From: an uncultured Gemmatimonadales bacterium
GTDB taxonomy: Bacteria; Gemmatimonadota; Gemmatimonadetes; Longimicrobiales; RSA9
Direction of reading: 5' to 3'
DNA length: 64,000 bases
NCBI GenBank assembly: GCA_963708135.1
Contig: OY970192.1
Coordinates: forward strand, 5,056,001 to 5,120,000
In this document: positions 1-64,000 of the stretch, piece after piece
How positions within the stretch are numbered: the stretch's first letter is position 1
Layout of the letters: each line of letters starts with the position of its first letter
The notes under the pieces: model-generated
Databases searched by the model: none
What the model was told of the DNA's origin: nothing
Seen by the model: only the letters and a program-made list of their open reading frames with translations
Program-made: the position numbers and the translations under genes

Positions 1-345
1 ATCGGCGGCGGGCCCGAGAACACCACGAGCCTGCTCGAGCTGCTGGACCGCATCGAGGCCCTCGCCGGCGGCCGGCCCGACGTGCGCTTCGCCGACTGGA
101 GGCCCGGCGACCAGCGCTACTACGTCTCCGACACGCGCCGCTTCCGGGCGGCGACGGGCTGGGCGCCGAAGGTCTCGGTCGATGAGGGCGTGCGCCGGCT
201 CCACGGCTGGCTGGAGACGTTCCGGGCCGCCGAGGGCCGCGACGCGCTGCGCCTGCGCCCGATCCCGCTGGGCCGGCGCGGCCGGCCGGCGGGCGGCCGT
301 CGCCTCGTGGAATCGGCCGGCGCCGCGGCGCTGCCGCGGGCGTGA
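1..345 (+). CDS. NAD-dependent epimerase/dehydratase, C-terminal part (5' truncated by window edge)
   Basis: Frame 1 is open from base 1: IGGGPENTTSLLELL...FADWRPGDQRYYVSD, typical of the extended-SDR sugar epimerase C-terminus. Confidence 0.8.
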   Translation: MGGGPENTTSLLELLDRIEALAGGRPDVRFADWRPGDQRYYVSDTRRFRAATGWAPKVSVDEGVRRLHGWLETFRAAEGRDALRLRPIPLGRRGRPAGGRRLVESAGAAALPRA

Positions 346-355
346 GGGGGCGGCG

Positions 356-1357
356 ATGAGCGTCGCAAGAGCGGAGGCGGCGCGCCAGGCGGGCGCCGTC
401 ATGCGGAGCAGCGTGCTCGCGGGGCCGCGCGCCGTCGAGACGAGGGATCTGCCGGTCCCCGAGCCGGGCCCCGGACAGGTGCGGATCCGGCTCGAGGGCT
501 GCGGCGTGTGCGCCTCCAACCTGCCGGTCTGGGAGGGCCGGCCGTGGTTCGAGTACCCGTTGGACCCGGGCGCCCCGGGACACGAGGGGTGGGGGGTGGT
601 GGATGCGGTGGGGGATGGGGTTGCCGGGCTCCGCCCGGGCCAGCGGGTGGCCGCGCTGAGCTATCACGCGTTCGCGGAATGCGACGTCGCCGACGCGGCC
701 GCCGTCGTGCCGCTGCCGCCGGAGCTGGACGGCGCGCCCTTCCCGGGCGAGCCGCTCGGCTGCGCCATGAACATCCTGCGCCGGAGCGAGATCGCGGCCG
801 GGCAGACGGTGGCGATCGTCGGCATCGGCTTCCTCGGGGCGCTGCTCACGCAGCTCGCGAGCGCGGCCGGCGCGCGCGTGATCGCCATCTCGCGGCGCCC
901 CTTCGCCCTGGAGGTGGCCGCGGCCTGCGGCGCCGCCGAGACGCTGGCGCTGGCCACCGAGCACGGCATGGTGGTCGAGTGGGTGAAGGAGCTCACGGAC
1001 GGCGCGCTGTGTGACCGCGTCATCGAGGCCGTGGGGCTCCAGGGCCCGCTCGACCTGGCCGGCGAGCTGACGCGCGAGCGGGGGCGCCTCGTCATCGCGG
1101 GGTTCCATCAGGACGGCCCGCGGCAGGTGAACCTGCAGCTCTGGAACTGGCGCGGGCTGGACGTGGTGAACGCGCACGAGCGGCGGCGCGAGGTCTACAT
1201 CGACGGCATCCGCGCCGCGGTCGAGGCCGTGCTCTCCGGCCACCTGGACCCCCGTCCGCTGCTCACCCACACCTTCCCCGCCGCGGAGCTGGGCCGCGCC
1301 CTCGCCACCGCCGCCGAGCGGCCGGACGGATTCCTCAAGGCGCTGGTGGCGGCGTGA
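356..1357 (+). CDS. Zinc-binding alcohol dehydrogenase (MDR family)
   Basis: GVCASN, GHEGWG and VGIGFLG Rossmann motifs; ATG 356 after GAGGGGG. Confidence 0.88.
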   Translation: MSVARAEAARQAGAVMRSSVLAGPRAVETRDLPVPEPGPGQVRIRLEGCGVCASNLPVWEGRPWFEYPLDPGAPGHEGWGVVDAVGDGVAGLRPGQRVAALSYHAFAECDVADAAAVVPLPPELDGAPFPGEPLGCAMNILRRSEIAAGQTVAIVGIGFLGALLTQLASAAGARVIAISRRPFALEVAAACGAAETLALATEHGMVVEWVKELTDGALCDRVIEAVGLQGPLDLAGELTRERGRLVIAGFHQDGPRQVNLQLWNWRGLDVVNAHERRREVYIDGIRAAVEAVLSGHLDPRPLLTHTFPAAELGRALATAAERPDGFLKALVAA

Positions 1358-2379
1358 TGGAGGCCCTGACCGGGAGGTCGATGATCGCCAGGAGGCACGG
1401 CCCGCGCCTGGGCTTCCTCGGCGTCGGCTGGATCGGTCGGCACCGCATGGGCGCCATCGCGGAAAGCGGCCACGGCCGCGTGGCCGCCGTCGCCGACCCG
1501 GCGCCCGAGGTGCGCCAGGCGTGCGCGCAGGTGGCGCCGGAGGCCGAGCGGGTCGGCTCGCTGGACGAGCTGCTCGAGTGCGGCGTGGACGGCATCGTCA
1601 TCGCCACGCCGAGCGCGCTGCACGCGGAGCAGGCGGTGCGGGCGCTCGAGCGCGGCATCCCCGTCTTCTGCCAGAAGCCGCTCGGCCGCACGGCCGCGGA
1701 GACGGAGCGGGTGGTGGCCGCGGCGCGCGCGGCGGACGTGCTGCTGGGCGTGGACCTGTCCTACCGCCACACGGAGGCGATGCGGCGGATCGGCGAGCGC
1801 GTCCGCTCGGGGGAGCTGGGCGAGGTGTTCGCCGCCGACCTCGTGTTCCACAACGCCTACGGCCCCGACAAGCCCTGGTTCTACGACGCCGCGCTCTCCG
1901 GCGGCGGCTGCGTGATCGACCTCGGCATCCACCTCGTGGACCTCGCCCTCTGGGTGCTCGGGTCCGGCGGCGTGCGGGTCATCTCGAGCCGGCTCTACGC
2001 CTCGGGGCGGCCGCTGCCGAAGCCGGTCGCGCAGGTCGAGGACTACGCCGTCGCCACGCTCGAGATGGAGAGCGGCGCCGTGGTGCGGCTCGCCTGCTCG
2101 TGGAACCTCTCCGCGGGCCGCGACGCAGTGATCGAGGCGGCCTTCTGGGGTACCGGCGGCGGCGCCGTGATGCGCAACCTGAACGGCTCCTTCTACGACT
2201 TCGCCGCCGAGGCGTGCCACGGCACCGCGCGCGAGACGCTGGCCGCTCCGCCGGACGCCTGGGGCGGCCGCGCCGCCGTGGACTGGGCGCAGCGCCTCGC
2301 CGACGGCGCGTGCTTCGACCCCTCCATCGAGCGCGTGGTGGATGTGGCGCGCGTGCTGGACGGGATCTACGGCCGATGA
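1354..2379 (+). CDS. Gfo/Idh/MocA family oxidoreductase
   Basis: GFLGVGWIG, IATPSALH, FCQKP and DLGIHLVD motifs; overlaps upstream stop. Confidence 0.9.
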   Translation: MMEALTGRSMIARRHGPRLGFLGVGWIGRHRMGAIAESGHGRVAAVADPAPEVRQACAQVAPEAERVGSLDELLECGVDGIVIATPSALHAEQAVRALERGIPVFCQKPLGRTAAETERVVAAARAADVLLGVDLSYRHTEAMRRIGERVRSGELGEVFAADLVFHNAYGPDKPWFYDAALSGGGCVIDLGIHLVDLALWVLGSGGVRVISSRLYASGRPLPKPVAQVEDYAVATLEMESGAVVRLACSWNLSAGRDAVIEAAFWGTGGGAVMRNLNGSFYDFAAEACHGTARETLAAPPDAWGGRAAVDWAQRLADGACFDPSIERVVDVARVLDGIYGR

Positions 2380-3731
2380 GGGTGCTCGCGACGGTGGACA
2401 CGGTGGGTGGCGTCTGGAGCTACGCCCTCGAGCTGGCGCGGGCGCTCGCGCCGGAGGGCGTCGCCTTCCACCTGGCCGCCATGGGCGCCCCGGCCTCGGA
2501 GGCGCAACGCGCCGAGGCGGCCGCCGCCGGCAACGTCACCCTGCACGAGAGCGCCTACCGGCTGGAGTGGATGCCGGACCCCTGGGACGATGTGAAGGAG
2601 GCGGGAGGATGGCTGCTCGAGCTGGAGGCAACGCTGGCGCCGGACCTCGTCCACCTGAACGGCTACGCGCACGGGGCGCTGCCCTGGGCTTCACCCCTGC
2701 TGGTCGTCGGGCATTCAGACGTGCTCTCCTGGTGGCGGGCCGTCCACCGCGAGCCGCCGCCGCCGGAGTGGACCCGCTACCGGGATGCGGTCCGGCGCGG
2801 GCTCCACTCGGCCGACCTGGTGGTGGCGCCGTCGGCCGCGATGCTGGACGCGCTGCGCCGCCACTACGGCCCGCTGCCGCCCTCCCGCGTGATCTACAAC
2901 GGCCGCTCCCCGGCGCAGGCGACGCCGGCTGAGAAGCGCCCCGTCGTCCTCGCCGCCGGCCGCCTCTGGGACGAGGCCAAGAACCTCGCCGCCCTCGCCG
3001 CCATCGCGCCCGAGCTGCCCTGGCCCGTGCTCGTGGCCGGAGACGAGGCTCCGCCCGACCGCCGGGCTGCAGAGTGGGAGAGTGGGAGAGTGGCAGACCG
3101 GGCGACGATTGCGGGGGCCGATGGTGCCGGGCCTGGCCGGCCGCGCGGCGGCCGCGCGGCCGGAGATGCCGCCGCGCCGGAATCGCACGCCGGCCGGGTC
3201 CCCTGCGCGGCGCCGGGATCGTCTTCGGGCCCGGCAACCCGGACGGGCGAGCAGCGGCCGGCCCCGTCTTCCACTCCCCCACTCCCCCACTCTCCCATCC
3301 AGCACCTGGGCCGCCTGCCCCAGGATGCTCTCGCCAGCGAGATGCAGACTGCCTCGACCTTCGCCGCTCCCGCGCTCTACGAGCCCTTCGGGCTGGCGGC
3401 GCTCGAGGCCGGCCTGGCGGGCTGCGCGCTCGTGCTCGGCGACATCCCGAGCTACCGCGAGATCTGGGGCGATGCGGCGCTGCGCGTCGATCCCCGCCGC
3501 CCGGACGCGCTGCGCGACGCGCTGCTGCGCCTGATCGAGGACGAGGCGCTCCGCCGCGAGATGGGCGAGCGCGCGCGCCGGCGCGCGCTCGGCTTCTCGC
3601 GGGACCGCCTCGGCCGGGGTTACGCCGCGGCCTACGCCCGCCTCCTGTCCCTGCCCGGGCGGGGCCGGCGGCGGGCGTCCTGGACGGGCGCGCCGCCGCC
3701 GCCCGCGGATGAGAGCGGGGTGGCCGTATGA
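2376..3731 (+). CDS. Glycosyltransferase family 4, with an in-frame repeat-derived insertion at about 3070-3297
   Basis: ATGA overlap at 2376; DTVGGVWSY, AAGRLWDEAKN and YEPFGLAALEAG motifs. Confidence 0.88.
   Translation: MRVLATVDTVGGVWSYALELARALAPEGVAFHLAAMGAPASEAQRAEAAAAGNVTLHESAYRLEWMPDPWDDVKEAGGWLLELEATLAPDLVHLNGYAHGALPWASPLLVVGHSDVLSWWRAVHREPPPPEWTRYRDAVRRGLHSADLVVAPSAAMLDALRRHYGPLPPSRVIYNGRSPAQATPAEKRPVVLAAGRLWDEAKNLAALAAIAPELPWPVLVAGDEAPPDRRAAEWESGRVADRATIAGADGAGPGRPRGGRAAGDAAAPESHAGRVPCAAPGSSSGPATRTGEQRPAPSSTPPLPHSPIQHLGRLPQDALASEMQTASTFAAPALYEPFGLAALEAGLAGCALVLGDIPSYREIWGDAALRVDPRRPDALRDALLRLIEDEALRREMGERARRRALGFSRDRLGRGYAAAYARLLSLPGRGRRRASWTGAPPPPADESGVAV
3070..3297. repeat. Dispersed element with (GAGTGGGR)n / (CCCACTC)n inverted ends, inside the GT4 ORF
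   Basis: gagtgggagagtgggagagtgg at about 3072 and ccactcccccactcccccactctccc at about 3271; internal GACCGGGCGACGATTGCGGGG is the reverse complement of the end of the 20.2 kb and 27.0 kb elements. Confidence 0.7.
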
Positions 3732-4861
3732 AGGTCGCGCTCTTCTATCACTCGCTCGTCTCCGACTGGAACCACGGCAACGCCCACTTCCTGCGCGGCG
3801 TGGTGGGAGAGCTGCAGGCGCGCGGCTGCGAGGTCGCCGTGCACGAGCCGGTCGACGGCTGGAGCCGCGCGAACCTCGTGGCCGAGCACGGCACCGGGCC
3901 GATCCGCGCGTTCCACGCGGCCTTCCCGGGCCAGCGCAGCACCCCCTACGAGCTGGAGACGCTGGACCTCGACGCCGCGCTGGACGGCGCCGACCTCGTC
4001 CTCGTGCACGAGTGGAACGAGCCCGAGCTCGTGGCGCGCGTGGGTGCGCATCGCGCCGTGAACGGCGGCTACACGCTCCTCTTCCACGACACGCACCACC
4101 GCGCCGTCACCGCGCCGGAGGAGATGAAGCGCTACGACCTCCGCCACTACGACGGCGTGCTGGCCTTCGGCCGCGTGATCCGCGATCTGTACCTGCGTCG
4201 CGGCTGGGCCGAGCGCGCGTGGGTGTGGCACGAGGCGGCGGACACGCGCGTGTTCCGGCCGGCCGAGGAGACGGCGACGGAGCACGGCGGCGCGCAGGGC
4301 GATGTCGTCTGGATCGGCAACTGGGGAGATGGCGAGCGCTCGCGCGAGCTGCGCACCTTCCTGATCGATCCGATCCACGAGCTCGGGCTGCGCGCCCACG
4401 TGCACGGCGTGCGCTACCCGGCGCGCGCCCTCAAGCTGCTGCGGGCCGCGGGCATCGAGTACGGCGGCTGGGTGCCGAACCACCGTGTGCCGCAGGTCTT
4501 CGCCGGCTTCCGCGCCACCGTGCACGTGCCGCGGCGGCCGTACGTCCGCGCGCTGCCGGGCATCCCGACGATCCGCGTCTTCGAGGCGCTGGCGTGCGGG
4601 ATCCCGCTCGTGTCGGCGCCCTGGCGCGACTGCGAGGGGCTCTTCGTCCCCGGCCGCGACTTCCTCGTGGCCCGCGACGGCGAGGAGATGCGTCGGCAGC
4701 TGCGCGCGGTGATCGAGAACCAGGGCCTCGCCCGCCACCTCGCCGCGCAGGGGCTGGCCACCATCCGCGCCGGCCACACCTGCGGCCACCGCGTGGACGA
4801 GCTGCTCCGCATCCACGCCTCGCTCCGACCCACGCCCCCCCGACCCGCGGTGCATGCATGA
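3728..4861 (+). CDS. CgeB/YkvP-like glycosyltransferase
   Basis: HSLVSDWNHGNAHFLRG N-terminus; IPTIRVFEALACG and HTCGHRV C-terminal GT-B motifs. Confidence 0.85.
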   Translation: MKVALFYHSLVSDWNHGNAHFLRGVVGELQARGCEVAVHEPVDGWSRANLVAEHGTGPIRAFHAAFPGQRSTPYELETLDLDAALDGADLVLVHEWNEPELVARVGAHRAVNGGYTLLFHDTHHRAVTAPEEMKRYDLRHYDGVLAFGRVIRDLYLRRGWAERAWVWHEAADTRVFRPAEETATEHGGAQGDVVWIGNWGDGERSRELRTFLIDPIHELGLRAHVHGVRYPARALKLLRAAGIEYGGWVPNHRVPQVFAGFRATVHVPRRPYVRALPGIPTIRVFEALACGIPLVSAPWRDCEGLFVPGRDFLVARDGEEMRRQLRAVIENQGLARHLAAQGLATIRAGHTCGHRVDELLRIHASLRPTPPRPAVHA

Positions 4862-5967
4862 GATCCGGACTGGACATCGCCTTCTTCGGCTCGAGCCTCG
4901 TCTCCGCCTACTGGAACGGCGCGGCGACGTACTACCGCGGCATCATCCGCGCGCTCGCCGCCCGCCGCCACCGCGTCACGTTCTACGAGCCCGACGCCTA
5001 CGACCGGCAGAAGCACAGGGACATCCCCGATCCCGACTGGGCCACGGTCGTCGTCTATCCCGGGGTGGGCGAGGACGGCGTGCTGCGCGCGCTGGAGCGC
5101 GCCCGCGGCGCCGACCTCGTGGTCAAGGCCAGCGGCGTCGGCGTCTTCGACGAGCTGCTCGAGCGCGAGGTGCTCTCGCTCCAGTCGTCGCATACGCGCG
5201 TGGCCTTCTGGGACGTGGACGCGCCCGCCACCCTCGACCGCTGCGGCGCGGACCCGGCGGATCCGTTCAACGCCCTCGTCCCGCGCTACGACCTCGTGCT
5301 CACCTACGGCGGCGGCGTGCCGGTGGTGCGCGCGTACGAGGCGCTGGGCGCGCGCTCGTGCGTGCCGATCTACAACGCGCTCGATCCCGACACGCACCGC
5401 CCCGTGCCGCCCGATCCGGCCTTCGAGGCGGACCTCGGGCTGCTGGCCAACCGCCTCCCCGACCGCGAGGCGAGGATCGAGGAGTTCTTCCTGCGGCCCG
5501 CCGCCGCCGCGCCGGAGCGCCGCTTCCTGCTCGGCGGCAACGGCTGGCGGGAGCGGCCGCTGCCCGACAACGTGCGCGCCCTCGGCCACGTCTACACGCG
5601 CGACCACAACGCCTTCAACTGCACGCCGCGCGCGGTGCTGAACGTCAACCGCGAGAGCATGGCGCGCTACGGCTTCTCGCCGCCCACGCGCGTCTTCGAG
5701 GCCGCCGGCGCCGGCGCCTGCCTGATCACCGACGCGTGGGAGGGGATCGAGCTCTTCCTCGAGCCCGGCCGCGAGGTGCTCGTGGCCGAGGATGGCGACG
5801 CCGTGCTCGCCCACCTCGGCGCTCTCGACGCCGCCCGCGCCCGGCGGATCGGCACCGCCGCGCTCCGCCGCATCCGCTCCGAGCACACCTACGCCCACCG
5901 CGCCGCGCAGCTCGAGGCGCTGCTCGATGCCCCCCGCACCCCCACCCCGGAGCTGGCCACGCCGTGA
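4858..5967 (+). CDS. CgeB/YkvP-like glycosyltransferase
   Basis: ATG 4858 overlaps upstream stop; SAYWNGAATYYRG, SPPTRVFEAAGAG, HTYAHRA. Confidence 0.85.
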   Translation: MRSGLDIAFFGSSLVSAYWNGAATYYRGIIRALAARRHRVTFYEPDAYDRQKHRDIPDPDWATVVVYPGVGEDGVLRALERARGADLVVKASGVGVFDELLEREVLSLQSSHTRVAFWDVDAPATLDRCGADPADPFNALVPRYDLVLTYGGGVPVVRAYEALGARSCVPIYNALDPDTHRPVPPDPAFEADLGLLANRLPDREARIEEFFLRPAAAAPERRFLLGGNGWRERPLPDNVRALGHVYTRDHNAFNCTPRAVLNVNRESMARYGFSPPTRVFEAAGAGACLITDAWEGIELFLEPGREVLVAEDGDAVLAHLGALDAARARRIGTAALRRIRSEHTYAHRAAQLEALLDAPRTPTPELATP

Positions 5968-7109
5968 GAGAGACCGACGCGATCCTCGACCAGGGCGCCG
6001 CGCATGCCGATGGGCGCCCGCTGGACATCGTCTTCCTCGGCCTGTCGATCACTTCGTCCTGGGGCAACGGCCACGCGACGACCTACCGCGGCCTCATCCG
6101 CGCGCTCGCCGCGCGCGGGCACCGCGTGCTCTTCCTCGAGCGCGACGTGGACTGGTACGCCGGCAACCGCGACATGCCGCGCCCGCCCTTCTGCCGGACC
6201 GAGCTCTACGCCTCGCTCGACGAGCTGCGCGCCCGCTGGACCGGCGCGGTCCGGGAGGCGGACCTGGTCGTCGTCGGCTCCTACGTGCCCGAGGGGATCC
6301 GCGTCGGCGAATGGGTACAGCGCAACGCGCGCGGCGTGACCGCCTTCTACGACATCGACACACCGGTCACGCTCGCCCGCCTCGAGGCCGGGAGCTGCGA
6401 GTACCTGACGCCCGCGCTCGTCGCCGGCTATCAGCTGTACCTCTCCTTCACCGGCGGCCCGACCCTCGAGCGCATCGAGCGCGACTTCGGCTCCCCCGCC
6501 GCCCGCGCGCTCTACTGCGCCGTGGATCCCACGCTCTACTTCCCCGAGGACACGCGCATGCGCTGGGACCTCGGCTACATGGGCACCTACAGCGCGGACC
6601 GGCAGCCGAAGCTCGAGGCCCTGCTGCTCGGCCCCGCGCGGCTGTGGGCCGGCGGCCGGTTCGCCGTCGTCGGGCCGCAGTACCCCGACGGCTTCGAGTG
6701 GCCCCGCAACGTCGAGCGTCGCACTCATCTCGAGCCGAAGCTGCACCGCGGCTTCTACAACGCGCAGCGCTTCACGCTGAACGTCACGCGCGCCGACATG
6801 GTCGCCGCCGGCTTCTCGCCGAGCGTGCGGCTGTTCGAGGCCGCGGCCTGCGGCACCCCGATCGTGAGCGACCGCTGGGACGGCATCGAGGCGATCTTCC
6901 GCCCGGGCGAGGAGATCCTGCTCGCCCGCGACGAGCACGACGTGCTCGCCTTCCTGCTCGACATGACCGATGCCGAGCGGCGCTCCGTGGCCGCGGGCGC
7001 CCGCGCCCGCGTGCTCGCCGCGCACACCGCGGCGCACCGCGCCGCCGCGCTCGAGCGGTACGCCCTCGGCCGCGCCGCGTCGGAGCTCTCGCTGGAGCGC
7101 GCCTCGTGA
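5964..7109 (+). CDS. CgeB/YkvP-like glycosyltransferase
   Basis: GTGA overlap; SSWGNGHATTYRG, SPSVRLFEAAACG, HTAAHRA; paralogous to the two upstream genes. Confidence 0.85.
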   Translation: MRETDAILDQGAAHADGRPLDIVFLGLSITSSWGNGHATTYRGLIRALAARGHRVLFLERDVDWYAGNRDMPRPPFCRTELYASLDELRARWTGAVREADLVVVGSYVPEGIRVGEWVQRNARGVTAFYDIDTPVTLARLEAGSCEYLTPALVAGYQLYLSFTGGPTLERIERDFGSPAARALYCAVDPTLYFPEDTRMRWDLGYMGTYSADRQPKLEALLLGPARLWAGGRFAVVGPQYPDGFEWPRNVERRTHLEPKLHRGFYNAQRFTLNVTRADMVAAGFSPSVRLFEAAACGTPIVSDRWDGIEAIFRPGEEILLARDEHDVLAFLLDMTDAERRSVAAGARARVLAAHTAAHRAAALERYALGRAASELSLERAS

Positions 7110-8029
7110 GCACGCGGCACGCTCCGGCGCGCGGGATGGAGTGGCGCCGCACGGAGCCGACGGGCGGAGGCCAGCCCGCGGATGGAGGCGAGCCGGACCG
7201 TGGCGGCCCGGACGGTGGCGCCGGTCCGGCGCGTGGCGCCGGCGCGCGCTCCGGGCGCGCGGCCGACCGGCGCGCGGAGATCGAGCGCCTGGGCCCCTGG
7301 TTCCACAACCTGCACCTGCCGGACGGGGTCCAGACCCGGCCCGACCACCCGCTCGGCGACTTCCCCCGCTTCAAGTGGCAGCAGCTCGCGCCGCACCTGC
7401 CGGCAAGGCTCGATGGCTGGACGGTGCTCGACATCGGCTGCAACGCCGGCTTCTACACGTTCGAGCTCGCGCGCCGCGGGGGCCGCGTGACCGGCATCGA
7501 CGCCGACGCCCGCTACCTGCGCCAGGCGGAGTGGGCCGCGCGCGAGTTCGGCCTCGAGAGCCGCGTGGAGTTCCGCGAGATGCAGATCTACGACCTGGCC
7601 CGGACCGACGAGCGCTGGGACCTCGTGCTCTTCATGGGCGTGCTCTACCACCTGCGCTACCCGCTGCTCGGCCTCGACATCGTCTCCCGGCGGGTCGGCC
7701 GGATGATGGTCTTCCAGACGCTGACCATGGGAGGCGAGGACGTCTACGCCGACCAGGGCGACCGCGACATCACCGAGCGCAGCCGGTTCCTCGCGCCCGG
7801 CTGGCCGAAGATGGCCTTCATCGAGGACCGCTTCGCCGGCGACCCCACCAACTGGTGGGTGCCCAACCACGCCGCCATCGTCGGCATGCTTCGCACCGCC
7901 GGAATGCGCGTGGCCTCGAGGCCCGGCCACGAGATCTACCTCTGCGAGCCGGACCGCTCCGCCTCCACGTTCGTCAACACGCCGGACGCCGAGGAGTACC
8001 TCTCCGCGACCGGGCAGGAGGCACCATGA
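7106..8029 (+). CDS. SAM-dependent methyltransferase (TIGR04290-like); start could be ATG 7136
   Basis: LGPWFHNLHLP, VLDIGCNAGF motif I, FMGVLYHLRYP, DPTNWW. Confidence 0.85.
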   Translation: MSTRHAPARGMEWRRTEPTGGGQPADGGEPDRGGPDGGAGPARGAGARSGRAADRRAEIERLGPWFHNLHLPDGVQTRPDHPLGDFPRFKWQQLAPHLPARLDGWTVLDIGCNAGFYTFELARRGGRVTGIDADARYLRQAEWAAREFGLESRVEFREMQIYDLARTDERWDLVLFMGVLYHLRYPLLGLDIVSRRVGRMMVFQTLTMGGEDVYADQGDRDITERSRFLAPGWPKMAFIEDRFAGDPTNWWVPNHAAIVGMLRTAGMRVASRPGHEIYLCEPDRSASTFVNTPDAEEYLSATGQEAP

Positions 8030-8931
8030 TCGAAGCCGTGAAGTTCTGGAACGAGCCCAACAACCTCTCCCACTGGGACTTCAACAGCGACCCGGAGTGG
8101 CGCGACTTCACCGCCATGACCCGCTTCGCCTCGGAGACCGTGCGCGCGCTGCGGCCCGAGCTGACCCAGGTGCTCGGCGGCATCTCGCCGATCGATCCGG
8201 TCTTCATGGGGCTGCTCCGCGGCTACGGCCTCCTCGAGCGCCTCGACGCCGTCGCCATCCACGGCTTCCCCCTCGACTGGAACCACTGGAAGATCGACGA
8301 GTGGCCCGACAAGGTGGCCGAGATCGAGACCGTCGCCCAACTCCCCGTCTGGATCACCGAGGTCGGCGTCTCCACCTTCGGCGCCGACGAGGTCCAGGTC
8401 TTCGGGCTCCGGCGCACCGCCCGGCTGCTCCTCGACCGCGTCGAGCGCGTCTACTGGTACTCCCTCCTCGACCTGCCCGCCGCCTGGGAGGCGACGACCC
8501 GACACAAGGAGTCCGAGGGCTCCTCCTACTACCGCCACTTCTACATGGGGCTGCTGCGCGAGGACGGCACCCCCAAGCCCGCCGCCGGCCACTTCGACAG
8601 CCGCATGGGCATCTGCCAGTGGTTCCACTACCAGGACCATCGCCTCGACATGGCCGTGAAATGGCTCCGCCGCCTCGGCGTGCGCCGCCTCCGGACCGGC
8701 ATCTCCTGGGCCGACTGGTACCGCGAGGGGTCGAGGGAGTGGTTCGACCGCCAGATGGAGGCGCTCGCCGAGTTCGACACCACCATCACCCTCTGCTTCA
8801 CGCCCCCCTCGCGCGGACGGTGGGAGCACTACACCGCGCCCCCCGTCGACCTCGAGGAGTTCGGCCGCTTCGCGGCGGAGGTGGTGGAGAGGTACGTGCC
8901 GGTGAAGGAGCCCGCGGAGCTGATGGGGTGA
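8026..8931 (+). CDS. Clan GH-A glycoside hydrolase (beta-xylosidase-like), apparently circularly permuted
   Basis: RBS GGAGG; WNEPNN acid/base motif at residues 8-13, VWITEVG nucleophile, MGLLREDGTPKPA. Confidence 0.75.
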   Translation: MIEAVKFWNEPNNLSHWDFNSDPEWRDFTAMTRFASETVRALRPELTQVLGGISPIDPVFMGLLRGYGLLERLDAVAIHGFPLDWNHWKIDEWPDKVAEIETVAQLPVWITEVGVSTFGADEVQVFGLRRTARLLLDRVERVYWYSLLDLPAAWEATTRHKESEGSSYYRHFYMGLLREDGTPKPAAGHFDSRMGICQWFHYQDHRLDMAVKWLRRLGVRRLRTGISWADWYREGSREWFDRQMEALAEFDTTITLCFTPPSRGRWEHYTAPPVDLEEFGRFAAEVVERYVPVKEPAELMG

Positions 8932-9173
8932 GGCGCTGTCTCACCGGCATGCCGCGAACGCGGACATGCTACCTTGCGTCACCGAATAGCCGACCACGAC
9001 AGTCCTCTCTCCGCGCCAGGCTCCGACCAGTAGCCCGGCGACAAGCCCCGCTCCTGCGCCGATCACCGCATCCGGGAGGGTTTGCGGAACCCGCGACACG
9101 TAACGCACGGCCGGACCCGAGTTGTTTCGACCTGCCCCTCATCGCGTTGCGCGCTCCTCTCTCGGGATGTTTG

Positions 9174-9203
9174 TTGACAGGCGCGGAGAGCCGGGACTAC
9201 CGT
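9174..9203 (+). promoter_or_regulatory. Putative sigma70-type promoter of the pyrimidine catabolism operon
   Basis: TTGACA (9174-9179), 18 bp spacer, TACCGT (9198-9203), about 40 bp upstream of ATG 9246. Confidence 0.35.
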
Positions 9204-9245
9204 TCGCTTCCGACACCTCCGCCACTCTCCCCCGCAGGGGAAACC

Positions 9246-10718
9246 ATGACGCCTGCCGCGACCCTGAAGTACGCGCCGGTCCAGAACCTGATCGGCGGCC
9301 GGCCCGCCGCCTCCGATGCGGCGCTTCTCGATGTCCACGATCCGGGGTGCGGCGAGGTGATCTCGCAGGTCCCGCTGTCTTCCGCAGGCGACGTGGACGC
9401 GGCCGTGCGCGCCGCGCAGCGCGCGCTCCCGGACTGGGCCGCGCTCCCCTTGAAGGAGCGGGTACAGGTCTTCTACCGCTACCGCACGCTGCTCGAGCGC
9501 GAGATCGATGCGCTCTCGGCGCTGGTGACGGAGGAGAACGGCAAGGTGGCCTCCGAGGCCCGGGCGGAGGTGCTGAAGTCCATCGAGCTGACGGAGTTCG
9601 CCTGCTCGCTGCCGCAGATCGCGGCGGGGGAGGTGATGGAGGTGAGCCGGGGGGTGGAGTGCCGCGTCGAGCGGCATCCGGTGGGCGTCGTCGCCTCGAT
9701 CACGCCGTTCAACTTCCCCAACATGGTGCCGAACTGGACGATCCCGAACGCGATCGCGCTGGGCAACTGCATGGTGCTGAAGCCGTCGGAGCTGGTGCCG
9801 CTCTCCGCCAACCGCATCGCGGAGCTGCTGGCGGAGGCGGGGCTGCCGGACGGCGTCTTCAACGTGGTGCACGGCGGCAGGGAGGCCGTGGAGGCGGTGT
9901 GCGACCACCCGGGCATCGCGGCGGTCAGCTTCGTGGGCTCGACGGCCGTGGCGAAGGTGGTCTACCGCCGGGCGACGTCGAGCCTCAAGCGGGCGCTCTG
10001 CCTGGGCGGCGCCAAGAACCACCTCATCGTGCTGCCGGACGCGGACGTCGAGATGGCGTCGTCGAACATCGTCGCCTCCATGTCGGGGTGCGCGGGGCAG
10101 CGCTGCATGGCGGCCGCCGTGATGGTGGCCGTGAGCGACACGGACCGCATCATCGCGCGCATGGTCGAGCACGCCCGGACGCTGGTGCCGGGCCGCGACG
10201 TGGGGCCGGTGGTCTCGCGCGCCGCGCTGGAGCGGATCACCGGTTACATCGACGAGGCGGAGGCCCAGGGCGCCGAGGTGCTGCTGGATGGGCGCGGCGC
10301 CGTGGTGCCGGGCCGCGAGGGCGGCTACTGGATCGGGCCCACGCTGATCGATCACGTCCGGCCGGACATGCGTATCGCGCAGGAGGAGGTGTTCGGCCCG
10401 GTGCTGGTCATCGTGCGGGCGGAGGACGTGGACCAGGCGCTCGAGATCGAGAACGCCTCGCCGTACGGCAACGCGGCGTCGGTGTTCACCGAGAGCGGCG
10501 GCATGGCGCGGCTGGTCACGGAGCGGGCGAGCGCCGGGATGGTGGGCGTCAACGTGGGCGTGCCGGTGCCGCGCGAGCCGTTCTCGTTCGGCGGGTGGAA
10601 CCAGTCGAGGTTCGGGGTCGGCGACGTGACCGGCCGCGGCTCGATCGAGTTCTGGACGCAGTCGAAGAAGACGACGACCAAGTGGAACCGCGAGGCCGGG
10701 GTCAACTGGATGTCGTGA
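9246..10718 (+). CDS. mmsA: CoA-acylating (methyl)malonate-semialdehyde dehydrogenase
   Basis: ITPFNFP, LKPSE, FVGST, GGAKNH, AGQRCMA, EEVFGPV, NVGVPVP motifs. Confidence 0.88.
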   Translation: MTPAATLKYAPVQNLIGGRPAASDAALLDVHDPGCGEVISQVPLSSAGDVDAAVRAAQRALPDWAALPLKERVQVFYRYRTLLEREIDALSALVTEENGKVASEARAEVLKSIELTEFACSLPQIAAGEVMEVSRGVECRVERHPVGVVASITPFNFPNMVPNWTIPNAIALGNCMVLKPSELVPLSANRIAELLAEAGLPDGVFNVVHGGREAVEAVCDHPGIAAVSFVGSTAVAKVVYRRATSSLKRALCLGGAKNHLIVLPDADVEMASSNIVASMSGCAGQRCMAAAVMVAVSDTDRIIARMVEHARTLVPGRDVGPVVSRAALERITGYIDEAEAQGAEVLLDGRGAVVPGREGGYWIGPTLIDHVRPDMRIAQEEVFGPVLVIVRAEDVDQALEIENASPYGNAASVFTESGGMARLVTERASAGMVGVNVGVPVPREPFSFGGWNQSRFGVGDVTGRGSIEFWTQSKKTTTKWNREAGVNWMS

Positions 10719-10798
10719 CGGGGTCGTCCCCGCCGCGAAGAATCGGCCATGCCGGATCCGGCATAGAGGGTTTCACCGCAGATAGGAGGGGCCAACCC

Positions 10799-11941
10799 AT
10801 GCCCGTCAACACATCGGTGATGTTCACCGGCATCGCGTTCGAGAACCCGTTCCTGCTGAGCTCGGCCCCGCCCACGGAGTCGGAGAACAACATCCGGCGC
10901 GCCTTCGACGCGGGTTGGGGCGGCGTCGTGGCCAAGACCATCGGGTTGCATCCGGTGGTGAACGTCTATGGCGCGCGCACCAAGTTCATCCGCACGACGC
11001 CGGAGACAGGCGAGGTCTCCATGCGCAAGCGACCCGGCGCGGCGCTGCACTCGTCGTGGAACTGGGAGCTCATCTCCGACAAGCCACTCGACTGGTGGCT
11101 GCCCGTGCTGCGCCGGCTCAAGGCGGACTACCCGCACAAGGTGCTCATCGCCTCCATCATGGCGGGCTCCGGCAGCGACAGGGAGTTGCGCGCCTGGCAG
11201 GAGCTGGCGGAGGGCTGCCAGGATGCCGGCGTGGACGGGCTCGAGCTCAACTTCTCCTGCCCGCACATGGACCGGAAGGACATGGGCTCCAACATCGGCA
11301 GGGACGAGGGCCTCTGCTCCACGGTGACGGAGGCGGTCAGCGCCGTCGCGAAGGTCCCCGTGTGGTGCAAGCTCACCCCCTCGACCGCCGACATCGTGGC
11401 CGAGGCCGCCGCCTGCTTCCGCGGCGGCGCGGACGCCGTGGTCTCCTCCAACACCTTCCCCGCGCTGCCGCCGATCGACCCCGAGACGCTCGAGTTCGAG
11501 ATCAACGTGGACGGGCTCGTCTCGAGCGGAGGCATGGGCGGGCCGGCCATCCTGCCAATGTCGCTGGCCAACATGGCGCAGATGACGCGCGCGCTGCCCG
11601 GCCGCTCCTTCTCCGGCATCGGCGGCATCAGCGACTTCAGGCAGGCGCTCAGCTATTTCCTGCTGGGCTGCGGCACCGTCCAGGTGTGCACGGCGGCCAT
11701 GCTCGACCAGGCCATCGGCCCCACCGTCATCCGCCGGCTGGTGGACGGGCTCGCCGAGTTCCTGGAGAAGAACGCCGAGCGCGGCTGGACGAGCGTGGAG
11801 GACTTCCGCGGGCTGCGCCGCGACCGCATCGTCGCCCAGTCGGAGATCCGCCGGCCCGAGAAGGCCGACTACCACGGCGGCTACGAGGAGATGGAGGGCT
11901 ACGCCAGGCCCGAGGCGCCCGCCACATCGGAGGCATCATGA
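10799..11941 (+). CDS. preA: Dihydropyrimidine dehydrogenase FMN subunit (PreA/PydA-like), no C-terminal ferredoxin domain
   Basis: RBS AGGAGG; FENPFLLSSAPPT, GWGGVVAKT, NWELISD, ELNFSCPH, KLTP, SGIGGI, VQVCT. Confidence 0.85.
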   Translation: MPVNTSVMFTGIAFENPFLLSSAPPTESENNIRRAFDAGWGGVVAKTIGLHPVVNVYGARTKFIRTTPETGEVSMRKRPGAALHSSWNWELISDKPLDWWLPVLRRLKADYPHKVLIASIMAGSGSDRELRAWQELAEGCQDAGVDGLELNFSCPHMDRKDMGSNIGRDEGLCSTVTEAVSAVAKVPVWCKLTPSTADIVAEAAACFRGGADAVVSSNTFPALPPIDPETLEFEINVDGLVSSGGMGGPAILPMSLANMAQMTRALPGRSFSGIGGISDFRQALSYFLLGCGTVQVCTAAMLDQAIGPTVIRRLVDGLAEFLEKNAERGWTSVEDFRGLRRDRIVAQSEIRRPEKADYHGGYEEMEGYARPEAPATSEAS

Positions 11942-13467
11942 GCGCGTACAGCAAAGTGGTTCGCGGCGGGCGGGTGGTCACGCCGGAAGGCGTCGTGGAG
12001 GCGGACGTCGGCATCGACGGCGAGCGCATCGCCGCGGTCGGCCCGGCGCTGGACGCGGGCAACGCGGAGGTCATCGACGCCGCCGGGCACTACGTGCTGC
12101 CGGGCGTGCTCGACGTGCACGTGCACCTCGAGCTGCCCTTCTGCGGCACCGTCTCCGCCGACGACTACCGCACCGGCACGCGCGCGGCGGCGCGCGGCGG
12201 CGTCACCACGCTGATCGACTTCGCCATCCCCTACGCCGGCGAGTCGCTCGGCCAGGCGGCGGACAACTGGCTGAAGAAGGCCGACGGCAGGGCGCTCATC
12301 GACTACACCTTCCACATCTGCATCACCCGCTACGCCGAGCACCGGGACCAGATCCGCGGCATGGTCGAGCGCGGCTTCCCGACCTTCAAGGAGTTCATGA
12401 TCTACGCGTCCGAGGGCTGGCAGTCGGACAATGCGGCGATGTTCGGCACGCTCGAGCAGATGAAGGAGCTCGGTTCGATGCTGCTGGTGCACGCCGAATC
12501 GGCGCGCGTCCTGGACGAGCTCATCGCCCGCTACCACACCCCCGAGATCATGCGCGAGTACGGTGCCCGGCTGCACGCCATGACCCGGCCCAACTTCATC
12601 GAGGCGGAGGCCATCCAGCGCGCCGTCACCTGGGCGGAGGTCACGGACGGACCCCTCTACATCGTGCACATGTCCACCCGCCAGGGCGCCGACATCGTGC
12701 GCGCCGCGCAGGCGCGCGGCGTGCCCGTGCTGGCCGAGACCTGCATCCAGTACCTCGTGCTCGACGACTCCGTGTTCGGCCGCCCCGACGGCCACCTCTT
12801 CGCCTGCTGCCCGCAGCTCAAGACGCCCGCCGACCAGGAGCGGCTCTGGCAGGGCCTGGCGAGCGGCGAGGTCAGCGTGATCTCGACCGACACCTGCACC
12901 TTCACGCGCGAGCAGAAGGCCATGTGGGACGGCGACTGGACGAAGATCCCCATGGGGCTGCCCGGCCTCGAGACGCTGCTGCCGCTCGCCTACACGCACG
13001 GCGTGCTGGGCGGGCGGATGGACATCGAGGAGCTGGTCCGCAAGCTGGCGACGAATCCCGCGCGCATCATGGGCCTCTACCCCCGCAAGGGGGTGATCCA
13101 GCCCGGCGCCGATGCCGACCTGGCCATCATCCACCCCGAGCACAGGATCGCCATCGACCCCGCGACAATGGAGGGCAGCGCCGACTGGAGTCCCTTCGAG
13201 GGCTGGGAGCTGGCCGGCTTCGCCCGCACCACGCTCAGCCGCGGCAATGTGATCGTGGACGACTACGAGGTGGTCGGCAGGGAGGGACGCGGACGCTGGC
13301 TGCCGCGCACATCGGCGGGAGAGCCGGCCCGGGAGGCGGCGGCACGCGGCGCGGCCGCCGGGCAGGGCGCGGCCGCGGCTGCCGGCGCCAGCCAGCCGGC
13401 GCGGCGCGGGAACGGCAATGGCGCGGCGCGGGGCGCGGGTGCGGCTTCGGCGCAGGTGAGCGCTTGA
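11938..13467 (+). CDS. hydA: Dihydropyrimidinase (D-hydantoinase)
   Basis: PGVLDVHVH metal motif, GGVTTLIDF, VHAE, YIVHMS, IPMGLPGLET, GADADL. Confidence 0.9.
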   Translation: MSAYSKVVRGGRVVTPEGVVEADVGIDGERIAAVGPALDAGNAEVIDAAGHYVLPGVLDVHVHLELPFCGTVSADDYRTGTRAAARGGVTTLIDFAIPYAGESLGQAADNWLKKADGRALIDYTFHICITRYAEHRDQIRGMVERGFPTFKEFMIYASEGWQSDNAAMFGTLEQMKELGSMLLVHAESARVLDELIARYHTPEIMREYGARLHAMTRPNFIEAEAIQRAVTWAEVTDGPLYIVHMSTRQGADIVRAAQARGVPVLAETCIQYLVLDDSVFGRPDGHLFACCPQLKTPADQERLWQGLASGEVSVISTDTCTFTREQKAMWDGDWTKIPMGLPGLETLLPLAYTHGVLGGRMDIEELVRKLATNPARIMGLYPRKGVIQPGADADLAIIHPEHRIAIDPATMEGSADWSPFEGWELAGFARTTLSRGNVIVDDYEVVGREGRGRWLPRTSAGEPAREAAARGAAAGQGAAAAAGASQPARRGNGNGAARGAGAASAQVSA

Positions 13468-14936
13468 GCGCCACGGTCGTCGCGCGGCCGGACTTCGTCA
13501 ACGTGGGGGAGGACCTGAGCGGGAGTCCGCTCTGGAACCCGGACCTCGCCCCCACGCCCCTCGAGCGGCGCACGTGGTCCACCTACAACGTCGCGGCGCT
13601 GTGGGTGGGCATGAGCGTGGTCATCACGACCTACACGCTCGCCTCCGGGCTGATGGCGCAGGGGATGTTCTGGTGGCAGGCGCTGCTCACCATCCTGCTC
13701 GGCAACGGCATCGTGCTGATCCCGATGGTGCTGAACGCGCACGCCGGCACGAAGTACGGCATCTCGTTTCCCGTGCTGTGCCGCGCGGCGTTCGGCGTGC
13801 GGGGGGCCAACATCGCCGCGATGCTGCGCGCCATCGTCGCCTGCGGCTGGTTCGGCATACAGACCTGGATCGGAGGGCTGGCGCTGGACACGCTGCTCAC
13901 GGCGGCGTGGGCCGGCTGGACGGGCGTGGGCGCGCACCTCGGTATCGCGTTCGCCATCTTCTGGCTCGTGCAGGTCGCCATCATCCTGCGCGGGACCGAC
14001 GCCATCAAGGCGCTCGAGAGCTGGAGCGCGCCTTTGCTGCTCGCGGGCGGCGGCGCGCTCATGGTCTGGGCCGCGGTGCGCGGCGGCGGCGTGGTCAACG
14101 TGCTGACCCGCTCCTCGGCGCTGCGGAGCGGGCAGGCCGACTTCTGGGACGTCTTCCCGGCCGGGCTGACGGCCGCCGTGGGCTACTGGGCGACGCTCTC
14201 GCTGAACATCCCCGACTTCACCCGCTACGCCCGCAGCCAGCGCTCGCAGATGCTGGGGCAGGCGCTGGGGCTGCCGACGACGATGACGGCGTTCGCCTTC
14301 ATCGGCGTCTTCGTCACGGCCGCCACGACCATCGTCTTCGGCAAGGCCGTGTGGGACCCCGTCGTGCTGATCGGCATGATCGGCAGCGCGCCGGTCATCA
14401 TCATCGGCGCGGTCGTGGTGCTGGTCGCGCAGCTCACGACCAACATGGCCGCCAACGTGGTCTCGCCATCCAACGACTTCTCCAACCTCGATCCCCGCCG
14501 CATCAGCTACGTGACCGGCGGCCTCATCACCGCGGTGCTCGGCATCGTGATCATGCCGTGGAAGCTGTACGCGGATGCCGCCGCCTACATCTTCACCTGG
14601 CTGCTGGGCTACTCCAGCCTGATGGGCGCGCTGGGCGGGATCCTCATCGCGGACTACTGGGTCCTCAGGCGCCAGCACCTGCTGCTGGCGGACCTCTTCA
14701 AGCCGGATGGCGCCTACCGCTACACCCGCGGCTTCCACATCCCGGCCATCCTGGCGCTGGTGCTCGCCGTGGCGCCCGTGGTGCCCGGCTTCATCCGCGC
14801 CGCGCTCACGCCCGGCGGCGTGGTGGCGCACCCGGGGCTGTCGGACCAGCTTTACTCGCACGCCTGGTTCGTCACCTTCATCGGCAGCTTCACCCTCTAC
14901 CTGCTCCTGACTCGAGGCGAGACCCACAATGGCTAG
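13464..14936 (+). CDS. NCS1 family nucleobase:cation symporter
   Basis: TTG overlapping upstream stop; WNPDLAP, GTKYGISFPV, WFGIQTWIGG, LSLNIPDFTRY; many hydrophobic helices. Confidence 0.9.
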   Translation: MSATVVARPDFVNVGEDLSGSPLWNPDLAPTPLERRTWSTYNVAALWVGMSVVITTYTLASGLMAQGMFWWQALLTILLGNGIVLIPMVLNAHAGTKYGISFPVLCRAAFGVRGANIAAMLRAIVACGWFGIQTWIGGLALDTLLTAAWAGWTGVGAHLGIAFAIFWLVQVAIILRGTDAIKALESWSAPLLLAGGGALMVWAAVRGGGVVNVLTRSSALRSGQADFWDVFPAGLTAAVGYWATLSLNIPDFTRYARSQRSQMLGQALGLPTTMTAFAFIGVFVTAATTIVFGKAVWDPVVLIGMIGSAPVIIIGAVVVLVAQLTTNMAANVVSPSNDFSNLDPRRISYVTGGLITAVLGIVIMPWKLYADAAAYIFTWLLGYSSLMGALGGILIADYWVLRRQHLLLADLFKPDGAYRYTRGFHIPAILALVLAVAPVVPGFIRAALTPGGVVAHPGLSDQLYSHAWFVTFIGSFTLYLLLTRGETHNG

Positions 14937-15798
14937 ACTCGTGAAGTGCGGCCTCATCCAGGCCCGCCACGCCTGCGCGACCGATGAAGACCTCGAGACC
15001 ATCCGCGAGGCCAACCTGGCCAAGCACATCGACATCATCGAGGACGCCGCCCGCGAGGGCGTGCAGGTGCTCTGCATGCAGGAGATCTTCACGGGGCCCT
15101 ACTTCTGCGCCGAGCAGACGCCGCGCTGGTACGACGCCACCGAGCACATTCCCGACGGGCCGACCACCAGGCTCATGCAGGAGCTCGCGCGCAAGCACGA
15201 GATGGTCATGGTCGTGCCGCTCTACGAGGAGGAGGGGACGGGCATCTACTACAACACCGCCGCCGTCATCGATGCCGATGGCACCTACCTCGGCAAGTAC
15301 CGAAAGAACCACATCCCGCACTGCGCGCCCGGCTTCTGGGAGAAGTTCTACTTCCGGCCCGGCAACCTGGGCTACCCGGTCTTCGACACGCGCTACGGCA
15401 AGGTGGGCGTCTACATCTGCTACGACCGCCACTTCCCGGAGGGCGCGCGCGAGCTCGGCCTCAACGGCGCCGAGATCGTGCTCAACCCCTCCGCCACCGT
15501 GGCCGGCCTGAGCGAGTACCTCTGGAAGCTGGAGCAGCCGGCGCACGCCGTGGCCAACGCCTACTTCGTCGGCGCCATCAACCGCGTGGGCTTCGAGGCG
15601 CCCTGGAACATCGGCGAGTTCTACGGCCAGAGCTACTTCGTCGATCCGCGCGGCCAGTTCCTGGCCACCGGCAGCCGCGACAAGGACGAGCTGGTGACCG
15701 CCGAGCTGGACCTCGACACCATCCGCGAGGTGCGCAACGTGTGGCAGTTCTACCGCGACCGCCGCCCGGAGACCTACTCGCGGACCGTGGAGCTCTGA
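14929..15798 (+). CDS. Beta-ureidopropionase (nitrilase/CN-hydrolase family)
   Basis: Catalytic E-K-C motifs CMQEIF, YRKNHIP, ICYDRHFPE; operon context. Confidence 0.88.
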   Translation: MARLVKCGLIQARHACATDEDLETIREANLAKHIDIIEDAAREGVQVLCMQEIFTGPYFCAEQTPRWYDATEHIPDGPTTRLMQELARKHEMVMVVPLYEEEGTGIYYNTAAVIDADGTYLGKYRKNHIPHCAPGFWEKFYFRPGNLGYPVFDTRYGKVGVYICYDRHFPEGARELGLNGAEIVLNPSATVAGLSEYLWKLEQPAHAVANAYFVGAINRVGFEAPWNIGEFYGQSYFVDPRGQFLATGSRDKDELVTAELDLDTIREVRNVWQFYRDRRPETYSRTVEL

Positions 15799-16274
15799 CC
15801 CCCGCCGCCGCGCCGCGCGGCTCGCTCCACCATCAGCCGGCAGCAGAGCGAGCCGCGCGCCGCGCCCTCGCCGAGCGTTGCCACCTCCGCCCAGCGCCAG
15901 TCCGCGTACTGCGTCACCTCCGGGTGCGGCTGGGGCACGGCCGGCTTGCCCGCCAGGATCCGCGCCTCCAGCAGCCGCATCTCCAGCGCGCAGGTCGGCC
16001 GCTCCTGCGCGCCTGAATTCAGCACCCGTCCCGGCTCGAGCGCCACGCCGAGCTTCTCCCGACCGCTCCGGACGACCGCGTCCTCCCACGTCTCGCCGGC
16101 GCGCAGGCTGCCGGCCGGGAGCCCCCAGAGGTTCGGCAACTCGGCGTCGTCCGGCGGGCGCAGGACCGTGAGCACGCGCCCGTCGCCGGAGGGATGGGGG
16201 ATGCCGAAGGAGACGGAGCGCTTGCGGCGCGGGGTGGGCGCCGACGGGCCACGCGGCTCGGGCGGAGCGGTCAC
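15774..16274 (-). CDS. NUDIX-family hydrolase with degenerate Nudix box
   Basis: WGLPAGSLRAGETWEDAVVRSGREKLGV resembles GX5EX7REUXEEXG. Confidence 0.65.
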   Translation of the reverse strand: MTAPPEPRGPSAPTPRRKRSVSFGIPHPSGDGRVLTVLRPPDDAELPNLWGLPAGSLRAGETWEDAVVRSGREKLGVALEPGRVLNSGAQERPTCALEMRLLEARILAGKPAVPQPHPEVTQYADWRWAEVATLGEGAARGSLCCRLMVERAARRGGGGQSSTVRE

Positions 16275-16283
16275 GTCGCCGCC

Positions 16284-16811
16284 CTATCTCCGCTCCTCGA
16301 ACACGATCACCTCTCCCACATCCGGATCCACGTCGGTCCCATTCTCGATCATGCCGAGCTTCTCGGCTACGCGCAGGGAGGCGACGTTCCAGGGCGGGAT
16401 GGTGGCGCGGATCGTCCGCAGCGCGGGGTCGCCCCACGCCCAGTCGAAGATGGCGCGGACGCCCTCCGTGCAGTAGCCGCGACGCTCGTGGGCGGGGTAG
16501 ATCGAGTAGCCGATCTGGACGACGCCCGCCGCATCGGGGTAGCCGCTGAACCCGGCCGCGCCGACCGGCACGGTGTCGTCGAGCCGGCTGAACAGCCAGA
16601 TGCTCCAGCCCGCGGGCGTCGCCGTCGCCCGCATGACCGCGCCGATCGAGGAGAGGTCCTCCTCGAGCAGCGGCGGGGCGAGGACGGGCTCGGGGAAGCG
16701 GACGCCGAGCACCTCCCGCAGGGCCGCGGCGTCGCCGGCGGCCCAGAGGTCCACGTCCTCCGGGGTGAGCCCCGTCGCCGCCAGGCGGGCCGTGCGCAGC
16801 GCCGGCCTCAC
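16284..16811 (-). CDS. GNAT (RimJ/RimL-like) N-acetyltransferase
   Basis: GTG overlapping upstream stop; VQIGYSIYPAHERRGYCTEG and NVASLRVAEKLG. Confidence 0.8.
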   Translation of the reverse strand: MRPALRTARLAATGLTPEDVDLWAAGDAAALREVLGVRFPEPVLAPPLLEEDLSSIGAVMRATATPAGWSIWLFSRLDDTVPVGAAGFSGYPDAAGVVQIGYSIYPAHERRGYCTEGVRAIFDWAWGDPALRTIRATIPPWNVASLRVAEKLGMIENGTDVDPDVGEVIVFEERR

Positions 16812-17884
16812 GTCGTCGCCGCCGTGATGGAGAGGATGCGCGGGAGGAAGCCGGCCACGAGCCTCCACGAGGTGCCGCCGTCGCGGCTCGCGAAAAGGTG
16901 GCCGCTCGAGGTGCCGAAGTAGACGCCGCACGGCTCCGCACCGTCGCTCGCCATCGCCTCGCGGAGCACCGAGACGTACGCGTCGCGCTGCGGCAGCCCG
17001 TCGCTCGGCGCGCTCCACGTCGCCCCCCCGTCCGTCGTGCGGTAGACGCGCAGCCGGCCGCCCACCGTCGTCCGCATGTGGCTCGACTCCTCCGGGATCA
17101 CCCAGGCGACGTCGGGGTCCGCCGGGTCCACCGCGAGCGCGTACCCGAAGTCGCTCGGCAGCTCGCCCGTGACCTCGACCCACGTCTCGCCCCCGTCGTC
17201 GCTCCGGTACGTGCCGCAGTGGTTCTGCTGCCAGAGCCGGTCCGGCCGGGCCGGGTGGACGCGCAGCTTGTGCACGCACTGCCCCGTCTCCGACACCTTC
17301 TGCGGCAGGAACTCCGCCCGCACCCCGCGGTTCAGCGCGCGCCAGCTCGCGCCGCCGTCGTCCGTGCGGTAGACACCGCCGGCGGAGAGCGCGCACCAGA
17401 CGCGCGCCGCGTCGCGCGGGTCCACCTCGATGGAGTGCAGCGCCAGCGCCCCGCCGGCCGGCTGCCAGCTCTCGCGCGTGGGGTGCTCGTTCAGCCCGGC
17501 CACGCTCCGCCACGAGCCGCCGCGGTCCCGCGAGACGAAGAGCCCCGCCGGCTCGATCCCCGCGTAGAGCGTGGCGGGCTCGCTCGCGTGCCCCGGCGCC
17601 AGCGCCCAGATCGCCGCGAGCCCGCGCTCGTCCGCGTGCTCCGGCGCGGCCTCCAGCACCTCCCAGCTCGCGCCGCCATCCTCGCTCCGGTGCACGTGCG
17701 CGCCCCAGACCGCGTGCGAGGTGGCGGCCCACGCCGTCCGGCCGTCGCGCGGGTCGAGGAGCGCGTGGTAGACCTCGCGGCCCACCAGCAGCGGCTCCGA
17801 GAGCGTCCACCGCTCGCGCGCCGCGTCCGAGCGCGCCAGGAACAGGCCGCGCTTCGTGCCGATGAAGAGGGTGATCTCGGGCAT
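16808..17884 (-). CDS. BNR/Asp-box beta-propeller (sialidase-like / WD40-YVTN) protein
   Basis: Repeated SxDGGxSW/TW Asp boxes; QQNHCGTYRS and LPSDFG. Confidence 0.85.
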   Translation of the reverse strand: MPEITLFIGTKRGLFLARSDAARERWTLSEPLLVGREVYHALLDPRDGRTAWAATSHAVWGAHVHRSEDGGASWEVLEAAPEHADERGLAAIWALAPGHASEPATLYAGIEPAGLFVSRDRGGSWRSVAGLNEHPTRESWQPAGGALALHSIEVDPRDAARVWCALSAGGVYRTDDGGASWRALNRGVRAEFLPQKVSETGQCVHKLRVHPARPDRLWQQNHCGTYRSDDGGETWVEVTGELPSDFGYALAVDPADPDVAWVIPEESSHMRTTVGGRLRVYRTTDGGATWSAPSDGLPQRDAYVSVLREAMASDGAEPCGVYFGTSSGHLFASRDGGTSWRLVAGFLPRILSITAATT

Positions 17885-17989
17885 CCTCACAAGCTAGCAG
17901 GCAAGGGCCCGCGGCCGCGATGGTCGCCCCCGCGCGGGGCCCCGGGCCGGGGCCGGCGCATGGTCGGCGCCCCGGTGCCGGGCGTGGCG

Positions 17990-18360
17990 AGAGTGGGGGA
18001 GTGGGGGAGTGGGGGAGTGGGTGATGTTCGCGGCGGGAGCACGTTCGCCGGGGAGCACCGGCTCCAGCGGGTGCGTCACTGCCGCCCGGCAGGGCCGGCC
18101 GTCGCGCGCGGGGCGGACCAAACTCCCACATCGTCGCCGGCGGGGAGTCGCCCTTGCAGAAAGGGCCGCTATGCGGACCAAAGTCCCCGGTGGTTCGCGC
18201 CGCCATCGACGCGACGGGACTTTGGTCCGCATAGCGGCTCAAAGTCCGGCCGGACCCCGAAGCGTGCCACGGTCGTGCAGAAATGTCCGCCCGCGGACCC
18301 GCGGGCCGGCCCACCGCGCGAATTCCGCCCTGCCAGGCACATCACCCGCTCACCCACTCC
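17990..18360. repeat. Intergenic composite repeat: (GAGTGGGG)n end plus a 23-bp perfect inverted repeat
   Basis: gagtgggggagtgggggagtgggggagtgg at 17991; GCCGCTATGCGGACCAAAGTCCC...GGGACTTTGGTCCGCATAGCGGC at about 18165-18238. Confidence 0.7.
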
Positions 18361-19715
18361 GCGCCTCCGCCACTCGGGGCACGCGGACGGGACGCGTGCC
18401 GCGCCCGCCCGCCCGCCTCGCCCGCGCGGTGCACGCCGAGTCGGAGCAGGATCGGGCCGGCGAGCTGGTGCAGCGCCATCGTCGCCAGGAACAGGGTGCG
18501 CATGGACGCGCCGGCATCGGGGAGCACGCGCGCGGCCACGGTGACGAGGCCGACGGCGACGCCGGCCTGCGAGATCAGGCCGAGCCAGGCGTAGCGTTCC
18601 ACCACCGGCTCGGCGCGGGCGAGGCGAGCGCCCGTGCGGCAGCCGAGCCAGAGCGCCAGGGTGCGCGTGCCCACGACGACGAGCGCCAGCACCCACAGCG
18701 TGCGCAGTTCCGAGAGCCGGATCGAGGCGCCGGCCAGCGCGAAGAAGAGCGCGTAGGCCGGGATCCCGACCGTGTGCAGCGCCTTCACCAGCGGCTCGCC
18801 GTTCGTGGGGCTCACGTTCTCGACGAAGAAGCCGGCCGACAGCATGAACAGCATGAACTCCACGTGCAGCGCGTCGGCCACCTCGAAGCCGAGCAGGGCG
18901 AGGAAGATGACGAAGATCGGCAGCTGCTTGCCGATCCAGCGCAGGTAGCCGTCGATCAGGAGGCCGAGCACGCCTCCGGCGACGATGGCGCCGATCAGCT
19001 CCCACGCCACCGCGCCGAGCGAGGCGAAGTCGATGCCGCCGCCGCCCGTCACCCCGCGCGCGAGGGCGAGCGTCAGCGTGACCAGCAGCACGACCACGAC
19101 GTCGGCGGCGACCACCACGCCGAGCACCGTTTCGGCGAGTGGCCCGTCCGCCTCCTCCTCGTCCAGCACGGCGAGCGTCGCGGCCGGCGAGCCGATCGCG
19201 GCGATCGCCGCGAAGACGAGCGCGAGCGCCACCGCCGCGCCCAGGCCGCGGCCGGCGAGGAAGGGGGCCGCGCCGCGCGCGGCGACCAGGCCGGCGGTCA
19301 CGAGCACGAGCACCGCGCCCACCTGGAGCAGCAGGATCCAGAGGATCGCGCGGCCGCGGGCCCGGAGCATGGACGGCCGCAGCTCGCCGCCCGCCACGAA
19401 CGCGATGACGCCGATCGCCAGCCGGTCCAGCAGCGCCAGGTCGAGGATGTTCTTCTCCGTGATCAGCCCGAGCGCCTCCGGACCGAGCAGGATCCCCACC
19501 AGCAGGTAGCCCGTGATCCCCGGGAAGCCCACCGTCCGCGCCAGCTGCCCCACCAGCGTGGCCACGAGGAACAGGAACCCCGCCGTCATCGCGAGCTCAC
19601 CGAAGCTCGCCCCCCGCGCCACGGCGGGGATGGGCACGGCGCGCAGCAGCCAGAAGAGCGCGATGAGCACCGCCGCCGGTGCGGCGTGCGAGATGGCGCG
19701 GGTGGCCCGGGTCAT
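18342..19715 (-). CDS. Cation:proton antiporter (CPA2-like)
   Basis: About 12 TM segments; PGITGYLLVGILLGP, AIGSPAATLAV, SQAGVAVGL. Confidence 0.85.
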   Translation of the reverse strand: MTRATRAISHAAPAAVLIALFWLLRAVPIPAVARGASFGELAMTAGFLFLVATLVGQLARTVGFPGITGYLLVGILLGPEALGLITEKNILDLALLDRLAIGVIAFVAGGELRPSMLRARGRAILWILLLQVGAVLVLVTAGLVAARGAAPFLAGRGLGAAVALALVFAAIAAIGSPAATLAVLDEEEADGPLAETVLGVVVAADVVVVLLVTLTLALARGVTGGGGIDFASLGAVAWELIGAIVAGGVLGLLIDGYLRWIGKQLPIFVIFLALLGFEVADALHVEFMLFMLSAGFFVENVSPTNGEPLVKALHTVGIPAYALFFALAGASIRLSELRTLWVLALVVVGTRTLALWLGCRTGARLARAEPVVERYAWLGLISQAGVAVGLVTVAARVLPDAGASMRTLFLATMALHQLAGPILLRLGVHRAGEAGGRARHASRPRAPSGGGAEWVSG

Positions 19716-19753
19716 GGGGGAAGGATGGGCGGGGGCGGGGGTGGCGACAAGCC

Positions 19754-20205
19754 GGAGTGGGAGTGGGGGAGCGGGGGAGTGGGGGACTCCGGGCCGGCTG
19801 CGCGGGTGCGCCGGCTTCCGGGCCTCGCGACCATGCCCGCGCGCCGCGTCGGCCCCCGCGCCGCCGGAAGGTGCATGGCCGGGCATCCGGCGTTACGCCG
19901 GCGAGCTTGAAACCGCCCGGAAGCCGGATGGCCGGGGATCCGGCGTACCCGGCGCGAGCGTGGAACCGCCCGGAAGCTGCATGGCCGGGGATCCGGCGTA
20001 CCCGGGGCGAGCGTGGAACCGCCCGGAAGCTGCATGGCCGGGGATCCGGCGTACCTTGGGCGAGCGTGGAACCGCCCGGAAGCTGCATGGCCGGGGATCC
20101 GGCGTACCCCGGGCGAGCGTGGAACCGCCCGGAAGGCGCATGGCCGGCGAACGGGCGTGCCCCGCGATCGTCGCCCGGTCCCCCACTCCCCCGCTCCCCC
20201 ACTCT
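19754..20205. repeat. Dispersed element with GAGTGGG/CCCACTC ends and five 53-bp internal tandem units
   Basis: Units GCATGGCCGGGGATCCGGCGTAC...GGAACCGCCCGGAAG start at 19873, 19926, 19979, 20032, 20085, with a partial unit at 20138. Confidence 0.85.
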
Positions 20206-20257
20206 TCCCTCCCGGCGCCGCGAAGCCTGCGACGCCGGGAGAAAAGACGGGCCAACA

Positions 20258-21733
20258 CTACGCGTCGTGGTACAGGAAAAACTCGTACGGGTGCGGCCGC
20301 AGCGCCATCGGGGCGACCTCCTTCTCCCGCTTCCAGTCGAGCCAGGTCTGGATGACGTCGGCGGTGAAGACGTCGCCTTCCAGGAGGAACGCATGGTCCG
20401 CCTCGAGCGCGTCCAGCACCTCGCCCAGCGAGCCGGGGGTGTTCCTCACACCCGCGCGCTCCTCCGCATCCAGGTGGTAGAGGTCCTTGTCGATCGGCGC
20501 CGGCGGCTCGAGCTGCCGGCGGATCCCGTCCAGCCCGGCCATGAGCAGCGCCGGGAAGGCCAGGTACGGGTTCGCCGTCGGGTCCGGCGCGCGGAACTCG
20601 ATGCGCTTCGACTTCGGGCTCTTCGAGTACATCGGGATGCGGCAGATCGCCGACCGGTTGCGCTGCGAGTACATCAGGTTGATCGGCGCCTCGTAGCCGG
20701 GGACGAGCCGGCGGTACGAGTTCGTCGTCGGCGCGCAGAACGCGAGCAGCGCCGGCGCGTGCGCGATCAGCCCGCCAATATAGTGGCGCGCGATCTCCGA
20801 CAGACCGCCGTACCCCGTCTCGTCGAAGAAGAGGTTCGTGCCGTCCTTCCACAGGCTCTGGTGCACGTGCATGCCCGAGCCGTTGTCGCCGAGCAGCGGC
20901 TTCGGCATGAACGTGGCCAGGTAGCCCGCCTGCTGACAGGCGTTGCGTACGATGTACTTGTAGATCTGCACCTGGTCCGCCATCTGCACCAGCGCGCCGA
21001 AGCGCATGTCGATCTCCGTCTGCCCCGCCGTGCCCACCTCGTGGTGGTGCACCTCCACCGGCACGCCCGCATCCCTCAGCCGCAGCACGATCTCGCTGCG
21101 CAGATCCTGGAACCGGTCCGTCGGCGGCACCGGGAAGTACCCCTCCTTCGTGCGCGGCCGGTACGCCCCGTTCGGCGTGCCGTTCCGCCCCGAGTTCCAG
21201 ATCCCCTCCTCGCTGTCGATCTCGTAGAACGCCTGGTTCGCACCCTCCGCGAAACGCAGCGAGTTGAAGATGTAGAACTCCGCCTCCGGCCCCCAGAACG
21301 ACGCCGTCGCGATCCCGCTCTTCGGCAGGTACGCCTCCGCCTTGCGCGCGATGAAGCGCGGATCGCGCGTGTACGGCAGCCCCGTCACCGGGTCGCGCAC
21401 GTCGCAGATCAGCGCCAGCGTCCTCACCCGCAGCACCGGGTCCACGAACGCGCTCGCCGGGTCCGGGAACAGCAGCATGTCGCTCTCGTGGATCTGCTGG
21501 AACCCCCGGATCGACGAGCCATCGAAGCCCAGTCCCTCGCGGAACGACGCCTCCGTCAGCTCCTCCGCCGGCACCGTGAAGTGCTGCCAGCCGCCCAGCA
21601 GATCCGTGAACCGCACGTCCACCATCGCCACGCCCGCTTCCGCGATCGTCCGCAGCACCTCTTCGACTCCCGCGTGCACCTGCTCCGCCCGCCGCGTCAC
21701 GCGTGCTTCGGCCTCCCGCTCGATCGTCGCCAT
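20258..21733 (-). CDS. glnA: Glutamine synthetase type I
   Basis: FDGSSIRGF, GPEAEF, HHHEV, ATFMPKP, NGSGMHVHQSL, NRSAICRIP, RIEFRAPDP; adenylylation-site-like DKDLY. Confidence 0.97.
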   Translation of the reverse strand: MATIEREAEARVTRRAEQVHAGVEEVLRTIAEAGVAMVDVRFTDLLGGWQHFTVPAEELTEASFREGLGFDGSSIRGFQQIHESDMLLFPDPASAFVDPVLRVRTLALICDVRDPVTGLPYTRDPRFIARKAEAYLPKSGIATASFWGPEAEFYIFNSLRFAEGANQAFYEIDSEEGIWNSGRNGTPNGAYRPRTKEGYFPVPPTDRFQDLRSEIVLRLRDAGVPVEVHHHEVGTAGQTEIDMRFGALVQMADQVQIYKYIVRNACQQAGYLATFMPKPLLGDNGSGMHVHQSLWKDGTNLFFDETGYGGLSEIARHYIGGLIAHAPALLAFCAPTTNSYRRLVPGYEAPINLMYSQRNRSAICRIPMYSKSPKSKRIEFRAPDPTANPYLAFPALLMAGLDGIRRQLEPPAPIDKDLYHLDAEERAGVRNTPGSLGEVLDALEADHAFLLEGDVFTADVIQTWLDWKREKEVAPMALRPHPYEFFLYHDA

Positions 21734-21789
21734 GCCGTCGCCTCTCCTGTGCGCTCGTCCGCCCGGGCCGCCCCGGGCCCGGATTGCAC

Positions 21790-21819
21790 AATGTACATCA
21801 CGAAGCCTCTGGTTGGCAA
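21790..21819 (-). promoter_or_regulatory. Possible sigma70-type promoter of glnA
   Basis: Minus strand TTGCCA, 18 bp spacer, TACATT in an AT-richer patch about 57 bp upstream of the ATG. Confidence 0.3.
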
Positions 21820-22251
21820 CATCCAAGGTGACGATAGTCGATCTTGTGCCATGTGTCGTCCACATCGTACATGCTGATGCGCACTTTCGGCGACATCGAA
21901 CCGGACACCACGCACTCGCCCACCCGCCGTTCAACGAATCCGAATCCAGCGGCGCAGCCGCGGAATGCAGGGGCGACGCCCCGGAATCCGAATGCGGTGG
22001 TCCCCTTCACTGGCGCGGGCGCTCGGCCCGCCCGGCCGACGAGGAAGCATCGCCGGGCCCGGTCAAGGCGGAAGCGTGGTCGCGTAACGCGCGTGTCCCG
22101 GGTGGGCCGCCCTTCCGCGCGCTCGGCCGGCGCCACGCCGGCACGCAGGTTGCCTCTTTCGAGCCACCTCATGGGAAGCACCGGACCCGGCCGCGGGGCC
22201 GTGCGGCCGCGCGGGCCGAAGGCCGGCGGGTCCGCCGAGCGGAGGGGGCGC

Positions 22252-22662
22252 ATGGCGTACGATCATCCGTTCTGGGCGCACGAGCGCTGGGGCTCCGGCT
22301 GGCTGCCGCGGGATCCGGCCTGGAACGAGCTGCACGACTACGACTTCGAGATCCGTGGCCCGTACCGACCGGGCGCGCTGGTGGATGGGTACATGGAGTG
22401 GCGTCGCTTCCGGGAGGAGGAGCGCCGGGCCTGGGAGGACACGCACCCCGGCTCGTGGGAAGAGCACGACCCGATGGAGCTGAACCCCGCGGCCGAGCTG
22501 CGCCGCTGGGAGCTCTGGCGGCGCGCCCGCCGGCGCGCCCGCCTGGCCGCGGAATACGACGAGGCGGCAGGCGACGTGTACGGCGCCGACTACTTCCGCC
22601 GCGTCCCCGGCCTGCGCCGCCGCCTCGGGTCGCGCGGCCGCCGCGGCTGGCGCGAGTACTAG
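22252..22662 (+). CDS. Hypothetical protein (136 aa, Trp/Arg/Glu-rich)
   Basis: Strong RBS GGAGGGG; GC3-biased codons; no recognised domain. Confidence 0.6.
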
Positions 22663-22734
22663 CCGGCCCGCGGCCGCGGCCGGCGCCGCCCTGACGCCCG
22701 CCGCCACTTCCGCTGCCCCGGCTCCACGCGTGAG

Positions 22735-23632
22735 CCCCGCACCGGCCCGCCGCCCTCGGGCAACCCCGACGGGACGCGCGGCGATCTCCATCCCGTCACC
22801 TCGCGCCGAGGCCACCGCCGGCGCCCCGCCGCCACCGCCGGCGCCCCGCCCCGCCGCCACCTCCGCTGCCCCGCCTCCACCCCTGAGGCCCCGCACCGCC
22901 CCGCCGCCCCGCGCAACCCGACGGCACGCGAGGCGATCTCCATCCCGTGACCTCGCGCCGAGGCCACCCGGCGCCCCGGCGCCCTCGCCGTGGAACGCAG
23001 CATCGCCCGGGACCAGCCGGACCGGCGTCGTTCGCCGGTCTCGCTCGTGGCGTTGGGCCGCGTCCCCGCGGCGGGCGGGTCGGGAGGGTGGTGGTTTCCA
23101 GCATCCGTGCAGCGAGCGATTTCTCGTAGGGTGCGCCCTCTCGACGGCCGCGATCGAGGTTCGTCTCGCCAGGCGAGCGAGATCTCGTCCGCGACCCGGC
23201 GCGCACGCCACTACTACGAGATTCGTCCCGCCAGGAGAGCGAAATCTCGATCGCGAGCATCGGGCCGGCACACCGTGCGAGATTTCTCTCGCAGGTTCGT
23301 CCGCGCCGCCCCGCCCCGCCCCGCCCCGCCGCCGCTTGTGCCGCACCGCCCCGCACCGCCCCGCCGCCCCGCGCAACCCGACGGGGCGCGAGGCGATCTC
23401 CATCCCGTGACCTCGCGCCGAGGCGGCCCGGCGCCCCGCCGCCCTCGCCGTGGAACGCAGCGCCGCCCTGGACCGGCGTCTTCCGCCGGTGTCGTTCGTG
23501 GCGTTGCCCCGCGTCCCCGCGTCGGGCGGGGTGGGAGGGTGGCGGTCGGGAGGGTGGTACTCGAGAGGGTCGTACTCGGGAGGGTGGTACTCGGGAAGGG
23601 TCGTACTCGGGAAGGGTCGTGCTCGGGAAGGG
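22735..23632. repeat. Intergenic region with three copies of a 100-180 bp unit and a 15-16 bp tandem repeat
   Basis: GGCGATCTCCATCCCGT(C/G)ACCTCGCGCCGAGG at about 22781, 22932 and 23392; GGGA(A)GGGT(C/G)GTACTC tandem at about 23548-23632. Confidence 0.75.
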
Positions 23633-23966
23633 TCACGGCGCGGGGAACGAGACCGGCTCGACGAACACCTCCATCACGCCGCCGCAGACGGCGGGGCTCC
23701 AGGAGTCCACGGGGTCGGTCAGCTCGACGCGGACCAGGCGCGCGATGCCCGTGCGGATGACTTCGCCGGCCGCCTCGATCACGTCGCCCTCGCCGCAGCC
23801 GCCGCCGATCGTGCCGACGAGGCCGCGCTCGGGGTCCACGACCATTCTTGCTGCCGGCGTGGCGGGGGACGGAGCCGCGCGCGGCGACGACCGTGGCGAG
23901 GGCGACGGGTCGGCCGGCGGCGGCGGCGTCGAGCAGGGCGCGGTGGACGGCGGGGTCGTCGCTCAC
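23633..23966 (-). pseudogene. Stand-alone XdhC/CoxI N-terminal domain protein with a +1 frameshift (real or sequencing error)
   Basis: LATVVAARGSVPRHAGSK continues in another frame as MVVDPERGLVGTIGGGCGE; one extra A in AGCAAGAATGG at about 23846. Confidence 0.7.
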
Positions 23967-24979
23967 GGCGTCGCCTCCGGGAGCAGGCGCTCGAGCACGC
24001 GCTCGCGCGCGGCGCGGGTGGCGGGGTCGAGGTCGGGCGAGGGGCGGCGGCGGGCGAGCACCAGCTCGGCGGCGATCGAGACGGCGATCTCCTCGGGCGT
24101 CTCGGCGCCGATGTCGAGGCCGACGGGCGCGCGCACGCGGGCGAGCCGCGCCCGCGGGATGCCGGCGCGGAGCAGGGCGGTGAAGGCGGCGCGCACGCGA
24201 CGCCGGCTGCCGATCATCCCGATGTAGCGGGGCGCATCGTCGGCCATGACGAGCCGGCGCAGGCAGTCGAAGTCGTGCTCGTGGCCGCGCGTGACCAGCA
24301 CGATCGAGGTGCGCGGACCGATGCGCACGTCGCGGAACGGATCGGCGAAGTCCGCGCGCAGCACCGCGGCGGCGGTCGGGAAGCGCTCGATCGTCGCGAA
24401 GCCCTCCCGGTCGTCCAGCACCGTGACGCGGAAGCCGAGCGAGGCGCCGAGCGCGGCGAGCGGGACGGCAATGTGGCCAGCGCCCACGACCACGAGCGCG
24501 TCGGGCGGGAAGAGCGCCTCCACGTAAAGGGAGGCGCGCAGCGCGCCGGCCTCCACGGTGGCGGTGCCGGGCGGGGCGCCGGTGAGCGCGGCGTCCGCGA
24601 GCTCCGCCGCGGCGGCATCGAGCGCGGGATGGCCGAGCGTCCCCGCGCGCGGGCCGCGCTCCGGGACGAGCAACCGCGCGCCGGGATGGAGCTCCGGCGC
24701 GGCCGCGGCGCCTCCGCCGGGCCGCGCGCCGGGCCGCAGGTCGGACCCGCCGCCCGCGCTTCCGCCGGCGCCGCGCGCGTCGGGACGCAGATCGGCCCCG
24801 CCGCCCGCGCCTCCCCCGGCGCCGCGCGCGCCGCCGGGGGTGGGCTTCTCCGGGACGGGATCCTCGCCGGCCGCGGGGCCGGACCCGACGAGCGTCACGA
24901 CGGCGACGGCGTCGCCTCCCTCGTGCGCGGCGAGCGCCGCGCGCGCGGCATCGAGGGGGCCGAGGCGCTCGGCGCTCAC
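23963..24979 (-). CDS. XdhC family molybdenum-cofactor chaperone
   Basis: VVGAGHIA, VTRGHEHD, YIGMIGSRRR, APVGLDIGAETPEEIAVSIAAE; Gly-rich repeat insert near the N-terminus. Confidence 0.88.
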   Translation of the reverse strand: MSAERLGPLDAARAALAAHEGGDAVAVVTLVGSGPAAGEDPVPEKPTPGGARGAGGGAGGGADLRPDARGAGGSAGGGSDLRPGARPGGGAAAAPELHPGARLLVPERGPRAGTLGHPALDAAAAELADAALTGAPPGTATVEAGALRASLYVEALFPPDALVVVGAGHIAVPLAALGASLGFRVTVLDDREGFATIERFPTAAAVLRADFADPFRDVRIGPRTSIVLVTRGHEHDFDCLRRLVMADDAPRYIGMIGSRRRVRAAFTALLRAGIPRARLARVRAPVGLDIGAETPEEIAVSIAAELVLARRRPSPDLDPATRAARERVLERLLPEATP

Positions 24980-25578
24980 GCGTCCTCCCTGGGCCCGCCG
25001 CCTGCAAGCCGGCGGAGATCGTCGGGAGTGTTCACGTCGAGGAGGATGCCGGGGTCGTCCACCGGCACGTCGCGGATGCGGCCGGGGTGCGCCTCGAGCA
25101 CGCTCTCGGCGCCGCGCGGAAGGCCGGGGGCGGAGAGCTCGCGGAAGAGAGCGCGCGCGAAGAGGGTTGGATGGCCGGGGCGGCCGCCGGCGACGGGGCG
25201 CACGGCCAGCGCGCCGCCGGCCGCGAACGCTTCGAGCAGGCGGCGCACCGTGTCCGGCCGGACGGCGGGGATGTCGACGGGCAGCACGGCGGCCGCCGCG
25301 GCGTCGGCGGGGAGCGCCCGCAGCCCGATGCGGAGCGAGGCCACCTGCTGCGAGCCGGGGTCCGGGTTCAGCGTGTAGACCACGCCGTCCTCGGGCGGCC
25401 CGGCGGCATCCCGGCGCTCGCCGACCACGACCACGACCGAGCGGCAGCCGCCCTCGCGCAGCGCGTCCACGGCGCGGCGCAGGAAGGTGCGGCCGTCCAG
25501 CTCGAGCTCCGCCTTGGGCGCGCCCATGCGGAGCGAGCGTCCGGCTGCCAGCACGATGCCGTCGATCGGAGCGTTCAC
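24976..25578 (-). CDS. Molybdenum cofactor cytidylyltransferase (MocA-like)
   Basis: IVLAAGRSLRMGAPK, PVDIP, GHPTLF, DVNTPDD; next to XdhC. Confidence 0.85.
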   Translation of the reverse strand: MNAPIDGIVLAAGRSLRMGAPKAELELDGRTFLRRAVDALREGGCRSVVVVVGERRDAAGPPEDGVVYTLNPDPGSQQVASLRIGLRALPADAAAAAVLPVDIPAVRPDTVRRLLEAFAAGGALAVRPVAGGRPGHPTLFARALFRELSAPGLPRGAESVLEAHPGRIRDVPVDDPGILLDVNTPDDLRRLAGGGPREDA

Positions 25579-25653
25579 GGTCCTCCCTCCCGCCGCATCC
25601 GTCGCTCCGGGCTGCGGCGCGTCTCGAATGCCAGGCGACTCCCCGTCGCGACG

Positions 25654-26637
25654 CTAATAGACGTCGAGGTCGGCGCCCGCGGCCACCCGGCCGGAGAACT
25701 TCGACCTCACCTCGCCCACGATCTCCTCCGGCGTCTGGCCAAAGAAGAGCCAGTGCGTGAGCACGAGCAGCTTCGGGCGGGCCTTCGCGGCCATGGCGCC
25801 CAGCTCGAGCCCCGACGTGTGGAAGTGCGTGTGATACTCCCGGTCGTCGGCCCCCTCGTGCTCGAGCCCCTTCGCGGAGTAGACCTCGTGGACCATCACG
25901 TCGCAGCCGTCGCAGTAGCGGGCGATGGTATCCAGCGGCGGCGCCTCGTCGCCGGAGACCACGATGCTCCGGCCGCGCGCATCGAAGCGGTAGCCGAACG
26001 CCTCCGGCCAGGTGCCGTGGTGCACCGCGAAGGCCGTCACCGTCACGTTCGAGTCGCGGTACACCACGCCCGGCCGGATCTCGTGCACACGCACGTGGTA
26101 CGCAGCCCAGTGGCCGTGCTCGAGGCCGTAGACGCGCAGCCGGATGTCCTCGCGGTACGCCTCGAGCAGGGCGTCCACCATCGCCTGCGTGCCCTCCGGC
26201 CCCCACACCTCGAGCGGACCCTTCCGGCCCAGCACCGCCGGCGTGAGGATCACGTCCGCGAGCCCCAGCGTGTGGTCCGAGTGCAGGTGCGTGAGGAACA
26301 CGCGCGTGAGGTTGCGCACCCGCAGCGCCGGGATGGAATCCTTCCGGGCCGCCGCCACCGCGCGCCGGACCACGCCCGCGCCGGCGTCCACCAGGTAGCT
26401 CTCCCCGCCCGCCACGATCGCCGTGGCCGGCCCCGAGCGCTCCGGGTCGGCAATGGGCGTGCCCGTGCCGAGCAGCACGACCTTCGCGCCCGTATCCGCA
26501 GGCGACGCCGCCGCGGCCGGCCCGCCGGCCCGCGCGGCCTGCCCGGGCGACGCCGCGGCCATCGCGGCCAGGGCGGCGAGCGCGAGGAGCGCGAGGAGCG
26601 CGAGGAGCGCGAGAATGGCGTGGCGCCGTCGTCGCAT
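25654..26637 (-). CDS. Secreted MBL-fold metallo-hydrolase (RNase Z/arylsulfatase-like)
   Basis: Signal peptide MRRRRHAILALL; LLGTGTP, THLHSDH, VSGD, HT, LTH. Confidence 0.85.
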   Translation of the reverse strand: MRRRRHAILALLALLALLALAALAAMAAASPGQAARAGGPAAAASPADTGAKVVLLGTGTPIADPERSGPATAIVAGGESYLVDAGAGVVRRAVAAARKDSIPALRVRNLTRVFLTHLHSDHTLGLADVILTPAVLGRKGPLEVWGPEGTQAMVDALLEAYREDIRLRVYGLEHGHWAAYHVRVHEIRPGVVYRDSNVTVTAFAVHHGTWPEAFGYRFDARGRSIVVSGDEAPPLDTIARYCDGCDVMVHEVYSAKGLEHEGADDREYHTHFHTSGLELGAMAAKARPKLLVLTHWLFFGQTPEEIVGEVRSKFSGRVAAGADLDVY

Positions 26638-26759
26638 GCGGGCTCCGGTTCCGGGAGAGCGGTCGGCTGGGTCCGGTCCGCGCAATGTCGGCCGAACCCC
26701 ACGGCGCGACAAGCCCGGCGGCTCGCGTGATCGTGCGACGGCGGTGGGGCCGTACCGCG

Positions 26760-27055
26760 AGAGTGGGGGAGTGGGAGAGTGGGAGACTCCGGGCTGGCTC
26801 CGCGGGGTGCGCGTCGCTCCGGGCCTCGCGACCATGCTCGCGCGCCGCATCCGCTGGCTCCCGCGCTGCCGGGAAGCCGCATGGCCGGGGATCCGGCCTT
26901 ACCCGACGCGAGTGCGGAGCCGCCCGGAAGGCGCATGGCCGGGGATCCGGCCTTACCCGGCGCGAGCGCGGAACCGCCCGGAAGGCGCATGGCCGGCGAA
27001 CGGGCGTGCCCCGCGATCGTCGCCCGGTCCCCCACTCCCCCACTCCCCCACTCCG
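26760..27055. repeat. Second copy of the GAGTGGG-ended element, with two 54-bp internal units
   Basis: Same left flank (GACTCCGGG...GGGCCTCGCGACCATG) and right flank (GCGAACGGGCGTGCCCCGCGATCGTCGCCCGGTCCCC) as the 19.75-20.2 kb element. Confidence 0.85.
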
Positions 27056-27110
27056 TCTCTCCTGGCGCCCCGATCCTCCCCGGCTACATTCCTTCCAGCC
27101 AGGAGAGACC

Positions 27111-28031
27111 ATGCACCGCCACATCGCCCCCGCCACCACGCTCATCGACCTCGAGTACCTCGGAGAGCCGGAGGCGATCGCCGCGTGCGTGCTGGACACC
27201 GAGGCGGGGCTGGTGGTGGTCGATCCGGGACCGAGCTCGTCGCTCGACGGGCTGCGCGCCGCGATCGAGGCGATGGGCGCCTCGCCGGGCGACGTGCGCC
27301 ACCTGCTCCTCACCCACATCCACCTCGACCACGCGGGCGCCGCGGGCGTGCTGGCGCGGGAGAACGCCGAGATCCTCGTCCACGTGCACGAGCGCGGGGC
27401 GCCGCACCTGGCCGATCCGGCGCGCCTGCTGGACAGCGCCACGCGCATCTACGGCGAGGCCATGGACTCGCTGTGGGGGGAGGTCGCACCCGTCCCGGAG
27501 CGGCAGATCCGCTCGCTCGGCGGCGGCGAGACGCTCCGTTTCGGCGGCCGCCAGATCGACGTGGCCTGCACGCCCGGGCACGCCGTCCACCAGGTGGCGT
27601 TCCTGGACCGCGACACCGGCATCGCGTTCGTGGGCGATACGGCGGGCGAGCGCTACCCCGGGCACGACTACGTCATCCCCGTGACGCCGCCGCCCGACAT
27701 CGACCTCGAGCGCTGGCGCGAGAGCTTCGAGACGCTGCGCGGCTGGGCGCCCGAGCGGCTGTTCCTCACCCACTTCGGCGACTTCGGCGGCCCCGAGGCG
27801 CACCTCGAGCAGCTGGAGCTCAGGCAGGACGACTGGGCCGGCCGCGTGCGCATCTCGCTCGAGGCCGAGGGCACGGACGAGGAGAAGGCCCGTCGCTTCG
27901 CCGACGAGGTCGCCGCGGACCTGCGGCGCGACCTGGACCCGGAGACCGCGGCGCTGTACGCCCGCTCGGCGTCGCCTTACGACAGCTGGTTCGGCCTGGC
28001 CAGGTACTGGCGGAAGCGGCAGGGCGGGTGA
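27111..28031 (+). CDS. MBL-fold metallo-hydrolase
   Basis: RBS AGGAG; THIHLDHAG, TPGHA, VGD, LTHFG. Confidence 0.88.
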   Translation: MHRHIAPATTLIDLEYLGEPEAIAACVLDTEAGLVVVDPGPSSSLDGLRAAIEAMGASPGDVRHLLLTHIHLDHAGAAGVLARENAEILVHVHERGAPHLADPARLLDSATRIYGEAMDSLWGEVAPVPERQIRSLGGGETLRFGGRQIDVACTPGHAVHQVAFLDRDTGIAFVGDTAGERYPGHDYVIPVTPPPDIDLERWRESFETLRGWAPERLFLTHFGDFGGPEAHLEQLELRQDDWAGRVRISLEAEGTDEEKARRFADEVAADLRRDLDPETAALYARSASPYDSWFGLARYWRKRQGG

Positions 28032-28675
28032 GCGGGGCACGCCGGGCGGGTTGGCTCGCACGGCGTCGCCGACCGGTGAGGCGCTTCAGCGGGTGGTCCC
28101 CTACACGCGGGCCAGGCAGTCGCGCAGGATTGCCGCGGTGCGCTCCGCGGCGCGATCAACATCGCGCAATGGACGGGCGCCAAACCGTCCGGATTGCGAA
28201 TTGTCCCGGAAATCGAGCAAGATCGCGGTCGCGACGTCGCCGAGAGGCGGCCGGTGCGCCTTTCTTCTCGAACTCCGATCAAGAAGGCGATCCCGATCCT
28301 GCCCGAGAGCTCCGCTCCCCGATCCTGCTCGCGCCCGCGCCCGGCTCAGACCGTCCTCGAGCCTGCTCGCCCCCGCGCCCGCCTCAGACCGTCCCCGAGC
28401 CCGCGCGCGAACCGCGACGGCGGAGCGGCAAGGAGCCGGAGGGCGGACCCTCGTCGGTCTACGTGGCGGGGGTTCGGGGGGCGGCGCGGGTGCCCGTCCG
28501 CCCCCCCGGTGGCGGCCGACTCACGACCTCCGGAGGAGTCCGCCCGGCATCCTCGCACCACCGCCGTGCTTCGCCGCCAGCAACGGGAGGCAGGAATCCG
28601 ACGCTGCCGCTCGCTCCGCAGAGATCTGCATCCCGGCTTGCTCGCCTCCCGGCCTCCCTTTAACGTTCCCTTACC

Positions 28676-29266
28676 ATGCACTCCATCATCCGCCTGACCG
28701 TGAACGGCGACAGCCGCGAGCTCGGCGTCCCCGAGCACTACACGCTGCTCGAGGCGCTGCGCTACGTGCTGGGGCTGACCGGCTCCAAGCAGGGGTGTGA
28801 CAAGGGCGACTGCGGCGCCTGTACGGTGCTGCTCGATGGCGAGCCGGTGCTCTCCTGCATCACGCCGGTCTGGGAGGCGGAGGACCGCGACGTCACCACC
28901 GTCGAGGGGCTCTCCCTCGCCGGCGCGCTGAACCCGCTGCAGGACGCCTTCGAGACCACCGGCGGCGCGCAGTGCGGCTTCTGCACTCCCGGCATCCTCA
29001 TGTCCGCCTGGGGGCTGCTGCAGAAGAATCCGGAGCCCACGCGCGCCGAGATCCGCGATGCGCTCTCGGGCAACCTGTGCCGGTGCACGGGATACACGAA
29101 GATCTACGAGGCGGTGGAGCTGGCGGCGGAAACGATGCGGCGCGGAGGAGAGGGGGACTCGCTTTCGCATTCGCATTCGGACGTTCGCGGAGGAAAAGCC
29201 GAAAGCGAAAGCGAAAGCGAAGGCGAAAGCGTGAACGGCCGTTCGGTCGGGCGAGGCGAGCGATGA
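28676..29266 (+). CDS. 2Fe-2S subunit of a xanthine dehydrogenase-family molybdoenzyme (CoxS/HcrC-like)
   Basis: GCDKGDCGACTV, QCGFCTPG, GNLCRCTGY. Confidence 0.93.
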   Translation: MHSIIRLTVNGDSRELGVPEHYTLLEALRYVLGLTGSKQGCDKGDCGACTVLLDGEPVLSCITPVWEAEDRDVTTVEGLSLAGALNPLQDAFETTGGAQCGFCTPGILMSAWGLLQKNPEPTRAEIRDALSGNLCRCTGYTKIYEAVELAAETMRRGGEGDSLSHSHSDVRGGKAESESESEGESVNGRSVGRGER

Positions 29267-31701
29267 GGCCCGAGGAGCTGCGCGAGAGGCAGGCGGCGTC
29301 CGCCGTCGCCGAAGGCGAGCTGCCGGAGCTCGTCGCGCGCGAGATGCGCGTCATCGGACGTCGCATGCGCAAGACCGACGGCGCGGGCAAGGTCACGGGG
29401 CGCGCGGTCTACACGGACGACCTCGTCCTGCCCGGCATGCTGCACGCGAAGATCCTGCGCTCGCCGCACCCGCACGCGCGCATCCTCTCGATCGACACGT
29501 CGGCGGCGGAGGCGCTGGAGGGCGTCCACGCCGTCGTGACCGGCCGCGACATGCCGGTCAAGTACTGCATCATCCCCTGGACGCGCGACGAGGAGCCGCT
29601 GGCCCTCGATCGCGTCCGCTACATCGGCGATGGCGTGGCGGCCGTCGCGGCCGTGGACGAGGACACCGCCATCCGCGCCCTCGACCTCATCAAGGTGGAG
29701 TACGAGCCGCTGCCTGCCTTCTTCGACCCCGAGGAGGCGCTCGGCCCGCCCGAGGGCGCGGTGCCGATCCACGAGCCGGGCCAGCCCGGGCGGAACGGCA
29801 ACATCACCAAGCACGTGCGCCTCGAGTTCGGCGACGTGGACGGCGAGCTCGCCGCGAGCGACGTGCGCGTGGACGGCGACTACTTCTTCGAGGGCAGCAC
29901 GCACACGCCGATCGAGCCGCACTGCGCCGTCGGCTGGTTCGACCCCACGGGCAAGCTCACCGTCTGGTCCTCGACCCAGGTGCCGCACTACCTGCAGCGC
30001 GAGCTGGCGCGCGTGCTCGACCTGGACGTGGCCCGCGTGCGCGTCGTGCAGCCCGCGGTCGGCGGCGCGTTCGGCGGCAAGTCGGAGCCGTTCGACCTCG
30101 AGTTCTGCGTGGCGGCGCTGTCCCGCAAGTGCGGCCGGCCGGTCAAGATCCTCTACACCCGCGAGGAGGTCTTCTACTCGCACCGCGGCCGCCACCCGAT
30201 GAAGTTCCGCTGCGCGCTCGGGGCCACGGCCGACGGCCGCATCCGCGCCGTGGACCACGACATCCTGCTGGACGGCGGCGCCTACGCCTCCTTCGGGCTC
30301 GTGACCACGTACTACTCCGGCCAGCTGCTCCCGGCGCCGTACGTCTTCCCGACCTACCGCTTCGATGCGACGCGCGTCTACACCAACAAGCCCGCGTGCG
30401 GCCCGAAGCGCGGCCACGGCAGCGTGCAGCCCCGCTTCGCCTTCGAGGTGCAGCTCGACAAGCTGGCGGAGAAGGTCGGCCTCGACCCGATCGAGCTGCG
30501 GCGCAGGAACTTCCTCGGCGCCCCCGCGCGCACCGTGAACGAGCTGCGCGTGCAGTCGAACGGCTTCCTCGAGTGCCTGGATGCCGTCGAGCGGTCCAGC
30601 GAGTGGAAGCGACGCTTCCGCCAGCTCCCCTACGGCCACGGCCTCGGCGTCGCCGGCTCGTGCTACATCTCGGGCACCAACTACCCGATCTACCCGAACG
30701 ACATGCCGCAGTCCGCCGTGCAGATCCAGGTCGAGCGCTCCGGCCGCGTCACCGTCTTCCACGGCGCGTCCGAGATCGGCCAGGGCTCCGACAGCGTCCC
30801 GGCCTACATCGTGGCCGAGGAGCTCGGCGTCCCCGTCAACTATGTCCGCGTCGTCTCCGCCGACACCGACCTCACGCCCGTGGACCTCGGCGCCTACTCC
30901 TCGCGCGAGACCTTCATGAACGGCAACGCCACCCTCGACGCCGCGCGCAAGCTGCGCAAGCTCGTCGTGGCCGCCGTGGCCGAGGCCCTCGAATGCGACG
31001 CCGCCACGATCACCCTCGCCGGCGGCTGGGCGCTCGACGCCGGCGACACCTCGCGGCGCATGCCCATCTCCGAGGCCTTCAACCTGGCCGAGGCGAAGTA
31101 CGGCAGCCTCGGCGCGACCGGCTCCTACAACACGCCCAAGGACGTCCACGGCAGCTACCGCGGCGGCACCATCGGCGCCTCCCCCGCGTACTCGTTCACC
31201 GCGCACGTGGCCGAGGTCGCCGTGGACCCCGAGACCGGATTCGTCGCCGTCCACAAGATCTGGATCGCGCACGACTGCGGGCGCGCGCTCAACCCCGTCC
31301 TCGTCGAGGGCCAGATCGAGGGCTCCGCCTACATGGGCTTCGGCGAGGCGCTCATGGAGCAGCAGATCTTCAAGTCAGGCGACGAGGGCCGCGCCGGCCT
31401 CCACGACGCCCCCTCGCTCCTCGACTATCGCATCCCCACTTCGCTCGACACCCCCGAGCTCGAGGCCATCATCATCGAGTCCCACGACCCCGAGGGCCCC
31501 TACGGCGCCAAGGAGGCCGGCGAGGGCCCGCTGCACCCGTCCATCCCGGCCATCGCCAACGCCATCTTCGACGCGACGGGCGCCCGGATCGACCGCATCC
31601 CGTTCGATCCGCCGCGCGTGTGGCGCGCGCTGCAGGACGGCGCCGCCCGCGAGGTGTGGGAGCGGCTGCACGGGGGCGCGAGGGAGGTCGCGGCGGACTG
31701 A
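29263..31701 (+). CDS. Molybdopterin-binding subunit, xanthine dehydrogenase family (4-hydroxybenzoyl-CoA reductase alpha-like)
   Basis: ATGA overlap; KVTGRAVYTDD, RSPHPHA, VGGAFGGK, EIGQGS, GQIEGS, GAKEAGEG. Confidence 0.9.
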   Translation: MRPEELRERQAASAVAEGELPELVAREMRVIGRRMRKTDGAGKVTGRAVYTDDLVLPGMLHAKILRSPHPHARILSIDTSAAEALEGVHAVVTGRDMPVKYCIIPWTRDEEPLALDRVRYIGDGVAAVAAVDEDTAIRALDLIKVEYEPLPAFFDPEEALGPPEGAVPIHEPGQPGRNGNITKHVRLEFGDVDGELAASDVRVDGDYFFEGSTHTPIEPHCAVGWFDPTGKLTVWSSTQVPHYLQRELARVLDLDVARVRVVQPAVGGAFGGKSEPFDLEFCVAALSRKCGRPVKILYTREEVFYSHRGRHPMKFRCALGATADGRIRAVDHDILLDGGAYASFGLVTTYYSGQLLPAPYVFPTYRFDATRVYTNKPACGPKRGHGSVQPRFAFEVQLDKLAEKVGLDPIELRRRNFLGAPARTVNELRVQSNGFLECLDAVERSSEWKRRFRQLPYGHGLGVAGSCYISGTNYPIYPNDMPQSAVQIQVERSGRVTVFHGASEIGQGSDSVPAYIVAEELGVPVNYVRVVSADTDLTPVDLGAYSSRETFMNGNATLDAARKLRKLVVAAVAEALECDAATITLAGGWALDAGDTSRRMPISEAFNLAEAKYGSLGATGSYNTPKDVHGSYRGGTIGASPAYSFTAHVAEVAVDPETGFVAVHKIWIAHDCGRALNPVLVEGQIEGSAYMGFGEALMEQQIFKSGDEGRAGLHDAPSLLDYRIPTSLDTPELEAIIIESHDPEGPYGAKEAGEGPLHPSIPAIANAIFDATGARIDRIPFDPPRVWRALQDGAAREVWERLHGGAREVAAD

Positions 31702-31743
31702 ATTTCGGGATGCGGGACGCGGGACGCGGGGTTCGGGGTTCGG

Positions 31744-31946
<203 letters not shown>

Positions 31947-31979
31947 GGCTGCGGCGTCCGGCTTCGCGGGTCCTGCGCG

Positions 31980-32260
31980 GAAGCTTCTGCAACAGGAAGC
32001 GGTGCAGCGCGAGCGCCGCGGCGGCGCCGCCGGTCAGCCCGACCAGCACTCCCGTCGCCGCGAGCCAGCCCCGCTCCCCACCACCTGCCGCACCACGGTC
32101 GCGGCGGGCGCGCCCAAGCCATGCGCACGCCGATCTCCCGCGCCCGCTGCGCGACCCGGAACGCCAGCACGCCGTAGACGCCGATGCCGGCCAGCACCAC
32201 GCCCATGGCGCCGAACAGGGCGAGCAGCGTGGTCAGCGTCCGCTGCGGTGCCAGAATCCG
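31980..32260 (-). pseudogene. Remnant of an FtsX/MacB-like (ADOP-type) ABC permease C-terminus, two frameshifts
   Basis: LLALFGAMGVVLAGIGVYGVLAFRVAQRAREIGVRMA / LGAPAATVVRQVV / WLAATGVLVGL in three different frames. Confidence 0.75.
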
Positions 32261-32480
32261 GCCGACGGCCGCCGCCCGGGACCCGGGACCCGGGGGTGCG
32301 GGCGCGGGCGCGGGACGCCGGGCGCGGCTCCGGCCGGCACGACGGCTCCCCTGGCTGCGGCGCGGGGCCTCTAGGCGGAAGTTCCGCCGGACGATAGGGG
32401 TGCAATCCTTTGGTGGGCAAGGGGTTGAGCCCCATTTCGCGCTGCAGGATGTAGTCACTAACGTGAAGCTATCAAGACCA

Positions 32481-32510
32481 TTGACATGGGTGCACCCCAA
32501 TCTGTAGCTT
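32481..32510 (+). promoter_or_regulatory. Putative IS promoter (same motif at 34507-34536 in copy 2)
   Basis: TTGACA, 18 bp spacer containing palindrome GGGTGCACCC, TAGCTT. Confidence 0.45.
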
Positions 32511-32552
32511 CATGTGTACTGTAGACGGTAACCATGCGCCCGGAGCTGCCCC

Positions 32553-34316
32553 TTGCCCGCTCGGTCCGGCCCCGTCCACGTGGCCACCTCCCGCCGCCAC
32601 TACAAGGGCAAGGTCTACGTCACTCACCTGCTGCGCCGCACGTACCGCGAAGGCGGCAAGGTCAAGAACGAGACCGTCGGCAACATCTCGCACCTGCCGC
32701 CCGCGGTGATCGAGCTCGTGCGGAGGGCGTTGCGGGGCGAGCGCTTCGTGCCCGCCGAGGAGGCGGGTGTGCGGGTTCTGCGGACCCTGCCGCACGGGCA
32801 TGTGGTGGCCGTGCTGGGAACGCTTCGGAAGCTGGGGCTCGAGCGGCTGCTCTCGAGCCGGCGCACGCCCGAGCGGGACCGGGTGGTGGGCATGATCGTC
32901 TCCCGGATCCTGGAGCCTTCCTCGAAGCTGGCCACCGCCCGCCGGCTGGCCCGGGCGACGGCCACCTCGACGCTCGGGGAGGTGCTCGAGCTGGGAGAGG
33001 TTACGGCGGACGATCTCTATCCGGCGCTGGACTGGCTGGGGCAGCGGCAGGGGCGGATCGAGCGCACACTGGCCGAGCGGCACTTGAAGGAGGGCACGCT
33101 GCTCCTCTACGACGTGACATCCACGTACTTCGAAGGGCGCAGCTGCCCGTTGGCCAAGCTCGGCCACAGCCGCGACGGGAAGAAAGACAAGCTGCAGATC
33201 GTGGTCGGGCTGTTGTGCGCCGGCGACGGCTGTCCGGTGGCCGTGGAGGTGTTCCCCGGCAACACGGCGGATCCGACCACGCTTGCCGCGGCGATCCACA
33301 AGGTGCGCGACCGCTTCGGACTGAGGCGGGTGGTGTTTGTGGCGGACCGGGGGCTCCTCACCGAGGCGCGCATCCGCGACGAACTGCGGCCGGTGGAGGG
33401 GCTGGATTGGATCAGTGCGCTGCGCGCTCCCGCCATTGCGAGCCTCGTCGAGGAAGAGGTGCTTCAGCTCTCGCTCTTCGACGAGCAAGACCTCTTTGAG
33501 ATCACCTCGGCAGACCACCCGGGAGAGCGGCTCATCGCCTGCAAGAATCCCTTCCTGGCCGAGGAGCGGGCGCGCAAGCGAGCCGAACTGCTCGCCTGTA
33601 CGGAGCGGGAGTTGGAGAAGATCCGCAAGGCCACCCTGCGCGAACGCCGACCGCTCCGTGGCAAAGACACCATCGGGATCCGGGTGGGCCGGGTGCTCGG
33701 CCGCTACAAGATGGGCAAGCACTTCTACTACGAGATCACCGACGAGAGTTTCACCTTTCGCCGCAACACCGAGCGCATCGAGGGCGAAGCGAGCCTCGAC
33801 GGCGTCTACGTGATCCGCACCAGCGTGCCCGCGGACATGCTGGGCAGCGAGGCAGCCGTCCAGGCCTACAAGGATCTCGCCCGGATCGAGCGCGCCTTCC
33901 GCAGTTTCAAAACCGTGGACCTCGAGGTGCGGCCGATTCACCACCGGCTCCCGGACCGGGTCCGCGCGCACGTCTTCCTCTGCATGCTGGCCTACTATGT
34001 CCTCTGGCACATGCAGGGCGCCCTCGCTCCGCTCCTCTTCCGCGACGGAGAGCCCGACGCCGGCCGCGCCCGCCGCCCCTCGGTCGTCGCGCGGGCGCAG
34101 CGCTCCCGGGGCGCCGAGGAGAAGGCGGCCACCAAGCGGACGCAGAACGGCGAGGTCGTCCACGACTTCCACACTCTCATGGCCGACCTCGCCACGCTCG
34201 CCAGGAACCGCTGCAGCCCACCCGGCCTCGCGGAGGCCACCTTCGATCTCGTCACTGAACCGACGCCCCTGCAGCGCCGAGCTTTCGAGCTCCTGGGGCT
34301 CTCCGGCCGGTTGTAG
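32553..34316 (+). CDS. IS1634-family DDE transposase
   Basis: LYDVTSTYFEG, GHSRDGK, VADRG, YKDLARIERAFRSFK, RVRAHVFLCMLAY. Confidence 0.92.
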   Translation: MPARSGPVHVATSRRHYKGKVYVTHLLRRTYREGGKVKNETVGNISHLPPAVIELVRRALRGERFVPAEEAGVRVLRTLPHGHVVAVLGTLRKLGLERLLSSRRTPERDRVVGMIVSRILEPSSKLATARRLARATATSTLGEVLELGEVTADDLYPALDWLGQRQGRIERTLAERHLKEGTLLLYDVTSTYFEGRSCPLAKLGHSRDGKKDKLQIVVGLLCAGDGCPVAVEVFPGNTADPTTLAAAIHKVRDRFGLRRVVFVADRGLLTEARIRDELRPVEGLDWISALRAPAIASLVEEEVLQLSLFDEQDLFEITSADHPGERLIACKNPFLAEERARKRAELLACTERELEKIRKATLRERRPLRGKDTIGIRVGRVLGRYKMGKHFYYEITDESFTFRRNTERIEGEASLDGVYVIRTSVPADMLGSEAAVQAYKDLARIERAFRSFKTVDLEVRPIHHRLPDRVRAHVFLCMLAYYVLWHMQGALAPLLFRDGEPDAGRARRPSVVARAQRSRGAEEKAATKRTQNGEVVHDFHTLMADLATLARNRCSPPGLAEATFDLVTEPTPLQRRAFELLGLSGRL

Positions 34317-34396
34317 ACAGAACCGAAGCACCCGCTGCCAGAGCTAACCGCATCGGCAGCAACAAGTTAATACCAATCTCGCGCTGGAACTTCGGT

Positions 34397-36426
34397 CTAG
34401 GCGGAAGTTCCGCCGGACGATAGGGGTGCAATCCTTTGGTGGGCAAGGGGTTGAGCCCCATTTCGCGCTGCAGGATGTAGTCACTAACGTGAAGCTATCA
34501 AGACCATTGACATGGGTGCACCCCAATCTGTAGCTTCATGTGTACTGTAGACGGTAACCATGCGCCCGGAGCTGCCCCTTGCCCGCTCGGTCCGGCCCCG
34601 TCCACGTGGCCACCTCCCGCCGCCACTACAAGGGCAAGGTCTACGTCACTCACCTGCTGCGCCGCACGTACCGCGAAGGCGGCAAGGTCAAGAACGAGAC
34701 CGTCGGCAACATCTCGCACCTGCCGCCCGCGGTGATCGAGCTCGTGCGGAGGGCGTTGCGGGGCGAGCGCTTCGTGCCCGCCGAGGAGGCGGGTGTGCGG
34801 GTTCTGCGGACCCTGCCGCACGGGCATGTGGTGGCCGTGCTGGGAACGCTTCGGAAGCTGGGGCTCGAGCGGCTGCTCTCGAGCCGGCGCACGCCCGAGC
34901 GGGACCGGGTGGTGGGCATGATCGTCTCCCGGATCCTGGAGCCTTCCTCGAAGCTGGCCACCGCCCGCCGGCTGGCCCGGGCGACGGCCACCTCGACGCT
35001 CGGGGAGGTGCTCGAGCTGGGAGAGGTTACGGCGGACGATCTCTATCCGGCGCTGGACTGGCTGGGGCAGCGGCAGGGGCGGATCGAGCGCACACTGGCC
35101 GAGCGGCACTTGAAGGAGGGCACGCTGCTCCTCTACGACGTGACATCCACGTACTTCGAAGGGCGCAGCTGCCCGTTGGCCAAGCTCGGCCACAGCCGCG
35201 ACGGGAAGAAAGACAAGCTGCAGATCGTGGTCGGGCTGTTGTGCGCCGGCGACGGCTGTCCGGTGGCCGTGGAGGTGTTCCCCGGCAACACGGCGGATCC
35301 GACCACGCTTGCCGCGGCGATCCACAAGGTGCGCGACCGCTTCGGACTGAGGCGGGTGGTGTTTGTGGCGGACCGGGGGCTCCTCACCGAGGCGCGCATC
35401 CGCGACGAACTGCGGCCGGTGGAGGGGCTGGATTGGATCAGTGCGCTGCGCGCTCCCGCCATTGCGAGCCTCGTCGAGGAAGAGGTGCTTCAGCTCTCGC
35501 TCTTCGACGAGCAAGACCTCTTTGAGATCACCTCGGCAGACCACCCGGGAGAGCGGCTCATCGCCTGCAAGAATCCCTTCCTGGCCGAGGAGCGGGCGCG
35601 CAAGCGAGCCGAACTGCTCGCCTGTACGGAGCGGGAGTTGGAGAAGATCCGCAAGGCCACCCTGCGCGAACGCCGACCGCTCCGTGGCAAAGACACCATC
35701 GGGATCCGGGTGGGCCGGGTGCTCGGCCGCTACAAGATGGGCAAGCACTTCTACTACGAGATCACCGACGAGAGTTTCACCTTTCGCCGCAACACCGAGC
35801 GCATCGAGGGCGAAGCGAGCCTCGACGGCGTCTACGTGATCCGCACCAGCGTGCCCGCGGACATGCTGGGCAGCGAGGCAGCCGTCCAGGCCTACAAGGA
35901 TCTCGCCCGGATCGAGCGCGCCTTCCGCAGTTTCAAAACCGTGGACCTCGAGGTGCGGCCGATTCACCACCGGCTCCCGGACCGGGTCCGCGCGCACGTC
36001 TTCCTCTGCATGCTGGCCTACTATGTCCTCTGGCACATGCAGGGCGCCCTCGCTCCGCTCCTCTTCCGCGACGGAGAGCCCGACGCCGGCCGCGCCCGCC
36101 GCCCCTCGGTCGTCGCGCGGGCGCAGCGCTCCCGGGGCGCCGAGGAGAAGGCGGCCACCAAGCGGACGCAGAACGGCGAGGTCGTCCACGACTTCCACAC
36201 TCTCATGGCCGACCTCGCCACGCTCGCCAGGAACCGCTGCAGCCCACCCGGCCTCGCGGAGGCCACCTTCGATCTCGTCACTGAACCGACGCCCCTGCAG
36301 CGCCGAGCTTTCGAGCTCCTGGGGCTCTCCGGCCGGTTGTAGACAGAACCGAAGCACCCGCTGCCAGAGCTAACCGCATCGGCAGCAACAAGTTAATACC
36401 AATCTCGCGCTGGAACTTCGGTCTAG
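34397..36426 (+). mobile_element. IS1634-family insertion sequence, copy 2 (tandem, shares CTAG with copy 1)
   Basis: 2026-bp period; all ORFs are identical to copy 1. Confidence 0.9.
34579..36342 (+). CDS. IS1634-family DDE transposase (identical copy)
   Basis: 587-aa translation identical to 32553..34316. Confidence 0.92.
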   Translation: MPARSGPVHVATSRRHYKGKVYVTHLLRRTYREGGKVKNETVGNISHLPPAVIELVRRALRGERFVPAEEAGVRVLRTLPHGHVVAVLGTLRKLGLERLLSSRRTPERDRVVGMIVSRILEPSSKLATARRLARATATSTLGEVLELGEVTADDLYPALDWLGQRQGRIERTLAERHLKEGTLLLYDVTSTYFEGRSCPLAKLGHSRDGKKDKLQIVVGLLCAGDGCPVAVEVFPGNTADPTTLAAAIHKVRDRFGLRRVVFVADRGLLTEARIRDELRPVEGLDWISALRAPAIASLVEEEVLQLSLFDEQDLFEITSADHPGERLIACKNPFLAEERARKRAELLACTERELEKIRKATLRERRPLRGKDTIGIRVGRVLGRYKMGKHFYYEITDESFTFRRNTERIEGEASLDGVYVIRTSVPADMLGSEAAVQAYKDLARIERAFRSFKTVDLEVRPIHHRLPDRVRAHVFLCMLAYYVLWHMQGALAPLLFRDGEPDAGRARRPSVVARAQRSRGAEEKAATKRTQNGEVVHDFHTLMADLATLARNRCSPPGLAEATFDLVTEPTPLQRRAFELLGLSGRL

Positions 36427-36681
36427 GCGTTCTGCCCGCCGCATGCGGCGCGCGGCGCGGACCATTCTGCACAATCCTGCCTGCTCTCGGGGCGCTCTCG
36501 CAGTTTGAGGCGTCCAGCGGACCAAACTCCGCTCGCGTTCCTGCGCACCGATGGCGCGAGGGGACTTTGGTCCGTATAGCGGCCTTTTCTGCGACGGCGT
36601 TTCCCGCCCGTCGACGATCTGGATGTTTGGTCCGCCCCCGCCTGCCGGCTGCCGCCGCGCCGCCGGGCGCGCGAGAGGAGG

Positions 36682-37003
36682 AAAGTCCCCACCCTTCGGC
36701 CGTGGAACCGACGCCTGGGGACTTGACCGCGAATAGCGCGGCAAAGTCCCCAACCCTTCGGCCGTGGAACCGACGCCTGGGGACTTGACCGCGAATAGCG
36801 CGGCAAAGTCCCCACCCTTCGGCCGTGGAACCGACGCCTGGGGACTTGACCGCGAAAAGCGCGGCAAAGTCCCCACCCTTCGGCCGTGGAACCGACGCCT
36901 GGGGACTTGACCGCGAATAGCGCGGCAAAGTCCCCAACCCTTCGGCCGTGGAACCGACGCCTGGGGACTTGACCGCGAATAGCGCGGCAAAGTCCCCACC
37001 CCT
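36682..37003. repeat. Tandem repeat, five 61-62 bp palindromic units plus a partial unit
   Basis: Units start at 36682, 36743, 36805, 36866, 36927, 36989; AAGTCCCC...GGGGACTT and CCGCG-AATAG-CGCGG hairpins; no variable spacers. Confidence 0.9.
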
Positions 37004-37291
37004 TCCCATGGACCTGCGGCCCGTGGGGAGTTGACAGCGTTCGCGACGTCGTACGGACGCGTCCGGTGCGCCTTTCGTCTCGGAACCCGATCGATAACGG
37101 GAGCTGGCCCGCGGCCGGCAGGTCCAGTTGCCGACTCTGCTCGCCTCCCCGGCCGGCGCGCGCGGACGCGGATCCTGCTGTCGAGCGGGCGCGTAAGCGG
37201 GTCGATATCTGCCACGCCGTCTTGCCCCCCCCTCCTCGCGGGTGTAGTATCCCCGTAGTGGCTGCACATCGAACTCAATGATCTCGGATGG

Positions 37292-37819
37292 ATGGACAAG
37301 GTGATGTCCAGCTTTCGAAGGCTCGCGTCCATTCCGCGTGAGGCTCGCCCGGTTTTCGGCGCGCTCGTCGCGGCCGCGCTGCTCTGCGCCGGCCCTCGTG
37401 CCGTCTCGGCGCAGCAGGCGGATTCCACGCTGAGGTCCGTGCTGGTGCGGGCTCACCTGGAGAACTGGCTGGTCCAGCTGCGAGGGCCGACGCTCTCGCC
37501 GGTGGCGGGCCGGATCCTCCAGCTGTCCGACACGGCGGCGCTCCTCGTCGGCGGCGCCAGCGCGCGGCTGGACGAGATCACGCGGGTCGAGCGCGGCGGT
37601 CGCGGCCATCGAGGGGCGGTGGTCGGGGCGATCGTGGCCGCCGTGGCGCTCGGAGCCCTCGCCTACGGCTTCTCGGGGCTTTCCGACTCGCTCACTCATA
37701 CGCAGCGCGTGGAGGGGGCGGCTGTGACCGCGCTCGGCGGCGCCTTCATGGGCTTCATACTCGGCGGCATGATCCATCCCGGCCCGGTCCACTGGAAGCC
37801 CGCCTGGCCTTCGCCGTGA
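37292..37819 (+). CDS. Hypothetical exported/membrane protein
   Basis: Signal-peptide-like segment ending VSA-QQ; two C-terminal Gly-rich hydrophobic helices. Confidence 0.6.
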   Translation: MDKVMSSFRRLASIPREARPVFGALVAAALLCAGPRAVSAQQADSTLRSVLVRAHLENWLVQLRGPTLSPVAGRILQLSDTAALLVGGASARLDEITRVERGGRGHRGAVVGAIVAAVALGALAYGFSGLSDSLTHTQRVEGAAVTALGGAFMGFILGGMIHPGPVHWKPAWPSP

Positions 37820-37867
37820 CCGATTCCGCCATGGCTCGACCCGCTGCGCGGTCGCGCCCCCGCGATG

Positions 37868-40159
37868 CTATTCGTCCGCCAGGAAGTGCTCCGCCAGTGC
37901 CTCCTCGATCCCCCTGAATCCCCCCGAGCGCGCGTAGATCCAGGGCACCCCGGCCGCATCACACTCCTTGCGCAGCCGCTCCGACACGTCGTGCCCCGAG
38001 AACTGCCAGCGGAAGACGACGGCGGCGTAGCTGCCATTCGCGATCTTCTGCGCCAGCGCGTCGAGCGGTGCGCTCTCGCCGCGGAACACCTCGCCGAACT
38101 CGACGCTGGCGCCGGTCAGCTCGCGCAGCCGCTCCTCGTGGCCCTCGCGCTTGAGGCCGCCGAGGATGAGGATGCGGCGGTTGAGGAGCGCCTCGCGCAG
38201 GCGGTCCGCGCGGCGCTCCCGGTCGGTGGCGCGCCACTCGGCCAGGGAGCCGGCCTCGGCCCAGGCGCGCTCGACGCGCGAGGTCGCCTCGCGCAGCAGC
38301 TCGGGCGTGGGGCCGCCCTCGAGGACGGCGAGGCCGGTGGCGCGCTCGACGGCGTCGCTCGCGGCATCCAGGTCGCCGGTGGCGAGGGCGGCGTAGGCCA
38401 GCTCCACGAGCAGCGAGACCGCCTCGCCGCCCCGGCCCATGCCCACCAGCCGGTCCACGGCGCGGTGATAGACGCGGTCGCGCTCGTCGCGCGGCAGCGC
38501 GGGCGTGGCCTGTCGCAGTCGGGCGAGCGCCTCCTCGACCTGGGCGCGTGCCAGCAGGTTGGCCACGCGGTGGCTCACGAGCCCCGCCAGCTCCGGCTCC
38601 TCCGCGCCCGCGTCCGCCAGCTCGATCAGCACGTCCGCCAGCGGCGCGGCGTCGGACCGGAGCGCGCGGCGCCGGTCGGTCACGAAGGCGGCGGCGCGCG
38701 CGGCGTCCCCCGTCGCCATGAAGAAGTTGCGGGCGGTGTCCGCGATGAGCTCGGGCGAGGTGAGCCGGCCGGCGGTGCGCTCGAGCACGGCCAGCACGTC
38801 CGGCTCCTCGGGCAGCGTGGCGGCGAGCTCGCGCACGATCCGGTCGAGCAGCGGCGGCTCCAGCCGGTCGAGCTCGGCGAGGAGCCGCGGCAGAACGTCG
38901 CCCTCCGAGAAGTCGAGGCCGGCCACGAGCGCCGCCGCGGCCGGCGCGGCACCGCGCAGCGCGGAGAGCCGGAAGAGGGTGAAACGCGCGCCGTCGTGCA
39001 GCCGCTCCGGCTCGAGCGCCGAGAGCGTCTCGTAGGCCGCCGCGTCGTTCCCCGTCTCCGCCAGCAGCATGCCCCGCCGCTCGAGTACGCGCGACTCGGT
39101 GGGCAGCAGCACTGCGAACGCCTCCAGCACCGCCAGCTCCCGCTCCGCCCCGGGCGCCAGCGAGCGCCGCACCACGTCGTAGAGCCGGAGCAGCGCGTCG
39201 GCCGTTGTGCCGCCTGCGGCCCGGGTGCCTGGCACCGCACCGGCTCCGCCCGCGCCGCCCTCCTCGCCCGCCGCGCCCGCGCCCCTCTCCCGCGTCGCGG
39301 CTCCCGCACCCTCGCGCGCCGCCGGGAATCGCAGCGCGAGCGCCGGGTGCTCCGCCGGGTCCGGTGTCACGCGCAGCGCGAGCTCGCCGCCGGGCCCCGT
39401 CGCCTGAAGCCGGATGGCGACGCTCCCCTCCGCCAGCACCGGCGCCTCCCGCTCGACCCGCAGCAGCCGCCGGTCCGCCTGGCACTCCAGCCGGTGCCCC
39501 GCCAGCTCCGCCTCCGTCAGGTGCGGGTTGTGGAAGCCGACGACCAGCTCCGCCTCCTCGCCCGCCGGCAGCGGCTCGCGCCGTGCCCGGTGCAGCTCGC
39601 CCCCGATCCGCACCCCGACCGGGCTGTAGAAGACCGTGCGCGCGTAGGCCGGCTCCTCGCTCGACAACGACAGATCCAGCACCCCGTCCACCACCCGCCG
39701 CCACCCTTCCTCCTCCCGCTCGTCGTACCAGCGCTCGAGGGGATGAACATCGCGCCGCCGCGCCACGAACTTCTCCCCCGGCACCGCGCCCGGGTCCGCC
39801 TGCCGGACCGCCGCCGTGAACGCCGCCAGGTCGCCGTCGGGCGGGCCCGTCCAGTCCCCCAGCGCCAGCCACAGCCGCAGCGACGTGTCCTCCCACCGAG
39901 CCTCCACCACCTCCGCCTCCCGCACCGGAAGGAACAGCGCGTACGGCCGGTCCGTCAGCAGTACCAGCGCGCGCGTCCCCGGCTCGATCGTCCCCGCCTC
40001 GTAGCACTCCGCCGCCACCCACGACCGGTTCCACGCCAGCTCCACCATGCCGCCCCGCTCCGCCGCCAGCAGGTGCAGGTTCTGCCGGCGGTACAGCGGA
40101 CGCCGCGAGGCCTTGAAGAGGAGGAGCGTCGCCGGGGTGTTTCCGGGAGGGCTGAACAT
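37868..40159 (-). CDS. Hypothetical 763-aa protein: helical (TPR-like) middle and DUF2325-like C-terminus
   Basis: Long ORF with host-like codon bias; C-terminal RRILILGG...VVFRWQFSGHDVS...CDAAGVPWIYA resembles DUF2325. Confidence 0.7.
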   Translation of the reverse strand: MFSPPGNTPATLLLFKASRRPLYRRQNLHLLAAERGGMVELAWNRSWVAAECYEAGTIEPGTRALVLLTDRPYALFLPVREAEVVEARWEDTSLRLWLALGDWTGPPDGDLAAFTAAVRQADPGAVPGEKFVARRRDVHPLERWYDEREEEGWRRVVDGVLDLSLSSEEPAYARTVFYSPVGVRIGGELHRARREPLPAGEEAELVVGFHNPHLTEAELAGHRLECQADRRLLRVEREAPVLAEGSVAIRLQATGPGGELALRVTPDPAEHPALALRFPAAREGAGAATRERGAGAAGEEGGAGGAGAVPGTRAAGGTTADALLRLYDVVRRSLAPGAERELAVLEAFAVLLPTESRVLERRGMLLAETGNDAAAYETLSALEPERLHDGARFTLFRLSALRGAAPAAAALVAGLDFSEGDVLPRLLAELDRLEPPLLDRIVRELAATLPEEPDVLAVLERTAGRLTSPELIADTARNFFMATGDAARAAAFVTDRRRALRSDAAPLADVLIELADAGAEEPELAGLVSHRVANLLARAQVEEALARLRQATPALPRDERDRVYHRAVDRLVGMGRGGEAVSLLVELAYAALATGDLDAASDAVERATGLAVLEGGPTPELLREATSRVERAWAEAGSLAEWRATDRERRADRLREALLNRRILILGGLKREGHEERLRELTGASVEFGEVFRGESAPLDALAQKIANGSYAAVVFRWQFSGHDVSERLRKECDAAGVPWIYARSGGFRGIEEALAEHFLADE

Positions 40160-40506
40160 GGTCTCAATCTCTCATGGCGACGGCGCCTCGCGCCATGCCG
40201 GGCGCGGAATCCCCCGCAGCCGCAGGCCGACGGGGCAGTTCGAGGATTCAGGAATTCGTGAATCGCGGTCGCGGGAGGCGCGCCGCGACCGCACGGGGGT
40301 CGCGCAACGCGACGCGTCCCGAAAACGGCTGCGCGCGTGAGCAGCGCACCCGCACACGCAGCCGCACCCGAACACGGCACACGCACACGGGTCCAATCCT
40401 CCACCCGGCGCGAAGTGACAACCGACACCCGGAGGTCAACGTCGGGGCCGCCGATTTGCCCTCGACACGGTGCCCTGCCGAGATTGCGCGCGAAAGCGAG
40501 GCGCGC

Positions 40507-42231
40507 GTGAGCAACAGGTTCGTTGGCCGCCCGGAAGCCGGGCCGGGGGAGTCATCCGCCGCCGTGGAATCGGCGGCGAGGGGCGCCACGCGCCGCGCGT
40601 TCCTGGCGGATGCCCTCTGCGCCGCCTGCGCCCTCGCCCTCGCCCCGCTGCGGAGCCTGGTGGGCCCGCGGACCGGGAGGCGCGCGGGCGGTCTCCGGGC
40701 GGCGTCGCCTGCGGCGGTGCCGTTGCAGGCGACGGGGCCCGTCACGCCGCCGGCGCCCTACGGCCCGCTCCCCACGCCGCGTCAGCTTCGCTGGCACGCG
40801 ATGGAGCTCACCGGCTTCCTGCACTTCGGCGTGAACACGTTCACGGACCGGGAGTGGGGCTACGGCGACGAGTCGCCATCACTCTTCGCTCCGACGGATT
40901 TCGACGCCGACCAGATCGTCGAGGCGGCGCGCGCGGGCGGCATGAAGGGGCTGATCCTCACCTGCAAGCACCACGACGGCTTCTGCCTCTGGCCGTCGCG
41001 CTACACGCGCCACTCGGTGGCGGCGAGCCCGTGGCGCGGCGGCAGGGGCGACGTGGTGAGAGAGGTCTCGCGCGCGTGCGAGCGGCAGGGGCTGCGCTTC
41101 GGCGTCTACCTCTCCCCCTGGGACCGGAACCGCGCCGACTACGGCCGCCCGAGCTACCTGGCGTACTACCGCAATCAGCTCCGCGAGCTGCTCACGGGCT
41201 ACGGCCCCATCTACGAGGTCTTCTTCGACGGCGCGAACGGCGGCGACGGCTTCTACGGCGGCGCCCGCGAGACCCGGCGCATCGACCGGAAGACGTACTA
41301 CGACTGGCCGGACACCTGGGGGCTCGTGCGCGAGCTGCAGCCCGACGCGGTGATGTTCAGCGACGCCGGGCCCGACGTCCGCTGGGTCGGCAACGAGCGG
41401 GGCGAGGCCGGCGAGACCTGCTGGGCGACGCTGGACCGCGCCGACTTCGTCCCCGGCGACGCCGACGCCGCCCGCCTCGTCCGCGGCGACCGCCCCGGCA
41501 CCGACTGGGTCCCGCCCGAGAGCGACGTCTCGATCCGCCCGGGCTGGTTCTACCACGCCGTGGAGAACGGGAAGGTGAAGAGCCCCGAGGGGCTGGTCGA
41601 GCTCTACTTCACGTCCGTCGGCCGCGGCGCCTCGCTGCTGCTCAACGTGCCGCCCGACCGCCGCGGCCGCATCCACGAGACCGACGCCCGGGCGCTCCTC
41701 GGCTTCCGCCAGGCCCTCGATGCGACGTTCTCCAGCGACCTCGCCGCGCGCGCCGCCGCCACCGCGAGCAACGAGCGCGGCGGCGGGCGGGATCCGCGCT
41801 TCGTCGCCTCGAACGTGCTGGATGGCCGCCGGGACACCTACTGGGCGAGCGACGACGACGTCCACACCCCCGCGCTCACCCTCGACTTCGGCCGCGACGT
41901 CACGTTCGACGTCATCCGGCTGCGGGAGCACCTGCCGCTGGGGCAGCGCATCGAGGCGTTCGCGCTGGACGCCTGGGCGGCGGGCGGGTGGTCGGAATTC
42001 GCGCGCGGGACGAGCATCGGCAGCTGCCGGCTGGTGCGGGTGGCGCCGACCACCGCCGCGCGGCTGCGCCTGCGGATCGTGAAGGCGCCCGTGTGTCCGG
42101 CGGTGGCGGAGGTGGGGGTGTTCGCCGCGGCGTCGCCGGCGCCGGGTCAGGGCGAGCGGAGCAGCCGTCAGATGGGCTTGACCGCGACCACCTCATCGAG
42201 TCCCGCGAAATCCGCCGGGTTGCGCGTGTAG
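40507..42231 (+). CDS. Alpha-L-fucosidase (GH29) with Tat signal and F5/8-type C-terminal domain
   Basis: TRRAFL Tat motif; FLHFGVNTFTDREWG, LTCKHHDGFCLWP, YLSPWD, SIRPGWFYH, LLLNVPPD. Confidence 0.9.
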   Translation: MSNRFVGRPEAGPGESSAAVESAARGATRRAFLADALCAACALALAPLRSLVGPRTGRRAGGLRAASPAAVPLQATGPVTPPAPYGPLPTPRQLRWHAMELTGFLHFGVNTFTDREWGYGDESPSLFAPTDFDADQIVEAARAGGMKGLILTCKHHDGFCLWPSRYTRHSVAASPWRGGRGDVVREVSRACERQGLRFGVYLSPWDRNRADYGRPSYLAYYRNQLRELLTGYGPIYEVFFDGANGGDGFYGGARETRRIDRKTYYDWPDTWGLVRELQPDAVMFSDAGPDVRWVGNERGEAGETCWATLDRADFVPGDADAARLVRGDRPGTDWVPPESDVSIRPGWFYHAVENGKVKSPEGLVELYFTSVGRGASLLLNVPPDRRGRIHETDARALLGFRQALDATFSSDLAARAAATASNERGGGRDPRFVASNVLDGRRDTYWASDDDVHTPALTLDFGRDVTFDVIRLREHLPLGQRIEAFALDAWAAGGWSEFARGTSIGSCRLVRVAPTTAARLRLRIVKAPVCPAVAEVGVFAAASPAPGQGERSSRQMGLTATTSSSPAKSAGLRV

Positions 42232-42569
42232 AGCGGCAGGTGGTTCGCGACGGCGGTCGCCGCGATCAGGAGATCGGCCAGGCGCGCGCGGCTCGATCGG
42301 CCCGTGGCACGGACGGCCGCGAAGATCCGCCCGTACGCGCGCGCTGCGTCCCCATCGAACGGGAGGGCATCCCAGGTCGCGGCGGCCCACTGCAGCCGAT
42401 CCTGCCGCCGCGCCCGCTCGAGCTCGTCGGCCGTGGCGTGAGGCCCGGCGGCCAGCTCCGCCAGCGTTACCGCGGCGATCGCCGTCTCTTCCGGCAGGAG
42501 CTCCGGGTCGATCACGTCAAGATCGATCACGACCGACGTGTCCAGGAGACCGCTCGGCGGCTCAGCCAT
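42168..42569 (-). CDS. VapC PIN-domain toxin
   Basis: LLDTSVVI, VTLAEL, ADLLIAATA, LYTRNPADF. Confidence 0.9.
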   Translation of the reverse strand: MAEPPSGLLDTSVVIDLDVIDPELLPEETAIAAVTLAELAAGPHATADELERARRQDRLQWAAATWDALPFDGDAARAYGRIFAAVRATGRSSRARLADLLIAATAVANHLPLYTRNPADFAGLDEVVAVKPI

Positions 42570-42813
42570 CGACCGACGAATCGATGACCGCGTCCACCTC
42601 ACGCCGGAACCGCGCCGCATCGATCCGGGGCGCGCCCACGGCCGCCTCGGCAATGCTCGCGCGCGGCACGAACCGCCTTGGCTGGATCGGCCTCAGCTCC
42701 GCGACCGGCGTCCCGTTGCGCGTCACGATCACGACCTGCCCCGCCTGCACCTCGCGCAGCACCGCCGCGGATTCGTTGCGCAGCTCTCGCTGCGTGACCG
42801 TTCGTCTCTTCAT
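42562..42813 (-). CDS. Phd/YefM-family antitoxin
   Basis: VTQRELRN...VIVTRNGTPVAEL; overlaps the vapC start. Confidence 0.9.
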   Translation of the reverse strand: MKRRTVTQRELRNESAAVLREVQAGQVVIVTRNGTPVAELRPIQPRRFVPRASIAEAAVGAPRIDAARFRREVDAVIDSSVDG

Positions 42814-42821
42814 GGCGTCCA

Positions 42822-42839
42822 ATGTAGCACATGTAGCAC
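42822..42839 (-). promoter_or_regulatory. Putative antitoxin operator (tandem TGTAGCAC)
   Basis: ATGTAGCAC ATGTAGCAC immediately upstream of the antitoxin start. Confidence 0.45.
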
Positions 42840-42917
42840 GCCGGACCAAGATTGTCCGGCCGCAAGACAGCCGGGCACGGGTCACGGGCAGCGGCACGGA
42901 AGACGGGCAGAACGAGC

Positions 42918-43217
42918 CTACGACTCCCGGACCGTCAGCGCGGGGACGCTGCGGAAGGAGCGCGCGTTTCCGGTGACGATCTCGTCGCCCCGGAAGAGCG
43001 CCGTGCTGGCAATCAGGAGGTCGGAGGTGGGGAGGCGAGTCCCCTCCTTTCGCAGGCTCGCGTCCACCTCGGCGAAGATCCGCATGACGGGCAGGGTGAT
43101 CGCGACGACCGGCACCGCGGCCAGCAACGACTCCACGAACTCCTCCCGGCGCGCCCGACGTTGCGGACTCTCCGCGCGCCAGCAGCCATGAAGCAGCTCG
43201 CCCGCGCTCCTGGCCAT
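42918..43217 (-). pseudogene. 5'-truncated VapC PIN toxin
   Basis: SAGELLHG...SDLLIASTAL...VTGNARSF present, but the N-terminal DT motif and a cognate antitoxin are missing. Confidence 0.7.
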
Positions 43218-43241
43218 CGCTGGATGCGGTACGCCGCGGCG

Positions 43242-43268
43242 TTGACATGCGGCAAGCATGCTGTCATG
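43242..43268 (+). promoter_or_regulatory. Promoter/operator of the FitA-like TA operon
   Basis: TTGACA overlapping palindromic CATGC-GGCAA-GCATG; near-identical copy at 63844. Confidence 0.5.
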
Positions 43269-43276
43269 TTTTGCGC

Positions 43277-43507
43277 ATGTCTAAGATGATCCAGGTCCGC
43301 AACGTGCCCGACGCCTTGCACCGCACGCTCAAGGCGCGCGCAGCCCTCGCCGGGATGTCGCTGTCGGACTACCTGCTGGCGGAGCTCGAGCGGGCGGCGG
43401 CGCGGCCCACCGCCGATGAGATGCGCGCGCGGCTGGCATCGCGGGAGCCCGTCGAGCCCGGCACGCCGGTGGTCGAGGCGGTCCGAGCGGAGCGCGACGC
43501 GCATTGA
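43277..43507 (+). CDS. Ribbon-helix-helix antitoxin (FitA/VapB-like)
   Basis: MIQVRNVPDALHRTLKARAALAGMSLSDYL. Confidence 0.88.
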   Translation: MSKMIQVRNVPDALHRTLKARAALAGMSLSDYLLAELERAAARPTADEMRARLASREPVEPGTPVVEAVRAERDAH

Positions 43508-43893
43508 TCGTCGTCGACGCCTCCGCGGTGCTCGAGCTGCTGCTCCGGACGCAGGCGGCCGAGGCGGTGGAGGCCCGGCTGCTCTCGGGCGAGGCGTTGC
43601 ACGCGCCGCACCTGCTCGACGTCGAGATCGCGCAGGTGCTGAGGCGCTACTGCCGGGCGGGCCAGCTCGGCGCCGCGCGCGCCGCCGAGGCGCTGGCCGA
43701 TCTCGCCGACCTCCGCATCGAGCGCCATCCACACGACCTCTTCCTGCCGCGCATCTGGGCCCTCCGCGACAACCTCACCGCATACGACGCCGCCTACGTC
43801 GCGCTCGCCGAGGCGCTGGACGCGCCGCTGCTCACACGGGACCGGCGCCTGGCCGGCGCGGCCGGACACGGGGCGCGGGTGGAGGTGGTGTGA
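43504..43893 (+). CDS. VapC PIN-domain toxin
   Basis: IVVDASA, APHLLDVE, NLTAYDAAYVALAE, LLTRDRRL. Confidence 0.92.
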   Translation: MIVVDASAVLELLLRTQAAEAVEARLLSGEALHAPHLLDVEIAQVLRRYCRAGQLGAARAAEALADLADLRIERHPHDLFLPRIWALRDNLTAYDAAYVALAEALDAPLLTRDRRLAGAAGHGARVEVV

Positions 43894-44161
43894 AGGGGCG
43901 GCTCGCGCTGCCCGAGGTCGCCGGCTCCCGGGGCCAGGGGCGGGTGGAGCGTGCGCGACGTCGCCTGGGGGTCCGTCCAGCTCGTCGTCCGAGGCTCCAG
44001 GAATGAGAACGGAAGGCGTGGTCATGGACTGGCGAGGAACCACCGTGCCCGGGACGCATCCTGGCATGAGAGATCTCGCAAGGGGCGCCTGCCCCCACGG
44101 TGGTCAACGAGATCTCGCTCGGTTGGCGGGATGCCTCTCGTCGTCGGTGGCGAGCATCGTG

Positions 44162-44596
44162 CTACTCCTGCAGCACGTCCATTCCCAGCGTTCGCGCCGC
44201 GTCGGCCAACGCGCCATCGAACACCGCGAAACGGAACTCCGCGGCTCCGCCGACACGCGTCCATATGGCTTCCGCCGCGGCGAGATGGACGCTGTCGTAT
44301 CCGCGCAGCCGAAGCTCCACCGCGAGATCCCCCGCCCGCCGCACGAGCGGCCAGTCCGCTTCGATCACATCGAGCTCAGCCCACGTGCGCTCCAGGTCGG
44401 CGAGGAGGCCCTGAATCGCTCGCGGCCCGAGGCCGCGCGCCCGGCCACCGCGCGCCAGCGCGGCGCATGCCTCAGCGTAGCCGATCATATGGCAGCCCCG
44501 AAACTCCGCCTGCTCCGCCGCCTCGCGCACTAGCGTCAACCCCGGCTCATCGGAGAACAGCTTCACGAGCGCCGACGTGTCGAAATAGACGATCAC
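44162..44596 (-). CDS. VapC PIN-domain toxin
   Basis: YFDTSALVKL, LRGYDSVHLAAA, FAVFD. Confidence 0.9.
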   Translation of the reverse strand: MIVYFDTSALVKLFSDEPGLTLVREAAEQAEFRGCHMIGYAEACAALARGGRARGLGPRAIQGLLADLERTWAELDVIEADWPLVRRAGDLAVELRLRGYDSVHLAAAEAIWTRVGGAAEFRFAVFDGALADAARTLGMDVLQE

Positions 44597-44880
44597 CCAC
44601 GGTCCTCACTGACGATCTCCGCCAGCGTCTTCCTGCCCGCCCGATGCGCCAGGGCCTCGCGCGCCCCGAGGGGTGTCCGCCCCGCCGCTCCGGGCCGGAT
44701 CCAGGGAAGCTTGCGCAGCCTCTCCGCTACGCCCGCCTCCGGTGTCGCCGGCACCTCTCCCGGGCCCACGATGCGGGCGACCGGCTTTCCACGGCTCGTG
44801 ACGACGACCACCTCTCCCTTCTGCACCCGGCGCAGATACTCGGAGAGCCGTGCCTTCAGATCGCGGACCGACACATCCAT
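44593..44880 (-). CDS. Phd/YefM-family antitoxin
   Basis: VSVRDLKARLSEYLRRV...VVTSRGKPVARI; RBS GGAGG. Confidence 0.9.
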   Translation of the reverse strand: MDVSVRDLKARLSEYLRRVQKGEVVVVTSRGKPVARIVGPGEVPATPEAGVAERLRKLPWIRPGAAGRTPLGAREALAHRAGRKTLAEIVSEDRG

Positions 44881-44994
44881 GGCGCCCCTCCTTGTGGTCA
44901 CGCAGCTCCTTAATGTAGTCACGGTGTGGAGGGATGTCGAGAGGTTCGGCCGGACAACCCCTGCGCTGCCTCATGAACCGCGCGCGGGGGGGAG

Positions 44995-45140
44995 CGGCGG
45001 CCGGACATTTCTGCGCTCCCGTCGCCTTCCCGCCGACGCTCTCGCACTTATGGCCGCTATGCGGCCCAAAGTCCCCGTCGGTCCGCGCCGCCGCCGGCGC
45101 GCCGGGACTTTGGTCCGCATGGCGGCCATTTCTGCAAGGC
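44995..45140. repeat. Inverted copy of the palindromic element at 18150-18295
   Basis: GCCGCTATGCGGCCCAAAGTCCC...GGGACTTTGGTCCGCATGGCGGC with shared GCAGAAATGTCCG and CCTTGCAGAAA flanks. Confidence 0.75.
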
Positions 45141-45213
45141 GGCTCCACAGCCCTCGGCGATACGGCAGTTCGGTCCGCCTTCGGGGCGCCGATCCGCCGG
45201 GCCGGCTCCCGAG

Positions 45214-47595
45214 CTACGCGGGTGGTGGCCTTGGCTCACGAATGTGATGCACGCCTCGCACGCCTGGACTCGCGGGCCGGGCGCGCAGGGGGCGTGGTGG
45301 CGGCGCGGAACGCCGGGTGGCTGCCGCGAGCCGGAGCGCCGCGAACCGCACGTACCTGCGCGCGTCCGCGGGCGCCAGCACCTCCGCCTCGCCCCCGTAC
45401 TGCAGGATGTGACGCGCCAGCCAGTCGAGGTCCGCCAGCGGGTGCCAGGCGACGAGGCCGTCGTCCGGCTCGCGAGTCCCCTCCACCCGCTCGCCGATCC
45501 AGGGCGCCACGCGCGCGGAGTAGCGGACGCGCACGCGCCCGACGCCGGTCCCGCCGAATACGCCGCCTTCCGCGGTGGTGAACGCGGCGAGGTCGAGGTC
45601 GGCCGGCGGGGTGAAGGCCTCGTCGCATGGCTCGGCGCGCAGCACCCGGTCCATGCGAAAGACCCGGCGACCTCGATTGGCATCGTCCGCGAGCACGTAC
45701 CAGTGCCCCTCCGCGAAGAGCAGTCGGTAGGGCGCGATGCGCCGCCAGCCCGGCGCCGCCGCGTCCGGCTTCAGGTACTCGATCCGGCACCAGCGCCGCT
45801 CCCGCGAGGCGGCGGCGACGACCCCATCGAGCATCTCCCCGGCCAGATCGAAGGCGACGGAGCCGCCTCCGTCCTCCGGGGCCGATCCACGATCCCGCGC
45901 CACTCCGTCCACCGGCGCGGCGCCATCGCGTGGCGCCATTCCGCCCTCCGGCACCACTCCCCCGCGCGGCACGGCTCCGCCGTCCGGCGGAACGCGGCGC
46001 CGGGCGAGAAGCCGCTCGAGCGAGGCGGCCAGCGAACGAAGCGCCGTGGCGCGGCCCGGGCCCGTCTGCGCAGCGAGCGCCCGCAGCGCGAGCGACAGCG
46101 CGACCGCTTCCCGAGCCGTCAGCCGCGGCGGCCGCGTGAATTCGCCCGGCGCGTGCACCTCCACGCGCCCATCCTCGATCAGGATCTGCAGGTCTCCCGG
46201 CGCGCCCGGCTCGAGGTAGTACGCGCGGTCCGCCAGCTCCTGGAGGTCGCGCAGCAGCGCGGGCACCGATGCACCGGTCCGCGATGCCAGCTCCGCCAGG
46301 GCGACGCCGCCCGGCCGCCGCGCCCGCGGCAGGATATCGAGGAGCCGCGTGAGGCGGTCGGCCGCCGTCGCGCGGCCGGACCCCCGATCGGCCGGCTCCG
46401 ACCTGGGCTGCAGCCCGTCCGGGCGCGCCGACTCCGGGCGCGCGCTCTCGCGCGACCGCGCCTCGCGCTCCGCCAATGGCGGCCCGGCGTGCGCCCGCGC
46501 GACGCGCAGGGCGAGGCGACGGAGCTCGACGCGAAGGGCGGGCGGCTCCACCACCTCCGCCGCGCCCAGCCACGCGGCCAGCCAGCGCACGAACGGCTCG
46601 GGGCGGCGGACCTCGAAGAGCCGCACCGCCGAGCCGTCCGCCCGCCGCTCCACGAGCTGGCCGTGCCCGCCGCGCGCGGCCAGCAGCGAGGCAGGGTAGT
46701 GGAAGAGGAGGGTGACCGGCAGCGTCGCCTGCGGGGAGCCCAGCTCCCACGCCGAGCGGCCGAGGTACGACTCGATCCGGAAGTCGCGCGGCACCTCGAA
46801 GGCCACGCCATCAGCCTCCGGGCCCGCGGGCACCAGCGCGCGGATCCGGCCAACCCGGAACGTCCGCACCTCGCCCGTCCCGCCGCCGGTCGCGCCCACG
46901 GCGTACCACTGCCCCGCCCGGAAGAACAGCCCGTACGGCGCGAGCACGCGCACTCCCGGCCGGCCGCCCGCGGGCGCTGCGTAGGTGAAGCGAACCGTGC
47001 GCCGGCTGAGGAGCGTCTCGCACAGCGCCGGCATCCACGCCGCCGCCGCGACCGCGTCGGGCGGGGGGACGATGACGGGCGCCCCGTCGCCGCCGTCAAC
47101 CAGCGGCAGATCGAACGTCAGCTTGCGCAGCGCGCCGGCGAGCGGCGCGGCCAGGGGAAAGCCGGGGATGGACTCCGCGCCGGCGAGCGCCCGGGCGACG
47201 GCATCGGCCTCCCGCCGCGGCAGCTCGACCTCCGCCACCGCCGCCCGGCCACCGGGTCGTTCCGTGGCGCCCTCTCCGCCGTTCACGAGACGCAGCACCG
47301 GCAGGTAGAGGTCGCGCCGGTCGAGCACGTAGCCCGCGCTGCCCGCATCGCCCGCGCGCGCCCGATCCTCGACGGTCCGGATCGGGATGCCCGCCTCCCG
47401 CAGCTCGGCCAGGTCGCGCTCGAAGGTCCGCTGCGCGCTGGCCTCCGCCCGGGGCGTCCCGGGCGCGCGGAGGCACCGGTAGCCCGGCAGTGCGTCGAGC
47501 AGCACCTCCGCGGCGACCGGCATCCGGTGTGCGAGGAGGAGCGCGACGAGGTCGAAGAAGCGCTGGAGCTTGGTGGGCGGAGGCATCGGTGCCAT
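45214..47595 (-). CDS. Fused PafB-PafC-like transcriptional regulator (2 x [wHTH-WYL-WCX])
   Basis: PafB-like RTFERDLAELREAGIPI with WYL (PYGLF...WYAVG...RTFRVGRI), then PafC-like RLTRLLDILP...LLRDLQEL with a second WYL (PYRLL...HWYV...VFRMDRV) and WCX (ILQYGGEAEVLAP). Confidence 0.88.
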   Translation of the reverse strand: MAPMPPPTKLQRFFDLVALLLAHRMPVAAEVLLDALPGYRCLRAPGTPRAEASAQRTFERDLAELREAGIPIRTVEDRARAGDAGSAGYVLDRRDLYLPVLRLVNGGEGATERPGGRAAVAEVELPRREADAVARALAGAESIPGFPLAAPLAGALRKLTFDLPLVDGGDGAPVIVPPPDAVAAAAWMPALCETLLSRRTVRFTYAAPAGGRPGVRVLAPYGLFFRAGQWYAVGATGGGTGEVRTFRVGRIRALVPAGPEADGVAFEVPRDFRIESYLGRSAWELGSPQATLPVTLLFHYPASLLAARGGHGQLVERRADGSAVRLFEVRRPEPFVRWLAAWLGAAEVVEPPALRVELRRLALRVARAHAGPPLAEREARSRESARPESARPDGLQPRSEPADRGSGRATAADRLTRLLDILPRARRPGGVALAELASRTGASVPALLRDLQELADRAYYLEPGAPGDLQILIEDGRVEVHAPGEFTRPPRLTAREAVALSLALRALAAQTGPGRATALRSLAASLERLLARRRVPPDGGAVPRGGVVPEGGMAPRDGAAPVDGVARDRGSAPEDGGGSVAFDLAGEMLDGVVAAASRERRWCRIEYLKPDAAAPGWRRIAPYRLLFAEGHWYVLADDANRGRRVFRMDRVLRAEPCDEAFTPPADLDLAAFTTAEGGVFGGTGVGRVRVRYSARVAPWIGERVEGTREPDDGLVAWHPLADLDWLARHILQYGGEAEVLAPADARRYVRFAALRLAAATRRSAPPPRPLRARPASPGVRGVHHIREPRPPPA

Positions 47596-47713
47596 TTCGG
47601 GATGAGGGGCTGGCCGTGCGGGTCCATGGGTATCGCCGGAATGACCGGCGGACAAGGACGACATCGCCGAGCGGGGCGGGTACCCGCCGCTGGCGCTGCC
47701 GTTTCGCGCTCAC

Positions 47714-47735
47714 TGTCGGTGGGTCCTCTTACGTT
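47714..47735 (+). promoter_or_regulatory. PafBC-type (RecA-NDp-like) promoter motif oriented toward the cas operon
   Basis: TGTCGG-tgggtcctct-TA-cgt-T is an exact TGTCGG-N10-TA-N3-T, about 120 bp from the PafBC-like gene start. Confidence 0.65.
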
Positions 47736-48142
47736 GTGGAGCGTGGACGGTGAAGCCGCCGGCGGGCGGCGGCGTTGACCGCGGCGACGTCGCCATCGAT
47801 TCTCTTGCGCGGATCCGGAAGCGGGACTACCCTGGGCTGTGGCGCTGGCGTTCGAAAGAAACCGTCGGCGCCGCGTTCCCCGGCCGCGATTCCGCTCTGA
47901 CCCCCTCCGGACGAGTCGATGGCCGCAACCGCCGGTCGCGCCAGCAGTGGCGCGACCGACGCGTGTCCGCCGCCTGCGCTCTGACCAAGGGTTCCGTAGG
48001 TGAACGTCCGACACTGGCCTCTTCGACCTATCGGGCCCGAAGAATGGGCGGGGTAACGCCCTCGGAGGTCCGAAGGAGGGCCGGTGATTTTTCGTGCCGC
48101 TCGACCTCATGAATTCGTTGACCCTGGACATGGAGTGAACCA

Positions 48143-49375
48143 GTGGCCAATGCGCTGACGCACAATGTGCTCACCCGCGCCGTGACGGGTGGCGCCGCGG
48201 CGTTCCGCTGCCGTCGAAGGCTGCAACCTGCCGGTGGGCCTGGAGACAAGGTTTTCCCGCCGACCTTCGCCGGGGCGGTGTACGCCATCGAGCAACGGCG
48301 CCTGCCCGACCGGGAGGCGCCCGTCCAGTGCGTGCTCCTCGATAGCGTACAGAGCCAGGCGAACCGGATGGAGCTGGCGCTGCAGGAGGCGGTGGATTCG
48401 GGCCGCTTGCGGTTGCCGCTCGTGGTGGTCAACTTCTCGGAGCACGATCCGACGGGCGACCTCGAGGCGGACGAAGAGGCAGGCCGATTCCTGGACGCCG
48501 TGGGCAGGATCACGACCCTCCAGGCGCCACACCGCCTCGCCGACGCGATTCTGCGCGACAGCGAGCTCGACGGCGTGCGATTCCGCAAATCCGAGAAGGG
48601 GAAGACCCTGAACCGCGCGAGCCTCGCCAATGCGACGCCGCTCTTCGAGCTCTGTCCGACGGCGCTGGTCTTCGGGATGTGGGATTCGACGGGGCCGAAG
48701 GGTGGCCTGGGCCCGAAGTTCGAGCGTGCGGTGGTCTCGGAGATCGTGGGGATCGGCGCGGAGTGGAAGGACGATTACCGGGCCCGCGGCGTGCGCCGTG
48801 ATCCGCTCGAGATCACGAAGAACGTGATGGTCCTCGCCGACGGCGACCGGGCCCTCAGCAAGGTGGCCGAGGGCAAGGAGAAAGGCGTCCGCCCGTCAGA
48901 GATCAATCACTCGAGCGTCCCGTTCGACTCCCCCAACTCCGGCGTAACGATCGAATACGCCGAGCAGGTGACGACGCTCTCCCTGATCGCGCTCCGACGA
49001 CTCCACTTCCCGATCGATGGCGCCACGACGACCGAAGCAGACGCGTCCGCCCGCACCGTTCTGGCCGCGCTCGGCCTGTGCGCCGCCACCCTCGCATTCG
49101 AGAACGGCGTCGGACTGCGCTCACGTTCGCTGTTGTGGCCGGAGGCCTCCATCACGTGGGAGCTCCTGGAGCGGCCGGGGAAGGAACCCCAACGCTATTC
49201 GCTGGCGTCTGCGGATACGCAGCAGCTGCTGGCCGACGCTGTGGCGGCGGCCCGATCCGCCGGCCTGCCCTGGCCGGAGCAGCCGCTCCTGCTCAAGCCG
49301 TCTGCGGCACTGGTCAACCTGGTGCGCCGCAGCCAGGTCGAGCTCGTCCGCCAGGGCGCGGCGGAGGACGGATAA
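48143..49375 (+). CDS. csb1: Type I-G (I-U) Cas7 backbone
   Basis: LQPAGGPGDKVFPPTF, VLLDSVQSQANRME, APHRLADA, PTALVFGMWDS, GLRSRSLL. Confidence 0.92.
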   Translation: MANALTHNVLTRAVTGGAAAFRCRRRLQPAGGPGDKVFPPTFAGAVYAIEQRRLPDREAPVQCVLLDSVQSQANRMELALQEAVDSGRLRLPLVVVNFSEHDPTGDLEADEEAGRFLDAVGRITTLQAPHRLADAILRDSELDGVRFRKSEKGKTLNRASLANATPLFELCPTALVFGMWDSTGPKGGLGPKFERAVVSEIVGIGAEWKDDYRARGVRRDPLEITKNVMVLADGDRALSKVAEGKEKGVRPSEINHSSVPFDSPNSGVTIEYAEQVTTLSLIALRRLHFPIDGATTTEADASARTVLAALGLCAATLAFENGVGLRSRSLLWPEASITWELLERPGKEPQRYSLASADTQQLLADAVAAARSAGLPWPEQPLLLKPSAALVNLVRRSQVELVRQGAAEDG

Positions 49376-49377
49376 GC

Positions 49378-50955
49378 GTGTTCTCGCTCGGCATCCGCTA
49401 CCTCAATGGCTTCTCCGTCGCGGCCGAGCCGGACTCCTATGAGCGGGCCGAATGGCCGCCCCACCCGGGCCGCGTGTTCATGGCTCTGGCGGCCGCCCAC
49501 TTCGTTACCGGCGGCGACCCGGCCGAACGCGCGGCGCTCGAGTGGCTCGAGGCGCTGGAGGACGCGCCCGCGATCCGGGCGGGCGAGCACCACGAGCGGG
49601 CGGTCGTGATCCAGTACGTGCCGGTGGACGACAAGGCCGGCCCCGCGAAGGCGCTGCTGCAATCCCTACCGCTCACGCGCGACCGGCAGCCGCGCACCTT
49701 CGCGCATGCCGCCCTCGACGACGACCTGGTCTACCTGAGCTGGCCGGGCGCCGAGCCGCCCGCGCGCGTGTTGGGCGCGCTCGAGACACTCTGCTCCAAG
49801 GTCACCCGCATCGGCCATTCGTCATCGCTGGTGCAGATGTGGATCGCCGATGAGGACGAGGCTGGTGAGCCGAACTGGGTGCCGGATGATTCGCGCTCCG
49901 CCCTGCACCTGCGCACTGCCGGACCGGGTACGCTCGCCGACCTCGAGCGGTTGTACGACGAAACGGCTGTCGAGACTTACGCCTCGCTCAAGGCGGCGGC
50001 GGAAGACGACACCGACAAGAAAGCTCAGCGCGCCGCGAAGAAGCAGCTGAAGCACGAGTTCGGAAACCGGCCCCCGCAGCAGCTCCGCCCACGACTCTCG
50101 ATCTACCAGGGCTATGCGCGGCCGGCGACGCGCGGCGAGGATGGAGCCGCCTCGGGCACGGTGTTCAATCCACACCCGCTCGTGCTGATGCTCGAACGGG
50201 ACGAGCCGGTGCGGCGCGAGCTCGATCTGCCGTGCACGCTCGCCGTGGTGCAGCGCTTGCGCGACGCCGTCCTCAGCCACAGCAACGGGTTGCCGGACCG
50301 GATCCGGTCGCTGCTCTCCGGCCACGAGCCGGATGGCACGCCGCTCGACGCGCCGCATCTTGCCTTCCTCCCCCTGGCCTTCGTAGGCCACCCACATGCC
50401 GACGGCCGCCTGCTCGGCGTCGGCCTCGTCTTTCCGGCTGATACTGCGCGCGAGGAGCGGCGCCTCGCGCTCCAGGCGGTCGCGCGCGTTCGGCACCTCG
50501 CACTCGGACGGCTGGGCAGGTGGAGGATTGCCGGGGAACGCCGCTCCAGTCCGCCATGGAACCTGCGGCCCGAGGCTTGGACCGCCTTTCCGCGCGGCGC
50601 GACACACTGGTCGACCGTCACGCCGGTCGTCTTCGACCGCCACCCGAAGAACAAGGAGCGCGCCGCGTACGAGCGCGAGGTGGCCGCCATGATCGCGGGC
50701 GGTTGTATGCGTATCGGCCTGCCCCGGCCGCGTGAGGTGATCGTGACGCAGATCTCGGCCCACCCTGGCGTGCCACCCGCGTTCGAGTTCCCACGGCTTC
50801 GGCGCAAGGACGGCAGCGAGCGCCGCCACACGCACGCGATCCTCGTCTTCGATCGACCGGTGTGCGGGCCGGTGCTGATCGGCGCGGGGAGGTACAGGGG
50901 GTATGGGGTGGGGAGGGCGATACAGGCGGCCCCTCAACCCCACTCATCGGGCTGA
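49378..50955 (+). CDS. csb2: Type I-G Cas5/Cas6 fusion
   Basis: AEWPPHPGRVFMALAA, LEWLE, HLAFLPL, WSTVTPVV, C-terminal Cas6 G-loop GPVLIGAGRYRGYG. Confidence 0.92.
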   Translation: MFSLGIRYLNGFSVAAEPDSYERAEWPPHPGRVFMALAAAHFVTGGDPAERAALEWLEALEDAPAIRAGEHHERAVVIQYVPVDDKAGPAKALLQSLPLTRDRQPRTFAHAALDDDLVYLSWPGAEPPARVLGALETLCSKVTRIGHSSSLVQMWIADEDEAGEPNWVPDDSRSALHLRTAGPGTLADLERLYDETAVETYASLKAAAEDDTDKKAQRAAKKQLKHEFGNRPPQQLRPRLSIYQGYARPATRGEDGAASGTVFNPHPLVLMLERDEPVRRELDLPCTLAVVQRLRDAVLSHSNGLPDRIRSLLSGHEPDGTPLDAPHLAFLPLAFVGHPHADGRLLGVGLVFPADTAREERRLALQAVARVRHLALGRLGRWRIAGERRSSPPWNLRPEAWTAFPRGATHWSTVTPVVFDRHPKNKERAAYEREVAAMIAGGCMRIGLPRPREVIVTQISAHPGVPPAFEFPRLRRKDGSERRHTHAILVFDRPVCGPVLIGAGRYRGYGVGRAIQAAPQPHSSG

Positions 50956-50961
50956 TAGCCT

Positions 50962-51948
50962 ATGTCTGGACCCGCCGCCACCTGGGACTTCACGGCGCAG
51001 ACCGACCTTTGGACAGGTAGGGTCGTTGGGATCAACGAGCGGAAGGGGAGAGTGGAGCTGCGGGAGAGCATCAAAAACTCGCGGCTGATCCCAACCGGCC
51101 TGCTCGGGTCCATCCGCTGGTGGTTCGAAGTTGTGGTGCGCGGTCTCGGCGGGAACGCATGCGACCCCACCAGGACCAAGTGTCAGGATGGCAAACACTG
51201 CGTCGTCTGCGAGCTGTTCGGTTGCACCGGCTGGGCCCGGAAGTTCCGTTTCCAGGTGCTGGACGGGAATGGAGAGATCCTGGGCTCCGCGATCAAGAAG
51301 GATTCGAAGTTCAAGGTCCGATTCGTACCGCTACGGCCCATCGCCAGCGAGGAAAGGGCGCTGCTCGACCTCACCCTCCGGCTCATCGCCGAGTACGGTG
51401 CGGTCGGTGGGAAGACAGTGCTCAAGCCTTCAGACGAGCCGAACCGCGCGGACGCGCTGCACCATCTCGACTATGGTGTGGTGTCTCTGGACAGCAGCCC
51501 CGGGGTCGCTGTCGGGGACGAGCGAACGCTGAAAGGCTATCTCCGCCAGGTCTCGCAGCGAGCCGCGCACGACACAAGCAATGCCACCTGGGCCTCGCTC
51601 GCGAACTTCTGGTGCGTGAACGGCAGGTACTTGACGCGCGCGAAGGCTGATGCGAGCACATTCAACAGGGTTTTGGGCCGCCAGGAACCCAAGCAGCAAG
51701 CGCAGACGCTTGCGAGCAACGGAAACGCAGATCGCTGGCTCGCCGGCTCACAGCAGGAGAGCAAGAAGGTCTTCAGCTTCAAGAATCCGCCCCGGACGTT
51801 CGGCTTCGTGCTGCCGGGGACGATTTCACTCGACGAGATGAAGACGCGGCTGCAGCCAGCCTGGTCGGACCTCCGGGATGGCGAGTTCCTCACCGGCGCG
51901 GATGTCCTGTCGAAGCTCGTTCCCGCGGCATCGGAGCCCGCTCGATGA
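50962..51948 (+). CDS. cmr1: Type III-C RAMP Cmr1
   Basis: TDLWTG, TGLLGSIRWWFEVVVRGLGG.ACDP, CVVCELFGCTGWARKF, YGAVGGK. Confidence 0.88.
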   Translation: MSGPAATWDFTAQTDLWTGRVVGINERKGRVELRESIKNSRLIPTGLLGSIRWWFEVVVRGLGGNACDPTRTKCQDGKHCVVCELFGCTGWARKFRFQVLDGNGEILGSAIKKDSKFKVRFVPLRPIASEERALLDLTLRLIAEYGAVGGKTVLKPSDEPNRADALHHLDYGVVSLDSSPGVAVGDERTLKGYLRQVSQRAAHDTSNATWASLANFWCVNGRYLTRAKADASTFNRVLGRQEPKQQAQTLASNGNADRWLAGSQQESKKVFSFKNPPRTFGFVLPGTISLDEMKTRLQPAWSDLRDGEFLTGADVLSKLVPAASEPAR

Positions 51949-52859
51949 CCTTCGATCACTACGCCGCCTTGGCGGACCAGCGGACGTGCCCGCGCTCAGT
52001 GTCGAAGCCGGGCGGGTTCGCGTCCGGGTTCGTGGACGGCTGCACCGTATGGTCGGGAACGGAAGCGGAGAAGAACAACGCGCGGCGTTGCTACCTCAAA
52101 CATCTGGATGGCGCCGCTTCGCTCGCGCCCCCCCCGGAGCTGAAGCTCGCTTCCGATTTCACCGCGCTCCCCGCCCCGGGCTGGATCGGGATCGAGGTCG
52201 ACTTCAAGCTCGAAACGCCGTGGTATTCCAGGGATGACCGGCGCTTCCACGTTTTGGACAACCCGGTGCGTAAGGACCGCGTCTTCGGCGTGCCCTTCAT
52301 GGCGGCGGCGAGCTGGAAGGGACTCCTCCGCTGGGCCTGCAGGATGCGTGCGGGTCTGCTCGAGCACCTGGCGTCGCAGGGCGGCAAGCTGGCCGGGTGG
52401 GACGAGCCCGAGTGGATCGTGCACCTGCTCGGCAACGAGAAGGGTGAAGGCGAGTCGTTCCAGCGTGGTGCGTTGGCGTTTTACCCGACGTGGTTCGACC
52501 GGCTCGGCTTTGAGGTCATCAACCCGCACAGCCGCCGGACGCGGGCGGGCACGCAGCCCATCCACTACGAGGTCGTACCGCCGGGCGCGACCGGCGTCCT
52601 GCAGCTACTGTACGCACCGTTCGTCGGCCGAACCGCCCAACCTGCCGGTCACGGGCTGATTGATCTGATCGGCTCCATCGAGGACCTGCTCGAAACGTAC
52701 GGCATCTCGGCCAAGCGCACGGCAGGTTGGGGCACGGCGACCGCCACCGCGTGGAAAGCGTTCCGGGTTGGAGAGCCCGGAATCCAAGCGGAGAACGCGT
52801 CGGACCTCGCGCGGCAATTGGAGCCCTGGCTGGAATCAACGGAGCGCGGCTATGGCTGA
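51945..52859 (+). CDS. cmr6: Type III-C RAMP Cmr6
   Basis: TPWYSRDD, DNPVRKDRVFGVPFMAAASWKGLLR, EVINPHSR...GTQPIHYEVVP, GISAKRTAGWG. Confidence 0.85.
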   Translation: MTFDHYAALADQRTCPRSVSKPGGFASGFVDGCTVWSGTEAEKNNARRCYLKHLDGAASLAPPPELKLASDFTALPAPGWIGIEVDFKLETPWYSRDDRRFHVLDNPVRKDRVFGVPFMAAASWKGLLRWACRMRAGLLEHLASQGGKLAGWDEPEWIVHLLGNEKGEGESFQRGALAFYPTWFDRLGFEVINPHSRRTRAGTQPIHYEVVPPGATGVLQLLYAPFVGRTAQPAGHGLIDLIGSIEDLLETYGISAKRTAGWGTATATAWKAFRVGEPGIQAENASDLARQLEPWLESTERGYG

Positions 52860-55581
52860 GTTTGCGCCCGCCGCGACACTCCGCGACCACCGCTCGCTGC
52901 TCTTGTCCATGGAGGCTGTGGGGTGGCTGCACATGACCGGCAAGTGCCGCCTGGCGTTCCTGCGCGAGCACGGCGGACAGGGGTCGGGCTACGACGACCT
53001 CCGCTGGTTCGAGAACGAGAGCCCGCCGTTCCCGTGGGACGAACTGCTGGGCTGGCTCAGGACGCGGTACGCGAACGCAAACGGCACTGCGCTCCCGTGG
53101 CCGGGCACGCTCACCGGTTTCCTGACTCGGCACCGGGGTCGGAACGCGGGACTCCTAGGTCTGCTGCAGGCGGGCCATGGCATTGCCTCCGGCATCGAGA
53201 AGAACATGCCTGCCGCGGCAGCGAAATATCTCCAGCAGGATGCCACGCACATGTGGCTCTCCTCGGCCTTCGGACGCCCGGTGCGCAATCTGCTCGCGGA
53301 TCCGCCCGGGTCGTTGAGCCAGGCAGGCTGGGCGCGGTTGCTCGAGGAGATGCAGCGCATCCTACGAGACCTCCATCAGCTCGGCTCCGCATCCGCCACG
53401 GATCTCGGCTCGTGGTCAACCTGGCGCGAAGATGCCATCGGCGCCGGGAGCGTCCTCCGGCACGCGTTCGGCTCCACGCTCGCGGAAACCCGCCTCCCGA
53501 ACAATGAGGTCACGCTCTGGGATCAGTCCTACGTCGCCGCGGCGCTGTTCAAGAGCGCCCTGGCCAGTGCCCTGCTCGACGGTAGGTCCTTCCCCTGGAA
53601 TGACGCGGCAATCAAGAGCCAAGTCCGCTGGCGGCTGCTGACGGTCGGGATCGGAGCGGATCACTTCGAAGCGCGGGCCGTGCGCATCGGCGACTGGACT
53701 GGGGCACGGCTGGCGCTCGACCGCTTCTTCGGAGGCGTGCGACGACTCGTCGAAGTCGACCTGGCGGTGGGCTCGTTGCTCTACGCCGACGGCGGCGTAC
53801 TCGTGTTCTCGTTTCCTGGCGAGCGCACTGATGGCGCTGGCGCTGTGGATGCATCCGGGTGGACGGATTGGCTGCAGGAGGCCGTGGACCAGTCCGCGCG
53901 CGGGCTCGCGCTCGAGCTGCCGCCGTATGTGCGCCTGACCGAATCGACGCGCTCGCTGGTCCCGATGACGCGGGAGATCGCGAACGCGCGAAGCGTTCTC
54001 ACCATTCCCGTGCACCGCGCGTGGGACGTCACCGGATCCGGCGAGACCGGCCACGTGTGTCCCGTGTGCCTCGTGCGCCTGAACGGCGCGCCCACCGACA
54101 AGCAGAAGCCGTGCGCCACCTGCCGCGAGCGCCGAACCCACCGGCTCGATGCCTGGCTCGGGGGCGAGCAAGGGGACGACACGATCTGGATCAGCGAGGT
54201 GGCGGACCAGAACGACCGTCTCGCCCTCCTTACGCTGAGTCTCAATATTGAGCCGTGGCTGGACGGCAGTCGGCTGGATGCGCTGCGTACCCAGGCAGTG
54301 TCCGAATGGCGCCGTCACAACCCGACGCTCGGAGGGAGCTCCAACCCGATTGATTCCGCTAAGCCGTTTGCAAGCCTCGCTGCATACATACAGGGGACCC
54401 TCGGAAGCTTCGACGCGAACAATCCGGTGCTCAGGAGTCTGCAGGAAGGCTATCAGCACGACACCGGCTGGGAGACGTTCTTCCAGAAGGTGGTCGAGGA
54501 CCGCGCGGACGCGCCTCTCTGGAACTCCCTGGATGACCATGGCAGGGCCCGCTGGCTCCTGCATCAGCTCTTCTGCAAGCTCGCCTCTCCTGGTCGCGTT
54601 CACCGCTTCTGGCGGCAGGCGGAGGGCTTCTTCGCCAACCTGCTGGCCGAATTCCGGCAACTAGCAGCGGCGGACGCGAACCGCTGCCGCGTGCGGCGGC
54701 TCGTGCTGACGCCCGGCGCAGACGGCGACCTCTCCGTGTGGCGAGACCGCGAGGTCTACAACGGCCGGGTCGGCGAAGCGCCGCTCAGCCTCCTCTACCG
54801 TGGCCAGAGCCAAGACTTCCTCACGGTCTGCAACCTGGCGCGCCTGCTGCGTGCGGAGGAGGACGGCGAGGCGCTGGTCCGGCGCTCGCAGGAAGGGATC
54901 GAGCTCCGCGGCGGCGACAGCGACCTGCCGGTCAGGTTCCGGATCGCGAGTGTGGAGCCCGCAGATGGCCGAGCCGGCGTCTACCATCCAGTCATCCCCC
55001 TGGAACTGAGCCCGTTGCGCTTCCGGGTGCTGCTTCCGCTCTCCGCAGCGTCGGCCTGCGTCGAGTGCGCGATCGGCATCTGGAACGACGAGATGGCCCG
55101 CGTCTGGGACCGTCTCCCCCTCCGCGCCGGCATCGTTGCCTTTCCACGCACGGTGCCGTTCCAGGCGGTGATCGAGGCTGCCCGCTCCCTCGAGCATGCT
55201 CTGGAAGAGCAGCCGGCGGAGGAGACGTGGCGCGTCACCGAGCGTGACGCCCGCGACGGGATCGTCGCGTTCCGACTCGTTCGTCGCGACGGCGGATCCG
55301 AGCTCCGCTCGATGCCGGTCACGTTACCGGACGGCCGGCGCGATGTGTTCTACCCGTACTGCCGCGTCGAGGATGGGGCAGTGCGCACCGCGCTCGACTT
55401 CCAGCATCCGGACGGCCAGACCTTTCGCCACGCGCTCGACCTGCGCCCTGGCGACGGCATCGTCGTGGCGCCGTCCCGCATCGCCGGTGTCTTTCTCGAC
55501 AGTAGCGCGCGCCGCTTCGACGAGGTGCAGGTGCGCCCGCTGGCGGAGTGGACGCGGATGCGCTGGTGGGCAGAGCCGTGA
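52852..55581 (+). CDS. csx11: Type III-C Cas10-like large subunit, probably 3'-truncated
   Basis: LAETRLPNNEVTLWDQSY, EVDLAVGSLLYAD, Zn ribbon CPVC...CATC, TIWISEVADQNDR, WLDGS, SPGRVHRFW; ends abruptly after FLDSSARRF. Confidence 0.85.
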   Translation: MAEFAPAATLRDHRSLLLSMEAVGWLHMTGKCRLAFLREHGGQGSGYDDLRWFENESPPFPWDELLGWLRTRYANANGTALPWPGTLTGFLTRHRGRNAGLLGLLQAGHGIASGIEKNMPAAAAKYLQQDATHMWLSSAFGRPVRNLLADPPGSLSQAGWARLLEEMQRILRDLHQLGSASATDLGSWSTWREDAIGAGSVLRHAFGSTLAETRLPNNEVTLWDQSYVAAALFKSALASALLDGRSFPWNDAAIKSQVRWRLLTVGIGADHFEARAVRIGDWTGARLALDRFFGGVRRLVEVDLAVGSLLYADGGVLVFSFPGERTDGAGAVDASGWTDWLQEAVDQSARGLALELPPYVRLTESTRSLVPMTREIANARSVLTIPVHRAWDVTGSGETGHVCPVCLVRLNGAPTDKQKPCATCRERRTHRLDAWLGGEQGDDTIWISEVADQNDRLALLTLSLNIEPWLDGSRLDALRTQAVSEWRRHNPTLGGSSNPIDSAKPFASLAAYIQGTLGSFDANNPVLRSLQEGYQHDTGWETFFQKVVEDRADAPLWNSLDDHGRARWLLHQLFCKLASPGRVHRFWRQAEGFFANLLAEFRQLAAADANRCRVRRLVLTPGADGDLSVWRDREVYNGRVGEAPLSLLYRGQSQDFLTVCNLARLLRAEEDGEALVRRSQEGIELRGGDSDLPVRFRIASVEPADGRAGVYHPVIPLELSPLRFRVLLPLSAASACVECAIGIWNDEMARVWDRLPLRAGIVAFPRTVPFQAVIEAARSLEHALEEQPAEETWRVTERDARDGIVAFRLVRRDGGSELRSMPVTLPDGRRDVFYPYCRVEDGAVRTALDFQHPDGQTFRHALDLRPGDGIVVAPSRIAGVFLDSSARRFDEVQVRPLAEWTRMRWWAEP

Positions 55582-56290
55582 CGGCGGCGGACACTGCGGT
55601 GAGCCGGACTGTCCGATCTGCACGGTTTTCGGCTTCGCCCGTGGCAACAGCGGCGGCTTCGCCGGGTTGGCGGCATTCAGCGACGCGCACGTGCTCCTGT
55701 TTCCGGTCGCCACGCGGGAGGGGCCCGTGTGGATCACCTGCCCGGGCGCGCTGCGCGGCCTGAGCGCGCTGAGCGAGCTGCCCGATATCAGCGAGAACGC
55801 AGTCCTCCGCGCTGGCAACGCCACAGGCTCGTTGAACCTCGGCTGGCTCGTCCTCCCCGTGAAAGGCCGGAACGGCGAGTGGGCGAGCGTGGATACCGAG
55901 CTCGGTGCGCTCGGTGTACCGGATCACGTTAAGCGGACCTGGGCGATCATCTCCGACAAGGTCTTCTCGCACGTCGTGAACAGCAATCTGGAGGTCCGCA
56001 CTTCGGTCTCGATCGACCCCGAGACCGGTGCCGCGGAGGGAGGTGCGCTCTTCACCTATGAAGCCCTCCCGCGCGGGACGGTGCTCGTGTGGCAGGTCAC
56101 GTGCCGGCACCCCGGGCATTTCCGGGTCGGAAAGAGCGACGTGAGTGCCGTTGCCGATGCAGGGGTGGTTCATAGCGTCGTCGGCGAAGGGCACGGCTAT
56201 CTCGAATTCCTGGGCATCGGCGGGATGGGCACCCGTGGCATGGGGCGCTTACGGGTCCTGAATGCTGCGGCAGGCGAGGGAGGCACGTGA
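55559..56290 (+). pseudogene. cmr4: Type III-C Cmr4 lacking its N-terminus and start codon
   Basis: HCGEPDCPICTVFGF, FSDAHVLLFPV, VNSNLEVRTSVSIDPETGAAEGGALFTYEALPRG, LGIGGMGTRGMG; no start or N-terminal RAMP strand upstream. Confidence 0.8.
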
Positions 56291-56655
56291 TGGAGAACCT
56301 GGACCTCAGGTGCGCGGAGCTCGGCGCGACGCTCGCGGGTGCCCACGGCGTGGAGGAGAAAACCCTGACGGACGCGCTGGCGGTTCTTGAGGAGCAGGGC
56401 GTCTATGCCTTCTTCCTCTACCTGAGCGCGCCCGGAAGAAATGGCGGAGGTGAGGTGTCCCGAGCGTGCCATAAGTTCCTGCAGCAGGAGCCCAGCGACA
56501 AGGCGCTCCTGCCTGCGGGCGGCGATGTCCTCAGGAGCGTCCGCGAATCGCTCGCGAACGAGCTCGACAACCTGCTCCTCGCGAGGGACCTGTTGCGCCA
56601 GGCTCTGGTCTACGGCCGCTATCACGCCAAGGCCGAATCCCGGGGTATCCGGTGA
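56287..56655 (+). CDS. cmr5: Type III-C small subunit Cmr5
   Basis: NLDLRCA, ALAVLEEQGVYAFFLYL, LLARDLLRQALVYGRYHAKA; position in the III-C gene order. Confidence 0.8.
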   Translation: MMENLDLRCAELGATLAGAHGVEEKTLTDALAVLEEQGVYAFFLYLSAPGRNGGGEVSRACHKFLQQEPSDKALLPAGGDVLRSVRESLANELDNLLLARDLLRQALVYGRYHAKAESRGIR

Positions 56656-57530
56656 TTTGGAAGCTGTACCGTTGGGTTTGGCAGCTCGAAGGGCCCCTGT
56701 ACGTGGGTATGGCGCCCGCTGGCGTGCTGAACCGGTGTCGGCTCTACGCGCCTGCCCGTGCGGTGTGGGGCGCGCTCACCTCTGAGCTAGCCCGCACAAC
56801 GGCGACGGGTTTTCCCGAATACGAGGGCGTTGGCAGAATGCTTCAGGAGAGCGCACGCTTCACGTACCTCTTTCCGGCCGAGCCGGTCGAGGGTGATTGG
56901 CGAGGCTGGCTTCCACACTATGCCACCGAACACGGGCTCGAGTGGAGACGCGAGGACCTGCCGAATGACCCCGGCAAGAGAGTGCCGGACCGCACGTTTC
57001 GCCGCCGGCTGCTCGACACCCGTGCAGGGACCGCAATCGAGCCGGAGACAGACACTGCCGCCGATGGCAGTTTGAGAGAAACGGAGTGCTTGGGCGCCAT
57101 GTGGCGGCGGAACGGAGCCGGAGGGGAGCCGTCTCCGGCTGCGCTCGTGGGCTATGTCTTTCTGCGTGACGGCGATGGTCGGTTGCGCGTTGAAGCGATC
57201 GATACACTCTTCCTGGGTGGAGACACGCGCTACGGGCTTGGGCGGGTTCGCCTGGTTGAGTGCGACGTGGCGAATGGGGTTTTCGGAAATGAGACGAGGG
57301 TCTCAGCGGGCACACCCGCGATCGTCAGCGCGGCCGTCCTGGCGCACGCTTCGAGCGGTGAGGATCTCATTGGTGCGTTGGAGCGGGTGGCAGGATGGGA
57401 TCGACTGAAGGCGAGCAGGGTCACTCATTTGAGTAGCTCGGTCGCGTGGACGCCTGGTTCCAGTTGTCGCCACGGCGAACGGAGAATTTGGCGGGTGCGG
57501 GGTGACGGAATCTGGCAGCCAGGACAGTAG
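56652..57530 (+). CDS. cmr3: Type III-C Cas5-group RAMP (Cmr3)
   Basis: GPLYVG, APARAVWGALT, TAIEP...AADGSLRETE, LGGDTRYGLG G-loop; last gene of the canonical III-C order. Confidence 0.75.
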   Translation: MIWKLYRWVWQLEGPLYVGMAPAGVLNRCRLYAPARAVWGALTSELARTTATGFPEYEGVGRMLQESARFTYLFPAEPVEGDWRGWLPHYATEHGLEWRREDLPNDPGKRVPDRTFRRRLLDTRAGTAIEPETDTAADGSLRETECLGAMWRRNGAGGEPSPAALVGYVFLRDGDGRLRVEAIDTLFLGGDTRYGLGRVRLVECDVANGVFGNETRVSAGTPAIVSAAVLAHASSGEDLIGALERVAGWDRLKASRVTHLSSSVAWTPGSSCRHGERRIWRVRGDGIWQPGQ

Positions 57531-57686
57531 GGTTGTACCGTTCGCCTCTCAGACCGTCACGCCCGTCGGTGGACGGCGTACCCGAGTGACGCGCGGTGGT
57601 CAACCGGCACGCCGATCCTCTTCGACCCGCACATACCGGCACACATACACGTCTGAGGGTGATCCGCCAACGTCTTCGAGAATGAC

Positions 57687-58007
57687 ATGATCGACATCGA
57701 CCAACGCGTACCTGAGATCGTACAACGCCTCACCCGCGTCAGCCGGCCGGACCGTATCATCCTGTTCGGCTCGGCCGCCATGGGCAGGATGACGGCGGAC
57801 AGCGACATCGACGTGCTGATCGTGGAGCCGGAGGTCGAGGACGCACGGTCGGAGAGCCGGCGGCTCCGGGAGGCACTGGCAGGCCTCGGCATCGCGATCG
57901 ACGTAATCGTGATCAGCACGGAGCGCTTCGAGGAGACGAAGGGCGTGATTGGAGGAATCGCGTACCCGGCGAACAAATACGGGAAGGTCATCTATGAAGC
58001 CGCCTGA
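57687..58007 (+). CDS. Minimal nucleotidyltransferase (MNT)
   Basis: IILFGSAAMG...SDIDVLIV. Confidence 0.88.
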   Translation: MIDIDQRVPEIVQRLTRVSRPDRIILFGSAAMGRMTADSDIDVLIVEPEVEDARSESRRLREALAGLGIAIDVIVISTERFEETKGVIGGIAYPANKYGKVIYEAA

Positions 58008-58425
58008 AGATGTCAGGCGCGAGTTCGTCCGGGATTGGATCGACAAGGCCGAACGGGATCTCGGCGCCGCTCGGCACCTGCTTTCCGGGATGGAATGGCT
58101 GGCGGCGGGCGCGGCGTTTCACGCGCAGCAAGCGGCCGAAAAATACCTGAAGGGCTTTCTGGTCTGGCATCAGGTCGAGTTCCCGAAGACCCACGACATC
58201 GCGCGCCTGCTCGAGCTGATCGGAGCGGTAGATCGGCAGCTTGCGGCATCGCTGCCCAATGCCACAAGTCTGAGCGCGTACGGAGTGGATTACCGGTATC
58301 CGGGTGATTACCCCGAGGTGTCAGCGGCGCAGGCCCGCCAGTGTGTCGAAGTCGCGAGCGCCGTTCGGGAAAAGGTGCTTGGTCAGCTCCCACGCCTAAC
58401 GGCTGAGGAGGAAGAAAGCCGGTGA
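57994..58425 (+). CDS. HEPN domain protein
   Basis: FHAQQAAEKYLKG, PKTHDI, YRYPG. Confidence 0.88.
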   Translation: MKPPEDVRREFVRDWIDKAERDLGAARHLLSGMEWLAAGAAFHAQQAAEKYLKGFLVWHQVEFPKTHDIARLLELIGAVDRQLAASLPNATSLSAYGVDYRYPGDYPEVSAAQARQCVEVASAVREKVLGQLPRLTAEEEESR

Positions 58426-61361
58426 CCCCACTCCCCTCCTTCCCCGACTTCTTCCGCGCCCTCTGGACCTACGACCCGTTCCCGTGGCAGTCCATGCTCG
58501 CGGAACGCGTTGCCGCCGGCGCATGGCCGGCCGCGCTCGACCTGCCCACGGCGAGCGGCAAGACGGCGTGCATCGAGATCGCGCTCTACGCGCTCGCGGC
58601 GCAGGCGGAGCAGCCGACCGCCGAGCGCACGGCGCCGCGGCGCGTCTGGTTCGTGGTGGACCGGCGCATCGTCGTGGACGAGGCGTTCGATCGCGCGACG
58701 CGGCTCGCCGGGAAGCTGGCGGACGCCACGAGCGGGTCCCTGAAGAGCGTCGCCGATCGGCTGCGGGAGGTTGCAGGAACGGAGCGGCCCGTGGCGGTGG
58801 CGCGGCTTCGGGGCGGGGTGTTCCGCGACGACGGATGGGCGCGGCTGCCGTCGCAGCCGGCGATCATCACGTCGACCGTGGACCAGCTCGGCTCGCGGCT
58901 CCTCTTCCGCGGTTACGGCCACGGGCTGCTCGCGGCGCCGATCTACGCCGGCCTGGCCGCGAACGACAGCCTGATTCTGCTCGACGAGGCGCACTGCTCG
59001 GTGCCGTTCCTCCAGACGCTGCGCGCGGTCGAGCGCTTCCGGGGCCCGGACTGGGCCGAGGCCCCGCTGGTCACGCCGTTCGCCTTCGCGATCCTGTCCG
59101 CGACGCCTCCCCCGGACATCCCGGCCGAGTCGGTCTTCCCCGGCGCGGATCGCGCTGCGGCGCTGGATCACGACGTGCTGCGCCAGCGGCTCCGCGCCTC
59201 CAAGCCTGCCGAGCTCGTCGTTGTGAAGGCGAAGAGAGGCGCCGCCGCGGATCCGTTGATCGCCGCGGCGATCGAGCGTGCGCTGGGCCACGTCGGGGAG
59301 GGAAAGCGCCGGATCGCGGTGATGGTGAACCGCGTCCGCACCGCCCGCGATGTCGCCGAGGGGCTCGAGGACACGCTCGGCGGGGATGCCCATGTTGTAC
59401 TCCTCACCGGCCGCCTACGTCCCTTCGACCGCGATGCGCTCGTCGAACGGTGGACCCCGTTCCTGAAGGCGGACAGGCCGGAATCGGCGGCCAAGCCGAT
59501 CGTGCTGGTCTCGACCCAGTGCCTCGAGGTCGGTGCGGACTTCAGCTTCGACGCGCTGGTCACCGAAGCCGCGAGTCTGGATGCGCTGCGGCAGCGCTTC
59601 GGCCGTCTCGACCGGATGGGCACGGCCGGAACTTCGCCCGCCAGCATCCTCGTGCGTGAGCGAGATGCGGAACCCGGGAAGGCGGAGCCGGACCCGATCT
59701 ACGGCGCCGCGATCGCGAACACGTGGACGCTGCTCGAGGCGCACGCGGTCGATGGCAGAGTCGACTTCGGAGTCGAGCCGCTGGAGGCGATGCTCGGCGG
59801 CCTCGAGGACCTGGGCCCCTGCCTCGCGCCCGCGCCTGAGGCGCCGGTGCTGCTGCCGGCGCACCTCGACCTGCTGTGCCAGACCGCGCCGGCCCCGGTG
59901 CCCGAACCGGACGTGCAGCTCTTCCTGCACGGGAAGGATCGCGGGGCGCCGGAGGTTCAGGTCACCTGGCGCGCGGACCTGGACCCGGAGCAGCCGGCGA
60001 GCGTCTGGATCGAGACCGTCGCCCTGTGTCCTCCCGTCAGCGGCGAGATGCTGTCGGTGCCGCTGTACCAGCTTCGCGCTTCCCTGGGCCACGGCGAAAC
60101 AGCGCCGGACACTGGCGACGTCGAGGGTGTTCCGGCCCCGGATGAAGCCGCAGCCCGGGGCGCCCGACCGTTCCTCCTCTGGCGCGGGCGCGGCCGTGAT
60201 CGGTCCCGTCGGACGCGTGATACGCGGCTGATCCGTCCCGGGGATGTCGTCGTCATTCCGGGATCGTACGGCGTGGGCACGCTCGGGCAGCCGCCCGTCA
60301 AGGAAGGAATCGGGCCGGACGGAATCGACCTCTGGGAGCGCGTCCTGGGGCCGGCGGGCCAGCGGTCCGCCATGCGTCTCACGCGTGCGACGCTCGCGCG
60401 CTGGTTGGGCTGGCGGCCGGTGGCGGACCTGCTCGTCGCGGTCGAGGATCCCGAGCCGGACCGGGATGAGATCGCAGCGCGAATCGCCGCGGTGGTCGCT
60501 GACCAGCCCGGGGGCGGCGAGGATGTTGCCGCGGCCCCCCCGCAATGGTGGCGCGAGCTGCTGCGGACCGTCCTGGCCGGCCGCCTGGAGGTGCACCCCG
60601 GGGGTGGGATCATCCTGTTCGCCCGCGCCAGGCCGAAACGCACCGAGGAGCCCGACCTCTTCGCGGATGACGATGACCTTGCGTCGGCGACCGGGGTCGA
60701 GGTACCGCATGACCTCCACGCCGATCTCGTCGCGCGGACCGCCGGAAGAACCGCGCGGCTGTGTCTCCCGGAAGCGCACGTTGCCGCACTGGAAAGGGCC
60801 GCGGACTGGCACGACACGGGCAAGCTCGACGAGCGTTTCCAGGTCATGCTCCACCAGGGAGATGAGCTGGCTGCGCTGCAGGCAACGGCCCCCCTCGCCA
60901 AGTCCGCGTGGATTCCCACATCTCCGGCGCACCGCCGGGAGATCCGGGAAGCCGCGCGGCTCCCCGACGGTTTTCGGCACGAGATGCTGTCCTTGGACCT
61001 CGCAGACCGGTTCGCGCCAGGGCTCGAGGGTGAGCACACGACGGACCTGTTGCTGCACCTCGTCGCGAGTCACCACGGACATGCCCGTCCCTTCGCGCCG
61101 GTCGTCTCGGACCCTGATCCGCCTCCGGTGATGGGCACGCGGCGCGATGTCGCCTTCGAGCTGAAGGCCGCCGAGCGCCGCGATCTGCCGCCCGCGCACC
61201 GGCTGGACTCCGGCGTGGCAGACCGGTTCTGGCGCCTCGTTCGGCAGCACGGGTGGTGGGGCCTCGCCTATCTCGAAGCCATTCTCCGGCTGAGCGATTG
61301 GTACGCGAGCGAGTTCGTTCCTGCTGAGCTGAAGGCTTCGGGCGAGGAGGAGGCCGCGTGA
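58422..61361 (+). CDS. cas3: Type I-G Cas3 helicase with C-terminal HD nuclease
   Basis: PFPWQ, LPTASGKT, VVDRRIVVD, DEAH, STQCLEVGAD, QRFGRLDR; HD domain WHDTGK, RHE, SHHG, LRLSD. Confidence 0.95.
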   Translation: MTPLPSFPDFFRALWTYDPFPWQSMLAERVAAGAWPAALDLPTASGKTACIEIALYALAAQAEQPTAERTAPRRVWFVVDRRIVVDEAFDRATRLAGKLADATSGSLKSVADRLREVAGTERPVAVARLRGGVFRDDGWARLPSQPAIITSTVDQLGSRLLFRGYGHGLLAAPIYAGLAANDSLILLDEAHCSVPFLQTLRAVERFRGPDWAEAPLVTPFAFAILSATPPPDIPAESVFPGADRAAALDHDVLRQRLRASKPAELVVVKAKRGAAADPLIAAAIERALGHVGEGKRRIAVMVNRVRTARDVAEGLEDTLGGDAHVVLLTGRLRPFDRDALVERWTPFLKADRPESAAKPIVLVSTQCLEVGADFSFDALVTEAASLDALRQRFGRLDRMGTAGTSPASILVRERDAEPGKAEPDPIYGAAIANTWTLLEAHAVDGRVDFGVEPLEAMLGGLEDLGPCLAPAPEAPVLLPAHLDLLCQTAPAPVPEPDVQLFLHGKDRGAPEVQVTWRADLDPEQPASVWIETVALCPPVSGEMLSVPLYQLRASLGHGETAPDTGDVEGVPAPDEAAARGARPFLLWRGRGRDRSRRTRDTRLIRPGDVVVIPGSYGVGTLGQPPVKEGIGPDGIDLWERVLGPAGQRSAMRLTRATLARWLGWRPVADLLVAVEDPEPDRDEIAARIAAVVADQPGGGEDVAAAPPQWWRELLRTVLAGRLEVHPGGGIILFARARPKRTEEPDLFADDDDLASATGVEVPHDLHADLVARTAGRTARLCLPEAHVAALERAADWHDTGKLDERFQVMLHQGDELAALQATAPLAKSAWIPTSPAHRREIREAARLPDGFRHEMLSLDLADRFAPGLEGEHTTDLLLHLVASHHGHARPFAPVVSDPDPPPVMGTRRDVAFELKAAERRDLPPAHRLDSGVADRFWRLVRQHGWWGLAYLEAILRLSDWYASEFVPAELKASGEEEAA

Positions 61362-62503
61362 CCGGCTCCGGCCAACCGACCACTGCGGTCGAGCTGACGG
61401 CGCTCGACGGCGCCAATCCTCTCGCCTTTCTCGCGGCGCTCGGCACGCTGGTCGCGCTGCATGCCGCGGGCGAGCGCAATGCGCGCCTGCGCTGGCGCGC
61501 GGGCGCGAGGTGGACGCCGGTCATCGATGCCGCGCCGTCGAGCGACCCGGACGCGTTCTGCGCAATCGTCGCGCATGCCCTCGAAGGACGGGAGGTGCCG
61601 GTGGACGCGGCCGCGGCCGCCGTGGATGCGGGCCGGCGCCACTCCCACGCGCGAAAGGCCCTCAAGGCCAAGCGGCAGGAGATCAAGGCCCGCGGGCTGA
61701 GAGGTGCGGAGCGTCGTACGGCGATGGAAAACGAGCTCACGCCGCTCGACCGCGAGGTCGCGCTGGCCCGTGCGGTGTGGCTGGAGGCGCTGCGCGCGGC
61801 CGTGGCGCGCCCCGAGCTCGCCGTGGGCGACACGATAAAGTGCACGCCCGAGGAATACCGCCGGTACGCGGATGCGGTCCTCGAGGGCTCCTCCGCGGCC
61901 GACCGCGACCCGATCGATCTGCTCGCCGCGTTCGGCACGGACGCGTGCCTCGCTCGAAAGGGCGACCTCATGGAGCCGACGCCGTTTCAGTTCATCACGG
62001 GCTCGGGCCACCAGTTCTTTCTGAGGACTGTCCGCGACCTCCTGAACGAGGTCTGCGCGGCTCGTGTCAGGGCCGCCCTCTTCGAGCCATGGACCTACTC
62101 CGACGAGAAGCTGTCAATGCGCTGGGATCCCGTGGAGGACCGGCGCTACGCGCTGTCGGACCGCAACCCTTCGGACGAGGCAGCCCGTACCGTCTGGATG
62201 GCGAACCTGCTGGCGTACAGCGGACTCGCCCTGTTCACATGCGCACCGGGCAGAGGCACGCTGCGCACCGTCGGATGGCGCCAAGTCGATGGCGACCCGA
62301 TCCTGACCTGGCCGCTCTGGCAATTCGCGGCGCGGCCGGAAACCGTCCGCTCACTTCTCGCCCTACACGAACTGTCTGAGGAACCGCCCGACCACACTGC
62401 GCTCCGGCAGCGTGGCGTCACGGCGGTGTTCCGCTCGCGACGAATCGAGGTCGGGCACGGGGCGAACATCAAGCTGAACTTCAGCCCGGCGCGCGCGGTG
62501 TAG
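61358..62503 (+). CDS. Type I-G short large subunit (Cas8g2/Cas8u2, Csb3-like)
   Basis: LDGANPLAFLAALG, FITGSGHQFFL, MRWDPVEDRRYAL, TWPLW; directly follows cas3. Confidence 0.8.
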   Translation: MTGSGQPTTAVELTALDGANPLAFLAALGTLVALHAAGERNARLRWRAGARWTPVIDAAPSSDPDAFCAIVAHALEGREVPVDAAAAAVDAGRRHSHARKALKAKRQEIKARGLRGAERRTAMENELTPLDREVALARAVWLEALRAAVARPELAVGDTIKCTPEEYRRYADAVLEGSSAADRDPIDLLAAFGTDACLARKGDLMEPTPFQFITGSGHQFFLRTVRDLLNEVCAARVRAALFEPWTYSDEKLSMRWDPVEDRRYALSDRNPSDEAARTVWMANLLAYSGLALFTCAPGRGTLRTVGWRQVDGDPILTWPLWQFAARPETVRSLLALHELSEEPPDHTALRQRGVTAVFRSRRIEVGHGANIKLNFSPARAV

Positions 62504-62730
62504 GGTTGTTGGACCGCTGCCTTGAACCAGGAGGCCCGCGAAGCGGCGGCGCCTGACGGCGCTCCGGCCTTCGTCCACACCTCTCGACAGAGAAAGCGAT
62601 CAGCCGCTCGCGCGCCACCAAGGTCTACCTCGCCCATCCAGAACGCCGAGGTGTCTTTCCGTGGTCTCGCACGAACGGCTATCTTGCTGAGTTGCGAACC
62701 GCGCGGGCCGAGAGCCAGATGGAGGCATGC

Positions 62731-62961
62731 ATGCGACGCGAATTTACGGCGGTGTTCGAGCGCGACGGCGAATGGATCGTCGCCTACTGCCCCGAGGTCC
62801 CCGGCGCCAGTGGCCAGGGGCACACCAGGGACGAGGCCCGCCAGAGCCCCAGCGAGGCCATTGCCCTGATCCTCGAGGTCCGGCGGGAGGACGGGCTGCG
62901 GGGCGTCCCGCTGGACGCGGAAGCCGAAACGATCGCCGTCGAAGTCCGCGATGTCGCCTGA
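62731..62961 (+). CDS. HicB-family antitoxin (no HicA seen)
   Basis: RBS GGAGG; FTAVFERDGEWIVAYCPEVPGASGQGHTRDEAR. Confidence 0.8.
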   Translation: MRREFTAVFERDGEWIVAYCPEVPGASGQGHTRDEARQSPSEAIALILEVRREDGLRGVPLDAEAETIAVEVRDVA

Positions 62962-63018
62962 TGCTTTCGCGGGGACCCGACGTGCGCCGTGGACCGGCTG
63001 TAAGAGCATGGAGCCTGA

Positions 63019-63366
63019 ATGAAAGAAATAGTGCCGAGTGAGAACGTCTCCCGGACCGACGCCACCATCCGCACCATGGTCAACCGCATCGTCGAGCGGT
63101 TTCAGCCGCGGCGCGTGTTGCTCTTCGGATCGCACGCGCGCGGTACCGCGACGCGGCACAGCGACGTCAACCTGCTCGTTGTATGCGACGAGATCGGACA
63201 CAAGCGCCGCCTGGCCATCGAGATCGGCCGTGTGCTCTCGGATCTGCCGATCAGTAAGGACATCATCGTCACCACGCCCGAGGAGATCAGCCGGCGAGGG
63301 CACCTGGTGGGCACGGTCCTCCGTCCCGCCCTTCGCGAGGGCAAGGTGATGTATGAGCGATCCTGA
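63019..63366 (+). CDS. Minimal nucleotidyltransferase (MNT), DxD changed to DxN
   Basis: VLLFGSHARG...SDVNLLVV. Confidence 0.85.
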   Translation: MKEIVPSENVSRTDATIRTMVNRIVERFQPRRVLLFGSHARGTATRHSDVNLLVVCDEIGHKRRLAIEIGRVLSDLPISKDIIVTTPEEISRRGHLVGTVLRPALREGKVMYERS

Positions 63367-63766
63367 GGTTCTGGCCGAAGTCGGCCGCTGGATACGATAC
63401 GCCGCGGAAGATGTGCGCTTCGCCGGAGCGGCTCTGGGGCAATCCGGGGCGATGCCGCGGCACGTCTGCTACAATGCACAGCAGGGAACCGAAAAAGCGC
63501 TCAAGGCAGCTCTGGTTTTCGAGCAGATCGAGTTTCCTTTCCGGCACGATCTGGACGCGTTGCGGAACCTTCTCCCGCAACACTGGGGCGTGAAGACCGA
63601 CCAGCCTGATCTCCGAGCGTTGAGCGAGTGGGCGGTCGAAGCCCGCTATCCGGGTGACTGGCCGGAGGCCACCCGCGAAGAGGCCGAAGCCGCGGTCCGA
63701 CAGGCGCGTGCCGTCTACGAGTCAATCGCACGGGATCTGCGCGAGCGCGGATTTTACGATGCCTGA
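63353..63766 (+). CDS. HEPN domain protein
   Basis: YNAQQGTEKALKA, FRHDL, ARYPG. Confidence 0.88.
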   Translation: MSDPEVLAEVGRWIRYAAEDVRFAGAALGQSGAMPRHVCYNAQQGTEKALKAALVFEQIEFPFRHDLDALRNLLPQHWGVKTDQPDLRALSEWAVEARYPGDWPEATREEAEAAVRQARAVYESIARDLRERGFYDA

Positions 63767-63887
63767 GGCGGCGGGTTTCTTCCGCGCGTGATGGCGCTCC
63801 CCTCCCTCCCCGCTTCCGGGCAAGAATCGCGCGCGCCAGCCAGTTGACATGCGGATAGCATGCTGACATGTGTTGCGCACGCCAAAG

Positions 63888-64000
63888 ATGATCCAGGTCC
63901 GCAACGTCCCCGACGCGTTGCACCGCAGGCTCAAGACCCGGCCCGCCCTGGCCGGGATGTCGCTCTCGGACTACTTGCTGGCGGAGCTCGAGCGGGCGGC
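63888..64000 (+). CDS. Second FitA-like RHH antitoxin (3' truncated by window edge)
   Basis: MIQVRNVPDALHRRLKTRPALAGMSLSDYLLAELERA; near-copy of the 43277 gene including its promoter. Confidence 0.7.
   Translation, partial: MIQVRNVPDALHRRLKTRPALAGMSLSDYLLAELERA

Follow-up and report, generated by a model that had tools for sequence, protein, structure and literature searches.

Gene Content of the Locus

The window, the whole 64,000-nt stretch of DNA that was analysed, contains a gene for a fused PafB-PafC-like protein (P0001) that lies divergently to csb1, the first gene of a CRISPR-cas operon, with a PafBC-type promoter motif and a non-coding leader between the two coding regions (Table 1). 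Homologues begin at the equivalent of residues 24–27, which places the true start of P0001 probably at 47595 or 47586 and not at 47664; csb2 similarly probably starts near 49380, since its family match begins at residue 102. Neighbouring genes from csb1 to cmr3 either overlap or stand only a few bases apart.

A type I-G set comprising Cas7g (Csb1), Cas5-6g (Csb2), Cas3g, Cas4g/Cas1g, and Cas2 is present by NCBIfam equivalog matches, with cas8g matched only as a fragment in a degraded second module, and CRISPR arrays with a 36-nt repeat are found at positions G000:5132886-5140364 of the host genome. In addition, PADLOC profiles match a type III-C set of Cmr1, Cmr6, Cas10c (Csx11), Cmr4, Cmr5, and Cmr3 (E 1.1e-14 to 1.6e-94), and Csx11 is matched by NCBIfam with an E of 1e-65, yet below the curated cut-off. 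The neighbourhood of P0001 consists of cas genes and toxin-antitoxin genes; the WYL gene has a GC content of 74–81% and a GC3 of 0.90, and the cas operon has a GC content of about 62–74% and a GC3 of 0.81–0.86.

Table 1. Positions of the genes, the promoter motif, and the leader elements (window numbering unless marked otherwise).
Feature	Position	Strand	Basis or remark
Fused PafB-PafC-like gene P0001	45214..47664	-	longest ORF, 816 aa; Pfam and PDB matches
P0001, B half (residues)	HTH-B about 31-115; WYL-B 213-277; WCX-B about 310-390; linker 395-430
P0001, C half (residues)	HTH-C 436-550; WYL-C about 625-690; WCX-C 710-778
Non-coding leader, copy 1	47708..48163	+	comparison with paralogous copy; reading frames broken
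PafBC-type hybrid promoter motif (putative), TGTCGGTGGGTCCTCTTACGTT	47714..47735	+	points at csb1; sequence read, published consensus, conservation
Strong hairpin in leader	47930..47961	+	14-nt arms, 93% complementary, 4-nt loop; in both copies
Terminator-like hairpin, then GATTTTT	48067..48092	+	about 50 nt before csb1 start
csb1 / cas7g	48143..49375	+	GTG start, GGAG before; divergent from WYL gene
csb2 / cas5-cas6g	49078..50955	+	family match
Type III-C effector genes	50962..57530	+	directly behind csb2; profile matches
cmr1	50962-51948	+
cmr6	51945-52859	+
cas10c (Csx11)	within 52768-55581	+
cmr4	within 55196-56290	+
cmr5	56287-56655	+
cmr3	56652-57530	+
Nucleotidyltransferase (MNT-type) gene	57687-58007		precedes cas3g
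cas3g	58422-61361	+
Type I-G Cas3-extension gene	61328-62503	+
Leader copy 2	G000:C1:5120551-5121028		outside the window, 17 kb downstream

The Fused PafB-PafC-Like Protein

Two HTH-WYL-WCX modules stand in B-then-C order within the single chain of P0001, where Pfam finds WYL in two stretches (best at residues 213–277), WCX in two stretches (best at residues 710–778), and HTH_PafC at residues 436–550, and where the N-terminal HTH, which Pfam missed, aligns to that of Mycobacterium smegmatis PafB (7p5x_AY, E 7e-5). A PDB sequence search with P0001 places the fused PafBC 6sj9 at the top (E 1.4e-22), followed by PafC of 7p5x. Similarly, a Foldseek search with its AlphaFold model (mean pLDDT 65.8) returns 6sj9 first (E 1.4e-29 over 775 columns), then PafC and PafB of 9fnd, and then DriD, CapW, and BrxR. 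P0001 also matches the PADLOC "WYL, associated_signaling" profiles (E 7.8e-57).

Ten DNA-reading residues of PafB are named in PMC8635444, where R46 and R50 of helix 3 read a GTC triplet and the contacts of the others include backbone contacts. Alignment to 7p5x_AY indicates that P0001 keeps eight of them (K5, R8, E42, A43, R46, R50, R56, and Y76), with S40 replaced by R and K52 replaced by L, the latter position being K in six of six aligned relatives. Among the PafB WYL residues needed for ssDNA binding, namely R181, Y196, R204, R208, R211, and R214 (PMC11804915), WYL-B of P0001 retains all except R204, which is T, and both arginines of WYL-C fit the F-R-x-D-R pattern in an alignment to 6sj9.

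The nearest named relatives of P0001 are Gemmatimonadota MAGs, and the host is a soil bacterium that is probably outside Actinobacteria. PafBC orthologues have been confirmed by gene linkage with the Pup-proteasome locus and pafA (Mueller et al., 2019; PMC6789036); this linkage is absent here, a Pup_ligase (PafA) search of the host genome having given no match, and PafA or Pup ligase occurs in 3 of 73 genomes of the family. A second PafBC-like set in the host genome, an unfused pair at G000:481897-484547, is only about 42% identical to P0001, and its PafB-like member shares the R-x-F-E-R recognition helix. The sequence-only reading, which had described a single double-[HTH-WYL-WCX] protein divergent from csb1, PafBC-like and possibly outside Actinobacteria, is supported on each of these points by the 816-aa frame, the domain matches, the GTC-reading and ssDNA-binding arginines, the lack of PafA, and the named relatives.

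The Promoter Motif and the Leader

The site at 47714–47735, which had been proposed as a TGTCGG-N10-TA-N3-T motif on the cas strand, was recovered in the sequence and is an exact match to the PafBC promoter consensus tGTCgg(N10)tA(N3)T, which has no -35 element as given in PMC8635444. Its 22 nt consist of a -26 element TGTCGG (47714–47719), 10 nt, and a -10 element TACGTT (47730–47735), the latter made up of TA (47730–47731), 3 nt, and T (47735), and its extended form is TGTCGGTG-N8-TACGTT. No -35-like hexamer was found upstream, a sigma-70 consensus scan of 47400–48400 returned 0 sites, and the transcription start is predicted at about 47740–47743.

The loose motif by itself is close to background in the host genome, where TGTCRG-N10-TANNNT occurs 8 times in 5.45 Mb vs. 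2–7 times at each of the spacings 5–9 and 11–16; the extended form occurs twice. A genome-wide scan for the motif at repair genes, which had been suggested together with the motif, came out against it, since the region upstream of recA carries no site and the other seven sites have no recognisable repair gene behind them. Motif frequency, also named in advance as a check, is near background, but the presence of the motif in orthologous loci speaks the other way, and it is the duplicated leader and the orthologous csb1 loci that make a match beyond chance credible.

Homology between the two leader copies starts 6 nt upstream of the motif and reaches 86% identity over the first 342 nt (the ~340-nt leader) vs. 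77–79% for the flanking coding DNA. The motif of copy 2 reads cGTCGG-N10-TACATT, and no WYL gene lies beside it. No reading frame survives the indels between the copies, an Rfam search of the leader matched no family, and the leader folds with a z-score of -2.33, 0 of 100 shuffles folding as well. The motif lies about 400 nt from csb1 with the terminator-like hairpin within this distance, and copy 2 carries a GC hairpin and then GATTTTCG at the matching place.

Occurrence in Related Genomes

A strict TGTCAG-N10-TAnnnT occurs upstream of csb1 in two of four related operons from the same family (genomes G077 and G045), 70–75 nt from csb1 and in surrounding DNA that cannot be aligned. Neither operon has an adjacent WYL gene; G045 has a PafBC-like pair elsewhere in its genome, and no WYL domain gene was found in the G077 genome (140 contigs, marker completeness 99%). 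Upstream of csb1 in G014 stands a near match whose -10 element reads CACATT. The motif is absent from the csb1 operon of G043. At G126, whose csb1 is the closest relative (75% identity), both the motif and a nearby WYL gene are lacking, and the 500 nt preceding csb1 contain the motif at 0 of 18 loci from other families of the phylum. The promoter moves along with the cas module, as leader copy 2 and the operons of G077 and G045 stand without an adjacent WYL gene.

Around PafBC-like genes of this clade the motif is genuine and spacing-specific, with 19 matches at N10 vs. 0–4 at spacings 5–9 and 11–16 in 88 loci of relatives and, similarly, 14 matches at N10 vs. 0–2 at spacings 6–9 and 11–14 in 76 metagenome loci. 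Genes recurrently found downstream of it encode PafB-like proteins, AddB-like and PD-(D/E)XK nucleases, SbcD-like phosphoesterases, ARPP-1, and VWA proteins. Two loci (L067 and L010) have the divergent layout of the host, in which pafB points left and the motif drives a target to its right, which argues that the adjacency of P0001 and the motif is functional. No cas gene stands beside any of the 88 and 76 loci, so the PafBC-cas adjacency is unique to the host and may be a coincidence. Across the whole genomes of five relatives the motif is weakly enriched (47 matches vs. 33 for a reversed-pattern control), and in G014 the direction is reversed (8 vs. 17).

Proposed Regulation of the cas Operon

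It appears somewhat probable that a -35-less PafBC-type promoter drives the cas operon and that the divergently encoded single-chain PafB-PafC senses ssDNA and activates it. The segment 47714–47735 would then be a hybrid promoter that pairs the -26 TGTCGG with the -10 TACGTT, and transcription would run rightward from about 47741, cross the structured leader of roughly 400 nt, and enter a single long operon that extends from cas7g-cas5/6g to the type III-C genes cmr1-cmr6-cas10c-cmr4-cmr5-cmr3 and probably on into cas3g. By analogy with mycobacterial PafBC, the PafB-like HTH of P0001 would read the GTC triplet, its WYL/WCX tunnel may bind ssDNA from DNA damage or from replicating invaders, and the ligand-bound protein would let the housekeeping RNA polymerase use the promoter, activating rather than repressing it, such that ssDNA sensing would probably switch on CRISPR immunity. 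The acting factor is expected to be the fused P0001, either alone or with the unfused PafBC-like pair. Against this reading weigh the near-background frequency of the loose motif and its lack of sites at recA or other recognisable repair genes, the weak enrichment in five relatives, the motif in G077 without a WYL gene, the lack of cas genes beside the other PafBC-like loci, the different composition of the WYL gene and the cas operon, the distance and the terminator-like hairpin before csb1, and the missing motif and WYL gene at G126.

An unlikely alternative is that the promoter is real and served in trans by the unfused pair, the fused neighbour being a paralogue with another job. Such service must occur in those relatives whose csb1 operons lack a neighbouring WYL gene (with a PafBC-like pair elsewhere in G045), and the duplication of the motif along with the cas module into a copy without a WYL gene is consistent with it, as are the recognition helix kept by the pair, the low identity of P0001 to the pair, its L at the K52 position, and the different composition of its gene and the cas operon. 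The shared divergent layout in L067 and L010 and the DNA-reading and ssDNA-binding residues kept by P0001 argue, however, for a role of the neighbour itself. A paralogue with another job could damp expression by competing at -26, sense another ligand, or control other genes of the toxin-antitoxin-rich island.

Less probable still is that transcription from the motif yields a distinct RNA of ~350 nt, a small RNA or attenuator, ending at 48067–48092. The terminator-like hairpins at matching places in both copies, the better conservation of the leader than of coding DNA, and its fold all suit such an RNA, and in G077 and G045 no more than about 70 nt separate the motif from csb1, which makes the long leader an addition specific to the host genome. 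However, the leader matches no Rfam family, the T-run is short, two copies are too few for covariation, and the stretch from the hairpin to csb1 holds no sigma-70-like promoter. With a separate RNA, read-through into csb1 could form a second independent checkpoint, or csb1 could have a promoter of its own. Finally, it is very improbable that the motif matches by chance and that P0001 is an ordinary BrxR/CapW-type WYL repressor with another intergenic operator, released on ssDNA. In favour of this reading, the frequency of the loose motif is close to background across the genome, cas loci are known to carry WYL proteins as ancillary genes (and P0001 matches the PADLOC profile), G077 has the motif but no WYL gene, and 47550–48200 holds 21 imperfect inverted repeats (none evidently an operator, and none with comparative support). 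Against it, both the paralogous leader and two of four related operons retain the motif vs. 0 of 18 elsewhere, the double module matches PafBC best with CapW and BrxR far behind, and P0001 conserves the GTC-reading arginines.

A wider reading can be offered tentatively, as possible but rather doubtful: a complete PafBC-type system outside Actinobacteria would operate without the Pup-proteasome on a small regulon of repair nucleases and defence genes, of which the I-G/III-C CRISPR operon would be a recurrent, ssDNA-induced member, with a dedicated single-chain paralogue at this locus and the attenuator-like leader as a second checkpoint. In such a system, PafB and PafC, either as a pair or fused, would act on hybrid promoters with -26 and -10 elements that bypass the -35 element, in a family that probably belongs to Gemmatimonadota, and ssDNA from damage or from invading replicons would induce CRISPR interference directly. 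PafBC and sigma-adaptation promoters have so far been described only in Actinobacteria; no literature joining PafBC with Gemmatimonadetes or Gemmatimonadota was found, and the RecA-NDp literature found concerned actinobacteria throughout. If true, the reprogramming of housekeeping RNA polymerase by sigma adaptation would be older or more mobile than thought, and PafBC-type control would be independent of the Pup-proteasome and wired to adaptive immunity.

Comparison With Known Systems

PafBC of Actinobacteria is known as a heterodimer in M. smegmatis (PDB 7p5x/9fnd) and as a naturally fused form in A. aurescens (Arthrobacter; PDB 6sj9). It consists of two paralogous wHTH-WYL-WCX chains, which either pair 1:1 or are fused in B-then-C order, and activates transcription through contact of HTH-C with sigma region 4 (sigma adaptation). 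P0001 resembles it in the two modules and their order, in being matched best by it in both sequence and fold, in the R46/R50 equivalents and five of six WYL-B ssDNA-binding residues, and in an adjacent promoter that lacks a -35 element and fits tGTCgg(N10)tA(N3)T. In contrast, P0001 is only about 22–26% identical to the solved chains, its nearest named relatives belong to Gemmatimonadota rather than Actinobacteria, and its putative target is a CRISPR operon. PafBC is also a master regulator of a large DNA-damage regulon with recA in it, which in mycobacteria is put at about 150 genes in PMC8635444, whereas the host, with eight loose sites and none at recA, has no large repair regulon of this kind.

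DriD of Caulobacter (PDB 8tp8, 9pfq), an ssDNA-sensing wHTH-WYL-WCX activator, is the next-best fold match after PafBC. Unlike P0001, it is a single-module protein with another DNA site and no cas link. CapW and BrxR are repressors that bind a palindromic operator overlapping the promoter of the system they regulate. Like P0001, they are wHTH-WYL-WCX regulators beside defence systems (PDB 7tb5, 9c5g, 7t8k, 7qfz), but they act as homodimers of a single-module chain, which the double module of P0001 is not, and their Foldseek matches to P0001 are far weaker (E 4e-6 to 1e-4). The Sll7009-type WYL regulators of Synechocystis control CRISPR expression and are described as repressors in PMC6789036; unlike P0001, they are not PafBC-like double modules, and the account given there reports no PafBC motif for them.

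The sequence-only reading had taken the characterised WYL regulators of defence loci to be repressors, a premise now outdated by DdaA of Acinetobacter/Moraxellaceae, a WYL activator that links anti-phage defence, CRISPR-Cas operons included, to the DNA-damage response and is described as DriD-like with a three-helix-bundle domain (PMC12392091). The logic proposed for P0001, from damage response to CRISPR, is like that of DdaA, but P0001 is of the double-module PafBC type and its motif lies at -26. If true, the locus would join DdaA of Acinetobacter as a second example of CRISPR expression induced by damage, by a different mechanism.

The PafBC-type protein beside csb1

The host genome (a single contig of 5.45 Mb with 72% GC) encodes, divergently from csb1, an 816-aa protein (P0001) in which Pfam identifies WYL and WCX stretches, two of each, together with an HTH_PafC domain at residues 436–550. 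The genome is that of an uncultured soil bacterium; the stretch was traced to a single sequencing run, a soil metagenome, and no RNA run was listed for it. ORF, Pfam and sequence bear out the sequence-only reading in its claim of a fused double-WYL protein divergent from csb1 with a PafBC-type promoter motif at 47714–47735. The N-terminal HTH has no Pfam match, yet it aligns with the corresponding domain of PafB from M. smegmatis (7p5x_AY and 9fnd_X; E about 6e-5), and the true start of the protein is probably at 47595 or 47586, because homologues begin at the equivalent of residues 24–27. The two halves are fused in frame via a linker (residues 395–430) that is of low confidence in the AlphaFold model (11 sequences), which averages a pLDDT of 65.8, its domains being confident and its linkers disordered. 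Among solved structures, the closest in sequence is 6sj9, the A. aurescens PafBC, itself a natural fusion (E 1.4e-22), with M. smegmatis PafC second, and 6sj9 is also the top Foldseek match of the model (E 1.4e-29, 775 columns), followed by 9fnd PafC and PafB and then by DriD, CapW and BrxR; the TM-scores are low, as a flexible multi-domain chain would lead one to expect.

Recognition of the PafBC promoter consensus, tGTCgg(N10)tA(N3)T, involves reading of the GTC triplet by PafB R46 and R50, assisted by E42, A43, K5, R8, S40, K52, R56 and Y76 (PMC8635444). In the alignment, 8 of these 10 residues are kept in P0001 (S40 is replaced by R and K52 by L). Binding of ssDNA by the PafB WYL domain requires R181, Y196, R204, R208, R211 and R214 (PMC11804915), five of which are kept, with R204 replaced by T. 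There is good comparative evidence that P0001 is likely to be a PafBC-type ssDNA-sensing factor.

Relatives carry two separate genes with an overlap of a few bases (for example, positions 3393–4514 and 4507–5487 of locus L011), and the named-genome loci matching the whole of P0001 were adjacent gene pairs in those inspected (6/79). A search of genome contigs for close whole-length relatives gave 339 pattern matches, none of them confirmed, a word-indexed homologue search, in which apparently no more than 8,000 candidates were scored, gave at least one hit, and among 76 metagenome loci a single open frame of >600 aa, a candidate fusion, was found only in L157, L167 and L191. The best 24 named loci matching P0001 comprise 21 labelled as Gemmatimonadota lineages, two as "uncultured bacterium" and one as Planctomycetota. 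Judged by the labels for this one protein, the host probably belongs to the Gemmatimonadota or stands near them. PafBC-like genes occur in 18 of the 24 same-family genomes searched, a tally that takes in three unpublished genomes (G015, G016, and G019). The host also carries a pair of unfused genes, one PafB-like and one PafC-like, whose products show about 42% identity to the P0001 halves and share the recognition helix; between the two genes lies a 195-aa ORF that matches no family.

A family search of the host genome found no Pup ligase (PafA), and genes of the Pup ligase family are present in only 3/73 family genomes (G016, G021, and G023; the first is unpublished). As two of these three (G021 and G023) have no PafBC-like match, pupylation and PafBC-like genes are uncoupled in the family. 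P0001 is PafBC by architecture and key residues, and not by context.

The dense toxin-antitoxin genes that adjoin the P0001 gene place it within a defense or mobile island. Elsewhere in the window, two adjacent DDE transposase ORFs probably represent one IS element present twice, because their Pfam scores are identical, and a tandem repeat follows them.

Features of the window and of the host genome outside it (positions are those of the window unless contig C1 or a locus is named)
Feature	Position	Remarks
Window	C1:5056001-5120000	
DDE transposase ORFs	32532-34316; 34558-36342	594 aa each
Tandem repeat	36682-37001	61-nt unit, 5.2 copies
Toxin-antitoxin run	42168-44922	Directly downstream of P0001 gene; four PIN-domain ORFs and a Phd/YefM antitoxin
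P0001 gene	45214-47664 (-)	
Promoter motif	47714-47735 (+)	TGTCGGTGGGTCCTCTTACGTT
Leader	47742-48142	About 400 nt
Small ORF P0002	47750-48112	Rejected as a gene
Hairpin	47930-47961	14 bp
csb1 (cas7g)	48143 (start)	GTG start, preceded by GGAG; divergent from P0001 gene
csb2 (cas5-6g), cmr1, cmr6, cas10c/Csx11, cmr4, cmr5, cmr3		In this order, gapless behind csb1; complete type III-C set
csb1-csb2 directly ahead of full type III-C effector set	48143-57530	
Nucleotidyltransferase gene, cas3g, type I-G Cas3-extension gene		Next after cmr3
MNT-type nucleotidyltransferase genes	57687-58007; 63019-63366; L104 12876-13265	Three, among cas genes
Duplicated region	57383-58046; C1:5129681-5130303	79% identity
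Unfused PafB-like and PafC-like pair	C1:481897-484547	Locus L098, C1:479883-484547
Type I-E locus	C1:3644149-3662615 (-)	cas3 (886 aa), cse1-like, cas7, and cas5 genes; adjoins a 141-repeat array with a 61-nt period
Second type I-G module	C1:5120551-5140364	L104 3552 onward

The promoter motif in the host genome

The loose pattern TGTCRG-N10-TANNNT occurs at eight sites in the host genome, and the same halves at spacings of 5–9 and 11–16 occur at 2–7 sites, so that the motif alone is barely above chance. In the genome-wide check put forward in the sequence-only reading, none of the other seven sites precedes a recognizable repair gene, and the motif is absent from the recA upstream region. The extended pattern TGTCRGTG-N8-TANNNT has two sites, the second of which (C1:2418063) has no interpretable target, as it faces an intergenic stretch flanked by minus-strand genes in which the plus strand carries no gene. 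A TGTCAC-N10-TAGACT match near a Cas3-like ORF (C1:3661050) was rejected, being internal to the type I-E cas3 gene. No sigma-70 consensus promoter was found in window 47400–48400.

Orthologues of the genes that follow the motif in relatives were sought in the host genome. The VWA gene just upstream of the unfused pair has a degenerate TGTCAC-N10-CATCTT where relatives carry the full motif, the AddB-like gene has no motif, and Metallophos and ARPP-1 orthologues were not found at E 1e-10.

The leader and its paralogue

A second copy of the csb1 leader lies outside the window, with 86% identity over 342 nt between window 47708–48047 and C1:5120551–5120889 and with similarity continuing to the csb1 start. 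The homology begins 6 nt ahead of the motif, and the second copy retains cGTCGGTGGGTCCTTTTACATT, in which the GTC triplet, the spacing and TAnnnT are kept. The coding DNA flanking the two leader copies is less conserved (77% in the 3′ part of csb2 and 79% in the nucleotidyltransferase region). The second type I-G module behind this leader copy is decayed, having lost csb1 together with the 5′ portion of csb2 and kept only a fragment of cas8g; it also holds IS630 and IS1182 transposase genes and ends in cas4g/cas1g, cas2 and three CRISPR array segments, in which a 36-nt repeat occurs 40, 17, and 10 times.

The leader is structured (fold z-score −2.33; 0/100 shuffles fold equally well), and a terminator-like hairpin followed by GATTTTT stands about 50 nt before csb1, just ahead of the csb1 ribosome-binding site, with a counterpart in the second copy. 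In the two leader copies compared, these features may point to attenuation or to a distinct RNA of 350 nt. Rfam gave no match in window 47400–48400 at E up to 1, and no solitary CRISPR repeat was found in either leader copy with up to nine substitutions allowed. The small ORF P0002 was rejected as a gene, as it belongs to no family, is arginine-rich and has its frame broken by indels between the leader copies.

The association of csb1-csb2 with cmr1-cmr6-csx11 recurs in a genome of another family (G126, locus L233, G126:C1:896000–915900; Csb1 75% identical). Csb2, through its Cas6 activity, may provide the type III-C complex with crRNA.

Related csb1 operons

A csb1 homologue is present in 4/72 other same-family genomes. 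In G077 (Csb1 59% identical), TGTCAGAGTCCGTCCATACATT lies about 70 nt upstream of a csb1-csb2-cas3-cas3ext operon, and in G045 (57% identical), with the same gene order, TGTCAGACCCCAGTCATAGGAT lies about 75 nt upstream of csb1; the DNA around these two motifs cannot be aligned with the host leader or with each other. G014 has a near match upstream of csb1 (TGTCAGACCCTGTTAGCACATT), and the motif is absent upstream of csb1 in G043. The strict motif was found within 500 nt upstream in none of 18 csb1 loci from other families of the phylum, in some of which another gene may precede csb1 in the operon. Conservation of the motif in homologous loci, a check put forward in the sequence-only reading, was seen in the second leader copy, G077 and G045, was approached in G014 and was not seen in G043 or the other-family loci. 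These comparisons, with G077, G045, G043, G014, and G126, are independent of the unpublished genomes. Taken together, good comparative evidence indicates that the motif serves as a promoter element, conserved among the csb1 operons of the family.

Motifs and targets around PafBC-like genes of relatives

Of 88 loci that surround PafBC-like genes, 9 belong to same-family genomes and 79 to named genome records; together they gave 19 matches at a spacing of 10 vs. 0–4 at other spacings, and 76 metagenome loci gave 14 vs. 0–2, which marks the motif as real in this clade; beyond the family tallies, the unpublished genomes enter only two of the 19 matches (L007 and L010). The genes 5–75 nt downstream of the motif, which recur from genome to genome, encode PafB-like proteins (L003, L006, L007, and L025), AddB-like or PD-(D/E)XK nucleases (L012, L018, and L067), SbcD-like phosphoesterases (L133, L135, and L137), ARPP-1 (L013, L122, and L123) and VWA proteins (L042, L070, and L124). 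These targets look like a small mixed repair and defense regulon. Whole-genome counts in five relatives were only modestly above the control (47 motifs vs. 33 for the reversed pattern, with one genome, G014, in the opposite direction at 8 vs. 17), and any regulon is therefore small. No cas neighbors were found at the PafBC-like loci (0/88 and 0/76). The motif sites of relatives often lie close together, no more than about 20 kb from the PafBC-like pair, and in related genomes (loci including L129) a DUF1156 methyltransferase gene also stands behind the motif.

Proposed mechanism and acting factor

In mycobacteria, it is established that PafBC bridges promoter and polymerase (PMC8635444; PMC11804915). 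By analogy, the housekeeping RNA polymerase would use the −26/−10 element upstream of csb1 only when an ssDNA-loaded PafBC-type factor links this promoter to sigma region 4; the transcript would begin near 47741 and cross the non-coding leader of roughly 400 nt into csb1. Activation, the ssDNA signal and the choice of paralogue at this promoter are all proposed. The earlier claim of a PafBC-type activator of the cas genes gains from the conservation of the motif and from the PafBC architecture and residues of P0001, and two genomes count against it: G077 has the motif with no WYL domain found (140 contigs, marker-based completeness 99%), and G126, the closest csb1 relative, has neither motif nor WYL gene within 8 kb upstream. 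A 113-aa ORF at a G077 contig end was considered as PafB-like and discarded, having no similarity.

Two factors are candidates for this role. The unfused pair could act in trans on the csb1 promoter, which was duplicated along with the cas module; the second leader copy and the csb1 operons of relatives have no adjacent WYL gene, and the composition of the P0001 gene (74–81% GC) is unlike that of the cas operon (about 62–74%). For the fused P0001 speak its position adjoining the csb1 operon and a matching divergent layout in L067 and L010.

Comparison with known systems

In the literature covered, with subscription journals outside its scope, no PafBC-type pair with its promoter motif was found outside Actinobacteria, nor was any published case found of a PafBC-type system without the Pup-proteasome or of a CRISPR operon as a PafBC target. 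No publication linking PafBC with Gemmatimonadetes or Gemmatimonadota was found, and supplements could hold wider taxonomic tables. Nothing useful on Csx11 in combination with Csb1/Csb2 was found either. The literature on RecA-NDp, by title and abstract, all concerns mycobacteria or Streptomyces. The PafB-PafC fusions that occur in nature, termed "class C", are described from Actinobacteria (PMC6789036). WYL proteins are already known as a class from the vicinity of cas loci, with Sll7009 cited as an example (PMC6789036), and P0001 matches the PADLOC profiles "WYL, associated_signaling". With DdaA, coupling of DNA damage to CRISPR-Cas by a WYL activator has already been published; DdaA is described as DriD-like, with binding about 50 bp ahead of the start, whereas PafBC uses a −26 mechanism, a contrast drawn by its authors (PMC12392091).

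Follow-up and report, generated by a model that had tools for sequence, protein, structure and literature searches.

The CRISPR-Cas locus in the 64-kb window (the whole stretch of DNA analysed) is best read as a composite of types I-G and III-C, in which intact versions of the III-C cassette would borrow the crRNAs of the I-G system, the nesting of the one within the other was inherited, and the III-C part is dead in this genome. We give this reading a probability of about 0.72. HMM typing with Pfam, NCBIfam/TIGRFAM and PADLOC profiles confirmed the gene identities and the order csb1-csb2-[cmr1-cmr6-csx11-cmr4-cmr5-cmr3]-[MNT-HEPN]-cas3g-cas8g that a preliminary description of this DNA had proposed; as it had claimed, all twelve genes lie on the plus strand at the coordinates of Table 1, with the csb2 stop at 50955 and the cmr1 start at 50962. 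Its further claim that the junctions are mostly overlapping or abutting holds, neighbouring genes overlapping by 4-14 nt (8 at cmr6/csx11 and 14 at MNT/HEPN) or being separated by spacers of 2-6 nt at all but two junctions, the 156-nt gap between cmr3 and the MNT gene and the broken csx11/cmr4 joint.

Table 1. Features of the locus. Coordinates are those of the window except where L004, the DNA of this genome downstream of and outside the window, is named.
Feature	Coordinates	Strand	Evidence or remark
Candidate regulator, 816 aa, divergent	45214..47664	-	two WYL domains, WCX, PafC-type HTH
RHH-domain gene, 3' remnant	47708..48163	+	blastn/tblastn to intact downstream copy (L004 1870-2985)
cas7g/csb1	48143..49375	+	PF09617 3.3e-55; TIGR02570 63 bits (cut-off 38); PADLOC Cas7g 6.9e-52; full length
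cas5-6g/csb2	49378..50955	+	TIGR02165 271 bits (cut-off 45), 1.8e-80; PADLOC Cas5/6g 6.7e-117
cmr1	50962..51948	+	TIGR01894 43.5 bits (cut-off 28.65); PADLOC Cmr1 5.8e-9; Cas7-group RAMP
cmr6	51945..52859	+	PADLOC Cmr6 7e-64; Pfam RAMPs
cas10c/csx11, 3'-truncated	52852..55581	+	PADLOC Cas10c 'CAS-III-C effector_LS' 316 bits, 1.4e-94
Deletion joint	55563..55616	+	similarity to csx11 runs to 55563; that to cmr4 is strong by 55616, in a different frame
cmr4 remnant	about 55616..56290	+	PADLOC Cmr4 profile 61-241 of 245
cmr5, III-C small subunit	56287..56655	+	PADLOC Cmr5 'CAS-III-C effector_SS' 2.3e-28
cmr3, Cas5 group	56652..57530	+	PADLOC Cmr3 5.4e-69, full length
MNT, minimal nucleotidyltransferase (MntA-like)	57687..58007	+	PF01909 5.4e-10
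HEPN-domain protein, partner of MNT	57994..58425	+	PF05168 2e-24
cas3g	58422..61361	+	TIGR02621 708 bits (cut-off 400), 2.6e-212; PADLOC Cas3g 2.1e-229
Cas8g-class gene	61358..62503	+	PADLOC Cas8g PDLC01514 5.6e-75; NCBIfam NF049934 239 bits, 7.4e-71
Second MNT-HEPN pair	63019..63766	+	PF01909 1e-8, PF05168 2.2e-17; opens decayed locus continuation
cas4/cas1 fusion	L004 12546-14399		NF049935 703 bits (cut-off 560)
Cas2-like ORF, 96 aa	L004 14407-14697		name based on the sequence itself and on tblastn matches (38-45%) to other loci

Within the I-G module, csb1 shares 58% identity with its counterpart in a related genome (L024) over residues 1-398 of 410. Csb2 is likewise full length, the TIGR02165 match spanning 2-487 of 492, and its probable start is the GTG at 49378, 2 nt past the csb1 stop. 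Csb2 is a fusion of Cas5 and Cas6 and serves to process the pre-crRNA of type I-G systems. The cas3g gene, whose GTG start is overlapped by the HEPN stop, is also complete (TIGR02621 1-854 of 854); after the helicase it has an HD domain at the C terminus (Cas3_HD, residues 784-964). In the type I-G system described in PMC9638904, Csb2 cleaves the 36-nt repeats to leave an 8-nt 5' handle, and Cas3 is recruited by Cas8g.

The last gene of the module goes by 'type I-G, Cas3-extension family' in NCBIfam (NF049934) and by 'Cas8g' in PADLOC. It occupies the slot of the large subunit after cas3g in all four related loci of that order. Homologues number 829 at E<=1e-5, and the best 120 of these 829 are 372-408 aa long, plus one of 569. 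The protein has no match to TIGR04106 and no sequence match in the PDB, solved Cas8g included; its profile matches assign it to the NF049934/PDLC01514 family, and it is probably neither Csx17 nor GSU0052-type. Neither a CRISPR array (41 TRF rows; 10 families in a repeat search, all plain tandem repeats) nor cas1, cas2 or cas4 was found within the window. The locus extends about 20 kb past the window end, first with decayed I-G copies and IS elements and then with cas4/cas1, cas2 and an array, these last three lying 10-20 kb downstream of the I-G module. The array has 67 repeats of 36 nt, and the repeat ends in ATTGAAGC, the usual 8-nt tag. Taken with these downstream parts, the I-G module of this genome (csb1, csb2, cas3g, cas8g, cas4/cas1, cas2 and array) looks intact.

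The III-C cassette follows the canonical order of its subtype, cmr1-cmr6-cas10c-cmr4-cmr5-cmr3, as had been proposed, and brings with it neither a Cas6 nor adaptation genes nor an array. The cmr1, cmr6, cmr5 and cmr3 genes are open and full length, and cmr1 is 49-58% identical to its orthologues in related cassettes. Cmr5 and Cmr3 have no Pfam or NCBIfam match; searches by sequence found no solved structure for Cmr5 or Cas10c, and those for Cmr3 gave chance-level matches only (E >= 0.28). Cas10c scores 222.6 bits against TIGR02682, short of the cut-off of 248.95, which its truncation would lead one to expect. The single promoter supposed in the preliminary description found no support in a consensus scan of positions 47000-64000, which returned one promoter-like and five terminator-like sites, no more than in shuffled sequence. 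Two exact copies of the 10-nt word GTAGGGTTGT occur in the window, overlapping the stop codon of cmr3 and that of the Cas8g-class gene; no copies were found in the loci of other organisms, and the alignment of its two flanks goes no further.

Loci of related genomes bear out the earlier suggestion that the III-C block was inserted between csb2 and cas3. In four of them (L023-L026), whose genomes belong to the same family or order, csb1, csb2, cas3g and cas8g are contiguous, and in L023 and L024 the overlap between csb2 and cas3g is 4-8 nt; because csb2 abuts cas3g in all four genomes, the III-C block together with the MNT-HEPN pair is taken to be the insert. The order of csb2 directly followed by cmr1-cmr6-csx11, for which the preliminary description had suggested searching genomes, stands intact in a metagenome contig (L031), which reads csb1-csb2-cmr1-cmr6-csx11 (996 aa)-cmr4-cmr5-cmr3-cas3-cas8g-cas4/cas1 and encodes proteins 50-75% identical to those of the window (42% for the cas4/cas1 fragment). 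Since L031 holds the nested order intact, we infer that the nested architecture was inherited and is not a local accident.

The cassette might instead be a mobile element that recently entered the lineage's own I-G operon in place, so that the composite was not acquired as a unit. Such an entry would fit the finding of a Cas10c gene in none of the 60 relatives searched in the family or order, while five of them have the I-G variant, as well as the presence of the same cassette in many unrelated operons and the GC of the block, 0.65-0.69 compared with 0.72-0.77 over most of the window. However, the lowered GC is a feature of the whole CRISPR locus and not of the block alone, and neither transposase or integrase genes nor conserved end sequences were found at the cassette. 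Furthermore, the I-G proteins of the nested locus L031 are nearer to those of the window than are those of the taxonomic relatives: the identities for csb1, csb2 and cas3 are 75%, 61% and 60% with L031 and 58%, 51% and 49% with L024. A recent entry in place is in our view rather improbable, and a composite inherited as such is preferred.

At the csx11/cmr4 joint, the matches to the two genes lie only 53 nt apart here; in related loci, 65 of 65, the distance is 530-657 nt, with a median of 564. Past the joint, csx11 continues in an out-of-frame reading to the stop at 55581, and weaker similarity in the cmr4 frame extends back to about 55580 when the proteins of relatives are used in tblastn. 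Cas10c is thereby 909 aa long, compared with 990-1019 aa in relatives, with about 95 C-terminal residues gone (profile coverage 6-695 of 785, as against 5-785 in the L005 orthologue). Cmr4 has lost its start codon together with about 60-85 residues at the N terminus, among them a block that is invariant in five relatives (profile coverage 61-241 of 245, as against 8-243 for L005); the first in-frame starts of the remnant are TTG 55667 and GTG 55691. Both losses are seen in alignments against five of five relatives, and a search of the rest of the genome did not turn up the lost pieces (best E 0.017). Judged from these alignments, a deletion of about 0.5 kb cost cas10c its 3' end and cmr4 its 5' end. 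No contig of the two sequencing runs compared, the soil metagenome run X1 and run X2, covers the interval between 54536 and 56476, so that the joint (about 55570) is seen in the assembly alone. Run X1 has one contig that joins 52552 to 56770, skipping 4217 bp of the block, and another that still covers 53659-53952.

The intact Cas10 and Cas7 backbone of a functional III-C effector is thus missing here; by its sequence the locus is a member of III-C by descent, pseudogenised. With both cas10c and cmr4 hit by the deletion, the III-C part has most probably become a dead passenger. As cmr1, cmr6, cmr5 and cmr3 are still open, either the loss would be recent or what is left may retain some function. 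Two different deletions in one population, the larger one and the 0.5-kb form, and a third remnant downstream represent routes of III-C loss.

These losses bear directly on the possibility that both effectors are active in this genome from one transcript, either sharing crRNAs or with the Cmr complex handing targets to Cas3g. All the genes run in one direction and their junctions are tight or overlap, four of the cmr genes are intact, the array repeat ends in its usual tag, and cmr3 is followed by cas3g (with cas8g) in the window, L031 and L053. However, the adjacency of cmr3 and cas3g is absent in L036, L090 and L093, the C-terminal residues of Cas10c are lost, Cmr4, the backbone and RNA-cutting subunit, is without its start codon and conserved N terminus, and a metagenome shows an even larger deletion of the block. 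A working dual effector in this genome is unlikely, and the joint activity from one transcript just described strikes us as very improbable.

A chimeric assembly would be compatible with a window that comes from a single-contig assembly, a region that is polymorphic and a source that may be a metagenome (a soil metagenome run has 45% of the words of the region), yet its probability is negligible: the csb2/cmr1 junction and the stretch from cmr3 to cas3 (57530/58422), at which the preliminary description had allowed for such an artefact, are both covered by separately assembled soil contigs, which bridge csb2/cmr1 (50899-51798) and overlap through 56770-58546 from cmr3 into cas3g, across the HEPN/cas3 junction, and the same order recurs in L031, from another data set. 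The soil run that gives this cover may be the sample behind the genome assembly itself.

In intact relatives of the composite locus, sharing of crRNAs is plausible on gene content and repeat similarity, because the cassette comes without Cas6, adaptation genes and array, and because arrays of the same family adjoin it elsewhere. Specifically, arrays of this genome's I-G repeat family adjoin the cassette in L090, L093 and L097. An intact cassette would take its crRNAs from the host system, here from the I-G array, and cleavage of its 36-nt repeats, which end in ATTGAAGC, would fall to the Cas6 domain in Csb2. DNA would be attacked by the I-G Cascade and Cas3g. The III-C complex, its Cas10 being presumably dead, would probably be limited to crRNA-guided binding and Cmr4-mediated cutting of transcripts.

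The adjacent MNT and HEPN genes, with their overlapping ORFs, form a predicted MNT-HEPN pair (type VII toxin-antitoxin, MntA/HepT class); against the curated MntA equivalog NF047752 the MNT scores 33 bits (3.7e-8), under the cut-off of 60. An MNT paralogue with 85% amino acid identity lies downstream, beside a fragment of the cmr3 tail. On the other side of the operon, the 816-aa candidate regulator matches Pfam WYL (5.2e-31), WCX (1e-21) and HTH_PafC (2.5e-17) and the PADLOC CRISPR-associated WYL profile (7.8e-57). The 5' part of the RHH gene is found at 43241-43907, away from its 3' remnant, the blastn matches to the downstream copy being 79% (484 nt) and 85% (687 nt), so that this gene has been split by about 3.8 kb, the WYL gene included. 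The whole locus is under erosion by duplications, deletions and IS insertions.

GGDD, which we take to be the cyclase signature, occurs in none of 72 full-length Cas10c matches, and 69 of the 72 carry GW[LF]HMxGK. The Cas10c of the window likewise has no GGDD, and at the expected HD position it has GWLHMxGK, presumably a degenerate HD motif. The HD dyad is absent from the Cas10c N terminus in this clade. Members of the clade have no GGDD/HD signature, no Cas6 and usually no array, and their Cas10 is predicted to be dead, with its cyclase inactivated.

The cassette is often nested in other defence operons, namely BREX, Hma, DISARM-like and I-G operons. I-G hosts it in the window and L031; Hma hosts it between HmaA and HmaB in L056 and L104 and between HmaB and HmaC in L086; in BREX it lies between BrxC and PglX in L082 and L084 and splits pglX in L008; and L068 is a DISARM-like host. 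Of the 39 distinct related cassettes for which sufficient flanking DNA was at hand, 31 have no I-G gene, adaptation gene or array within that DNA, and I-G is therefore not an obligate partner. Association with I-G shows no clustering on the Cas10c tree (4 changes needed, a number reached in 230 of 500 shuffles). Among 24 contexts no conserved DNA was found at the cassette ends, the matches being between close relatives only, and neither a transposase nor an integrase flanks the cassette. We regard it as a tentative and rather doubtful idea that the Cas10c cassette is a portable guest effector whose nesting is functional, acting as an RNA-guided transcript sensor coupled to, or guarded by, the helicase-nuclease of its host (here Cas3g), in the way that EcoprrI guards PrrC. 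On this view the cassette would by habit sit co-oriented, and with coupled translation, inside helicase-based DNA-targeting defence operons. A plain alternative to functional nesting is that it merely borrows a promoter.

The locus can be compared with several known systems. With III-C (the Csx11/Cas10c class of the Makarova classification) it shares the cmr1-cmr6-cas10-cmr4-cmr5-cmr3 order, a very divergent Cas10 without cyclase signature, and the absence of a dedicated array, Cas6 and adaptation module (PMC3150331, PMC8730458, PMC12669027); two of these sources also describe an inactivated cyclase for III-C and arrays missing from most III-C loci (PMC8730458, PMC12669027). It differs in that cas10c and cmr4 are truncated and the cassette sits inside the operon of another system. 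A 'III-C' in the CoCoNuT paper was set aside, as it refers to CoCoNuT types and not to CRISPR. The I-G part resembles the GSU0051-0054 prototype and the Thioalkalivibrio sulfidiphilus system (PMC9638904) in Cas7g, the Csb2 fusion, Cas3g, Cas4/Cas1, Cas2 and 36-nt repeats, and the latter system also in having toxin-antitoxin pairs inside the locus. It differs in its putative large subunit, of the NF049934/PDLC01514 family and apparently not Csx17, and in the interruption of the operon by the III-C block. The gene order is different as well, csb1-csb2-cas3-cas8 here and cas3-cas8-csb1-csb2 in the prototype.

Composite loci of types I and III are known from Pyrococcus furiosus and Marinomonas mediterranea, where the type III module presumably uses the processed type I crRNAs. 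Like the present locus, these (Cst with Cmr and I-F with III-B, respectively) place an array-less type III module beside type I (PMC4666368, PMC4436667, PMC5576922). Their modules are III-B with an active Cas10 and a separate Cas6, whereas the present one is III-C and its Cas10 presumably dead, the Csb2 fusion would do the crRNA processing, and the module lies between the Cascade genes and cas3. A self-contained defence module co-oriented between genes of a host defence operon is also found in the EcoprrI type I restriction-modification locus, inside which prrC lies. PrrC is encoded by a single gene and its functional coupling to the host has been shown, whereas what is shown for the III-C cassette is its nesting.

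To our knowledge, type III-C is the least studied of the type III subtypes; our literature search found no experimental paper on it, and searches by sequence gave no solved structure related to its Cas10. As the cyclase is presumably dead and the HD signature absent, any output beyond RNA cutting is in question, and the host systems are the best clue to it. The window shows one such lodging of III-C, inside I-G, and the manner of its loss. L031 is the intact counterpart in which the sharing of crRNAs between a Csb2-processed I-G array and III-C can be addressed, and the wider pattern, in which the cassette lodges in BREX, Hma and DISARM-like operons, merits a systematic survey.

The source genome is a single contig of 5.45 Mb with about 72% G+C, and the window takes in its bases 5,056,001-5,120,000. 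The twelve open reading frames from 48143 to 62503, all on the + strand, lie where the preliminary description had placed them, and three profile libraries agree on the type I-G, type III-C and MNT-HEPN identities of these genes; cmr5 and cmr3 are named by PADLOC profiles only (2.3e-28 and 5.4e-69), and Pfam and NCBIfam searches gave no match for either. Genes overlap by 4-14 nt or are spaced 2-6 nt apart, except at the csx11/cmr4 joint and from cmr3 to MNT, where the gap is 156 nt. Neither a CRISPR array nor any cas1, cas2 or cas4 gene turned up in repeat and profile scans of the window.

Genes of the source locus and positions of the III-C block in other operons
Locus	Feature	Position or order	Strand	Evidence or remark
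Window	cas7g/csb1	first gene of 48143-62503 run	+	three profile libraries
Window	cas5-6g/csb2	second, after csb1	+	three profile libraries
Window	cmr1, cmr6, cas10c (= csx11), cmr4, cmr5, cmr3	after csb2, in that order	+	profiles
Window	minimal nucleotidyltransferase (MNT) and HEPN protein	57687-58425, between cmr3 and cas3g	+	profiles
Window	cas3g	after HEPN	+	three profile libraries
Window	cas8g-class gene, 381 aa	61358-62503, last, after cas3g	+	PADLOC Cas8g 5.6e-75; NCBIfam 'type I-G, Cas3-extension family' 239 bits
Window	816-aa protein, two WYL domains	upstream of csb1	-	profile match
L004	second MNT-HEPN pair	first after cas8g-class gene		
L004	RHH-domain gene	after second MNT-HEPN pair		
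L004	csb2 C-terminal fragment	after RHH-domain gene		71% identical to csb2
L004	second cas3g	after csb2 C-terminal fragment		32% identical only; N-terminus in other frame
L004	GSU0052-type cas8g2	after second cas3g		interrupted by IS630-family transposase gene
L004	IS1182-family transposase gene	after cas8g2		
L004	further csb2 fragment	after IS1182-family gene		
L004	cmr3 tail and MNT	after further csb2 fragment		
L004	cas4g/cas1g, cas2	after cmr3 tail and MNT		cas4g/cas1g 703 bits
L004 and beyond	67-repeat array	genome 5132886-5140399, after cas2		three blocks: 40, 17, 10 repeats
L056, L104	block between HmaA and HmaB	7993-15247 (L056), 8029-15184 (L104)		
L086	block between HmaB and HmaC	7888-15264		
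L082, L084	block between BrxC and PglX	8174-15219 (L082)		
L008 (L029 = same sequence)	block within pglX, two ORFs	7452-15221		N-part profile 2-625, C-part 659-953 of 1210
L068, L012	block between DrmMI-type methylase and DruE-like helicase	8302-15463 (L068)		DISARM/Dpd-like
L045	block after type III restriction subunit			
L010	block between Mre11/Rad50-like genes and HerA			

Upstream of the operon, an RHH-domain gene lies in two halves about 3.8 kb apart (43241-43907 and 47708-48163; 85% and 79% DNA identity to the intact downstream copy); the interval holds the double-WYL gene, which, from this arrangement, looks like an insertion into the RHH-domain gene. The 10-nt word GTAGGGTTGT lies over the stop codons of cmr3 and the cas8g-class gene (57527-57536 and 62500-62509). 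These are its two exact copies in the window, where matches with up to one mismatch number four against 0.62 expected, and their flanks are unrelated.

Among 60 relatives from the same family or order, 5 were found to carry a member of the NF049934 family, to which the cas8g-class gene belongs; with the source genome the count is 6 of 61. In four of these genomes (L023-L026) csb1-csb2-cas3g-NF049934 are contiguous and co-oriented, csb2 and cas3g overlapping by 4-8 nt in L023 and L024; cas4/cas1 lie divergently upstream of the operon in L023, L024 and L026, the loci where the fetched DNA extends far enough. Judged by this contiguous order, csb1-csb2-cas3-cas8 is the native arrangement of the I-G variant. 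In the window this order is broken exactly between csb2 and cas3g by 7.46 kb, from cmr1 through HEPN, and a Cas10c homologue was found in none of the 60 relatives. The native order thus supports the earlier proposal that the III-C block was inserted between csb2 and cas3, and an intact twin locus on a metagenome contig (L031) strengthens it.

The succession csb2, then cmr1-cmr6-csx11, which the preliminary description had suggested looking for in other DNA, was found in this contig, where the order is csb1-csb2-cmr1-cmr6-csx11-cmr4-cmr5-cmr3-cas3-cas8g-cas4/cas1. Here csx11 encodes 996 aa and cmr4 is complete; the interference genes code for proteins 50-75% identical to those of the window, the figure for the cas4/cas1 fragment being 42%. 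The window's I-G proteins are nearer to those of L031 (csb1 75%, csb2 61%, cas3 60%) than to those of the taxonomic relative L024 (58%, 51%, 49%), from which we think that the I-G/III-C composite travelled as a unit.

In the same proposal the two effectors may share crRNAs, or the Cmr complex may be coupled to the I-G Cas3; this functional reading does not hold in the source genome, where the III-C module is truncated at the csx11/cmr4 joint. The Cas10c proteins of relatives (990-1019 aa) align to the window as far as their residue ~899, at 55563, and no further; their Cmr4 proteins (322-356 aa) match by tblastn from residue ~45-90 onward only, in a different frame. The csx11 and cmr4 matches lie 53 nt apart in the window, as against 530-657 nt (median 564) in all 65 loci where both genes matched. 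PADLOC profile coverage is 6-695 of 785 for Cas10c and 61-241 of 245 for Cmr4, compared with 5-785 and 8-243 in the related cassette L005. In alignments with five relatives, the final ~95 residues of Cas10c are absent, and so is an N-terminal block of Cmr4, nearly invariant across all five, in which a glycine-rich loop precedes a strand containing Asp and which we take to be the site of the catalytic Asp in Cmr4/Csm3 proteins. Past the joint csx11 runs out of frame until a stop at 55581, and the cmr4 remnant has no in-frame start codon before those at 55667 and 55691. A genome-wide tblastn search did not find the missing pieces (best E 0.017). The joint is known from the genome assembly alone, no contig among those compared from the metagenomes X1 and X2 covering it. 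With the Cmr4 backbone deprived of its first strand and start codon, and the large subunit of its C-terminal domain, a working III-C complex in the source genome is very unlikely; for the intact relatives the functional reading is plausible.

Other losses of the block are seen nearby and in soil. On one contig of the soil metagenome run X1, window position 52552 is fused to 56770, with 4217 bp absent from inside cmr6 to inside cmr3; a second X1 contig retains 53659-53952, within csx11. Past the window (L004, genome 5118001-5138000), a csb2 fragment precedes ~37 terminal codons of cmr3 and an MNT gene that shares 85% identity with the one in the window; cas4/cas1 come directly after. This remnant has the look of a third loss of a III-C block, in this case almost complete.

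For L004, the genes that follow the cas8g-class gene are given in order in the table. Of the I-G interference modules at the locus, the first alone is complete; two further modules are decayed. The repeat of the array is 36 nt long, ending ATTGAAGC, and arrays that adjoin the cassette in three other loci (L090, L093 and L097) have repeats of this family too. Two stretches of ~1.4 kb part the array blocks, the first with a 411-aa ORF on the opposite strand and without family match. A second array, of 29-nt repeats with a period of 61 nt, and weak matches to Cas1 at a distance of 9 kb lie at genome ~3644332-3645762 and 3654424-3655083; they are probably a separate I-E-like system.

Repeats of other kinds also occur. 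Tandem 61-nt units, each with an internal inverted repeat, occur in runs of 5-8 copies (89-97% matches) at window positions 36682-37001 and at genome 867371-867869, 3189156-3189533 and 3190762-3191155, with the same period and different unit sequences; since whole units repeat, they were ruled out as CRISPR. Related 53/54-nt tandem repeats lie 6.8 kb apart at 19864-20164 and 26868-26996 of the window, and 14-nt repeats followed by 7-nt repeats at 31692-31957. The adjacent stretches 32472-34331 and 34498-36357 agree in the lengths of all their ORFs, one of 619 aa on the - strand and three on the + strand (321, 587 and 158 aa). They look like either a ~2-kb tandem duplication or a mobile element present twice.

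Scans for Cas10c provided 8 loci from species-representative genomes and 80 of 171 confirmed matches from metagenome contigs, or 74 distinct loci once those with the same cas10c DNA were merged. Every locus has the six genes in unchanged order, or those of them for which the contig has room. Further co-oriented composites are III-C-cas3-cas8g-csb1-csb2 (L053; L055 is the same sequence), csb1-csb2-cas3-cas8g-III-C (L036) and cas3-cas8g2-csb1-csb2-cas2-cas4/cas1-III-C-array (L090; L089 is the same sequence), and in L093 and L097 the cassette is co-oriented with cas4/cas1, cas2 and arrays. Among 39 distinct loci with at least 4 kb past the block on one side, I-G interference genes are present in 6, I-G genes, adaptation genes or an array in 8, and an adjoining MNT-HEPN pair in 4. 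The Cas10c tree places the window, on a long end branch (0.49 vs a median of 0.12), in a well-supported 13-row group with L031, L053/L055 and L036; I-G loci do not cluster on it, their label needing 4 changes, no better than shuffled labels.

The immediate neighbours of the block in other loci belong mostly to other defence systems and share its orientation. PADLOC was given 37 flanking ORFs, mostly larger ones (34 of 116 listed from 25 loci, and three from L005 and L012), and 33 of the 37 match a defence family at E <= 1e-8; the genome loci were scanned with NCBIfam. Besides the hosts in the table, L030 has a pglX N-part that ends at about the same point as in L008. Gaps between nested cassettes and host genes are very small, and in five contexts (L104, L086, L068, L008 and L031) the cmr3 stop overlaps an ATG as ATGA. 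In the first four this ATG agrees with where the next host ORF begins, starts being provisional longest-ORF calls, as if the cassette end supplied the start codon of the downstream gene; in L031 cas3 starts 118 nt further on, so the overlap there is only a motif. The flanks of the cassette in related loci showed no transposase, no integrase and no end sequence in common.

None of the 72 full-length members of the Cas10c clade has GGDD, and 69 have GW[LF]HMxGK near the N-terminus, presumably at the expected place of an HDxGK-type motif; the zinc-finger cysteines are retained. Passages of PMC8730458 and PMC12669027 describe III-C as having an inactivated polymerase and mostly no arrays, and one in PMC3150331 describes Csx11 as an inactivated Cas10. 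The cassette has no Cas6. In I-G, according to passages of PMC9638904, the C-terminal Cas6 domain of Csb2 cleaves the 36-nt repeats so that an 8-nt 5' handle remains; Cas3 is recruited by Cas8g. From the lack of Cas6, this Csb2 processing and the same-family arrays beside the cassette we infer a shared-crRNA mechanism. In intact composites, crRNAs made by Csb2 would be loaded into both complexes; I-G with Cas3g would degrade DNA, and III-C would bind transcripts and cut them through Cmr4, without a cyclic-oligoadenylate signal and probably without HD DNase. Toxin-antitoxin pairs also occur within the model I-G locus as described in part of PMC9638904, and a table of PMC6546367 has a nucleotidyltransferase cluster among III-B/C accessory genes.

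A search of mostly open-access literature turned up no description of a III-C block lying inside an I-G operon, or inside BREX, Hma or DISARM-like ones; supplements of the classification papers could list such loci. The type III modules of P. furiosus and M. mediterranea reportedly use type I crRNAs. A passage of the CRISPRCasTyper preprint recognises a category of hybrid loci that combine two interference modules with one adaptation module. The type III 'accessory' genes in part of PMC6546367 include a methyltransferase cluster and an HKD+Snf2 cluster, which may reflect the same neighbourhood from the opposite perspective. The window's locus is a further, decayed member of the known kind of hybrid type I/type III locus, and the nesting habit of the Cas10c cassette is the part that deserves follow-up.
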